Part shown: in pieces, positions 1-47,603 of the stretch
Layout of the letters: each line of letters opens with the position of its first letter
Position numbering within the stretch: the first letter of the stretch is position 1
Assembly (NCBI GenBank): GCA_003990765.1
Contig: RBNJ01000045.1
Coordinates: 1 to 47,603, forward strand
Reading direction: 5' to 3'
DNA: 47,603 nucleotides
Source: Jimgerdemannia flammicorona
Lineage: Eukaryota
Made by a program: the position numbers and the translations under genes
The notes under the pieces: generated by a model
What the model was told of the DNA's origin: nothing
Seen by the model: only the letters and a program-made list of their open reading frames with translations
The model's database searches: none

Positions 1-189
1 TTTTGTTTTTTTTTTTTTTTTTTTTTTTTGAGAAAAGGGAGTGTGGGGGTGTGGGGGTGTGGGGGTGTGCCCATATAACCTGGATTTTTACAAGGTTATT
101 TTGCTTTTTATTTTAATTTTTAGAAAGTAAAGAAAGATTAACATAAAGTGTAGTTATTAGATTTTTTGAATCAATAATAACAATATTGA

Positions 190-1100
190 GTAGATCAGAA
201 AAATCTCAAGGCCAAATTTATCTAGACTCAGTTCCATATCTCAAGTCTGCAGAATTTCAAAATATTAAGAATTCTGAGGCTTGATCTTCTAGAAGGCCAG
301 ATAATAATACTTTATATATAAAATTTGGAGGAAGTAAGATGGTAATATTCTGTCAAGTCTTCTGAAAAAGAATACTAATATTGATTTCAAACTGCAACAT
401 TTTTGGAGTTCTCTACTTTGCCAGCTGGTATTCTAAATTTACACTGCAATTGTATTATCTTGAATGCTGATATAGAAGAAGTTATTCTCATTATTTAGAG
501 GGGGATGTTGAGAGATCAAGTAAGCCAGATTTTGATGGATATTTGTGAGGAGGTATTCAAAGTTCAGAAAGCTAGATTGTGTGGCAAAGCTCAAGCTAGA
601 ACTGGATCTTACATATCAGCTGGCTATACTTTAATCTATTCTGGAGAGATATATTATTATATCTCATCTCTTAATTATTTTAAACAAAAAATTGGATAAG
701 ATAAATGGAAGAAATATGAAATAGCTATTATGGAGATGGCTTCACTTCTTTTTAACACTTCTTGCCAGATGTGGTGACAAATTCCCCTACTTCACCCAAT
801 TTTTAACCAATTCAATACTCTCTATTATTTATCTTCTAAGGAAATTTCAAGGGATATTCCAACATCCTCAGTATTCTCAGTATTCTTGATATTCTCAGCA
901 TCCTCAGCATCTCTGGCATCCTCAATATTCCTGGCATTCCCAGTATTCCCAGTATTCTTAGCATCTCTAGCATCTCCAGTATTCCTAACTTCAGTATCCT
1001 TAGTATCTTTGACATCTCTAACTTTAGTGTCAGAGTTTTCAACTTTGGCACCAGCATCTTCATTAGCTTTGAAATTACCTAGAATAGATGGTAGTCAGAT
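190..1100 (-). pseudogene. Degenerate reading frame of unknown family, possibly cargo of the hAT-like element ending at 1900
   Basis: One minus frame reads through the 9-bp repeat for ~300 codons with scattered TAG/TGA/TAA stops; no domain recognised. Confidence 0.3.
860..1030. repeat. Degenerate 9-bp tandem repeat (e.g. CATCCTCAG/TATTCTCAG)
   Basis: Visible 9-nt periodicity; on the minus strand it encodes a tripeptide repeat (NTGDARDAKNTGNTGNARNIEDARDAEDAE). Confidence 0.85.
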
Positions 1101-1689
1101 GAATCTGGGTTAATCTAGGATATATTTTAGACTTAGAGGATTTCAGTTTGAGTAAAATATAGCAAAAGTCAGCAATATATTTTTTGGCTAATATATAAAC
1201 TATCTTACTTATACTGATTAAGATATAATACCTATTTTACTCTATATTATCAAATGTAAAGAACAGTATACCTCAAAATCTAAAGGCTTATTCTATAATT
1301 TGGCTTATGGTATTAGAGTTCCACTAGAGTATATTTCACTCAAATTAACTATACAGTTCAATAATTATTGGAGATGGAGAAGTTTTGAACAGTTTATCTC
1401 TAAGTGTTTATCACAGAACCTTGGAAGCTATGTACTGCTATAAATATTTTTTTTGGAAACTTAGAAGAGCAAAAAAAATCCATAGATATTTTGTATATTT
1501 GGTAACTGATTTTCATATTATGTCTTAGTTATTGAGTATTTGGTAGAAGTTTAGCAGATATAGTATCCTTTTTTCAGGTTTTTTTTTCTACCAAAGAATT
1601 GTCCTTTTTGATGGGCTTGTTAATTTGCACTAGTTGACTCCTAATTCATTTTGGTTTGTCATCTAAAGAATTTACTGAGATTTTAGCTC

Positions 1690-1900
1690 CTGAGGTAAAT
1701 TTGAGCTGATTCAATTTGGGTTCAAATCAACCTGAACTCATCATATAATGAATTCAAATTTGAACTGATTTGAATTCATTACAGGATGAATTTAGATTGA
1801 TTTAAATTCATCATGTGATAAATTTGAACTGGCTTGAATCAGTCATGTAGTTGACAAATTCAAATTAGATTCGAATTTCTCTAACTCAATTGGAGTACTA
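1690..1900. mobile_element. Right terminus (TIR plus subterminal GATTC/GAATT-type repeats) of a hAT-family element whose left end is not seen in the window
   Basis: Ends ...CTAACTCAATTGGAGTACTA at 1900; reverse complement TAGTACTCCAATTGAGTTAG matches the TIR TAGTGCTCCGAACGAGTCAA at 16937 and the ends of 31594-37971; preceded by the same kind of pentamer-rich subterminal array. Confidence 0.7.
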
Positions 1901-2089
1901 TATAGAACAGAGTGTCTATTAACAGACTAGCTAACTGAGAGGGGTTTGAACCTAGCTAGTAGCCTCATTTCAGTAGACTTCTTATTCACTAGATATTCTG
2001 CTGGTTCTGGGGTCACAAAGTAAACTTTCAATATATAAGATACTGATTATTGCTGTAGGTTATCAATAATTCAAGAAAGTCACTATAGA

Positions 2090-5017
2090 GATTAGATAAT
2101 ATATTTTGCTTTAAAGTCTTGAATCAGGTCTTGAGAGTTCTTAAGATTGATCAGTGGTTCTCAGATAGTATCATATTTGGGATAGCCCATCTACTTGATT
2201 AGGTATTCAGGATAATAGTAGTAGATTTGCTTGTTAAGGATTTTCTCAACCTTATACTTAATATGGTCTTCAATAATTATATAGGTAGATAGCTTGAGAA
2301 TTTGACCAGGGTAGAGTAGTGACTAGTTCCAGGTCTTAAGGTGTGACATATGAAAGACTGGATATACTCTCATAATTTCAGATAGCTTGAGGCAGTAGGA
2401 GGAAGCAGAGACTTATTCAGTAATCTCAAAGAGTCTAATATACTTAGATTGGAACTTTTTTGATAAATGGTTGACTTGAGATTGTTCTCAGTAGATAGTA
2501 GAAATTAATTACTAATAGTGTAGATAATATCATGGTGTTTATTGTCAGCATACTTAGCTTGATATAGTTGGGCCTTCTGGAGGTTTATAGTAAATCTTGA
2601 GTAGTTTGTCTATTTTGTCTATAAGGTACTTGGGTAGTAGAGACTTATATTTGACTGCTTTTCTTAAAAGAGACTTGACTTATAGAGGTCTTGGAATCTT
2701 AATCATAGAGTAGCTAAAAAGGAGAAAGGCTAGTAGATGATTAAATGGTATTATTATATGCAAATTCTACATAAGTTAAGTAATGGTCTCAATCATCTTG
2801 CTCATAAGAAATATAGTTTTTAAGCATCTGTTCTAGGGTTGTGTTTATGTATTTGGTTTGTCTATCAGTTTGTAGGTAAAAGACAGTAGACATAGCCAAT
2901 TGGATTCTCAGAATCTTAAAGAGAGTTTGCCAAAAGTAACTAGTGAACTTGGGGTCATGATTACTGACAATTACTCATAGTAGGCTATAGTGACAGAAGA
3001 TAAACTTGAAGAAGATTTTTATAATCTTGATTGCAGTAGTATTGATAGTAGTTAATTCAGTAACTATAGTCTTGATCAGACAGTCAATAAATATGATGAT
3101 AGTATCAGCTCCAGATTGGGTTCATGGTAGTTAAGTTATAAAATCCATTATAACTTATTTGAATTTCTTAGTTAGAATTAGCAGGAGTTATAGTAAACTG
3201 GCTGATACTTAGTTGGTAGACTTGTTGTACTGATAGAGATTATAGTTAGCAATATAGTTCTTAATTTCCTTGACCATACTTGGCCAATAGTAGTAGTGTT
3301 GAATGTTCTTAACTATTTTCTCAATTTCAAGATAACCAGTAAGAGGGGAGTTAGGGTGTTCTTATAGTATCTTATAGTATAGATTCATGTTATCAGATAG
3401 ATAGACTTGATCTTAATGAGAGATCAGGTTGTCCTCAATGGTATATATATCCTTGAGCTTATTCAAGGAAACTTTAATAGCAATAGTGTCTTCTTAGTAA
3501 GCTTGTCTGATCTGGTCTAAAAATTTAGATACTAAGGTGACCTGTATAATTATGGCAAGATCTGGGCATCTAGATAAGATATCTAGTATTACAAGTATCT
3601 TACCAGATTTGTAGATAATCATCAGGTTGAAGATTTTTGAGACTCTACTTGGCTTATAGATATGACAGAGTAGATTTACTTAAGTGCTTGATAGTCAGTA
3701 ATGATATCAAACTCAATATCTTCTAAGTAGAATTGCTAGTAGTCTAGTATATATATTATTACCAATAGCTTCTTCTTATGAGTGGCTAGTTTTTATTTAG
3801 CTAGAGCCAACTTATAGGACTCAAAGACAATAGAGCAATGTCCTTTGCTATCTTTTTATAACAGAACTATTCTAATGGCAAAATTCAACACATTTGTAGT
3901 AATAGTGAATTTTAGACTTAGATCTGCATTATATAGGACTGGAGTGTGAGTCAGGCAGTTTTTGAGTTCTTGGAAGACTTGCTGACAGAAGAGGTCCTAG
4001 GTATAGGGTATATAGTAATCAGAGTGAGGTGCCTTTCTCATGAAGTTAGTCAGTGGCTCAGCAATACCAGAGAAGTTTCTGACAAAGTGACAGTAGTAGC
4101 TAGCTAGACCAAGAAAGGACCAGAGTTCTGTAAAATTTGATAAAATAGGTTATTCTTGAATTACCTCTATCTTGTGTAGGTCAATTTGAATTTTTTGTAT
4201 AGAGACAATATAGCCAAGATATTCAACTTGTTCTTTGAAGAATTCATACTTCTTGAGCTTTGCATAAAGCTTATATTTTTGCAATATCTCCAGAACTATT
4301 CAGATATACTTGAGGTATTCTTCTTTAGTTGCACTAAAGATCAAGATATTATCAAGATATACTAATAAGAAGATAAATAGTTGGTCCTTGAATATCTTAT
4401 TCATGAGGGTCTAAAATATGGCAGATATATTAGTAAGATCAAATACTAGGACTAGAAATTCATAAAGTCAAAAAGAGATCATAAATATAGCCTTGGGAAT
4501 ATCTTCTGGCTTGATTTGGATTTGGTGGTATCCTGATATGAGGTCCAACTTAGTGAAATACTTAGCATTCTTGAAAGTATCAAAAATTTAATTAGTCAAG
4601 GGTAGTAGATATTGGTTCTTAACTATAATCTTGTTAAGTATATAGTAGTCTATATATATTTATGGAGTACTATTCTTCTTCTTGACAAATAGGACTGGTG
4701 AGCTATAGTGGGATTTGCTTGGTTGAATGGCTTCTTATATATATAAGTAGTTCTTCTAGTACTTTCTTGACTGCTTCAATTTTGAGAGATAATATGTGGT
4801 ATATATATATCTTGAATAGTATAGTAGCTCTTAGTATCAGTTTGATTTCATAATCAACTTCTCATACAGATAGTAGACCAGAAAGCTTATCTGGGAAGAT
4901 ATCCTTGAATTCTCAAGTCGTAGCTTAATGCTTTTATTATTTGACAGCTTCTTGTCTTATTTCTTAGGATAGACTATGGCAACAAAGGTATGTACAGCCT
5001 TATCTTTCTCAGCTACT
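2090..5017 (-). mobile_element. Ty3/Gypsy (chromovirus-type) pol remnant: RT-RNaseH-integrase-chromodomain
   Basis: Minus translation: RT FLLVYLDNILIFS (~4340-4380, YLDD-like); RNaseH FTITTNVLNFAIRIVL (~3860-3910); integrase IVSNHDPKFTSYFWQTLFKIL...QTDRQTK (~2850-2970); chromodomain EYLIK*MGYPKYDTI*EPLINLKN (~2140-2210). Confidence 0.9.
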
Positions 5018-6350
5018 ATTCATGTTACACACACTTTTACAATATACTTTCAAGACATTTATTGGAGAAAGATACTAAGATCATAGCAACCAACATGTGA
5101 GCTGATATGCATGCTAGGTTGGGTGGACCTGGAGCCTTAGACTGGTATGTATATATTGGGTGAGGTTATGGATTAGGAATGGGGTCTTTAGGGGGTCTAA
5201 GTGGACAGGATAGTTTAGGCAGTAGTAGTGGCACTAGGGGAGAAGCAGGAGGGCAGAGGGGGAGAAGCTTTGCTGATATGCTGAAGACTGGAGGATGGCC
5301 TGTTGGATCTTGTGGTAGGCAGGTAGAGGGGAAGAGAAAGCAGAGGGAAGAAGAAGTGGGAGGTACAACACCTCAGCCAGTAGATGGCAGAGCTAGTGGA
5401 GCAGCAGCTAGGAGTAGAGAGGGGACTGCTGATGGTAGTATGACTGGGAATCTGGAAAAAAATCCAGATGTGACAGTTGATGATGGAGCTGGGCAGATGG
5501 GACCAAAGAGGAAGGGAGACCTGGCTGATGGTGTAATGGGGCTGGCAGTAGCACCATTACTCAAGAAGTTGATCTCAGAGTTTGCTGTGATCTTGAACTT
5601 CTGGGGCTTAGTAGTAATGGTGAGGATGGTCCTGATTATCTCAAAGCAGGTGGCTGGAGCTGCCTCAGTAAAGTTCCTGAAGAGATTAGAGGGGATTGAA
5701 GTGGGCTTTGAGGAGGCAGGCCCACTGAAAGAAGCATTGAAAACTGGAGTAGTAGTAGGAGAGGTAGTGGTCCCTATGGTATAGCGTTTGAGGTGGGACC
5801 CCAGAGTGGTTCAGTTACTTATAAAGAGGGTGTCTATGGTGACAAAGGTTGAGACTAAGAGGAGGGTGGAGGAGGTTATGGCAGAGTATGGTGATATAGT
5901 GGATATCAGATTCCAGATGTGGGAGGGGACTACTTTCAGGACAGAAGACATTGACATCAGGATTAGACTGGCTGGGAGGGAGGCTATGGGGAAGATGAGT
6001 AACTGGCCTTCAGTAATAATATAGGGGGCTTTCATCTATAAGGTGTCGAGGGTGAAAGGGAGTGAGGAGGAGGAGGAGGATTTGTTGAAGGCTCTGGAGG
6101 AGATGAGTGGAGTAGTAGAGGGTAAAGGCCTGGAAGTTGTATATAGAGTCAATATATTTGGAGATTGTAGATGGGAAATATATTCACACTGACAAGAGAC
6201 ACAAGAAGCAGAGAGAGTTGTTGGTGAGTATGGAAGGAGGGGTGAAAAAGAATACTGGGGGCACTGAGGAGTCTGGGGGTGTCAAAGCAAGTGTCTGAAT
6301 TAGTAAGAGAGGAGGGGATGTAGAGGAGGGTCTGGATAGAGCCAGGAAGA
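5018..6350 (+). mobile_element. L1/Tx1-like LINE 5' UTR plus ORF1 N-terminal fragment
   Basis: ORFs 5179-5784 and 5788-6024 (KGDLADGVMGLAVAPLLKK, RWDPRVVQL) are homologous to ORF1 of the full LINE at 43056-43505; starts ATTCATGTTACAC like the other copies. Confidence 0.85.
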
Positions 6351-6351
6351 T

Positions 6352-6957
6352 GCACTATCTTCACAGTCACTGCCAGGCCTTAGAAGCACATCATGACTAC
6401 AAATTCAGATCTCAACTTCTTGAGTAAAGGTGCTACCACCAATCCTATTATACCATCAGCAAGATCACCCAGCCTCATGCCCATCCCATGGCTTGGTCCA
6501 CCATCAGCAGTTCCATCTAGATTTTTTTCCAGATTGCCTGTCACACTCCCATCAGCAGTTACTCCTTCAGCTACTACACTGCTAGCCCCCCTACTCTGGC
6601 CCTCCAGAGGAGCTCCCCACTTCCCCCCAGCAGCTGCCCTCCCCTTCTCCAGCTCCAGCCATCTCTCCAGTCCCTTTGCCTGAGCTCCCATCTTGACCTT
6701 ATCAGCAAAGGTCAACCATCCTATCTCCTACTGCCTCAAACTACCTCTTCCACCACCTCCAGCCCCCTGGCCCCTCAGAGCAGTGCTCAGCATCTCCAAA
6801 CCTGTACCTTGACCCCTCCCCACATACTGCCAGTCAAAGGCACTGAGGCTGCCCTGCCTCATATGCTCTCCAGATTACTCATTGCTCATTATGTTATTAT
6901 TACCTTTTTACCAAAAATATCAATTGAAATGTTGTCTGAAGTTCATGTAACCTGAAT
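6352..6957 (-). mobile_element. Second LINE 5' fragment of the same family, opposite orientation
   Basis: ORF 6380-6715 (EGVTADGSVTGNLEKN...GDLADGIIGLVVAPLLKK) matches 5179-5784; 5' end reads ATTCAGGTTACA on the minus strand. Confidence 0.85.
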
Positions 6958-8259
6958 GTTACCATTCAAAGAGTATATACTTATCTACTTTAGACTCAAA
7001 TTTGTCTCTATACTACTTTTATCTAGAATATAAGCCTCACTTCCAAATATCCATAGGTGTGAGATATCTAGCTTAGCTCTACTCTATAATTCCTCAGAAG
7101 TAAGATCACTATTATTTCTAGATTATTGATCATTCCTAGATTGTTAATTATTCCTGGATTATTAATTATTCCTAATTGATAATTGTGAGATCTGCTAGAT
7201 CTGCTGGAATCCTTACTTAGAGCTCAAGAAATACAATAATTTTGAGTATATACTACTGTATTCACTGCTTTGACTCAGAAGAAGTAGTAAGTCAGTCATA
7301 TTCATCATTGTTTGAGCTATCTCAACTACTATTTGATTAAAGTATTCCATTATACTATTTTATTCAGATAATAGAGAGCCATTATAGAGTATTGAATACT
7401 ATACTTTTTCAAAAAGTGTTTAAAGGCTTTGTTGATATATTTCTTGCCATTATCTGAGTATAGGGTCCATATCTTATATCTCATCTCATTCTCCATAGTT
7501 GTCTTAAATTCTCAGAATTATTCAAATATCTCATTCTTTACTATAAGGAAGTATGAATAGGCTTTATAAGTATAATTATTAATAAAAGTAATAAAATACT
7601 TCTTCCCAGAGTATATTACTGATGATATAGAGCTGTAGATATATATATATATTATGTTGAAAATGTTAGCTACTTGCTTTGTCTATTTCTGAAAAGATTA
7701 CTGAAAAGCCTTGTTTGCTATATATCTATTATAAAAGAAATTTAGTGATATATAGTCTAGTAATCATCTCATGTTCTAAGCTCATCTTACTGATGTGTCT
7801 TAAGCATTCATGCAATATGTGCCAGAGATCCTCTCTAATTATAACAGAATATACAGATAATATACCACTTAGTATACTATTAATTATATATAGGTTTCTC
7901 CTTTTTTAACATATATATTAGCTCCTTATTATTCTTTAGATTGATTCCCATTATACTGTTCAGTTATATATTTACTCCTTTATCTCCTTGAGTCATCTTT
8001 CAGCCTATTGAGAAGAGGTTCTTACTTATATCTATAGTATATAGTATATCTACAAAAGTGTCTAAGGATTCATCCACTTTCCTATGTAGATATATACTAA
8101 TATTATTCTTAAGATAACATTATTATTACCTAATTTGATAGATACAGAGTGCTTGAACTTCTCATATATAGAGAACTACTCATGATATACTATTATATAC
8201 TGTATTATATTGAAATCTATAAGCCAGACTTCTTCACTATATATATAAGTACTTGGTAT
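6958..8259 (-). mobile_element. Ty1/Copia remnant, protease-integrase part
   Basis: Minus translation: VWLIDF (protease WxIDSG-like, ~8215-8235); GKKYFITFINNYTYKAYSYFL...IWTLYSDNGKKY (integrase, ~7440-7620); FNQIVVEIAQTMM...KAVNTVVY (~7250-7345); very AT/TpA-rich. Confidence 0.85.
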
Positions 8260-8828
8260 TATAACATGCCCAGCTCAATTAAGGTGAATTATAAGGTTGG
8301 GGGTTGGTGTAGTTTGGCTTAAGCCCCCAGTTACTTTGTCAAAAAGCAATAAAATGTTCTAAGATTTCTGAGATCCTTGGTATTTAGTGGTATAATAGTT
8401 AATCTGAATATAATAGTCATTCCACTGATCACATAGTGGTTGATTTGTGTATTGGTTTCCTTATTGGGTTAACTGGGAATTGGTAGAATTTCATATATGG
8501 CATGAGTAGTTTCCTTCTTAAGTGATAGGTGATTTCTGTATAGCATGATAATCTCCTTATATATGATGGTCTGGTAATTTAGCAGTTTCCTTTCTGAGTG
8601 ATGGGTGATCTCTGTGTAGTGCTCTCAAATAAATTGAATCAATTCAAATTGAGTTTGAATCAAATCAAATTCAAATTAAATTGAGGGTCTGATTCAAAAC
8701 CTATTTTTAGAAATTCCAAATTCAATGGTCCTTAGCTTGTTAGATTCCCCTATATAAGAGGAATCTAACTAGCTAAAGATCATTGAATTTGGATGTGTAT
8801 TTGTTGAGTTATTTAATTTCTAAAAATA
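8076..8828 (+). repeat. Left copy of a ~750-bp direct duplication (Copia piece + Gypsy LTR start 8260-8616 + MITE start 8617-8828)
   Basis: Colinear with 17942-18693 from ACTTTCCTATGTAGAT to ATTTCTAAAAATA; differences seen are mostly transitions. Confidence 0.95.
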
Positions 8829-11800
8829 TTTTTATTTTTTTTTTATTATAAAATGAGTAGAGAATAGAGGAATAGTTTAGAGCAAGATGTGATGCTGTTA
8901 TGGTAGATATGAAAATTGGTAGTAAAAGGTCAAACAGTGAACAGAAAAAGCTTTTTGTGAATTTTCATAACAGAACAAGAAAACAGAATAAAGTGTTATC
9001 CGAAGCAAGGTGCAATAGATCTGCAACCTGCCCTCGGCACCACAGTACATGGCGGTCTTTATTCAAAAAAGAGAACAAAGTTCAGGTAAACAAAGATACA
9101 GACTAACCCCGGAATTCCAGAATTGGACAGGTGCATAAGTACCTAGACCTTGCCCTAATCCAAACAAAGGTCTGAATCAGACTTCATCGATCTACACACA
9201 TGACAGACTATTAAAAACCTGATATAGAAACAATCAGGAAAAGGTACTGGTCACGTGATATAATGTTACACAAACAATAAACAATGCTAAAAACGGAACT
9301 AGACCAATGATGTGTTATGTATTGTTACATAATTGTCACTTATAGGTTTAAAAACCTAAAAATTATCAGCACCCAAAGGCGTAGGTGTCAGGCCTAGAGC
9401 CTCATGACCAGAGCAGAGTAGAGCCTCAGCACTAGAGCGAGTGAAGCAAGTGGAGGTAGACAGGCATCACGGAGCATAGGTATGCAGGCGTCAGGCCTAG
9501 AGTCTTATGCCAGAGGTTGTTCAGCAATTTTTCATGTTTTTAAACATTGCACAGCATGTACAGGTGGTGCAGCCTTCATGGAGGACTTAGAGTGAAGTTG
9601 GTATTTGAGACGACATTAAGAATAGTAAAACCATTCTTCCGGATAATGATTGGTCATCAGGCGGTTGCAGGGAAACCAAAATGAAGCAAAGTGGTACATA
9701 GAGTCTTGTTGGGCTGTTGATGTAGCCATCAGGACATGTCGTATTGGACAACAAGCAATGGCAGAGTGGGGAATGGGGGGGTGGGGAATAAGGGGAGGGG
9801 TGAGAAGTGAAGTTTGGACCTCAAGCCAATCAACCAAACTCAATTGAGTGGTAATAACATCAATAGGGTATCCTTTCCTGTGAACCAGGAACTCGGCCAA
9901 AGACTGACACTCATCAAGCCAATCATGGTGAGATGAGCAGAGTAGTGAAAGGCAGTGGGCCTCATTCATAATACATAGATGGAGTGTCTTCCTAGGATGA
10001 TTGCTCAACCAGTTGACAAACTGAGTACTATGTGGAAACTTGGCAAAACAGCCTGTGCAGAACAGTGTGACTTGGATTTCCAGGTCTAAGTAATGGCATG
10101 GTCTGGCAGACAAGACTTCCCATTCGATATGATGGTGCAGAGGGTACATAGCACTAAAGATCAAGGCCAAGTCCATAATCACAGGTGTAAAGATGATAAG
10201 ATTGTCAATATACTGGCAGAACTTTAGCCTGGCAGTGATAGCTTGGCTGAGCAGATGATCAGGTACTTGTAAGGCATACACAACTCATGAGCAAAGCCAA
10301 CCAGATTGGCAAGATCCAGAGCACAATTAGTGCCCATAGCAATACCAGTCATGGAGCAGAAGGAACCAATGGCAGATGTGAATGTCATATGAGTCATAAC
10401 TATGTTAACAAGGCCAAGAATGGCTTCAAGCAATAAAGAGCCAGGGGGGAAGGCCACCATCGACAAAAAAGTGAGGCAGTCGATGTACTCATCAAGTGTG
10501 ATCCTGGTGTAAAAGGTGGCAAAATCCCCAGTAGTAATGTAGTTGTAATCTCACATGTCAAGGTAATCCAATCAAACCAATTATAACAGTTCTAACATAT
10601 CATGTAGAGGTGAATAATGTGAATAACCCACATTATGGCACAGATGGGCTGACCACAGGTGGAGAAAGCAAGATAGGAAACGTGAAATCTCAGTTATGGG
10701 AGAGTTAAATGTACCAATGATAGGACACCATGCTATATGAGCCCCTTTGTATACCTTGGGCAAAGCATGAAACATGGGCAGCTTACAATCATTGGGCTCT
10801 ATGAGGTGTTCCAAAATCAGTATACAACTCCAGTCGCTGATACAGAACTCGAGTAGACCAAGCAGGTCTAGCCTCACTGATTTCTTAACATTATCAATCA
10901 TAGAGAAATCATTCACGTATGTAGGATTGTGAAGGAGGGACCAAAGACCATCTAGATATAGAGTGCGCGGAATTACGGCGAACCCCAGATTTTTGTTAGT
11001 AAGATAGATAGTAAAGTCATCATGAGTGCAGATGCCTTTGAGAAGGTGACAGAACTTCTTTGGTATAAGTGCACCAGATACATTCGTCATAGGTCGGATG
11101 GCTTGATTTAATGCGGCACTCATATGAAGCATAATTTGCATATTTTCCATATACTGTGGCAGTCGCTATTTAGATGGCACCCAGGCAGAGATCTCTGGAA
11201 CATCATCAGAATTACCCATAAAGGTCCAGAAGGTGGTAAGGTCAAGGCATCATTGGAACGATGATAATGAAATCGGATCAATGGTACTATTCATTGAAGC
11301 TGACCTGGGGAGAACAAACTTAGGGCCAAAGTTCAGCATATACATGAGCTCGGGAGTAAGCCAAGGTGGAGATATATCAGTAACAAAGCCCTCCTCAGTA
11401 AACATCTGAAACCAAGAGATGAAAAACTGACTTAAGCGAGAACTGGGAAGAGAAGATATAAAGGCAAAATTCTCAATTGGTGTCGAGGCCACTACCCCAC
11501 ATAGAATGGGGACATCAGGGCCAAACCACACTATCGGGAAGTCATATAAGACTTCCGGGCCAGGGACCTCTAGTTTTTTGATGCTAGAGGACAGATGTCG
11601 CCAGTATTATGTCAGACGATATGATGTTTGGCAGCAGTATACTTGTTGCACTGCAGCACAAATGCTCTGGTAGTGCTCTTAGATGAGCAGCTCAAAGTTG
11701 ATGAGTGGCTGGTCCCAGTGGAAGCAGAAGAAATAGACAGAGAAGGCGAAGCCTTACATATTTGCTTGACCCCTTTTACAGAACCCACTGTCTTGGCAGG

Positions 11801-13248
11801 GGCTAGGGGGCAAGGACCCCAGTGGGCCTTCATAGGCACACTGAGGCATCCAGAACAGCTATGGCAGTTCGGCATAGCAGAGGCTGAAGTTGCACTCACC
11901 ACCATCACCTTTCCCACAGCCCCTGCAGGCATGGCAGAATTGGGTCAGAGAGTGGGGACACTCTTTTTCGGTCATGTGGAACCAGCAGCAGCAGAAGCAA
12001 ACATGCATTTCACACCCAGAGTAATGATCTCAGGGCACTTCTTAAGCTCCTCAATCACGGCTTTGCAGGTGGTAGTGGAGATCCCATCTTGCAGGAAGGA
12101 GGACACAGGGACAGTCAGGCAGACTGTGGTGGCAGCAGCTTTAGCAGTGGCAGTGGCGGCAAGATGGCAAGATTGATGCATGACAATATCAAAACCATGG
12201 AGCAGAAACAAGGTCATCTTGGCTCGGTCAGTAGTAGTGAGGGTAGCAATATTCTTACCAGCCCCTTGTGAGACATCAGTAGAGACACCAAAAAAGTTAT
12301 AGGGCTCCATCGATGCTTGCATGGCTTTGTCAATTTTAGCATACTAGTTCTTAGCATACTGGGTGGCAGTGATATTAGTAGTCATAGCAGCCTCAACCAT
12401 GGCCATGGTGCAGCGCTTGGCTTCTGCTGAAGCAGTAGCAAGGGTGGCATCACACTGCTCCTCAAGAAGGAGGGCAATCATAGCAGCTACCTTCTTGGAA
12501 GGAGTAAACTTCCAGTTGGCAACTTGGGCCTTCAAAAAATTGGCACAGTGTTCCTTCGCAGCAACGACTTCAAGGACAGAAAGCACTCTGGTGCAAGCAG
12601 TATAGAAGTAAGCAGGGACCTCGGCAGATGCAGTGGTGACATAGGCTGCCAGATTGTCAAACTATACCAAACTTGCGAAGGAAGCAGGGGGGATGGCAGC
12701 ATCGCCATCTACATTCATATTGTCTGTCATGTTGTGTATTATAAAACAAGTAGAGAATAGAGGAATAGTTTAGAGCAAGATGTGATGCTGTTACAGCGGA
12801 TATGAAGATCAGTAGTAAAAGGTCAAATAGTGAACAGAAAAAGCTTTTTGTGAATTTTCATGATAGAATAAGGAAATGGAATAAAGTGTTTTCTGAAGCA
12901 AGGTGCAATAGATCTGCAACCTGCCCTCAGCACTACAGTATGTGGTGGTCTTTATTCAAAAAAGAGAACAAAGTTCAGGTAAACAAAGATATGGATCTAA
13001 CCCCAGAATTCCAGAATTGGACAGGTGCATAAGTACCCAGACCTTGTCCCGATCCAAACAAAGGTCTGAATTGGGCTTCATCAATCTACACACATGATGG
13101 GCCATTAAAAACCTGATATAGAAACAATTGGGAAAAGGTACCGGTCACGTGATCTAATGTTACACAAACAATAAACAATGCTAAAAACGGAACTAGACTA
13201 ATGACATATCATGTATTGTTATGTGATTATTACTTATAGGTTTAAAAA
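8829..13248 (-). mobile_element. Penelope-like retroelement copy A (ORF1 + RT, no endonuclease seen), poly(A) at left end, ~510-bp 5' pseudo-LTR
   Basis: RT motifs TNKNLGFAVI, KLPMFHALPKVYK..WCPII, TGIAMGTNCALDLANL, FCQYIDNLIIF, HYLDLEI, SNHP; T-tract ~8829-8844; 12737-13248 repeats the 3' end (~8845-9355); ORF1 ATG at 12730. Confidence 0.85.
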
Positions 13249-16200
13249 CATCATTTCCTTGTTCTATCATGAAAATTCACAAAAAGCTTTTTCTGTTCAC
13301 TGTTGACCTTTTACCGCCAATCTTCATATCTGCTGTAACAGCATCACATCTTGCTCTAAACTATTCCTCTATTCTCTACTCGTTTTATAATATACAACAT
13401 GACAGACAATATGAATATAGATGGCGATACTGCTGTCCCCCCTACTTCCTTCATCAGTTTGGCAGAGTTTGACAACCTGGCAGCCTATATCACCGCTGTG
13501 TCTACCGAGATCCCCACTTACTTCCATGCTACTTGCACTGGAGTGCTTTCTGCCCTTGAAGTCATCACCATGAAGGAACACCATGCTGATTTTTTAAAGG
13601 CCCAAGTTGCTGACTGGAAGTTTACTCCTTCCAAGAAGGTAGCTGCTATGATCGCCCTCCTTCCTGAGGAGCAGTATGATGCTGCCCTTGCTACTGCTTC
13701 AGCAGAAGCCAAGTGCCATGCCATGGCTATGGTTGAGGCTGCTATGACTACTAATGTTGCCACCGCCCAGTATGCTAAGGACCAGCATGCTAAAATTGAC
13801 AAAGCCATGCAAGTGTCAACAGAGGCCTATAACTTTTTTGGTATCTCTACTGATATCTCGCAAGGGGCTGGGAAGAATATTGCTACCCTCGCTGCCACCA
13901 ACTGAGCCAAGATGACCTTGTTTCTGCTCTATGGTTTTGACATTGTCATGTGTCAATCTCGCCATCTTGCCACTACCACCACTGCTAAAGCTGCTGCCAC
14001 CACAGTCTGTCTGACTGTCTCTGCATCCTCCTCTCTGCAAGATGGGATCTCTGCCGCTGCCCACAAAGCCATGGTTGAGGAGCTTGAGAAGCGCCCAGAG
14101 ATCATTACTCCGGGTGCAAAATGCACATTTGCTTCTGCTGCTGCCAGTTCCGCCCAACTGAAAAAGAGTGTCCCCACTCCCCGACCTGATTCCGCTGTGC
14201 CTATGGGGGCTGTGGAAAAGGCAAAGGTGGTGAGCGCGACTTCGGCCTCTGCTGCGCTGAACTGCCATAGCTGTTCTGGATGTCTCAGTGTACCTATAAA
14301 GGCCCACTGAGGTCCTTGTCCCCTAGCCCCTGCTGAGATAATGGGTTCTGTAAAAGGGATCAAGCGAGTACATAAGGCTTTGCCTTCCCCGTCTGTTTCT
14401 TCTGCTTCCACTAAGACCAGCCACTCATTGACTTCGAGCTGCTCATCTAAGAGCACCACCAGAGTGTTTGTGTCGCAGTGCAACAAGTGTACTGCCATCA
14501 AACATCATGTTGTCTGGCATAATGCCAGTGACATCTGAGTCCTCTAGCATTAAAAAACTAGAGGTCCCTGGCCCGGAAGTCTTATATGACTTCCCAGCAG
14601 CATGGTTTGGCCCTGATGTCCCCATTCCACATGGGGTAGTGGCCTCAACACCAATTGAGGATTTTGCCTTCATGTCTTCTCTTCCTGATTCTCACTTAAG
14701 TCAGTTTTTCGTCCCTCAGTTTCAGATGTTTACTGAGGAGGGCTTTGTTACCAATATACCTCCACCTTGGCTTACTTCCGAGCTCACATATATGCTGAAC
14801 TTTGGCCCTAAGTTTGTTCTCCCTGAGTCAGCTTTGATGAATAGTACTATTGATCTGATTTCATTGTTGTCATTCCAATGGCGCCTCAACCTTGCCACCT
14901 TCTGGACCTCTATGGGTAATCCTGATGACATTCTGGAGATCTCTGCCTGAGTGCCATCTAAATGGCGACCACTGCATTATATGGAAAATATGCAAATTAT
15001 GCTTCATATGAGTGCTGCATTAAATCAAGCCATCCAACCCATAATGAATGTGTCTGGCGCGCTTATACTGAAGAAGTTCTGTCACCTTCTCAAAGACATC
15101 TGCACTCATGATGACTTTACTGTCTGTCTTACTGACAAAAATCTGGGGTTCACCATAATTCTATGTGCTCTGTATTTAGACAGTCTTTAGTCCCTCCTTC
15201 ACAATCCTGTGTACATGAATGATTTCTCTATGATTGATAATGTTAAGGAATCAGTGAGGCTAGACCTGCTTGGTCTACTCGAGTTCTGTATCGGCAACCG
15301 GAGTTATATGCCGATTTGAGAATACCTCATAGAGCCCAATGATTGCAAGCTATCCATATTTCATGCTTTGCCCAAGGTACACAAAGGGGCTTACATAGCA
15401 TGGTGCCCTATCATTGGTATATTTAACTCTCCCATGACTGAGATTTTGCATTTCCTATCTCACTTTCTCTATCTGTAGTTGGCCCATCTGTGCCATAATA
15501 TGGGTTATTCGCATTATTTACCTCTATGTGATATGTTAGAACTATTACAATTGGTTCAATCAGATTACCTTGATATGTCAGATTGCAACTATGTCGCTAC
15601 TAGGAATTTTGCCACCTTCTACACTAGGATTACACTTGATGAGTGTATTGACTGTCTCACTTTTTTGTCAATGGTGGCCTTCCCCCCTAGCTCTTTGCCA
15701 TTCTCGGCCTTGTCCGCATAGTCATGACTCATACAATGTTCACATCTGCCATCGGTTCCTTCCACTCTATGACTGGTATTGCTATGGGTACTAATTGTGC
15801 TCTGGATCTTGCCAATCTGGTTGGCTTTGCTCATGAGTTATATACCTTACAAGCACCCAATCATCTGCTCAGCTGAGCCATCACTACTGGGCTAAAGTTC
15901 CACTGGTATATTGATGATCTTATCATCTTATGCCCATAATTATGGACTTGGCCTCAATATTTGGTGCCGTGTACCCTCTGCACCATCGTATCGAATGAGA
16001 AGTCTTGTCCGCCAGACCGTGCCATTACTTAGACCTGGAAATCTGAGTTACACCATTCTACACAAGCTGTTTTGCCAAGTTTCTGCATAGTACTCAGTTT
16101 GTCGACTGGTTGAGCAATCATCCTAGGAAGATGTTCCATCTATATATTGTGAATAAGGCCTGCTGCCTTTTGCTACTCTGCTCATCTTACCGTGATTGGC

Positions 16201-17942
16201 TTGATAAGTATCAGTCTTTAGCTGAGTTCCTGGTTTACAGAAAAGGATACTCTATTGATGTTGTTATCACTTAATTGAGTTTGATTGATTGGCTTGAGGT
16301 CCAAACTTCACTTCTCACCCCTCCCCTTATTCTCCACCCCCCCATTCCCCACTCTGCTTTTCCTCTCCCATTGCTTGTCATCCAATATGACATGGCCTGA
16401 TAGCTACATCAACAGTCTGACAAGACTCTACATACCGCTTTGCTTTGTTTTGGTTTCCCTGTGACTGCCCGACAACCAATCATCACCTGAAAGAATGGTT
16501 TTACCATTCTTAATGCCATCTCAAATACTAGCTTCACTCTAAGTCCTCTATGAAGGCCGCACCACTCGTACGTGCTGTGCAATGTTTAAAAACATGAAAA
16601 ATCACCAGACAACCTCCAGTGTGAGGCTCTAGGCCTGACACCTGTGTACCTATACTCCATGACACCTGTCTACCTCCACTCACTTTGCTTGCTCTGGTGC
16701 CAAGGCTCTACTCTACTCTAGTTGCAATGCTCTAGGCCTGATGCCTGCACCTTTAGGTGCCGACAATTTTTAGGTTTTTAAACCTATAAGTGACAATCAT
16801 GTGACAATACATGACACATCATTGGTCTAGTTCCATTTTTAGCATCGTTTATTGTTTGTGTAACATTAGATCATGTGACTGGTACCTTTTCCCGATTGTT
16901 TCTATATCGGGTTTTTAATGGCCTATCACATGTATATAGTGCTCCGAACGAGTCAATCTGGATGGGATTCGGATGGATTTGAATCGGATTTGAATCGGAT
17001 TCGAATCGGATTCGAATCGGATTCGAATCGGATTCGAATCAACCATTGTTTTGATTTCCAAATTAGACAATTAAATGTTTACATCAATAACTTGATGAAT
17101 AATCATCCAAATTTGATGATCTTGGTGTCATTTGAAAGCCCTTAATAAGGCCTTTCTAATGATACCAAGAATATTAAAATCGGATTACATGTTGCCAAGA
17201 TATTAAGGAAAACGTTCCATTTGACGAAATTTCCAAAATCGGCAAATCAAAGAATTTCCAAAATCGGCGATTCAGACATTTTCCTTCATAACTCAGCAAC
17301 GCATGATCCGAATTCAATGTTCTTGGTATCATTAGATAGGCCTTATTAAGGGCTTTCAAATGACACCAAGATCATCAAATTTGGATGTAAACATTTAGTT
17401 GTCTAATTTGGAAATCAAAACAATGGTTGATTCGAATCCAATTCGAATCCGATTCGAATCCAATTCGAATCCATCCGGATGGGATTCGAATCCCATCTGA
17501 GTTGATCCAGATGGGATTCAATCCGAATCAATCCGAATCCAATCCAGATTAAATTGACTCGTTAGGAGCACTATATGTGTAGATTGATAAAGCCTGATTC
17601 AGACCTTTGTTTGGATCAGGGCAAGGCCCAGGTACTTATGCACCTGTCTGATTCCAGAATTCCGGGGTTAGATCTGTGTCTTTGTTTATCGGAACTTTGT
17701 TCTCTTTTTTAAATAAAGACCGCCATGTACTGTGGTGCCAAGGGTGGGTTGCAGATCTATTGCACCTTACTTTGGAAAACACTTTATTCCATTTCCTTGT
17801 TCCATTATAAAAATTCACAAAAAGCTTTTTCTATTCACTGTTTGACCTTTTACCACCGATCTTCATATCCACCATAACAGTTTCACATTTCGCTCTAAAC
17901 TATTCCTCTATTTTCTACTCATTTTATAATAAAAAAAAAAAA
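13249..17942 (+). mobile_element. Penelope-like retroelement copy B (ORF1 13399-14538, RT ~14540-16590), ~140-bp 5' pseudo-LTR, poly(A) tail
   Basis: Inverted homologue of copy A; TDKNLG, GIAMGTNCALDLANL, WYIDDL (15904-15921); ~13252-13391 repeats ~17790-17930; A-tract 17931-17942. Confidence 0.85.
16937..17573. mobile_element. hAT-family foldback MITE (637 bp) inserted in the 3' UTR of PLE copy B
   Basis: TIRs TAGTGCTCCGAACGAGTCAAT / ATTGACTCGTTAGGAGCACTA; degenerate 8-bp TSD CATGTATA/TATGTGTA; empty site (TGTGTGTA once) in the homologous sequence at ~9195 and ~13090; GATTCGAATC subterminal arrays. Confidence 0.92.
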
Positions 17943-18693
17943 CTTTCCTATGTAGATATATACTGATATTGTTCTTAAGATAACATTATTGTCACCTAAT
18001 TTGATAGATACAGGGTGCTTGAACTTCTCATATATAGAGAACTACTCATGATATACTATTATATACTGTATTATATTGAAATCTATAAGTCAGACTTCTT
18101 CACTATATATATAAGTACTTGGTATTGTAACATGCCCAGCTCAATTAAGGTGAATTATAAGATTGGAGGTTGGTGTAGTTTGTCTTAAGCCCCCAGTTAC
18201 TTTGTCGAAAAGCAATAAAATGTTCTAAGATTTCTGAGGTCCTTGGTGTTTAGTGGTATAATAGTTAATCTGAATATAATAGTTATTCCACTGATCATAT
18301 AGTGGTTGATTTGTGTATTGGTTTCCTTATTGGGTCAACTGGGAATTGGTAGAATTTCATATGTGGTATGAGCAGTTTCCTTCTTAAGTAATAGGTGATT
18401 TCTGTATAGCATGATGATCTCCTTATATATGATGGTCTGATAATTTAGCAGTTTCCTTTCTGAGTGATGAGTGATCTCTGTATAGTGCTCTCAAATGAAT
18501 CAAATCAATTCAAATTGAGTTTGAATCGAATCAAATTCAAATTAAATTGAGGATCTGATTCAAAACCTATTTTTAGGAATTCCAAATTCAATGGTCCTTA
18601 GCTTGTTAGATTCCCCTATATAAGAGAAATCTAACTAGCTAAAGATCATTAAATTTGGATATGTATTTGTTGAGTTATTTAATTTCTAAAAAT
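17942..18693 (+). repeat. Right copy of the ~750-bp direct duplication
   Basis: Matches 8076-8828; only this copy continues into the rest of the MITE and LTR. Confidence 0.95.
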
Positions 18694-19728
18694 AGAGTTC
18701 GAATCAGACCTCAAATTGAATTGGGCCTCAATTCAATTCATTGGGAGCACTATCTCTATGTGATGATCTCTGTATAGCATAATGATCTCCAAAAGTATGC
18801 AATTTCTGGATAACTCAATTTGGTGTGGATTCTCCTCAATCAGGCTCATTGAGAACAAACTAATAACTTGGGTGGTGCATATTCTTCTTACTGGGAATGA
18901 TACTGATGGCAGATTCTTCTTACTGGGGAATGGATAACTCAGATATGGATAATTTAGATAACTCAGATAACTTGAATGTCATAGATTCTTTCTGAATCAG
19001 TGAGGTTCTCTAGGAATGCAGATAACTTCAAAAATGGTGGATTCAACTGGAAAATATAACTGGCAGCTTTGGGAAAGGGTCTTTTGGCAAAGTTGCATCA
19101 AAGACTGGCTTTGTTTATGCAAATGGATTTACTGTGAAGTTGTATCAGAAACTGGCTTAAGCAAGGTGGCTTTCTCTTAGGCAGCAGAAAGGCAGAAATC
19201 TTCAGGCTTATTTGGCAAGCAAACCAATAGTACAGCTTATTCCTTAAGTGGTGGGTTTCTCTTCAAAAGGCAGCAAAGTTCTCCTTGAACTTGATAGTAA
19301 ACTTTAAGCTTATCTGGCAAGTGAACCAAGGCTTTGTATTGGAAAGTAGACCAGAGTGGAAAGGGGACCAATGCTCAATCTTTATAGGCTTCTTTGGTAT
19401 TTGTATTTCAGACTGAGGTTTATTCACTCTTATCTCTAGGGTAATTTATACATTGTGGTTACTATCTGGTTGCTATATAGCTAACTATAGATTTACTACT
19501 TCTGGTAATATTTGGATGTATCCTCTGAGTACAGATGTGTCTACCAGATGTAGGTGTATCCTCTGGACACAAGTAAACAACCCTGGTGTAGTATCCTGTC
19601 TAATTATAGGTATGGCGGGCATGAGTAACTATGATATACTGAAAGTCACATCATGCTAGCTAAGTATGCTAATTGTTTGCATCATCTGGCTAAGCTATTA
19701 TTTGGGTGATACATTTTGGTTTATTATA
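18126..19728 (-). repeat. 3' LTR of the dUTPase Gypsy (contains a MITE)
   Basis: TGTAAC...TTATTATA, homologous to 27271-28481; adjacent purine-rich tract (minus strand TTTAGTGGGGGCTGA, 19729-19743). Confidence 0.92.
18483..18752. mobile_element. hAT-family MITE (270 bp)
   Basis: TIRs TAGTGCTCTC / GGGAGCACTA; degenerate 8-bp TSD TCTCTGTA/TCTCTATG; absent from the other LTR (single TCTCTGTA at ~27620). Confidence 0.92.
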
Positions 19729-22700
19729 TCAGCCCCCACTAAAGGATGGTCTGTCCTCAGACTATCCTTTAGTCATTATTTCAATATATATAAGCATTTT
19801 CTGCATCAATATCTGTTCCATTATCTTTGTTGTCTGTACTAGAGTCACTCTATTCTAAAGGCTCCTCTTCTTCTTCAGGAAATAAAATTTCAACTTGGTG
19901 GATAATACTGAGATAGGTGGGCTGGGTCATTCTTTAGAGATCATTCAGAGAGAACTGGGCCTGGACTAGAGCTGAATGGTTTCATTTGTAGATTGTATAT
20001 AATCTTTCTGCAGTAGTAGAATTCTTTCTGTTTAGGCCAGTAGTGTTGCAGACATAGACTAGGTCTGAGAGGAGAAGATTCTGCAATTGTTCTCCAATTG
20101 CATAGTATGCCTGCAGCTGGTGGACCTGGAGTAGTCTCTCAGCCAGGGTGAGGCTTTCTTAGTGAACTCAGATTTTCTGAAGATATATTCCATTCGGTTC
20201 TTGGAACTGTAGCAGGGGATCTGGTAGGGCTTAAAGAGAACTGAGGACAGGGATCTGGAGGCAGTTGTCAATTCTCTAGTTCATGGTATGGGGAAAGATA
20301 TATCTTGAGGCAGTTGGTGTATACTGATGTCCTCAGGGTTCATCCATCCATACTTCTTAAATAGATACTGGTTCCTCTGATATTGTGTACAAGATAGGGT
20401 CCTTCCCACTTGGGCTCCAGTTTGGCAGTAAAATTCATCTCAATCATGCTTTTCTAAACTAGTACTTGATCTCCAATCTTGATCTCCTGATCCTTCTGCT
20501 TCTGGTCATAGTACTTCTTTTGTCTTTCTTGGGCTTTGATAATCTGAACTCAGGCCTGATTATGTAAATATTCTGCCTTCTTGAGATTCTCATGGTCAGC
20601 AGTTCTCGTCTTTTTGGCAAATATCATTTCGAATGGCTTTTGTTTGGTAGAGGCAGCAGGGGTATTCTGAATTTCCCATAGGATCTCAGGTAAGCAGAGG
20701 TCCCAGTTGATAGGATTGACTCAGGTAAGTCCTTTCTTGATAGTCTGGTTCATTCTTTCTATCATACCATTGGTCTGGGGGTGGTATAATGTGGTCCATT
20801 TGAGGTGGATCTTGTGAACTTGTGCATAACTTGTGATTATGTTGTTGCTGAATTCTGAGCCTCAGTCAGAGATGAGTTCTTCTGGAGGTCCATATCTGAG
20901 TGCGAGTCCATAGAGAAGGCCTACAATAGATAAGGCATCTGCAATTTCCATTGGGAAAGTCTTGGGCCACTTGGTCAGATATTCTACAAATATAAGGATA
21001 TACTTGTTTCTTCTTGGTGTAACTGGTAGAGGTTCAATTACATCTACTCCCTATCTCTGAAAGATGTTGTCTGGTGGTGTGATTGGTTGCAATGGTGCTT
21101 GGTAGTTCTTCCTTCCTTAGTACTTCTGGCAGGTGTCACATTTCTTAAGTATATTCTGGACTTGTGTTCTGAGGTTGGACCAATGTTGGTATATTATTTG
21201 CAGCTTCTCTTCTATATTTGCCTGTCCTTGATAAGCTTTCTGATATTCTTTTTGAATGAGATCTTCTTGTACCTTGATGGTCTGGGGAGCTTCCTTTAGG
21301 GTATAGTTCCTCAGAACACCCTTCTTCTGGTTTATTGGAGTTGGCAGGAAAGTACATCAACATTGTTGTGAGCTTTCTCTGCCTTGTGGATGATTGTGAT
21401 TTTGTAATCCTGAAGGATAAGGATCAAGTAGGCCAGGATTCTAGTAGGTTCCTTATAGTTGAATAGCCATTTGAGGGCCAAATGATCAGTTATCAGAGTG
21501 AACCTTTTTCTGATAAGGTAGTGTTTGAACAGGGTAACCACCCATATGACTGCAAGGCATTCCAATTTGGTGCTGCCATAATTCATCTGCTGCTGATTGG
21601 TAGCTCAGCTTGTATAAGCTATCATACGGTGTTAATGATCAGGTCCTTCTTGGGCTAGAACTACTTCCAGGCCATCTTTGGAAGCATCTGTGTTCAAGAT
21701 GAATAGCTTCTGTAGATTTGGGTGGATGAGGATTGGTACTGTAGTCATGCCATTCTTGAGTTCCTTGAAGGCTTTTTCTTATGACTCTGTCCATTTATTA
21801 GATACTCCTTTCTTGAGAAAGATTTGAATTAGGGCAGCAATTTGGACAAAGTCCTTGATAAACCTTCTGTAGTAGGATACTAGCATCAGGAATGATAGTG
21901 TTTCCTTCAGAGTCTTGGGAACTGGCCAATTATTAATCTTTATTTTCTTTGAGTCTGCATGGATTCCTTCTTTTGAAACTATAAATCTAAGGAATTCAAG
22001 TTTCTGTTTCCCAAAGTAGCATTTCTTAGTATTGAGTCTCAGGTGGTTCTTGTAGGTGAGCTTGAAGAATTCTTCTAGGTAGTGCAGACATTCTTTGAAA
22101 TTTGCTGAATAGATGTTAGAATCATCTATATATACAATCAGACAGTAGTAGATCAGGGGGATATAGACTGAATTCATCATCCTCTGGAAGGTGGGGGGTG
22201 TATTGCAAATTCCAAAGGGCATTTGGAGATATTCAAACAGTTTTCCTAAGCAAGGAAGGCTGTCTTTTGAATGGATCTCATGGAATCCTGCGAAAAGGTC
22301 CATACTGCTGAAGTATCTGACATCTTGTTACTGGTCCAAAAGGTCATCGATTCTTGGCAAAGGATAGGCATCCTTTTCAGTGACTGAATTGAGCTTCCTG
22401 TAATCTATACAGAGTCTCCATCCTCCTTTCTTTGGTACAATAAGTATAGGGCTGGCCCAAGGGCTGGCCCAAGGGCTGGTTGAGGGTTGGATGACTCTAT
22501 TGTCAAAGAGTTCTTGTATGTGCTCCTTTTCGAATATCTTTAGATGATGGGGTATTCTACAGGATTTCTGCCAGATGAGTGTTGCATTTCCTGTATTTAT
22601 ACTGTGGTGATATAATGAATTATATAGCAGATTGCCATAGTCTGTGGTGAAGATATCTTGATTTTTTTGAGGAGTTCTACTAGTTGTTGCCATTGCTGAG

Positions 22701-23144
22701 GTGTCAATTCCTCTCCAATGTTGGTGGAAGGCTTCACTGTCTCCTAGATTGCAGAGGGGCCTTTCCTTTCTTCCGGGACCTTTTGCTGTTTTCTGATAGG
22801 TTTAGCTCATAAACTTCTCTATGAGTTCAATTGAGAAAAGATGCGAGGTGTCCTATGATGGTTCCTTTAGACAGGATGATGGTTTCCCAACTTTGATTGG
22901 TTGCTCAGGAATGTACTGGGTTTATCTTATCAGAGAATATGTGTCCTTCAATGTCCAAGTGTGGGATATCTTCATTGGGTTCAAAGAAGAGGTTTCTGGG
23001 GTCAGGTGGTGCAAAGATTTCGAAGGTGGTTTGTTCTCCAGGCTCTAGGATCAGATTCTTGTACAGTTTAACTAATTGGTGGTGCACTTGCTGAGGAATA
23101 TTCCTCTTGAGATGATTGATCTGAAGGAGGTGTACTTCTTTCTT

Positions 23145-23535
23145 ATCTGAGCTTCCAAATCCTTTAGCTTGTCTTGTTCCTTCAGTCGGTTCAGAGACTT
23201 CTTGTAATTGTGGGGTCTTGACCTTCATGAAGACTGCTTGAGTAATCTTCTGTCCTCTTATGATTCAGTGCCATTCTGTGCTGCTGTTGTGCAGGATGAC
23301 CTTAATTTCGCCTGTATATCCTGGGTCAATAGTTCCTCCTTCCACAGTTATTCCTTGTCTGGCAAGTCCAGACCTTGAGGTTAGTTGAATATAAGTTCCT
23401 TGAGGTGGCTACATGGCTAGTCTGGTTCTAATCATAAATGTTTTTCCAGGCTTGATGGATTCATTCTCTAGACTGTGAAGGTCAAACCCTATATCTTCTG
23501 GGTGAGCTTTGGTCAGGGGTTTGGCTTTTGGATAT
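23145..23535 (-). pseudogene. Trimeric-type dUTPase domain within the Gypsy pol
   Basis: All five motifs readable in one frame: DIGFDLHS, LTSRSGLA, GGTIDPGYTGEIKVILHN, GQKITQAV, TRQAKGFGSS; two in-frame stops. Confidence 0.93.
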
Positions 23536-26500
23536 AGCAGGGAATACTGAGCAATATCCTTACTGAGTTCAGGTTGTCCTTGAGCTGAAGCTCCACTAGC
23601 AGAGAGTCTCCAGGCTCTGAGGTTGAGGTGTAGCCATCTGGCTCTGGTAGAGGGGTCTTGGAGATAGCTGATTCCTCTTTTTTCTGTAGGATCTAGGGCT
23701 TCCATGAAGTTGGTAGCATCTTCTACCTATCCTTGGTAGGTTGCATATCTGGTGAGAGCTAGGATGTATTCTCCTAGATCATAGATCTTGAGGATCCTTC
23801 TTTCTGGCTTCTTGGTCTGGCTTTTTCGAATTTGGCCTTTGTTATCTCCTCTTTTCAGAGTGTGGATTACAACATCATAACTGAGGTGAATCTTCTGATG
23901 TCTACAGTATTGGCAATCTAGATGTCTTCCATAGTTACAATATCCCATTGCTCAAAAATGCTGTTTCCGGTTGTTGATCTCTTGTTGTTTTGGAAATCGG
24001 TATCCATCTTAGTCATATGTTAGTGGCAGAGTAGATAAGAGATATACTTCTGTTCAGGTGAAGAGACCTTGTCCTCTGAATTGACTTTGCAACTTTGTGA
24101 TGACTTCTTGGAAGGTAGTTGATAGTGTAACTATTGTTGGAGATTCCATTCTTTAGGGTCTCTGTCTTTCTTGTTAGTCTATCAGATAGCACTGGTAGCA
24201 GTAGTCTCTGGGAGAGTAGAAGACTATTTGGTGTAGACATCTTCCTAGCTGAAAGGCTCTTTCTTGGTGAGTTTCTTTCTTGGGAATAATGGAGATTGTA
24301 TTGGGTCCTTCTTCTATATTCCAGGGGTCATTATCTTCAGGTGGTGTCTAGCAAGAGTTATTCCAGGGAATAAGTTTGGAGACTTCTTCTTCTTTAGGTA
24401 CTTCTTGTTCAGGGACCTCCTGTTCAGGGATTTCTTCTTCCTCAGATGATTCTTGACCCCAAATTGCTTGTACTTCTGCAGCTTTGGCTGCAGGTGTCTC
24501 TGAAACATATCTACATTTCTTCTTTTTTCTTCTGCACTTAGGGCAGGCTGTGCCAGGCGATTTCCTTGCTCCCATGATCTTGGAAGAATGCTCGGGGCAC
24601 TTGTGTCTTTTGAGACAGGTGGGGCATCCTTTTATTTCTCCTACAATGGCTCCAATGGTGATGGGGATAGTACTCTGGGCCCACACATTGTCTTCTGGTC
24701 TGTCATCCACCAGGTTGATTCAGAGATTGAGTCTGGGGTCATTTCCATCTTTGGATTCTTCCTCTTCTTCTGTAGTAGATTCTTCACTACTGACATATTC
24801 TTCCTGGATGGTCACCTTCTTCTTCTTCTTCGATTGCTCATAGCTGGTCATCTTAACCCTGTACTTCTTGTCTCGGCAGTCAAACCTGAGTACTTATTGA
24901 CTGATATCAATAACTGCATTCATTTCTTTCATTCAGTTGGTGCCAAGGATCATGTCATAGATGACAGCTATGGTGATAATAGCTTTTGGGATAGAGAATT
25001 GAATGTGTCCAAGAGAGATGGTGATATTTTGTACTTCTCTAAGGGGTTGAGTTCAGGCTCCATCTGCTACTATAATACTGGGATTAGATGGTCCATCAAT
25101 AGGCCATTGGAGGGTATCCAGGAATCGTTTGGCAATGATACAGATAGCTGCTCCTGTGTCTATGAGGATTTTCACCGTTTGTCCTCCAATATCTCCATGT
25201 AGATAAGTGCTGCCATATCTTTCTGTAGCTTGAATAGGTGTAGGAACTGGCTCTTGCTGTGGGATGGGGACCCAACCAGTGCTAGACCTGGTGGTCCTCA
25301 GTAATTTGTTTTGGACTCTAGCTGGTGTCAATTACAAAAACTATAGGAGAGGAACTTCCATCTTAGCTTCTTGAATCTTCTGCCAGGCTTCATTGTAGAT
25401 ATCCCTGGGTATGATCTTTGGGGCATACTTCTTCTTGGGCTTTGAGATAGCAGGTTTCCATTCTTTTTGTTCCATTTCTTCATCCTCTGGTGGTAACTCA
25501 TTTGTCTTGGGAACAAAGGGTGAGGGAGTTCGAGAAGATATTTCTACTTACTCTTTCATGTTCTTCATCTTCTTCTTAAACAATTCTTCTGCTGATATTC
25601 CTGGATGGCCTTCCTATAGGTCCCTTCCTTTTCTCTGCTGGGTAGACTGTTTTTTGGGTACTGACTTTGGCTGGGTAAGGTCTAGGTCACTGTAGTCCTC
25701 ACTGTTGCTTTCTTCTTCAAAGTCTTCAACAGGATGGGCTTCAGTCTTCTTGTACTGGGTTTCATTTCTTCAATTTGGTGGTTCTGAATCCCTTTGGTAA
25801 CTTCTTTTATTGTCACACTCAGTGACAAAGTATCTGAATTGTCTACAGTGAAAGCATTGGACTTGGGCTTTATCTCAGACAAGATATCTTCTTTCTTCTT
25901 GCTGGTAGTTCCTGTTATCTCTTAGTGGATAACCTTGGCTCCTTTGTGGTGAATATCCTCTGTTATCTTGATAACTCCAATTTTTATATATGGTAAGTTT
26001 TTCAATCTGTCCAACCAATTGGTCCAACTTGGAGCTCAGGTCTTGGATTTCATTCCTGTCCTTCTTTTTTTCTTTGGCTGTCCTTCTTCTTCAGATCTCT
26101 CTTATCCTTGAAGGAGTCCTTGTAGGACTTTGACCAGGATGTCTTCTTTATCATCTTTCTTGTCATGGTCACTCCAGGTAGTTCCTTGTCTGACATCAAA
26201 GAATCCTTGGGCTACATCTACTTGTTCTTCAGATCTTCTGATACCTAGGGTGTGGACATGCTGGGCAATGTTTAGGGGAATTCCATTCATGAAGGTCATT
26301 GGTCCTATGATGCCTTGATTGGTAGCATTGAACCCAGCTTAATGCATTCTCTTCCGGATTCTTGTGAAGAATGCTCTGAGTGATTCATCTTCATCTCCAT
26401 GATGGATTCTTGAGCCTTGTGGCAGGTTTCATTTCCTGCATATTTTTTGATGAGCCAGTGGACCATGGCTACATATTCTAGCTTATAGGCTACTGCTGCT

Positions 26501-27251
26501 TGTATTTCTATTGCTAGTTGTGAATTTGGATCATTTGCTGTTCAGTGAAAAATTCCTCTGACTGGTTCTCTGAGCTGGGCCTTATAGATGGTGATTTTTC
26601 TTTCATCTGAGAGATTCCTCAGAGCTGTAATTTCTTCAATTCTATCAAGGAATTCTCTGGGGTCTTCTTCCAGATATCTAGTAAACGTTAGCAGTGAGGT
26701 GACCATTTCTTTGTCACTTTCTTCTGATTCTGATTCTGGTCCAGATTCTGATTCAGACTCTGATTCTGATTCACTTTCTGAGCTATCACTGGAGGTAGGA
26801 GTGCTTGGATATCTTGAGGATAGTGTTCTGGACCTTGGATGAAATAGAATAAGCCTAGGTATTCTTGAAGAAGCTGCTTCTAGTTCTGCAAGGGCTGGTG
26901 GTAAAGGTTTGATGGGTGAGACTGGTGGGGTCTCTCTGGGATATCTGACTGCTGGATACTGGGCTTGTATAATGAGGTCTTCTAGTTTATGTACAAGTTC
27001 TTCAAAGTTTTGAACAGGGCCACCTAAGTTGTCTGATTGATCTGATTGAGGATTTCAGACTATACTGGTTTCTGATTGGGATTCTTCTAAAGCTGAATAA
27101 TTGGTAGCTCTTGAGGTAATTACTTCTCTTTCTGTCCAAATGCTGGTGATGACTAGTTTCCCTATAGTAGCAGAGATTGCTATTGTATCAAATGTATTCA
27201 GTTTGACTGTGGGTTCTTATGAGCTGAAAAATCATATTGATTTTGAAATCT

Positions 27252-27270
27252 TCCCAGTTGAGCCCCAAAA
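27252..27270 (-). promoter_or_regulatory. Primer-binding site, tRNA-Pro-like
   Basis: Minus strand TTTTGGGGCTCAACTGGGA immediately inside the 5' LTR; resembles the canonical Pro PBS TGGGGGCTCGTCCGGGAT; tRNA identity is an inference. Confidence 0.6.
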
Positions 27271-28481
27271 TGTAATGTGCCTGGCTCAATAGAGGCAAAT
27301 TACAAGGTTGAGGGTTGATGTAGTTTGGCTTGAGCCCCCAGTTACTTTGTCAAAATGCAATAAAATGTTCTAAGATTCCTGAGGTCCTTGGTATTTAGTG
27401 GTATAATAGTCAATCTGGATACAACAGTTGTTCCTCTGGTCACATGATGGTCAATTTGTATATTGAGTTCCTTATTGGATCAACTGGGAATTGGTAGAAT
27501 TTCATATGTAGCATGTGCAGTTTCCTTCTTAAGTGATAGGTGATTTCTGTATAACATGATGATCTCCTTATACACAATAGTCTGAGAATTTAGCAGTTTC
27601 CATCTTGAGTGATGGGCAATCTCTGTATGATGATCTCTATATAGCATGACAATCTCCAAAAGTATGCGATTTCTGAATAACTCGATTTAGTGTAAATTCT
27701 CCTGAATCATACTTACTGGGAACAAACTAATAACTCAGGTGGTGCAGATTCTTCTTACTGGGAATAATACTGGTGGCAGATTCTTCTTACTGGAAATGGG
27801 TAACTCGGATATAGATAATTCAGATAACTCAGATAACTCAGATATTGCAGATTCTTCCTGAATTGGCAAGGTTTTCTGGGAATGCAGATAACTTCAGAAA
27901 CAGTAGATTCAACTGGAAAATATAACTAGTGGCTTTGGGAAAGGGTCTCTTGGCAAAGTTATATCAAAGGCTGGCTTCATTTGTACAAATAGATTTACTG
28001 CAAAGTTGTATCAGAAACTGGCTTGAGTAAGGCAGCTTTCTCTTAGGTAGTGGAAAGGTGGAAATCTTCAGGCTTATCTGGCAAGCGAATCAAGACTTTG
28101 TATTAGAAAGTGGACTGGAGTAGAAAGGAGACCAATGCTCAATCTTTAGAGGCTTTTTTGGTATTTGTATTTTGGACTGAGGTTTATTCACTCTTGTCTC
28201 TGGGGTAATTTATACATTGTGGTTGCTATCTGGTTGCTATGTGACTAACTATAGATTTACTACTTCTGGTAATATTTGGGTGTGTCCTCTGAGTACAGGT
28301 GTGTCTGCCAGATATAGGTGTGTCCTCTAGACACAGATAAATAACCCTGGTCTGATATTCTGGCTAATTATAGGTGTGGCAGGCATAAGTAACTATAATA
28401 CACTAGAAGTTACATCATGCTGGCTAAGTATGTGTCATCTGGCTAAGCTATAATTTGGGTAGTATATTTTGGTTTATTACA
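27271..28481 (-). repeat. 5' LTR of the dUTPase Gypsy (1211 bp)
   Basis: TGTAAT...TTATTACA; lacks the MITE and a ~100-bp segment present in the other LTR. Confidence 0.93.
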
Positions 28482-28485
28482 GTAT

Positions 28486-29788
28486 ATAGCTTATACATAT
28501 TAGTGCTGATACTAATATTAAATTTTTTCATTAATATAAAAGTATTTCCTAAATTTGCTCCTAAATCTCTCTCTTTATATAAATAGATTATTGTTTCTAT
28601 GAAGACCAGACATCTGCTATCTTTATTGCTTTTATTATTGTTATTAGTATTCATAATGTTTGTTTATCTATATTACTCATCTTTTTTCTTACAGTTACAG
28701 TCTTGCTCATAATTATTACAATAGAAGTATTTACTATCAAATTTGGCTCATTGATTATTATACTATTGGTTTTGCTCTTATACTTTGCTTAGTTTATCTT
28801 TGCCTTATCTATATACTCTATAAAAGACTTTCTCATTAGTATTCTCATTGATGTCATTATCTCCCAGCCACATTTTCTTATTTAAAAGACTCATAATAAT
28901 ATACTTATAAACTAATAATTTGCTAGATTCTCTTATAGTAGTGACAACTATATTATATACCTTGAGAAGCCCATATATAAGGGCCAGGACTTTATCTTCA
29001 CCTTTGATAGTATTCATCAGTATAGATATAAGAGAATTTACTTGATTCATTGACTAGTTAATATAGTTGACATAGTTCTGGATACTCTCTTTAGACTTTA
29101 TTTAGAGATTAAACAGTTGCACTTTTAGGTAGAATCTGTTTAATATAGATACTTATTGGTGGTGATTATATAAGGTCTCTCAGGCTTTATTTGCAATCAT
29201 AGTATTGATGGTGAGTTTCATTTGTATATTCAAAAGACTGAACATAATCTCCCTTAGTACTCTGTAATCCTTTGCAGTATTATATCTCATTATTTGCATC
29301 TGTGGCTTCCAGTAGTCCTCCAGACTACATTCTTCTAAGAGATTCTTCATATAGTATACTCATATGGTATAATCCATACTGTCAAAGACCAGAATTGTCC
29401 TCTTTATCATTATTGTCATTAGTGCTACTATAGCATATTAGATATACTAATGTTATCAGTACCTATTTCAGATTCTATTCTACATATACTACTTGGTGAG
29501 CTCATGTTTGATATAAGTAATGATAATAGTAGCAGCACTTCTGGATGATGAGAGATATGACATTGATGAGGACAGAATAGCTGATATAAGAAAAGTTGCA
29601 TCTGAGCAGATGGATACATTCTGCAGCAGTGTGAATGAGACTTGTATCTGGAGGGCTATCTATAAGAAACAAAGGAAAATAATCCAAAATAGAGCTGGAA
29701 AGATAGTGACAATTCCAGCAGAGCTTTAAATGTTTTTATTGATGATGATGAATAGTCTACATACATATATTATCATTAAATGTCAATA
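28486..29788 (-). mobile_element. Ty1/Copia remnant, gag part plus putative 5' LTR (~29505-29788)
   Basis: Continuation of the Copia past the GTAT TSD; gag-like KVLALIYGLLKVYNIVVTTI..SLLNKK (28805-29050); decayed zinc knuckle ~28690-28735; ATGAGCTC resembles the fungal Copia PBS GGTTATGAGCCC; LTR limits approximate. Confidence 0.7.
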
Positions 29789-31968
29789 GTTTATATAATA
29801 GAGTTAAGTAGCGACATCTGTTATTGGCTGAAAGTCAGGAGGTATGATGTAGTGCTTCTTCAGAATATTTGAGCCTATGGTGGGTGGGATTATGAGAAGT
29901 AGAGCAAGGAATGGTATGGTGGTGTGGGTTGGAATGGGCAGATGGGCATATTAGTTGGTGTGGAAAGAGATGAGCTAGTAGAGGTAGAAGTTTATGGTGA
30001 TTAATTGATATGGGGTAAATTGAAAGAAGGAGCTGAAGATGAGCTGGTTGTAGGCTCTATTTACCTTCTAGCAGTTGGCAGAGAGCAAAAGTAATGGGTG
30101 GAGGGCTGGCTGACTTGGGAAGATTAGGAGGAAGTTGGGTTAAATATTCTGGAGGAGAACTTTAATATAGTATATGATGAGAGTAATATGGGGTTAGTTG
30201 ATGGTATATGACAGTATTAGGGGGAAAAGCCAAGGCCCTTTACTCAGTAGCATTCTGTTGGCGAGAGTCTGGTAGAGATAAGAATCAATTGGATTCTGGT
30301 GACTGAATGCTAGAGTAATGTGCTGGACATTACTGAGATGACTGGAGAGTGGAGATGTGTGGCAGATTTCAGGCAGTCAGTGGTAGTAGGGGCCACTGGT
30401 GACTTAATGTGGCTCTCCTCAGAAGGCAGGCAGAGTGGGAATAATTTGTGATAATTGTAAGACAGGAAGTGATGCTGTGGAAGAATGATGGGCAGCTAAT
30501 AGAGCAGTGGTGGAGTAAATTTAAACACTTGACAGATACCTATTGGTGTGATGTTGGGGAGATAGCAGGAAAGGAGCAGAAAGATAAGGAGAGGAGAGTC
30601 AAGCAAGAACTATAATAGCAGTTGAGGTTGATGGAAGGGAGGAATCTATCAGGGGAGGCATACTCCTGATTAGCTACAGAGGTAGTTGAGTTGCAGCTGG
30701 ATTTACAGGCAGCTAAGGATAGTATGATAGATGGTCTACTGGTAAGGCTACAGGCTAGGCAGCTGGAAGAAGGGGAGCAGTCTACTAAATATTTATTGAG
30801 TATTTTGAAGACCAGGAGGGTGTGATACAGCTGGGTCTCAGTATTGCGAAAGGATGATATTGAGATCACCAAAATTGCTGAAATACTGAGAGAGGTCTCA
30901 GGGCAATAGCAGACTCTCTGGCAGAATGAAGGGGGGCTTGTAGAGGGTGAGGTACTACAGGAGGTTAATGACAATTTGGTAGACAGTTGGCCTATGGTAG
31001 TGCTATCTGAGATAGGTAGAGTGGTGAAGGATATAGTGTCCCTTGAAGAGATATTAGATGTGCTGAGGAAAGGGCAGGCAGGTTTATTGCCTGGGGAGGA
31101 TGGGCTGTCTTGGGAATTCTAGAAGAAGTTCTGGGTTGAGTTTGGTAGCTGGTTGATAGAAATGGTGAATTTTGTATTAAAGGAAGGTAGCTGGATTAGT
31201 AATGGTTCTTTAGGGTTAGTCTCTCTGCTATATAAGGAGAAGAGGAATTGGTATATATGGTAGAATTGGTGACCTATCATATTAATAAATATGGATAGAA
31301 AGTTGGTTTCTAAGATTCTGACTGAGAGAATGCAGCTGTAGATTGGCAGACTAGTGGGTGAGGACTAGCAGGGCTTTGTCAAGGAGAGGCAGATTAGAGA
31401 CAGTACTGTCTGGATACAGAATGTCTTGGAAAGTAGCAAGTGGATGGGTGGATGGTCTTCTTAAATCAAGAGAAGATATATGATAGAGTATAGTGGAATT
31501 ATTTAGAAGTAGTACTGCAGAAGGCAGGGTTCAGTATGATGAAGCAAGGAGATTGATGGGTTTGGTACAAGACTGCCAAGTAGCTATGCTGATTAGTGCT
31601 CTGAATAGATGGAGTTGATCCAGATGAGATTTAATTCAGATTCATCATGTGATGGATTTGAATCAACTCAGATAGTCTCATGATCTGATCTGGATTGATC
31701 TGGATTAATCTGGATTAATCCATCCAGATTGATCCATCTGGATTGATCCATCCAAATTGCTCTGTCCAGATTGATCCATCTGGATTGATCCATCTGGATT
31801 GATCTCCTGCCACACTTTGGTGACATCACCCTTTCTTTTATTCCCTCTTCTTTTGTTCTTTCTTTGTTTTCTTTCTTTGTTCTTTTTCTTTCCTGCCACA
31901 TTATGAGCAAACAAAACAACAGTCCTTAATTGTATGTTGGTCCAGTCTACTCATTTTTTTACCCTGCA

Positions 31969-33992
31969 ATGATTATCAAAAGAGGGAGTATTTGAGATAG
32001 AAATACACTCTCTGCTGACAATGTTAGATTCTTTCTCATATGGACAGTACACCAGCTGCTCATCAAGAGCCAAAGGGACAATGGCAGTGGTGATGGTGGT
32101 GGTGATGGTAGTGGTAATGGTGGGGGTAATGGTGGGGGTGATGGCAGAGATAAGGGAGAATTCCAGCAACAACTCACAGTAGCCCTTCAGACCTCGGAAT
32201 TCACAGACCTCACAGCTATGTATATGGCAGCCTTTTTAGAGCAGCCAACAGTAGATGTAGATTGCTCATTCTGCCACTACTTGTGTTTTACTTTTTTTAA
32301 TTTCCCCCAGCATGATCCAATTTACCTCATGCTTTTTCTTAGGGTCCACAGCTCTATGGTGAGATCTGCTGACTTTATTCACAACATCTGGTCAAGATGA
32401 AGAAAGGCTGACAGACATTGCAGGGCATGTCTTTGGTGGCTGAGCTGTTGAGTTAATATATCATATAGTGGAGGACTCAAAAGGAATAGAAGCAAGCCTT
32501 CTTGAGTAATCTTGTACAACTCATGCAACTTGTGTAACTTGTCAGTATACAACTCATTGGCATACAACTCACTTACTCACTCACTCACTCATACTCTTTT
32601 TCTGAAATACCCAGATCCATGTTTTATTTAACTTCATTTTTTACATGATCTCCTCCTAAAAAACACCCACACCTACATATAACCCATCCATACACAACCT
32701 GCCTACATACAACCCATCCACACACAACCCATCCACATGCAACCTATCTGTATACTTATCTTGGCCCCTTAGATCAGGGCTCAGTTCCATTAGAAAGGAG
32801 AGTTCAAAGTTACCAGAGTTGAACCATATCTGGTGTCTGATCAAATAGAGAAATTTGAGGGCAAGATATTCAGCATGAGCAGTACTAGCATCATCATCAA
32901 GGCTTGTGGGTCTATATTTGAATCAGAGCCAATCATTCTCGACTAAGGGGTCCATTGGCCAGCAGGAGTAACTAATGACAAAGAGAACTATATCATTATT
33001 ATCGAATGTGGAGAGGTGGTTGCAATAGTGGTAACGAACCTCTATGGTAACAAGCTTTGCTACCATATCAATGAGGTTTGCAAGGATTGCATCAAATACT
33101 AGATAGCAGGAAAGAGGGGGTAAAAAATGCAAGAAGGGGGGGTTTGGATGAGAATTGGGTATACTGCAACACTGGCATAGGGTGGGTTCCAGAGTTCCAA
33201 AATCCCCTGCACTTGTCTCTCTTTTTTTTACTCCCCAGAGAATCACACTCTTCGTCAACATACTCTTTTTGATATAATTCTAGGAATGCACAAGATTCTG
33301 TACCTCTACTGGAACTTTAGAAGTGCCATTGAAGAGCAAACTGTATGCAAGCATGACACAGCCTGTGTGGCAATGGCACCTATGATCTGGGGTTCTTTGA
33401 GCAGATTGGTAGAACATATGACAGGCCAGCTTAGTGGTGATCTCGGCACAGCTATACATATATTCTTAGTGCAATTTAGCATACTGTATAAGGTGAGGAG
33501 CTCTGCTTTTTTCAGGTACTATAGCCTGGGGGTTTCTGCCCCCCCACATGCAAAAAGGACTGACCAGATGCTATCTGTCTGGCAGGTTTCCAACTGGGGC
33601 TGGACCAAGGGCAGGTATCCACCAGTATAGCCTGACAGTACAAGGTCCTGGACCAAGGGTTCACCCAACCATATGCTCATGTCACATCAGGATATATTGG
33701 GCACAATGTTTCTCTGCCCACATATACAGACAACAATGTCACCCTGGTAATGTTCTACATCCTGGAAAGGAAGGGCCCAATCTGGAAGGATAGTGGTGGA
33801 GTCTGATATGACCTCACCTATAGTTTCAGAGTTCCATTTGCAGCCAACATGGCCATCCTATTCCAACCACATGACCACCATGGTACTATCACCTTCAAGA
33901 AGGGCTCAGACACAACAGTCATCATACTCACAACAGATGACAGGCTCATCAAGGCCTAGGACCAGCAGGTGGAGCAGTTTTGTAAGAGTTAG
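31969..33992 (+). pseudogene. Multi-exon cargo pseudogene; C-terminal exon resembles a TET/JBP-type 2OG-Fe(II) dioxygenase
   Basis: Last exon from 33586 (after intron 33493-33585: GTGAGG...CTGAC...CAG) reads GYIGHNVSLPT[Y]TDNNVTLVMFYILERKGPIWKDSGGV*YDLTYSFRVPFAANMAILFQPHDHHGTITFKKGSDTTVIILTT; Y codon TAT (33723-33725) is one C>T from His, giving HxD...GG...H; start and upstream exon limits approximate. Confidence 0.55.
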
Positions 33993-34060
33993 GCAGTCTT
34001 TTGTGAGGGTTAGGCAATCTTTCATAAGGGTTAGGCAATCTTTCATGAGGGTTCAGTAAT
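33979..34060. repeat. 21-bp tandem repeat, about 4 copies
   Basis: TTTGTGAGGGTTAGGCAATCT-like units. Confidence 0.85.
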
Positions 34061-34250
34061 CATTTTGTGTGGGTTGGGCTGGCAGCTGGGTGCCTCTTCT
34101 ATAGCACTAGTTTAGCCATTATGCTGGGCCCTACCGGCCCCTTGGCCCTGCTCTTGTAGTACTGCTGGTGCAGTGCTGCAGTGTAGGGCCAGGGTGCCCA
34201 TGGGACCTGAACCAGTGATGAGGCCTGAATCTGTGGTGGACTTCGACTGC

Positions 34251-34390
34251 TAGAAGTACCCTCTGATCACCAGAAGCACCCTCTGATTACTAGAAACATC
34301 CTTCAATCACCAGAAGTACCCTCTAATTGCCAGAAGCACCCTCCAACTACCAGAAGTACCCTCTAACCACCAGAAGTAGCCTCTGACCTG
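34251..34390. repeat. 20-bp tandem repeat, 7 copies
   Basis: CAGAAGCACCCTCTGATTAC-like units with exact 20-nt period. Confidence 0.92.
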
Positions 34391-34399
34391 GACTCAGAC

Positions 34400-34865
34400 T
34401 CCTTGGCAGCTTGGGGCTGCCCCTATGCTGCTAACAGAGGGCTACAAATTTTGTACACTCCCTCCACCTACCCTGCTCATCCTGGACACTTGTGGCTTAG
34501 AGCTGCCCCTTGCTGCCAGTGGAGGGCCACAAATTTTGTATGCTCCCTCTGCTGACTCTGTACCCACTGACCCTGCCAACTGACCATGCCCACTGATCCA
34601 GGCACTGACAGCTTGGGGCTACCCCTTGCTGCTGATGAAGGGCTGCAAATTTTGCATGCTCCCTCCACCTATCTCCTCCATCCCAGACACTCGCAGCTTG
34701 GGGCTGCCCCTTACTGCTGGTGGAAGGCCACTAATTTTGCATGCTCCCTCCACTGACCCTGTGCCCATCAGCCTGGACACTGACAGCTTAGGGCTGTCTC
34801 TTGCTGCTGGCAGAGGGCTGCAAATTTTGTGCACTCTCTCTGCCACTGCCAACCCTGCCAACCAC
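34400..34865. repeat. Five ~85-115-bp repeat units
   Basis: Core CAGCTTGGGGCTGCCCCTTGCTGCTG..GAGGGCTGCAAATTTTG..GCTCCCTCCAC recurs at ~34407, 34494, 34610, 34694, 34784. Confidence 0.88.
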
Positions 34866-34991
34866 TGCTCCAATTGGACTACAAACTCTGGGCCAAGTCC
34901 TCAGGTTTTTTTTCCTTTTTATTTTTGAAAGATATTAAATATTCCACATAGCCAACCAACTCATCCCCGAACCCCCAGGACCCACCAAATT

Positions 34992-37588
34992 TTAGCAGCC
35001 CAAGCTCCACCAAGACTTCAGACATATATACACCTGGATTATCTCAGCATTCAGTACACACCTCTTTGGGGCAATGAGGTCCACTCTATCTGAGAACACC
35101 TGCTTGATGGGAGCACTAGAGGTAGGAATCACCAAGTAGTTCTGAGCCATACCACACAGGCTGGGGAAGTCTGTTTGATGCAGCTATATGCCCCAGTGGA
35201 TAAGAATAGTGGTTAGATTGGTGGGTTAATTTGGCCCAATGCCTGTCTGACAACCCACCTTCCACAAGTTGAGTACCTCCGCATCCTTCAGCAGAATCAT
35301 ACAGTCACTGGTGAGGTAAATAGTAAGTTCATCTATTGACAGCAGCTCTTCCACTGATGGCTCCCTCTTCCTCTTTCTACTGAAGTAAATGTGGGACAGG
35401 AGGGATCTCTTGGCATATTTATCCAGACTTTGGCCAGAACCTTACAGTGGTGCATAGTTTTTCCAGTACACTTCAATTACAGTCTACTTGGTTCTCTTAA
35501 TGAAGTGCTACTCCCAGCCCTGATCTTTATGGTATTGAAGCTTTAAGCATAGGTCCAGCACTATTCAGAGAAAAGAGAGTGAGTTTTTGGGGGGGTTTCT
35601 CTATTTTGGAAGGAGCAATGGCCACACACTGATATACCTATACTGATTGAGTATATAGTGGTATCTGTTTTGGAGTAGTATTTTCTGAGCTTGCTTAGAG
35701 CAACCTCTACAGCATCTCTCTGATCCAGACTTAACCACAAATCACTGCAACCCTCTAGCCTATCCTTGAGCTTGTCCTCTAGCCAGTCAATCAGAAGGTT
35801 ATATACTGATATTGTAGAGCTTATTGTTGGGGTTGTTTGTTTGACTATATCCTTCATACAATTGTTGAAACACTGGCAGTTATATGTGGTGAGGTATTGC
35901 ATTATGTAGAGGTAGACAAAATGAGTATAGAGTCAGAGCAATTACCACTTACTTCCAAAACTCTGACAACATTCCTAAGTACATCTCACTTACTTTCACC
36001 TGAAGCCTTGCCCCATATTTCCTTGTTGGCAGCCACCATTGAATCTATTGGCTTTTTTTGTTTTTTTTTTTTTAAAAAAATAAATTCTTCAATTATCTGA
36101 AATAAGCTGCTTCAGCTGACTGAAGAAAAAAAGAATGCATACTACAGAAAACTCCAGCACATGCTGGATCATTGCAAATGTTGAGTTCCAATGTATACAG
36201 ACATCCAATATAAACTCTTTCAGAGCTAAACTGATTGCCCTACACTGTGTAGCAAATTTGTCTCATTGTTGTAGAGATGATTGGACTGACACAATCAGTT
36301 TGTGCAGCTTGGAAATTATACTCAGGGCCCCTCCTCTCTCAGATGTTTTGTCTATGTATGTAAGATAGTCCTGAACAGCAAGGTTCAGTATGTGGGCCTG
36401 ATATCATACATAGCAGCTTTCTGCACTGAAGGCCATGTTTTCCTGTTTGAGGCTGACCACTAAAACTTAGAAAAATGTTGAGTTGTTTGTGGCATTGTCC
36501 ATTGTAATGGCCAAAATCTGTACTTGAAATATTTGGTCAGCAAATTTATTGGAAAATAAATAACCAATAAAATCTGTTGTTTTAGGACCTCCCTCAAAAT
36601 GCTGATCTGATGGCAAGTCTTTCTTTTTTACCTTGATTGTGATCCCAAGCTCCCAGATATAACTAATAAAAGTATCTGTGATGTTGTCTCCAGAATGAGG
36701 GCCAGCAAGTTTGACAAAGTCAAGGGTGAGAGATTTAATCTGCCAATTGAGATCAATCCAATGACTGATAATGCCCAGAAATGAAATTGCATTGGGGGAT
36801 ATCCATGTGTCGATTGTAAATGAAATTTTGCCTGCTGAATTCTGCTTATTGAATGTAAGGTTACATTGGTGAGCTCTTTATAAAAATATATATATAATTC
36901 AGCTTGTAAAGATCATGATATTGCTCTTATTTTTTTTATCTAAAGTATCTGGTAGAGATTATCATACTCCTTCCTATAGACCTCCAGGACATCTTTGCAA
37001 ATAGTATCAGCACTTGACAAATATAAATCATACTTAAGGAGGCCAAAGATACTATGCAATTGATCACTCTTGATGGTTGTAAATAGCTGGTCTGTATATA
37101 CAATCTAGCAAATGAGCTGATTTCAAAATTCTGCTGAAGAGTATGGTTAAATATTTTTGATTAAATGGGGTTGTTGGTACAGAAATGGTCAGGCAATTGG
37201 ATAAAAATACCCACCACAGCTTGGATGTCGATTTTATTTATCTCTGTGTTCTTTTTGATTTTGTCAGAGTGCTTGTCTTTTATGTATTAATACCTGTTCA
37301 AAGTCATACTACTAAGTATTTTGAACTTCTGGCTAGTACAGTTTATGGGAGTAGATGAAATAGTATCATGTGTGTATCAAACAAAAGTGTCAGTTATATC
37401 AATAGGTATATCTTAATTTTTTACCTGTAATAATTACAAACAACATCATCTCCTATCTTAGTACAATGTTGCCAGATTTCAGAGTGAGGATTGCATAGAA
37501 GGTGTGGAACTATCAGGGATGTTTGACTTGAAGCATCATTGATACTGTGAACTGTTGAAGACTGATCTGTTGACATGAATGTTTGCAT
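34992..37588 (-). pseudogene. hAT transposase, intron-containing (BED finger, catalytic core, dimerisation domain)
   Basis: SEIWQHC...VVCNY (BED); GKISFTIDTWISPNAISFLGIISHWID..LDFVKLAGPHSGDNI; ILAITMDNATNN; AHILNLAVQD; WNSTFAMI; DFPSLCGMAQNYLVIPTSSAPIKQVFS..CLKSWW; stop at 34992-34994. Confidence 0.95.
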
Positions 37589-38103
37589 ATTTACATGTGC
37601 ATGTATATGTTTACATGTGTGTATATTGTATATGTAGATGTATCCAGCATATGAGTCATGTGGAGAATTCTGATTGGAGGATTTGGTTGAAGAATTCAGA
37701 TAAGGATTCAGATTGAAGGATTTGAATTAGAAGATTTGAATTGGAGGATTCAAATTGAGTGATTCAGATTGAGTGATTTGGATTGAGTAATTTGGATTGA
37801 GTGATTTAGATTGGAGCAATTCAGATGGGTGATTCAGATGGGGTGATTCAGATGGAGTAATTTGGATTAATCCAAGTTGATTCAGATGGCTTCAGATTTG
37901 AGATTTGGATCAAACTATCATATAACAAATCAAATCTGGATTTGATTTGAATTGACTTGTTCAGAGTACTAATGCTGATAAATGTGTAGAGAAGCTGAGT
38001 TTACCTTGAGAAGAGGTGTGCTATAGAGTGACCCTCTTTCCCCCCTACTTTATATTCTCTCTTTGGAGTCTTTGTTGGCTTAGCTGAAGGGGCAGCTATT
38101 TGG

Positions 38104-41100
38104 ATTTTTTTTTTTTTTTTATAGTTACTTGGACTTCTTCCTTTATTAATACATCTGTCTATTCTCTATATAATACACAGTGCCCACCCCTATCTGATCC
38201 CCCTAGTGGATCTTCTTCTCCCTCCTCCCCCCCCCCCTTCTTGATGAAAGACCACTTTGTCAGACTCTGTTCATATATCCTTTCTACCAGATAGCAACAT
38301 TACCCCCCTGGGGACCCCAACCAACCCACCACCCAGTCAGCAAATCACCCACCAACCCCTCCCACCTTAATAACTTCTCCTGTATATCTATCTAGCATCT
38401 CTTCTCAAAAACAAAGAGCCAATGTCCAGCCAACCCTACCCACACTACCAAAATCTATCCTATAGTAAGCTACCTATTATCTATACCACCTACTAACTGA
38501 GATTTCAAATCCTCCCAGTGACCTCTCTCTTCATCTGGCCTCCTCCCCACATCCAGCCAGTTCCCTACTGCTATCCAAAAGTCCCCCAGAACCTCACACT
38601 CTCCCAACCAATGTTCTGGTATCTGCACAAATCCCCCAACTTACTCTACATTATAACACTCCTCACAATCTAATTAGCCACCATCCACCAGATGCCCAGC
38701 ACAGAAATTCAACATGATATTCCTCTGTAGCATCTGCCACCATACCACTCAGAACTTGGGAAAAAGCCACCCCTGCACCTCAGCACTCCATGATCAGACT
38801 CCTGCCCAGTCCCATTCCTTGTCAATCCTCACTGCCTGTCAACTGCTTGACCAAAGATTCTGGCCAAGTTCCTACTGATACTCTACTCTATCACCAATAT
38901 TGAACTCAGTAAGTAGAACACTCTCTAGAAGCAGTCTGTCCCAATGCCACATAGCCAGACCCTACAACATCTCCCCCTCATTGTCTTGCCAGCACAAGTC
39001 TATTTAGTGTGCTCCATCCACTACCCTCCACCAGAAGCCCTTATACCATAGCTGTTAGCTACCATCTAGACCTACCAGAGAGAGTAAATCTCCCAAGGAC
39101 CCCTATGGGAAGAATCTATCCCACACCTTCTGCATCAGTGGCACCCAACCCCTCCCCTGTAAATCAACAGCCCTTTTCAGCCACCAAGCCTGTAAGCAGT
39201 ATAGTCTCTTAGGAAGGTCCACTAGACCTAGCTCTCTCTGAACCACTGGTGTCACCAGAGTGTCCCAGCTGATCTGAGACTACCTTTCTGCCCAAATCCA
39301 GTCTCTAGCTAGTTTCATCAGTCTCTTCACTACCTAAGCTGGAAAGTCCAAATGATATACAACATACCACAGCTTAGGGAACCAGTAGACATTCAGGATT
39401 GAAACCTGGCCCACTAGAGAGATATAGTGCCCTCCTTAGCCTTGAAGAGCCTCTTCCCAAATGGCCACTCTCCTTTTCCACCACACCCATGGTAAGACAG
39501 AACTATATACAGAGAGAAAGATGTCCAAGTATCTCACCATCTCTCTGACAGAGATAATTGTTCCAATGATGTCCCTCCTCACTAATCCATTCTCCAGCAC
39601 CATCATCTCACACTTATGCCAGTTTAGTTTCACTCCAGAATATGCCTCATACCATTCAACTATCTTCTTAAGTATCTCAACATCTGCTACTGAGCCAAGT
39701 CCAACTACCATATTATCAGCAAAGGCCCCCACCTTCTATACCACAATATATATAGTAAGCCCTGCCACCTTCTATCATATTCTATCCATCAAAGATTCCA
39801 ACAAAAGAGCATAGAGGATAGGAGACAGTGGATCTTCCTGAGGAACTCTTCTTTCCAAGGGGAATGCCAGACCCCAGTGACCATTACACATTAGTACAGT
39901 CCTACTGCTCTCCAATAGATTCAATATAGAAACTCGAAATTGTGAGGGAACACCAATTATATCCAGTACCTTGCCCAGTCACACCCTTTGGACATAGTCA
40001 TAGGCCTTCTTCTGGTCTAGAAAAACCAATCTTCCATCTAATTTACAAGCCCATACTCTCTCAATAATGCCATGAACCCAGGCTGTCCCATCTCTGATGA
40101 GCTGACCTCTAACAAAGCCCCACTGCTCCTCACCCAGTACCTGTTGGGCAACTTTCTGTAGCCTTGCAACAATCACCTTGGTCACCATCTTCCTGTCTAT
40201 ATCCAGAAGCATGATCAGCCTCCAGTTCTTCCAGTCCTCCCTCCTCCTCTTGTCTTTGTACAATAAGGCCACCAACCCCAAGTCCTGCTCCCCAATCCAC
40301 TTACCATTCAGAAGAATATGATTACAGAGAGCTGCCATCTCTCCAGGAACCTTCACCATCTTCTTCCAAAAGTCCCAAGGTAACCCATTCTTTCCTGGTA
40401 CCATCCCAAGCTTAGTTGCTGCAATGACTCTCTGAATCTCCTTCTTTTAGACTAGAAGGATTGAGTCACCCAGGTCCTCCACTCATGGTAGTTTTTAATT
40501 CTCCAGCATATTTCCAATTTCCTTCTCATCCTCACCCTCTTCTTTCTCACTCCACAGACCCCTCTATCTCTCCTTTAGTATTCTCAAGATCTGTTGCATA
40601 CTATGCACCATTTTCCCCTCTACATCTAGGACCCCATTCCATCAATGCCACACTCTCCTGGCCTAGAGGAGCTGTAACAAGTACTTAGTAGGCCTCTCTC
40701 CCTCCTCAAGTCTCTGCTATCTCAGCCTAGCTGCCATTCCTTTCATATGTATCTCCTCCTCTTCTCTCAATACTTGTTGCAGCTCCATTATCTCCAATTT
40801 TACCCATACCAACCTCCAATCCTCTACCTCACCAGAATTCAACAAATCTGCCTATTCTATCTGCAGTCTAACCAACTGATTAGAAGCACACCTCACTCTT
40901 TTCCTTCTCCACTTCTTGGCCTCCTTACCAGCCCCTCCCCAGTAAACCTATACAGCCTCTTTCAAATTTAACCATCAGACACCCACTGGTAGACCTTTAT
41001 ATATCCAGCCAGCAATCTTTACTTGGATGTCCTCTACTCATAGATCCCACAAAACCTTCTTAGCTAGTAGAGAGGAGTTAAGATACCAATGTCCAAGTCT

Positions 41101-43953
41101 ATCTCCACTCCCCCCAAACTGCCCCTGCTCCAAGAGACCCCAATGGTCAGACCATGGGCACCACTCTATCTCCAGAGACTTCTAAACATCTATTCCCCAG
41201 CATTTGGCTGTCAGGATCCAGTCAATTCTTATATCCAGTCTATTCACCCAGTGTGTATAAATTCTCCTGTCTCCCCACCCTGTCCTCTCCATATTCCTCA
41301 GTGAGCTAAGATTCTCCACCTCCTCCCATGTATCCAAGCCACCACTCCTACCACTAGCACTCCTCCCTCCATCAGTCCTATCTAACTGAATATTCTGCAC
41401 TATATTAAAGTTCCCACCCAGAATGTCAACCCCCTCCTCCAATAGAGAGCCCTCTTCCAAAAGACCCTTAATCCAAGCAATCTGCTCACCTCTAACTGCT
41501 GGACAGTAGCAAGATCCAACCTTCACCAGTATCCACCCAGGTCTATGTCACTCCCTCTATACCAAATGATCTCCCCAGCTTCATATTCTACTTAAGTCCT
41601 CTTTATCACCTTGCAACAAAATTGCCACTTTGCCAATACAAGCTGCAGATCTTCCCCATTCTCTAGTTCATGTCTCCTGATCCTCATCATCCTCACATCA
41701 AACATCCTGTAGTAGAAAGAGATCAGCCTCCAATCTCTTAAACCAAGTAAAAATGGTCTTATGCTGCCCAGAGCCCCATAGACCATTCACATTTAGAGAA
41801 AAAAATATTAGTTGTACTATTCATTGGGAAGAATGTTTAGAAGTTCTGCTTCTCCTCTACAAGTCCACATTCATTCCTTCTCTTGCCAAGTCCAGGTTGT
41901 ATTCATCATCTACTTCCTCCTCTGCAGCCATCTTCACCTCCAATCCCACCAGAAGTTCAGCCATCTCCCCATCCTCCTTTTCCTCAAACTCCTCCTGATA
42001 CTCCAGGCATGTCTTCCATCAAAGCTGCAACCCATGACACTCTTCCCAATAGTATGCAGCCCTCTCACTGGCCACAATTACTAGCTCAGCCTCCCTTTTC
42101 TTATCAATCTCATACCCCTCCTCCTCTAGAAAAATTGCAAGCACCTCAGCCTTCAGCATCTCCACTACTTCATCACTATGTAAAATCCTTGTCCAGTGCT
42201 CCTCACTCATCACTCTCAAGTCCACCTCCCCCAACTCTTCTGCTACCAAGTTGTTCATTATCTTGCTCATCCATAAAAGGTTTTCCATCTCCTTCCTATC
42301 TAGAGATATCAGCCTTCCTGCACTCAGTATCATCATGTCTGCTTCAGTACTCACAGACTCATCCCACTCCTCCTTCATGATGTCCACCAGCTCATTCTCA
42401 CCAACTGCCACCAAATGACTCCCTTTCTCCACATCGGGAACTCCAAAATGAACTCACTGGGTACTACATATTGGCACATCCACCACTCCCTGGCTTCTCT
42501 CTGCAGGACTCCTCCTGATAAGTAGGGGGAGAGTGCCATCTGAGTTCTGTTCCCAGACTTCGAAGGTGCTATCTGTATATGGATCATTGGGTAGTGACTT
42601 TGCAGCTCCCTTCTGACCCTCCTTGTCATCTCCCCTCCCCTTCTCAGCCCAGATACTCTCCTCAGCACCCCTAGTACCCTCAACACTACCATCTTTCTTC
42701 TTCACCCTACCCTCTATGCTCACCAACAGCTCTCTCTACCTTTTATGCCCTTGTGCTCTCTCCCACTGCCTCCTATCAGTATGGATATACTTCCTTCCAC
42801 AATCTCCAAATATATTAACTCCATATACTTCTTCCATGCCTTCACTCTCCTCTCAATAGCTCCACTTATCTCCTCCAGAGCCTCCAAAAGATCCTCCTCC
42901 TCCTCCTCACTCCCTTTCACTCTCAATACCTAACAAATGAAAGCCCCCCATAGCATCACCAATGGCCAGTCACTCATCTTTCCAGTGGCCTCCTTTCCTG
43001 TCAGTTGAATCCTAACATCAATATCTCCAGTCCTGATGGTTGTTCCCTCTCAAATCTAGAAACCAATATCTACCACCTCATTATATTCTGCCATCACCTC
43101 CTCAATCCTCCTTCTCATCTCAACTGCTGTTACTATAGATACCCCCTTTACCATTAACTGAACCACTCTGGGGTCCCACCTCAGACAGCATACCATAAGG
43201 ACCACCACTTCCCCTATAGTCACTCTAGTCTTCAGAGCCTCTTTCAGTGGGCTCACCTCCTCAAAGCCCACCTCAACTCCCTTGAGACTCTTCAGAAACT
43301 TCACTGAGGTGGCCCCAGCCATCTGCTTTGAGATAATCCCCAAGATCATTCTTGCCATCACTGCTAAGCCCCAGAAGCACAAGGTCATAGTAAACTCCAA
43401 AATCGATTTCTTGAATAATGGTACCACTGCCAGCCCCATCACACCATCCACCAGATCCCCCTTCCCCTTTGGGAACCTCTGTTCCACTCTGCCATCAGCT
43501 GTCATATCTCTTTTTTTTTTCCTGATTCCCCATCACACTCCTATCAACAGTCACTCCTCTAGCCACAGAATCTCCAGTACCTATGCTTGTATCCCCTACC
43601 TGAATACTGCTCCCCCTTCTGACCCCAGCACTCACCTTGCCCTTCCCCTCAGCAGTACCAGCCCTAGAGCTTGCTGGCCATCCACTCTCCTTCACTTTAT
43701 CTACAAAGCTAGGGAGGCCAGGCCTTCCCCCATTTCCACCTGACACCAGTTCTCCTCCAGAGCCCTCTCCTCCCTTCAACCCTCCAAAGACCCCTATTTC
43801 CAGACCATAACCTTTCTCCACATGCTGCTAGCCAAATGCCCCAGATCTACCTGATCTAGTACACCTGTCAGAACTCTTGCTCAATAATATTTTTATAGTA
43901 TCTTTTCTCTGAGTTGTATTGAAAACTATTGCTTGAAGTTGGTGTAATGTGAA
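38104..43953 (-). mobile_element. Full-length degenerate L1/Tx1-like LINE (ORF1 ~43820-41820; ORF2 ~41820-38250) with poly(A)
   Basis: SLNVNGL, GSCYCPA, ILGGNFN, IRIDWIL, WSDH (endonuclease); PGKNGLP, KNWRLIMLLDIDRK, FLDQKKAYDYV, QEDPLSPILY, AFADN (RT); C-terminal CEEC...EHWLGEC; AATAAA then A-tract (T-run 38105-38120). Confidence 0.93.
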
Positions 43954-44289
43954 TTGTACAGAAGAAAGGTGGTTGTAGAATTTTCAATTGTCATTTAGTA
44001 GTAAAGATATTAGGATATTAGCTATTAAAAATATTAGGATATACTTGGGTACATATATTATATGATTGACTTAAGTATATATTGTGATGTACACAATTGA
44101 CAACGGAGTACTGGTGACTGCTAAGATCAGACGACATAATGGCATGACAATCAAATAGACAGCCTGACCCATTAGGTGATCATCCCAAAAGAAGACAAGA
44201 TGATCTGAGCCAAAATGAAGACCACGTTATTTAAGGAACCATACTCTGCCTCTGGGATTGGCACCAAAGAACCAAGTACCTACCACACA

Positions 44290-45276
44290 ATGCCTTCCAT
44301 TCGCTGATCCAACCAGACCTCCCGCCGCTCTACCCCTTTGCCTGGCCCAAAGACCCTGATCTTTGAAGCTATCAAGAAGGCCATCTGGTGCCCAGATACT
44401 TCTGAATGCTTGAACTTCTATACCGAGGACCTTGGACACTTCATTAACTACCAGTATATAATGACTCAATAGCTCAAAGACACTACCGAATGAATGACCC
44501 TCTGGCATGACTACAAAATTGGATACTGCCTTTGTAATGAGACTCAAAAAGATGACCGGGAAGACCTCATTACCGAATTGATAACCACCAGCCAGCTGAT
44601 CAAGAGAGCTCTCCGTGTTCATCAGATATTCCACCACATCCCCTGGGCTATAGCATACTTGCAAGGAGTAATGGCTGGCAGCCTCTCCCACCTTTCAACT
44701 GAAGATACTGACTGGATAGAATCTGAAGTAGCCAACTCTATTGGCAGCAACCATGTCACTGTAGGAAGCCAACAAACCAAACCTACTCAGCCAGGTTTCC
44801 ACACCACCCCACTCCGAGACAACCATCAAGATCACCTAATGAGTCTTATGGAGATATTTGAAGGACCACCCATTGCCATAGAAGCACCCATTGGAGCTAC
44901 CCCAACCACCCACTACTCTGCCAGCCACAATTCACATCTCATCATTTGGGAACCAAATCAAGAAGAAGCCCAAGAGGTCCCTGTATTTGAAGAGGAAGCC
45001 CAAGAACTCCAAGACCCTGCCTCTGAAGAAACCCCCTCTGATACTGAAACTGATGAGTCTTCAGAAGAAGAAGAGGAGCAACAGAGAGTCTACCAGTCCT
45101 CTGTCCGCATTCAAGCTGTTCAAGGGTTGGAGAATGTTGTTGAAGATGACTGGCCACTTTTCTACTCCCTCACCTCTTGGCCGGCGCTTCCCCCTTTTGA
45201 GGAGAGGTATGATGAAGAAGAAATCTTAACCCAGCAAGATTTGCCCGCCATGGACGAAGGGTACTATTCCCTCTAG
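44290..45276 (+). pseudogene. Unknown acidic protein ORF within the putative U3 (open part 44494-45276, 260 aa; ~328 aa if three upstream stops are reverted)
   Basis: ATG 44290 is in frame with 44494; intervening stops are TGA/TAG/TGA, each one transition from a sense codon; Glu/Asp-rich C-terminal half; no family recognised. Confidence 0.65.
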
Positions 45277-45315
45277 AAGTACCACCCATCAGCCATGAGA
45301 ATTGTGCAGCCTTCA

Positions 45316-45620
45316 TTTCAGTGTTTTGTCAGCAAGTCCGAATCCAGCATTGCTACCCAGCACAACCGTTTCCAGCATTGCTATCCAGTGCCACCATTTT
45401 CAGCATTTTGTCAGCAAGTCCGAATCCAGCATTGCTACTCAGCACAACCGTTTCCAGCATTGCTATCCAGTGCCACTGTTTTCAGCATTTTGTCAGCAAG
45501 TCTGAATCCAGCGTTGCTACCCAGCACAACCATTTCCAGTGTTGCTATCCAGTGCTACCGTTTTCAGCATTTTGTCAGCAAGTCCGAATCCAGTGTTGCT
45601 ACTCTCTACAACCGTTTCTG
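45316..45620. repeat. 82-bp tandem repeat, about 3.7 copies
   Basis: GTCAGCAAGTC(C/T)GAATCCAG at 45328, 45410, 45492, 45574. Confidence 0.95.
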
Positions 45621-45789
45621 GCAACAATCGTCTTATCCATATCTGTCCATGTCAGCAAGTCAGCCCTTCACATCGTACAAGCCAATAGCATAGCGAAGTC
45701 CACCACAATGTAGTATACCTTAGCCCCCCCCCATAGCTAGCAAATTTGTATAAATAACCCTATATCTTAGAGTGAATAAAACCTCAGTC

Positions 45790-46253
45790 AGTCAGTTCTA
45801 GTTTACAAAGAAACCACTACCTCCAAGAGACCAGAAAATTCTGAGAACAAGATAACAACCTAGAGCAATGGATCACTCGGAAGTTTGAGTTAAGGAATTT
45901 CTCTTGCTGCCTGAATTTCAAGTTTTGCCGCCACGAAAAGGATTCAAGACCACAGACTGCCCGCAAGTCAGTTCTAGTTTACAAAGAAACCACTGCCTCC
46001 AAGAGACCAGAAAATTCTGAGAACAAGATAACAACCTAGAGTAATGGATCACTTGGAAGTTTGAGTTAAGGAATTTCTCTTGCCATCCGAATTTCAAGTT
46101 TTGCCACCATGAAAAGGATTCAAGACCATGGACTGCCCACAAGTCAGACAGTTTTACAGAGAAAATACACTGCCTCCAAGAGAATGGAATTCCAAGAACA
46201 AAATAACTAGAGCAACAGATCACTTGAGGTTTGAGTTAAAGAATTTCTCTTGC
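45790..46253. repeat. 176-bp tandem repeat, about 2.6 copies
   Basis: Unit starts AGTCAG at 45790, 45966, 46142. Confidence 0.93.
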
Positions 46254-46758
46254 TATGGAAAGAAAGAAAACATTACCTGACCGCTGACCGCCATCATTCA
46301 AGACTGCCATTTGAGATTCAAGACCCCAGCAACACAGCTAAAGAACTCAAGGAACCCAAGTTACCCAGCCAAAGGATACAAGACCGCTGCCAAAGACCCA
46401 AATGACCACCAGGAACCTTTCAAGTTAACCAAGATGGATGAGCGAGCCATCAACCTCTGTTTTCCCTGACCTACTATGCTACGGACTGCTTTAATTGACT
46501 GCATAAAGAGCAAGACCATCAAGACCATCACTGCCAAGTTATTCGCCACCCTTTTCCACTAAACAATTGAGCCATCGACGTCCTGAGCCAACGAACAATC
46601 GAACTCCCACTATCAATTAACGTATGAATCAGATGAACCGATCACATGACCATTGACCCATAACCATTGCAAATACACTCAGTCATATACCGCGCGCTCC
46701 ACCAAGTGGCACATTGAGCCATGCCAGAAGCAACTAGGGATACAAACCCAACACCACA

Positions 46759-47603
46759 TTTTGGAGGCTCAACTGGGAAAGTTTTTCAAAAGACTTGACC
46801 ATTTGGCTCAAGAACCCAGCTATCTATAGTGGAGAACTTAGCAGGACCAAGTCAGCAACCAAACCAGGGGCAGCAACAGCCCTCCTCAGCAGAAAAGAAA
46901 GCCCACACCCTTGTCAGAATAGTAGCCAGGACCTTATTTAACACCAGTAGCCAGAAAACCGAATCAGAAGAAAGAAGTGACCCAGATTACGGTTTGACTT
47001 CAAGAGAAAGGAGACAACTCAGAGGGCAACCAGAACCCCCCCTTCAGATCCAAGACTTAGGCCAAGAAGAAGAAGAGGATATCCCTGAGGAGTATCAGAC
47101 CCTTATCCATAGGAAGAACTCAGACAGAAGTGACTACATAACTACTGTTGTTACTCGAGTCACTCTACTAGACTGGGTATACTTTGAAACATCAGAAGGA
47201 GAAGAGGACTACCATCTATATCAACCAGAGCAAGATGATGATTGGGGATCAGACCATCAAAGGGACAAATTTAATCTATACTATTATCCAGACAGTGACA
47301 CAAACCCACAACAAGATGAACAAGACCTCACTACTTCACAACAGCAAGGGGCAGACGAACTCACTATCAGTTATATCAGTCCACTCCTACCATCAGTTGC
47401 TCGAACTTCAGTACCCTGGTCACTCATATCTTGCCACTATCACCAGTCAATCAGAAGATCTCCACCACTACCCAGAACTTCAACCCCAGCATTAATTAGA
47501 AGAGCCAGATTACCCTCACCCTCACCAAGACACCACCCTCTGCCAGCACCACTAGTTCATCAAGTACTAGCACCACCACCTTTCCCATCACCCCGAGGAT
47601 CTG
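46759..47603 (+). mobile_element. PBS and 5' internal (gag-proximal) region of the second Gypsy
   Basis: TTTTGGAGGCTCAACTGGGAA (46759-46779) nearly identical to the PBS at 27252-27270; downstream Pro/Glu-rich degenerate frames; no pol domain reached within the window. Confidence 0.65.

Follow-up and report, generated by a model that had tools for sequence, protein, structure and literature searches.

By what route do Penelope-like elements (PLEs) without an endonuclease reach interior sites of chromosomes? A locus of Jimgerdemannia flammicorona bears on this question. It lies within a 47.6-kb stretch of DNA that was analysed as a whole and is referred to here as the window, and it contains two decayed, inverted PLE copies, designated A and B, enclosed by a long direct duplication. 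The original prediction for this DNA had attributed the entire structure to one event, in which both 3' ends of a lesion were extended by reverse transcription and the products joined.

Anatomy of the Locus

Self-BLAST of the window, together with a repeat search, revealed a direct repeat of 753 bp at 8076–8828 (copy 1) and 17942–18694 (copy 2), neither copy being assigned to a strand. The two align without gaps at 95.6% identity, with 720 matches, 32 transitions, and 1 transversion, in agreement with the duplication of ~750 bp that had been predicted here. Copy 2 continues without a break into the remainder of a MITE-like insert and of an LTR-like repeat. The final ~208 bp of copy 1 (about 8621–8828) constitute the left part of the MITE-like insert, and the duplication stops on its right side, at 18694, within this insert, which is whole (about 18487–18762) only after copy 2. 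Copy 1 is therefore a truncated copy of a segment that was once contiguous, and the two do not form a chance pair of repeats. The LTR-like repeat (18126–19726, minus strand) bounds a decayed Ty3/Gypsy element on the minus strand, with its reverse transcriptase (RT) at 21779–22801. A third, older copy of the LTR-like sequence at 27271–28479 is 85–86% identical to it and is missing the MITE-like insert. The first ~570 bp of the repeat at 18126–19726 lay within the target of the event. The flank has a GC content of 30%, with only three ancestral CpGs recognisable, and transposable element sequence extends for at least 8 kb on both sides of the locus.

Between the flank copies, the same searches identified an imperfect palindrome in which 9193–12878 pairs with 16936–13252 at 85.8% identity, the pairing reaching 8835/17940 via further arms. 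Element A occupies 8829–13249 on the minus strand and consists of a tail, a 3' pseudo-LTR (8839–9355 for the portion that recurs at the 5' end of A), an ORF region with broken ORFs, and an upstream (5') pseudo-LTR of 518 bp (12732–13249), which matches 8839–9355 at 89.7% identity and terminates at the head-to-head junction. Its coding region (9616–12731, minus strand) comprises an N-terminal part, the DKN motif, RT motifs, and the thumb, and is interrupted by stops and by four frameshifting indels relative to B; a 222-aa piece at 9616–10284 retains YIDN (RT motif C) and a thumb-like region. Element B occupies 13252–17942 on the plus strand, with a 146-bp remnant of the upstream pseudo-LTR, an ORF region, an interrupted 3' pseudo-LTR, and an A12 tail. 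The remnant (13252–13397) matches 17790–17936 at 88%, and the coding region spans 13399–16505 on the plus strand (its end is approximate), including a read-through, P0001, at 14432–15724. An unstranded MITE-like insertion of about 636 bp (16937–17572) within the 3' pseudo-LTR of B is missing from A and was therefore probably a later arrival in B. At the junction itself (13250–13251, no strand), one or two bases are predicted by the template of neither arm, as judged by comparison with 9355–9358 and 17786–17790. The arms thus retain 518 and 146 bp, respectively, of the upstream pseudo-LTR, and the anticipated difference in truncation point was borne out.

The outer ends of the two elements carry poly(A) tails. 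Flank copy 1 terminates with ...TTTCTAAAAATA, its last base being 8828, after which come TTTTTATTTTTTTTTT and the reverse complement of the element 3' end; the T-tract (8829–8844, 16 nt) reads A10-T-A5 on the minus strand and represents the tail of A. Element B terminates ...TTTTATAAT followed by A12 on the plus strand (17931–17942), the tail of B, which flank copy 2 adjoins directly, so that base 17942 is assignable either to this tail or to the duplication. The T-tract is missing after the matching end of copy 2 and the A12 tract is missing before copy 1, which indicates that the tails were not part of the target sequence. Runs of A or T of at least 10 nt occur only six times in the window, two of them being these tails, and both arms stop at the same pseudo-LTR position before entering their A-runs. 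The predicted 5'-to-5' pair with outward tails was thereby recovered, A on the minus and B on the plus strand, with its junction at 13249/13252 and its tails abutting the duplication edges.

Identity of the Element

The 431-aa read-through P0001 of element B contains TDKNLG, LPKVHK..W.PII, and RT motif A, with GIAMGTN and WYIDDL following downstream in a second frame. A phmmer search with P0001 against 1.84 billion representatives returned 16 matches at E≤1e-3, one of which, P0003, was rejected as a spurious archaeal repeat protein. The sole named relative is a partial protein of Racocetra fulgida, which, taken together with the mutation spectrum, makes a fungal host probable. Motifs common to the relatives are TDKNLG, LPKVHK..WRPI, D..S.YTN, GIAMGTN, RYIDDI, FLD, and S.HP...RGY, the thumb ending in RGY; we take this set, which P0001 shares, to be typical of PLEs. 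Pfam RVT_1 was reached by 4 of the 15 relatives. Among 20 ORFs of relatives, hand-chosen from 26 computed out of 80 loci, one (L075) carried a C-terminal GIY-YIG domain that scored above the Pfam cut-off (E 1e-5), and the family profile A1 aligned to this ORF, comprising RT and C-terminal GIY-YIG, over 394 columns with an hhalign probability of 99.9% (E 3.9e-35). The PLE-specific core is described as a DKN motif upstream of the RT, RT motifs 1–7, and a thumb (PMC13159263, citing Arkhipova 2006). P0001 and its relatives contain the DKN motif, RT motifs, and thumb, and terminal direct repeats of the pseudo-LTR kind are present in both A and B. By these sequence features and by the profile alignment, the RT of A and B is Penelope-like.

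No Pfam family, nuclease domains included, was detected on 20 ORF pieces, on 10 pieces at E≤10, in any of the three frames that follow the thumb in A and in B, or in the 380-aa N-terminal read-through of B, and none of 15 and none of 7 relatives carried GIY-YIG. The element thus appears to have no recognisable nuclease, at Pfam sensitivity and on heavily mutated sequence; the prediction that none would be visible held in every frame, within the same bounds. No hammerhead ribozyme matched at E≤1 within 7000–20000, where the repeats have been stripped of about 80% of their CpGs per copy. The hammerhead motif is reported to be missing from some PLE clades (PMC8557442). A search of the window for two TTAGGG units with at most one mismatch, the motif being assumed for this host, gave 0 matches.

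Divergence and Relative Age

Elements A and B differ at 517 of 4025 aligned sites (12.8%; 497 transitions and 20 transversions), three times the 4.4% divergence of the flank copies. An excess of this kind had been proposed as grounds for rejecting a single event, and the raw numbers do display it; it vanishes after correction for CpG content. Ancestral CpGs carry 297 of the 517 mismatches (99 sites are TG/CA, 89 were lost in one copy, 5 are CG/TA, and 9 were kept), counts that fit independent loss at 0.81 per copy (chi-square p=0.59). The raw gap arises because the AT-rich flank is nearly devoid of CpGs. Outside CpGs, the transition rates of flank and A/B were similar, at 18/96 versus 128/576 for CpA (p=0.51), 10/50 versus 47/374 for CpC (p=0.18), 0/90 versus 12/500 for CpT (p=0.23), and 28/236 versus 187/1450 for the pooled contexts (p=0.75). 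The A/B rates predict 29.8 non-CpG transitions in the flank, and 28 were seen. The test has power, since the older LTR-like pair is clearly more diverged at CpA (47/123), differing from both the flank (p=0.0018) and A/B (p=0.00035). Transversions also occurred at compatible rates (1/753 in the flank versus 20/4025 in A/B, p=0.23). About 11 small indels separate A and B versus none in the flank, an excess that may reflect non-identical templates, or chance.

These equal context-specific rates are compatible with, rather than proof of, an equal age of the arms and the flank duplication. The age reading draws on 28 informative non-CpG events in the flank, and the mutation looks repeat-directed and is perhaps not clock-like. 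Transitions outnumber transversions by 497:20 in A/B, 32:1 in the flanks, and 109:7 in the LTR pair, and the context preference runs in the order CpG, CpA, CpC, CpT, a spectrum compatible with a process resembling RIP or with methylation-driven deamination. Under CpG- or repeat-directed hypermutation, raw divergence would misdate events threefold when AT-rich flanks are compared with GC-rich elements.

A Proposed Single Compound Insertion and Its Alternatives

We moderately favour the reading in which the locus arose by one compound insertion, whereby two target 3'-OH ends lying 753 nt apart each primed a cDNA, the cDNAs were united by end joining, and fill-in produced the duplication. The order of flank, T-tract, and antisense element on the top strand fits a cDNA primed from the 3' end of that flank, as does the bottom-strand order at 17942; the primers needed would be 3' ends at 8828 on the top strand and at 17942 on the bottom strand. 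The target would have been an interior site rich in AT, part of which belonged to an old Gypsy LTR with a MITE already in it. With a top-strand end on the right of the segment and a bottom-strand end on its left, the arrangement would be that of ordinary target-primed reverse transcription, except that the offset is very wide. Because the element has no recognisable nuclease, the two ends would most likely have been host-made lesions, for instance widely spaced nicks or an intermediate of replication or repair.

Each 3' end would then have primed cDNA on the poly(A) of an RNA from the same Penelope-like family. The arms overlap for ~4 kb from the poly(A) end, for which one pass over one RNA is insufficient, and the templates were probably two RNA molecules, possibly within one dimeric RNP. 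Both cDNAs would have traversed the whole ORF and entered the upstream pseudo-LTR before their 3' ends were united by end joining with one or two extra bases. Fill-in of two single-stranded stretches of 753 nt would yield the long target-site duplication, followed by joint decay of all duplicated parts in a strongly transition-biased, CpG- and CpA-directed manner. Of the original one-event account, the extension of both 3' ends on polyadenylated RNA and the 5'-to-5' joining of the cDNAs are consistent with all tests run, and we infer them from this one locus; the separate RNAs, the staggered break, and the broken or re-replicated fork that it invoked may have been involved here. The duplex of 753 bp would have to open between the two nicks. 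Also unfavourable to a single event is the almost complete lack of complementarity between the primers and poly(A), the flank ending in ...AAAAATA and the other primer in a single T.

Such an opening is unnecessary if two molecules took part. Duplex ends 753 bp apart, originating from sister chromatids, from homologues, or from one break whose ends had been extended on a sister, would each have been healed by terminal addition of the nuclease-less element, and the capped ends fused head to head. This unlikely route predicts identical anatomy and equal ages, so that the sequence fits it and the single-duplex version alike, and attachment to exposed chromosome ends has been described for nuclease-less PLEs (PMC8557442, PMC13159263). 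Against it stand the 0 telomeric repeats of the window and an element 3' end that is poly(A) rather than telomere-complementary. Copying at the DNA level is decidedly improbable. Here, replication-based repair (template switching or microhomology-mediated break-induced replication) would have led a nascent strand ending at 8828 to copy a pre-existing dimer and then to return 753 bp upstream, where the segment was copied again. Replicative template switching yields insertions flanked by duplications, the A/T tracts could act as switch points, and donor loci may exist, head-to-head dimers being described as a normal PLE product (PMC8557442); however, both switch points must hit the exact outer ends of the tails, and self-BLAST recovered neither the element nor the A/B junction a second time elsewhere in the window.

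The structure could also have been assembled from unrelated steps or by the assembly software. If A and B had inserted independently at separate times and a later rearrangement had duplicated the 753 bp, the raw divergences would be accommodated, but the gap between them is an effect of CpG content, the context-specific rates being equal. After unequal crossing-over, outer copies of the element and a same-orientation hybrid would remain, neither of which occurs in the window, and downstream of copy 2 the MITE and LTR continue without an element. For an insertion to hit precisely the junction of a tandem duplication made earlier, the odds would be one in tens of thousands, and such a history is extremely improbable. 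A chimeric join or mis-resolved repeat is very improbable, even though tandem and inverted PLE structures are said to trouble assemblies (PMC8557442). The substitutions between the flank copies follow the peculiar spectrum of the other repeat pairs in the window, which marks these copies as genomic paralogues of some age and not as a single sequence recorded twice. Furthermore, at 13% divergence the arms are too different to be collapsed or confused, neither an N nor a gap occurs in the window, and a fold-back chimera would invert the flanks, which are direct.

Comparison With Known Retroelement Insertions

Canonical endonuclease-bearing PLEs (Penelope/Poseidon, Neptune, Naiad) share with A and B the DKN-RT-thumb core, pseudo-LTRs, and the head-to-head arrangement. 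An inverted 5'-truncated copy adjoining the upstream pseudo-LTR is described as typical of PLEs, head-to-head pairs being the most frequent form (PMC8557442, PMC3846280), and a purified PLE protein, predicted to dimerise, is reported to cleave and extend both target strands in vitro (PMC11167929). Unlike canonical PLEs, A and B yielded no GIY-YIG in the searches above; the search of their CpG-depleted repeats gave no hammerhead motif. Both of their arms are near full length and terminate in poly(A), in contrast to canonical PLEs, which have one short inverted pseudo-LTR, initiate cDNA at an internal position, and bear a 30–40-bp "tail". The duplication measures 753 bp, compared with 8–10 bp in the examples given for Adineta vaga PLEs (PMC3846280). 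Endonuclease-deficient PLEs, i.e., Coprina of fungi and Athena of rotifers, resemble A and B in having a DKN-RT-thumb protein and no nuclease domain, and the direct terminal repeats described for Coprina-1_Alen (PMC13159263) are likewise present, a likeness at the level of features. Coprina and Athena reside at chromosome ends beside telomeric repeats, in contrast to the interior location and poly(A) 3' ends of A and B, with no telomeric repeat in 47.6 kb. The direct/inverted repeat organisation, present in A and B, is described as not shared by fungal and protist endonuclease-deficient PLEs (PMC3846280).

Parallels also exist among L1 insertions. Target duplications of hundreds of base pairs up to 5.3 kb are reported for L1, with a median of 1495 bp where cells are deficient in repair, and in HeLa <10% of events show a duplication longer than 100 bp (PMC5223499). 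In these insertions, as at the A/B locus, the second 3' end is far from the first and fill-in duplicates the interval. They come from cultured human cells, whereas A/B is a fixed genomic copy; L1 nicks the first strand itself with an AP-type endonuclease and uses one RNA that leaves one tail, as opposed to the two tails and no nuclease found here. Pairs of 5'-truncated L1s, inverted, joined at their 5' breakpoints, and each bearing poly(A), are described from tumours (bioRxiv 10.1101/2024.08.27.596794), and RT products of opposite orientation are reported to be united by end joining (PMC11702581). The primed ends of these tumour "bridges" lie megabases apart or on different chromosomes and give inversions or translocations, while those of A/B, an element of a different class, are 753 nt apart at one locus and gave a simple insertion with a long duplication. 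In L1 twin priming, both target strands prime and the product contains an inversion, as here, but one RNA is used, the second primer anneals internally, and a tail forms at one end only. Twin priming was rejected for A/B because both arms start at poly(A) and cover the same ~4 kb. The novelty originally claimed for the locus is not supported, since head-to-head PLE pairs, kilobase L1 duplications, and two-tailed inverted L1 pairs are already described in the sources cited above.

Implications for Nuclease-less Penelope-like Elements

Each ingredient of the locus is known elsewhere, and the combination, while unusual and new for a nuclease-less PLE at an interior site, is not categorically new. 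The locus keeps the symmetric, two-ended architecture of nuclease-bearing PLEs, with the priming ends 753 nt apart instead of about 10 nt, an offset that would be expected if the host rather than the element supplied the ends. A tentative and rather doubtful extension is that nuclease-less PLEs possess a regular route of interior integration, in which an RT-RNA particle, perhaps dimeric, captures two pre-existing DNA 3' ends where replication has stalled or overrun or the DNA has broken, extends both, and seals the lesion. If true, the traces of this route would be head-to-head pairs whose poly(A) tails face outward, together with target duplications hundreds of bases long, it would explain the source of 3'-OH primers for endonuclease-less PLEs away from telomeres, and the locus would record the RT-mediated repair of a fork or break in a probably fungal germline. 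Recurrence of the pattern in the same genome would tie PLE integration to replication or repair intermediates and would extend RT-mediated break sealing, described for L1 in human cells, to another class of retroelement and another kingdom.

Architecture of the Head-to-Head Pair

Two Penelope-like elements (PLEs), A on the minus strand (8829–13249) and B on the plus strand (13252–17942), lie head to head between the copies of a direct repeat, copy 1 at 8076–8828 and copy 2 at 17942–18694. This arrangement, first proposed from reading the sequence, was borne out by self-BLAST, a repeat finder, and direct sequence inspection. According to the first two methods, the direct repeat spans 753 bp without gaps and contains 720 identities, 32 transitions, and 1 transversion. 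The 9.1 kb separating the flank copies forms an imperfect palindrome whose arms are 85–90% complementary. At 8828, copy 1 gives way to TTTTTATTTTTTTTTT and next to the antisense 3′ end of the element, and B terminates in ...TTTTATAAT plus A12 at 17931–17942, with copy 2 directly adjoining. Because neither homopolymer is found at the equivalent position of the other flank copy, the tails were not derived from the target. The elements meet at 13249/13252, where one or two bases are predicted by neither template. Of the upstream terminal repeat, 518 bp are left in A and 146 bp in B. The arms extend from the tail across the entire ORF into this repeat and measure ~4.4 kb (A) and ~4.05 kb (B, minus a later MITE-like insert).

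A/T runs of at least 10 nt occur only six times in the entire window. The first 69 positions contain a T-run at 6–29, followed by four GGGGGTGT units, and a T16 run at 38105–38120 could be the tail of a putative LINE. Putative hAT-transposase-like and non-LTR (LINE-like) RT fragments, named by reading translations, are found at 36467–36877 (−) and 39979–40446 (−).

Identity of the Elements

Pfam matched neither the broken ORF pieces nor P0001, a 431-aa read-through of B with stops written as X, and the reverse transcriptase (RT) was recognized only through relatives found with phmmer. A search with P0001 against 1.84 billion representative proteins yielded 16 matches at E ≤ 1e-3. The top match, P0003, an archaeal immunoglobulin-repeat protein of 7432 aa that aligned in 34 short stretches, was set aside as spurious; the next matches are genuine (69% identity over 78 aa; 26% across residues 118–419). 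Just one relative bears a name, a partial protein from the glomeromycete Racocetra fulgida. Alignment revealed that TDKNLG, LPKVHK..WRPI, D..S.YTN, GIAMGTN, RYIDDI, FLD, and S.HP...RGY are common to the relatives and the window copy, with GIAMGTN and WYIDDL lying in the next frame of B. We take these motifs to represent the DKN, RT 1–7, and thumb elements. Pfam reached RVT_1 in 4 of the 15 relatives and GIY-YIG in none of the 15. DKN, RT 1–7, and thumb form the set described as typical of PLEs (PMC13159263). A PDB search with the family profile returned generic RTs (best 8bgj, E 9e-7) and no match to telomerase, and no match was obtained with the 222-aa thumb piece when longer homologous proteins were sought; a protein search with profile A1 gave P0018 among the candidates listed. 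The ESM Atlas provided a lead only, in the form of clusters with HTH_animal in 30–39% of members (score 0.94).

A metagenome scan with P0001 alone gave no match, while a profile built from five relatives (alignment A2) recovered 257 further distant relatives, of which 80 loci were kept. Among 20 ORFs that we chose from the 26 computed out of these loci, RVT_1 was present in seven, and one, L075, had a GIY-YIG domain at its C-terminus and displays the canonical PLE architecture of an RT followed by this nuclease domain. The family profile aligned with the L075 ORF over 394 columns (probability 99.9%), and this alignment to a protein of canonical architecture identifies the window element, on the grounds of homology, as a PLE. 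The metagenome loci are short contigs encoding relatives that are 23–32% identical, and they have little bearing on insertions of the window family. Approximately 38 of the 80 contigs carry the same 90–530 bp at both ends (self-BLAST of all 80), a pattern expected of elements that occur in tandem or whose contigs were assembled into circles. The ORF of one locus, L001, is flanked by 645-bp direct repeats, and self-BLAST found inverted repeats in only two contigs (L011 and L020).

The view that the element is devoid of a visible nuclease held up in Pfam scans, which covered every frame past the thumb of A and B as well as the N-terminal 380 residues of B and detected no nuclease domain; the N-terminal region of A was covered as ORF pieces. 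Upstream of the RT frame, B contains a frame of ~380 codons (13399–14540, +) with only two stops and with Cys/His clusters (CHSCSGC...H..C; CNKC). This frame, for which the sole Pfam match was a weak zinc-ribbon (E 0.19), might represent a distinct gag-like ORF1 of the kind found in nuclease-less PLEs with two ORFs. An Rfam search found no hammerhead motif, and the window contains no telomeric repeat.

Nested Insertions and the Origin of the Duplication

A decayed Ty3/Gypsy element occupies 18126–28479 on the minus strand, with LTR-like ends at 18126–19726 and 27271–28479 (85–86% identical), an RT at 21779–22801, and a gag-like ORF at 26542–27054. A search with its RT piece gave no close named relative, and the best database relative is only 59% identical, which indicates that databases cover the host lineage poorly. 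A MITE-like insert of ~276 bp (~18487–18762) resides within the first LTR copy and is missing from its partner, and the right edge of the duplication (18694) falls within this insert. Copy 1 contains the left part of the MITE only, followed by the tail of A, whereas beyond copy 2 the MITE and LTR run on uninterrupted. Since the MITE is whole only past copy 2, copy 1 is a shortened duplicate of a once-contiguous stretch. This excludes, as the origin of the flanks, both unequal crossing-over of flanking elements and chance juxtaposition of repeats. The order of events was insertion of the Gypsy element, then the MITE, and then the head-to-head PLE event.

MITE-like foldback inserts at 16937–17572 and ~18487–18762, and a partial one at 8621–8828, share related termini (TAGTGCTC... 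/ ...GAGCACTA) and carry internal tandem units of the GATTCGAATCC type. The foldback in the Gypsy LTR predates the PLE event, and that at 16937–17572 probably entered the 3′ pseudo-LTR of B after it, with borders ATGTATA and ATGTGTA that are possibly a 7-bp target duplication. The MITE hairpins gave weak matches to plant and animal miRNA families in Rfam, all below gathering scores.

Mutational Decay and Relative Ages

Differences between repeat copies in the window are dominated by transitions, with transition:transversion counts of 497:20 for the A/B arms, 32:1 for the flanks, and values such as 109:7 and 50:4 for other pairs. A less extreme ratio with a larger transversion share (122:40) characterizes an inverted pair at 5415–6252 and 42695–43561, which is 76–80% identical, lies 37 kb apart, overlaps long ORFs on both strands (5164–5810; 43056–43743), and is probably another old TE family. 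Across the window repeat pairs, the order of targets is CpG (~81% lost per copy), CpA (~20%), CpC (~13%), and CpT (~2%), a spectrum of RIP-like or methylation-driven hypermutation that makes raw divergence strongly dependent on CpG content. The commonest A/B difference in the dinucleotide-pair listing is TG in one arm and CA in the other (99 sites), indicating that an ancestral CpG was deaminated on opposite strands in A and B. A reading as classical CpA RIP, which put 329 transitions to CpA, was dropped because 198 of them belong to TG/CA pairs, leaving CpG as the first target and CpA as the second.

Ancestral CpGs account for 297 of the 517 A/B mismatches. Of these CpG sites, 99 were discordantly lost in both arms, 89 were lost in one, 5 became TA, and 9 were kept. 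The counts are consistent with independent loss at 0.81 per copy, which implies that both arms began with intact CpGs and decayed after separation. In the flank, whose GC content is 30%, only three ancestral CpGs can be recognized. At non-CpG sites, transitions in flank vs. arms were 18/96 vs. 128/576 (CpA), 10/50 vs. 47/374 (CpC), and 0/90 vs. 12/500 (CpT); the pooled values, 28/236 vs. 187/1450, are indistinguishable (p = 0.75), with 29.8 flank transitions predicted from the arm rates and 28 observed. The two terminal repeats of A itself show an equal rate at CpA (13/66). At CpA, divergence is significantly greater in the older LTR-like pair (47/123; p = 0.0018 vs. flank, 0.00035 vs. arms), and the context comparison is therefore able to resolve ages. 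Judged from their equal context-specific rates, the duplication and both arms share a single age, as far as 28 informative flank sites and a decay that may not be clock-like permit.

A Model for the Insertion

On the top strand the order is flank, T-tract, and antisense element, and the bottom strand is identical from the opposite side; each arm resembles a cDNA primed by a target 3′-OH on polyadenylated RNA. Priming would have started from the 3′ ends at 8828 (top strand) and 17942 (bottom strand), a polarity that matches ordinary target-primed reverse transcription but with an offset of 753 nt. The junction, with 1–2 extra bases and no palindrome, resembles the product of end joining, which would have united the cDNA ends, and fill-in of two single-stranded 753-nt stretches would generate the duplication. 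Twin priming, a single pass over one RNA, is excluded by the ~4-kb overlap of the arms, which calls for two templates or for the repeated use of one. The two ends might have arisen from distant opposite-strand nicks, from a replication or repair intermediate, or from breaks at different positions in two sister molecules, with each break "healed" by the element; this two-molecule version is a rival to the model.

Sequential insertions followed by rearrangement would derive some credence from the raw divergence of 12.8% between A and B vs. 4.4% between the flanks, an excess that the original prediction had named as telling against its own account. That excess is real in the raw figures but vanishes once CpG context is counted, and this history is disfavored, as are copying of a pre-existing dimer by DNA-level template switching and an error of assembly. 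Extension of both 3′ ends by RT, followed by joining, is the best-supported reading, and we hold this mechanistic core of the original prediction to be somewhat more probable than its competitors combined. With the two-molecule version included, it becomes appreciably more probable.

Comparison With Known Systems

Precedents are provided by the literature. For nuclease-bearing PLEs, an inverted 5′-truncated copy is described as "often found" beside the upstream pseudo-LTR (PMC8557442), and their "most frequently observed" arrangement is head-to-head, with duplications of 8–10 bp (PMC3846280). A purified PLE protein cleaved and extended both target strands, and a dimer was predicted (PMC11167929). 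For L1, target duplications >100 bp made up <10% of HeLa events, while those in repair-deficient cells had a median of 1495 bp and a maximum of 5.3 kb, explained by "a more distal unrelated nick" (PMC5223499). Tumor rearrangements include two inverted 5′-truncated L1s joined at their 5′ breakpoints with poly(dA) on each (10.1101/2024.08.27.596794), and in an L1 expression model, RT products of opposite orientation were united by end joining (PMC11702581). Nuclease-less PLEs have been reported at chromosome ends (PMC8557442, PMC13159263).

Every ingredient of the window locus therefore has a precedent, and the novelty originally claimed for it was overstated. In contrast to the 8–10-bp duplications of nuclease-bearing PLEs, the window pair duplicates 753 bp and has no detected nuclease domain. 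In the literature searched, we found no PLE insertion whose target duplication runs to hundreds of bp, although supplementary tables of PMC8557442 and PMC3846280 may list duplication lengths, and no nuclease-less PLE that combines these ingredients in an interior location and has poly(A) ends. The locus is a single, old, and decayed yet clean footprint, and it is relevant to the way in which PLEs without a nuclease acquire primers at non-telomeric sites.

Follow-up and report, generated by a model that had tools for sequence, protein, structure and literature searches.

A decayed hAT transposon with a candidate TET/JBP-like dioxygenase gene in Jimgerdemannia flammicorona

The question raised by this locus is whether a spliced gene lying between the ends of a hAT transposon encodes an enzyme of the TET/JBP dioxygenase lineage, whether that gene belongs to the transposon, and what such an enzyme would have done for it. 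The window, a stretch of 47,603 nucleotides of J. flammicorona DNA, is an anatomically clean example: the element has complete ends and both of its genes, and another hAT-linked copy of the gene is present. The reading favoured here, at a probability of about 0.7, is that it holds a dead autonomous Ac-like hAT with an 8-bp TSD and TAGTRCTC termini, in which a minus-strand transposase gene faces a convergent plus-strand gene of three or four exons for a putative Fe(II) dioxygenase of TET/JBP lineage, which probably acted against silencing.

Ends, repeats and transposase of the element

The element spans positions 31594-37971 of the window and is bounded by the TSD ATGCTGAT, read directly at 31586..31593 on the left and again, letter for letter, at 37972..37979 on the right, an 8/8 match on the two flanks for which the chance at fixed positions is 4^-8. 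Its TIRs are 12 nt long, with TAGTGCTCTGAA at 31594..31605 on the plus strand and the reverse complement TAGTACTCTGAA at 37960..37971 on the minus strand, ending at 37971; they agree at 11 of 12 positions, the single mismatch being a G/A transition, and the left terminus belongs to a family that recurs at three further hAT ends or MITEs of the window. Inside the left end lie subterminal repeats of 10, 14 and 28 bp (ATCTGGATTGATCC type; 31688..31804), which are putative transposase-binding sites, and inside the right end lie repeats of 14, 28 and 70 bp (37667..37869) that are inverted relative to the left set, the 14-bp units of the two sets standing in mutually inverted orientation. An internal tandem-repeat block with units of 21, 20/60 and 85 bp (33978..34829) separates the two convergent genes.

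The transposase survives as a minus-strand remnant at 34992..37575. Its C-terminal dimerisation domain, PF05699 (34992-35183, minus strand), is recognised by Pfam at E 1e-8 (35.3-35.4 bits, where 21.4 is the cut-off) and lies in a frame that differs from that of the catalytic core, which occupies approximately 36089-36877 and contains three in-frame stops. The read-through translation of the core displays the blocks FTIDTW, TMDNATNN, QAHILNL and HWNST, which we take by eye to be the hAT signature blocks of the RNase-H-like DDE core; the core has no Pfam match, and a PDB sequence search returned only chance matches (E 0.75 or worse). An 8-bp TSD, short TIRs with subterminal repeats, and a PF05699 transposase domain are all traits of the hAT superfamily, and the element is a member of it. 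The original prediction of a hAT with TIRs, a perfect TSD and a minus-strand transposase is therefore confirmed by the 11/12 TIR match, the 8/8 TSD match, the inverted subterminal repeats and a PF05699 match above the cut-off.

The dioxygenase gene, its relatives and its linkage to hAT ends

The passenger gene runs on the plus strand from approximately 32773 to 33992 and is dead, with eight in-frame stops and a Tyr at the first iron ligand. The first located exon (32773..33181, plus strand) is homologous to residues ~28-166 of the intact relative P0005, is preceded by AG and followed by a GT donor at 33182, and carries in-frame stops at 32791, 32944, 33100, 33121 and 33178; no short N-terminal exon was found further upstream. 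The intron at 33182-33283 has GT...AG borders and the same position as an intron in the metagenome locus L001, and is followed by a stop-free middle exon (33284..33492, plus strand). The last exon, which contains the catalytic core (33586..33992, plus strand), has an approximate start, since the phase of the acceptor is off by one base. A plus-strand spliced gene had been proposed from the letters of this locus alone, and it is real, being homologous to intact genes with the same intron positions. The last-exon peptide quoted for it was exact and the upstream segment GEVVAIVV is in frame and homologous to the relatives, whereas the segment given as RRGG...GIGW was read in the wrong frame, the homologous frame being IAGKRG*KMQEGGVWMRIGYT.

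Intact relatives were recovered by several routes. Searched exhaustively with HMMER, the last exon gave five matches at E<=1e-3, four of which are relatives: P0003 (77% identity, E 1.5e-51), P0004, P0005 (374 aa) and P0006. P0007 (E 1.3e-4, in four stretches) was dropped as an unrelated repeat protein and is in none of the alignments. A further relative, P0008, came from word-indexed protein homologue searches, a method that is weak for this family and gave two, two and one matches, mostly to self. Among 23 pattern matches in metagenome data, two loci were confirmed, L001 and L002, the former with an intact gene whose introns lie at the same positions as those of the window gene. The intact relatives all derive from metagenome-type records, as unnamed or 'hypothetical' proteins; they preserve HxD...HG[ST], share the intron positions of the window gene and have His in place of its Tyr. 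The invariant columns of a five-member alignment include H283, R298, G300, G307, H335 and G336. The first and distal His of the iron triad are invariant in this alignment, and its Asp is present in four of the five members and in L001, P0006 having Asn. An N-x5-HxD layout had been described for this copy; the HxD...H part is conserved in the family, but the N is not a family feature, since Cys takes its place in most relatives. Taken together, the alignment shows the passenger to be a real gene family with a conserved HxD...H triad.

Comparison with these relatives also discloses how the window copy decayed. Tyr now occupies the place of the first iron ligand (33723-33725), Asp stands at 33729-33731 and the distal His is intact (33879-33881); the reversion of the Tyr to His that had been postulated is matched by His in P0003, P0004, P0005, P0006, P0008 and L001. 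The three last-exon stops, at 33633, 33804 and 33957, all correspond to Trp codons in the closest relative (Trp>stop), and the TGA at 33804 corresponds to Trp in P0003 and P0004, the two closest relatives, and to Phe in P0005, P0006 and P0008. Exon 3 differs from the closest relative at 35 residues, of which 22 can be explained by one C>T or G>A change and six by the reverse, and the CpG O/E of the window is 0.13, in agreement with the heavy cytosine loss noted originally. On this comparison, C>T and G>A changes account for most of the inactivation of this copy.

The same dioxygenase family has a second and more strongly decayed pseudogene in the window, at 154..1453 on the plus strand, with 43% identity to P0005. 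This pseudogene is within 450 bp of the right end of a second hAT (1690..1900, minus strand; together, window 154-1900), which has subterminal repeats and a terminus of the same family, ...GGAGTACTA, and the left part of which lies beyond the window start. On the L001 contig, the dioxygenase gene is within 1.7 kb of a related hAT end and the contig itself ends in a related terminus; its CpG O/E is 1.2, against 0.13 for the window. The hAT-linked dioxygenase copies are diverged lineages with 30-47% identity. A search for homologues beside hAT transposases had been proposed as a check on the linkage, and the L001 gene and the copy at 154-1453 each lie beside a hAT end. C>T decay struck the iron-binding His positions of both window copies, the first in the main copy and both, now Tyr, in 154..1453, which is the decay that the enzyme supposedly prevents.

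The gene might instead be no functional part of the hAT, either as a host-gene fragment captured by transduplication or as an independent nested insertion between the TIRs. This reading could draw on there being a single complete element in the window, and on the MITE relatives at 16937-17573 and 18483-18752, which are non-autonomous and do not contain the dioxygenase gene; their TSDs are of 8 bp and match at 6/8 positions, both differences being transitions. It is nevertheless highly improbable, given that the same gene family recurs near hAT ends in lineages this diverged and that intact copies conserve their introns and catalytic residues. A nested insertion was considered specifically and rejected, as no TIR/TSD pair bracketing the gene was found inside the element. 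The dioxygenase gene is therefore taken to be a genuine hAT passenger, because the same family adjoins related hAT ends at 154-1900 and on L001, and these sequence data support its assignment to the element.

Kinship and possible chemistry of the encoded enzyme

The family is invisible to standard profile searches. The Tet_JBP profile match that the original prediction looked to was not found: Pfam searches with two window fragments (E<=10), P0003-P0006 (E<=1) and five alignment members (E<=10) returned no relevant family. A PDB sequence search gave no matches with P0005 and none with the family profile, a PHROGs search gave only noise, and tblastn of P0005 against phages gave ten records, all at E>=7, which are likewise noise. 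Kinship was detected by comparison of profiles. Aligned by hhalign with nine phage TET/JBP proteins, a reference set to which Cooper gp2 belongs (itself a Pfam Tet_JBP match at E 4e-6), the family scored 35.3 with P 5.2e-4 and a probability of 31%, its profile being shallow (Neff 1.7), and the HxD, R, GG, P and HG[ST] elements fell in register; a second run of the same comparison scored 33.6 with P 5e-4. Seven core residues of the phage family (H, D, R, G, P, H and G) align in register. The reversed family scored 15.3, and none of 166 shuffle controls reached 35.3 (0/83 column shuffles, maximum 23.5; 0/83 block shuffles, maximum 23.9), the real score being 8 SD above the shuffles. Against eight prolyl-hydroxylase-like oxygenases of PF13640, a single control family, the score was 17.8 (P 0.12) and the alignment was off the catalytic motif, whereas the phage TETs scored 29.1 against the same control. 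In the ESM Atlas, the 30 named clusters nearest to P0008 comprise eight of PF20515 'Tet-like 2OG-Fe(II) oxygenase' and 22 of PF12851 Tet_JBP, with no other oxygenase family among them; these matches are leads, and for P0005 the recognition value was 2137, under the 2300 mark.

It could be argued that the gene is a generic or unrelated 2OG-oxygenase-like gene, or even a non-enzymatic one, and that its TET/JBP likeness is a superficial HxD...H on beta strands. The negative Pfam, PDB and PHROGs searches, the hhalign probability of 31%, the status of the ESM Atlas matches as leads with P0005 below the mark, and AlphaFold2 models of too low a quality to read a fold from (mean pLDDT 34.1 from a 5-row and 36.3 from a 14-row alignment) would all leave room for this view. 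It is decidedly unlikely, however, in view of the seven residues in register and the distance of the score from the shuffles, of a PF13640 control that stays at noise level where phage TETs do not, and of nearest named ESM clusters that are Tet-like or Tet_JBP in 30 of 30 cases. These comparisons support TET/JBP dioxygenases as the sole detectable kin of the family, at the profile level.

If the kinship is accepted, the enzyme of active copies would oxidise a methylated DNA base, most likely 5-methylcytosine, and this oxidation would counter both the methylation-based silencing of the element and its methylation-driven C>T decay; in the present copy, the host process would have won. We infer an eraser or anti-silencing role, in which case transposon-borne demethylase-like enzymes would represent a counter-defence to methylation-based genome defence.

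The active site raises a second issue. The last-strand arginine that binds 2OG forms part of an Rx5-aromatic motif. At the position aligned to phage R236, which lies in a low-confidence region of the alignment, the family has H, N or T, and an Arg 4-5 residues further on is found in only four of five lineages. On this alignment, no member of the family has the canonical 2OG arginine in the last strand, as had been suspected from the window copy, and its absence could point to a different chemistry. The 2OG C5 carboxylate is bound by Arg1896 of TET2 and Arg289 of NgTET1, and CMD1, which has no suitably placed basic residue for this carboxylate, cannot use 2OG (PMC7854593). The passenger may accordingly be an enzyme of TET/JBP lineage with a chemistry other than 5mC oxidation, such as a thymine hydroxylase of the JBP and phage sort, a 6mA oxidase like CcTET or an enzyme with a CMD1-like non-2OG co-substrate. 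Further points in this direction are that the matched reference set consists of phage enzymes, some of them annotated as thymidine hydroxylase; that the Asp/Asn at HxD+3, described as contacting cytosine N4 in TET2, NgTET1 and CMD1 (PMC7854593), sits one residue earlier in this family; and that Kojima leaves another activity possible for the PU and PE types, among whose nearest solved structures CMD1 is named (PMC12730594). According to the Figure 7 legend of the same paper, however, H, D/E and H are the sole residues that every transposon-borne TET/JBP type has conserved, and a missing arginine may therefore be ordinary among them. Moreover, R298, or an R at HxD-7 that is present in four of five lineages, could substitute for the 2OG arginine. 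A departure from 5mC oxidation is regarded as unlikely, and oxidation of 5-methylcytosine remains the preferred activity. A broader proposal, offered tentatively and thought fairly improbable, is that the passengers form a deeply divergent, Pfam-invisible clade of TET/JBP-like enzymes that lack the 2OG arginine and are carried by canonical 8-bp-TSD hATs in two or more strongly dissimilar genomes, one CpG-depleted and another not; with the canonical arginine lost, such a clade may use another co-substrate or carry out another base modification, like CMD1. If true, this divergent clade could extend TET+ transposons past the three lineages of fungi from which they have been reported.

Comparison with known systems

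TET/JBP genes of fungi were reportedly associated with KDZ (Kyakuja-Dileera-Zisupton) and Plavaka transposons in basidiomycetes by Iyer et al. in 2014. The present gene resembles these in travelling with a DNA transposon and differs in the transposase superfamily that accompanies it. The phage TET/JBP proteins (Mycobacterium phage Cooper gp2 and relatives, PF12851) share the HxD, R, GG, P and HG[ST] elements in register, but identity is approximately 25% over 68-106 columns and no credible alignment of the N-terminal halves can be made; the YRIS arginine (R236) is retained by the phage enzymes but not by this family, and the genomic context of the phage enzymes is DNA hypermodification. Cooper gp2 is also named as a TET/JBP reference in the Figure 7 legend of Kojima (PMC12730594).

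CMD1 of Chlamydomonas, as described in PMC7854593, is like the present family in being a TET homologue that has HxD...H but makes no use of the usual arginine for the 2OG C5 carboxylate, and unlike it in being a host gene rather than a transposon-borne one; the two are likened by description. The AG-type enzymes of transposons are described as close to CcTET, with the Gly331 and Asp337 positions kept (PMC12730594), whereas these positions are not kept in this family.

The closest known system is hAT7. The original prediction's statement that no hAT linkage was established is out of date, given that Kojima 2025 (Biology 14:1741, PMC12730594, December 2025) reports twenty TET+ families of hAT from Puccinia, termed "hAT7", which have a 7-bp TSD and a TET gene that lies upstream of the transposase and is oriented the same way, and proposes escape from methylation-based silencing for the TET+ transposons of rust fungi. 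As described there, hAT7 and the present element are both fungal hATs that pair a TET/JBP gene with a transposase among C>T-hypermutated repeats, and the same role has been proposed for both. They are set apart, on hAT7's description, by the TSD, which is 7 bp in hAT7 and 8 bp in this element and its MITE relatives, and by gene orientation, which is the same for both genes in hAT7 and convergent here. Since the linkage of hAT and TET is already published, this element is a further example rather than the first, and what it adds is incremental: a canonical 8-bp-TSD hAT lineage, a Pfam-invisible clade of putative dioxygenases, and the apparent loss of the 2OG arginine.

The hAT element and its passenger gene

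The element at 31594-37971 is an autonomous-type hAT transposon with two convergent genes, now dead. On direct reading of 31400-38200, its left terminus is TAGTGCTCTGAA at 31594 and its right terminus, ending at 37971, is TAGTACTCTGAA in reverse complement, the two agreeing at 11 of 12 positions, and ATGCTGAT at both flanks constitutes a perfect 8-bp duplication. Arrays of a 14-bp subterminal repeat lie inside both ends (31688-31804 and 37667-37869) and are inverted relative to each other. The element's minus strand encodes a transposase remnant, whose C-terminal part scores 35.3-35.4 bits for the Pfam hAT dimerisation domain against a curated cut-off of 21.4. The element is a hAT with TIRs and a perfect TSD, as the original prediction described it. 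Read through its stops, the transposase core exhibits what we take to be the usual hAT blocks, for which no profile match was obtained.

The passenger gene was modelled by tblastn of family proteins on the window and comprises a first located exon at about 32773-33181, a middle exon at 33284-33492 and a last exon at about 33586-33992, all on the plus strand. Its first intron is GT...AG and occupies the same position as in L001, a metagenome contig with an intact family gene, and the window gene is interrupted by eight in-frame stops, with its last acceptor out of phase by one base. The last-exon peptide quoted in the original prediction was exact on re-reading and the upstream 'GEVVAIVV' was borne out by tblastn with the relatives; 'RRGG...GIGW' had been read in the wrong frame. 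A 134-codon open frame (31996-32400, plus strand) with a Gly/Asp-rich low-complexity run follows the left subterminal repeats and precedes the dioxygenase gene. Its sole match is sub-threshold Pfam TrAA12 (18.8 bits, cut-off 30.9), and it could represent an upstream exon or have arisen by chance.

When a 107-residue piece of the last exon was searched exhaustively by HMMER against 1.84 billion representatives, five matches reached E<=1e-3: P0003 (77% identical to the piece, E 1.5e-51), P0004, P0005 (full length, 374 aa), P0006 and P0007, the last of which is an unrelated repeat protein and was dropped. P0008 is an additional relative, and the metagenome contigs L001 and L002 join the family as the two confirmed among 23 pattern matches. 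All relatives are unnamed or 'hypothetical' and derive from ENA, JGI or Logan assemblies. The family gene is intact in L001 (1-3666) and nearly intact, with two stops, in L002 (1-2870), and both contigs are AT-rich (34% GC) with CpG not depleted (O/E 1.2). L001 has further ORFs at 2320-3253, none of them matched by Pfam, and in L002 the gene is preceded by a CpG-rich leader made of tandem repeats.

The passenger gene belongs to the hAT, as the original prediction had it, because the association recurs in two further places and no TIR/TSD pair brackets the gene, as would be expected of a separate insertion inside the element. A second pseudogene of the family (copy 1, 154-1453), which is more decayed, AT-rich, interrupted by many stops and closest to P0005 (43% identity), is followed about 450 bp downstream by another hAT's right end, which belongs to the same terminus family (1690-1900, with ...GGAGTACTA at 1900 and subterminal repeats); the rest of this second element lies beyond the window start. 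At the end of L001, 1.7 kb beyond the intact gene, are GATTTGA-type repeats and a terminus alignable with the window hAT ends.

Cytosine decay and neighbouring repeats

The heavy cytosine loss originally noted is evident across the window, which is strongly CpG-depleted (O/E 0.13), and in exon 3, where 96 of 131 codons are identical to P0003. Among the 35 differences, 22 can be accounted for by a single C>T or G>A change and 6 by the reverse change, with 3 reached only via transversion and 4 via no single step; 8 of the 22 forward changes are in CpG context in the sequence as it now stands. All three stops in exon 3 are Trp>stop. The first iron ligand of the window passenger was changed by C>T, its Tyr (33723-33725) being His in every intact relative, which upholds the His originally inferred there. 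The first iron-binding His is Tyr in both window pseudogenes, and the distal iron His of copy 1 is likewise Tyr (33723-33725 in the hAT passenger; 1195-1203 and 1346-1354 for the two copy 1 sites). The changes in the two pseudogenes are independent C>T events on CAY codons of catalytic residues.

Non-autonomous hAT relatives with TAGTGCTC termini, devoid of both transposase and dioxygenase gene, are present at 16937-17573 (637 bp, still retaining several CpGs) and 18483-18752 (270 bp), each with an 8-bp TSD bearing two transitions, and as a left end from 8617 onward. At 8617 and 18483 the left ends of the MITE have nearly the same sequence and a common flank, gtgatctctgt (8605-8680 and 18471-18545), so the MITE lies within a repeat that occurs twice at a distance of 9.9 kb, possibly as a pair of LTRs or through segmental duplication. 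An inverted duplication of some repeat is indicated by long ORFs at 11612-12343 and 13816-14504, which are on opposite strands, give near-identical proteins (e.g. 11625-12176, plus; 13953-14504, minus) and have no Pfam match. The window is full of retroelement remains, and these flank the hAT on either side, given the minus-strand RVT_1 domains at 21779-22327 (E 4e-14) and 39979-40446 (E 2e-8).

Relationship of the passenger protein to TET/JBP

The Tet_JBP profile check proposed in the original prediction was negative, with no Pfam family matching the passenger fragments or the family relatives. PDB searches with a family sequence and with the family profile found no relative, a PHROGs search found nothing, and two AlphaFold models, from alignments of insufficient depth, had pLDDT of 34.1 and 36.3. 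ESM Atlas placements, which count as leads by the Atlas' own description, put P0005 (recognition 2137, below the 2300 mark) beside a cluster from basidiomycetes, 15% of whose members carry PF20515 (score 0.96, 211/256 features), and P0008 (recognition 2505) among 30 named clusters, 8 with PF20515 ('Tet-like 2OG-Fe(II) oxygenase') and 22 with PF12851 Tet_JBP.

The family was compared by hhalign with an alignment of gp2 of Mycobacterium phage Cooper, named as a TET/JBP reference in the Kojima Figure 7 legend (PMC12730594), and eight diverse phage relatives; gp2 itself matches Pfam Tet_JBP at E 4e-6, below the gathering score. The comparison scored 35.3 (P 5.2e-4, probability 31%, 68 columns), and a second run scored 33.6 (P 5e-4, 106 columns). 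The alignment covers the catalytic core, placing HxD on HxD, R298 on R187, GG on G193, P on P198 and HG[ST] on H221-G222-T224 of the phage set. The reversed family scored 15.3, 83 column shuffles averaged 14.8 (maximum 23.5) and 83 eight-column block shuffles averaged 16.0 (maximum 23.9), none of the 166 attaining 35.3. Against eight phage PF13640 oxygenases the family scored 17.8 (P 0.12), with the match off the catalytic motif; the phage TET/JBP set scored 29.1 against them (P 0.0021). Because the TET/JBP score exceeds all shuffles and the PF13640 control is low and off the motif, the profiles, with a shallow family alignment and a single control family, place the putative dioxygenase in the TET/JBP lineage, beyond 2OG oxygenases in general.

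Two features do not fit. In TET2 and NgTET1, as described in PMC7854593, the C5 carboxylate of 2-oxoglutarate is bound by an arginine; R236, which starts the same last strand, is invariant in the phage set. The absence of this arginine, a caveat of the original prediction, is family-wide, with H, N or T at the position and an arginine four or five residues past it in only four of five lineages. The Asp/Asn three residues after HxD that contacts N4 of cytosine in TET2, NgTET1 and CMD1 (PMC7854593) has its family counterpart one residue earlier. These departures may be usual among transposon-borne TET/JBP types, since the Kojima legend (PMC12730594) gives only H, D/E and H as conserved across all of them, and they leave room for chemistry of another kind.

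Comparison with known transposon-borne systems

From the family assignment and the literature, active copies would encode a dioxygenase acting on DNA bases, by which methyl marks on the element would be removed or altered, and this would keep the element transcribed and shield it against methylation-linked C>T decay; in the window copy, such decay would have destroyed the dioxygenase's own iron ligands.

The original prediction saw correctly and inferred well; its claimed novelty, that no hAT linkage was established, is superseded by Kojima 2025 (PMC12730594), in which rust-fungal transposons of seven lineages are described as carrying TET/JBP genes, among them twenty TET+ hAT families from six species of Puccinia. 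Searching full texts for the name of the Pfam family yielded one paper, on stripe rust, which touches on the domain in passing. For specialists, the interest lies in a hAT lineage with the canonical 8-bp TSD and in a dioxygenase clade without the usual arginine that Pfam does not detect. All twenty Puccinia families ('hAT7') are reported by Kojima to have 7-bp TSDs, in contrast to the 8 bp of the window element, and in the hAT7 families described the TET gene precedes the transposase and runs in the same direction, whereas the two genes of the window element are convergent.
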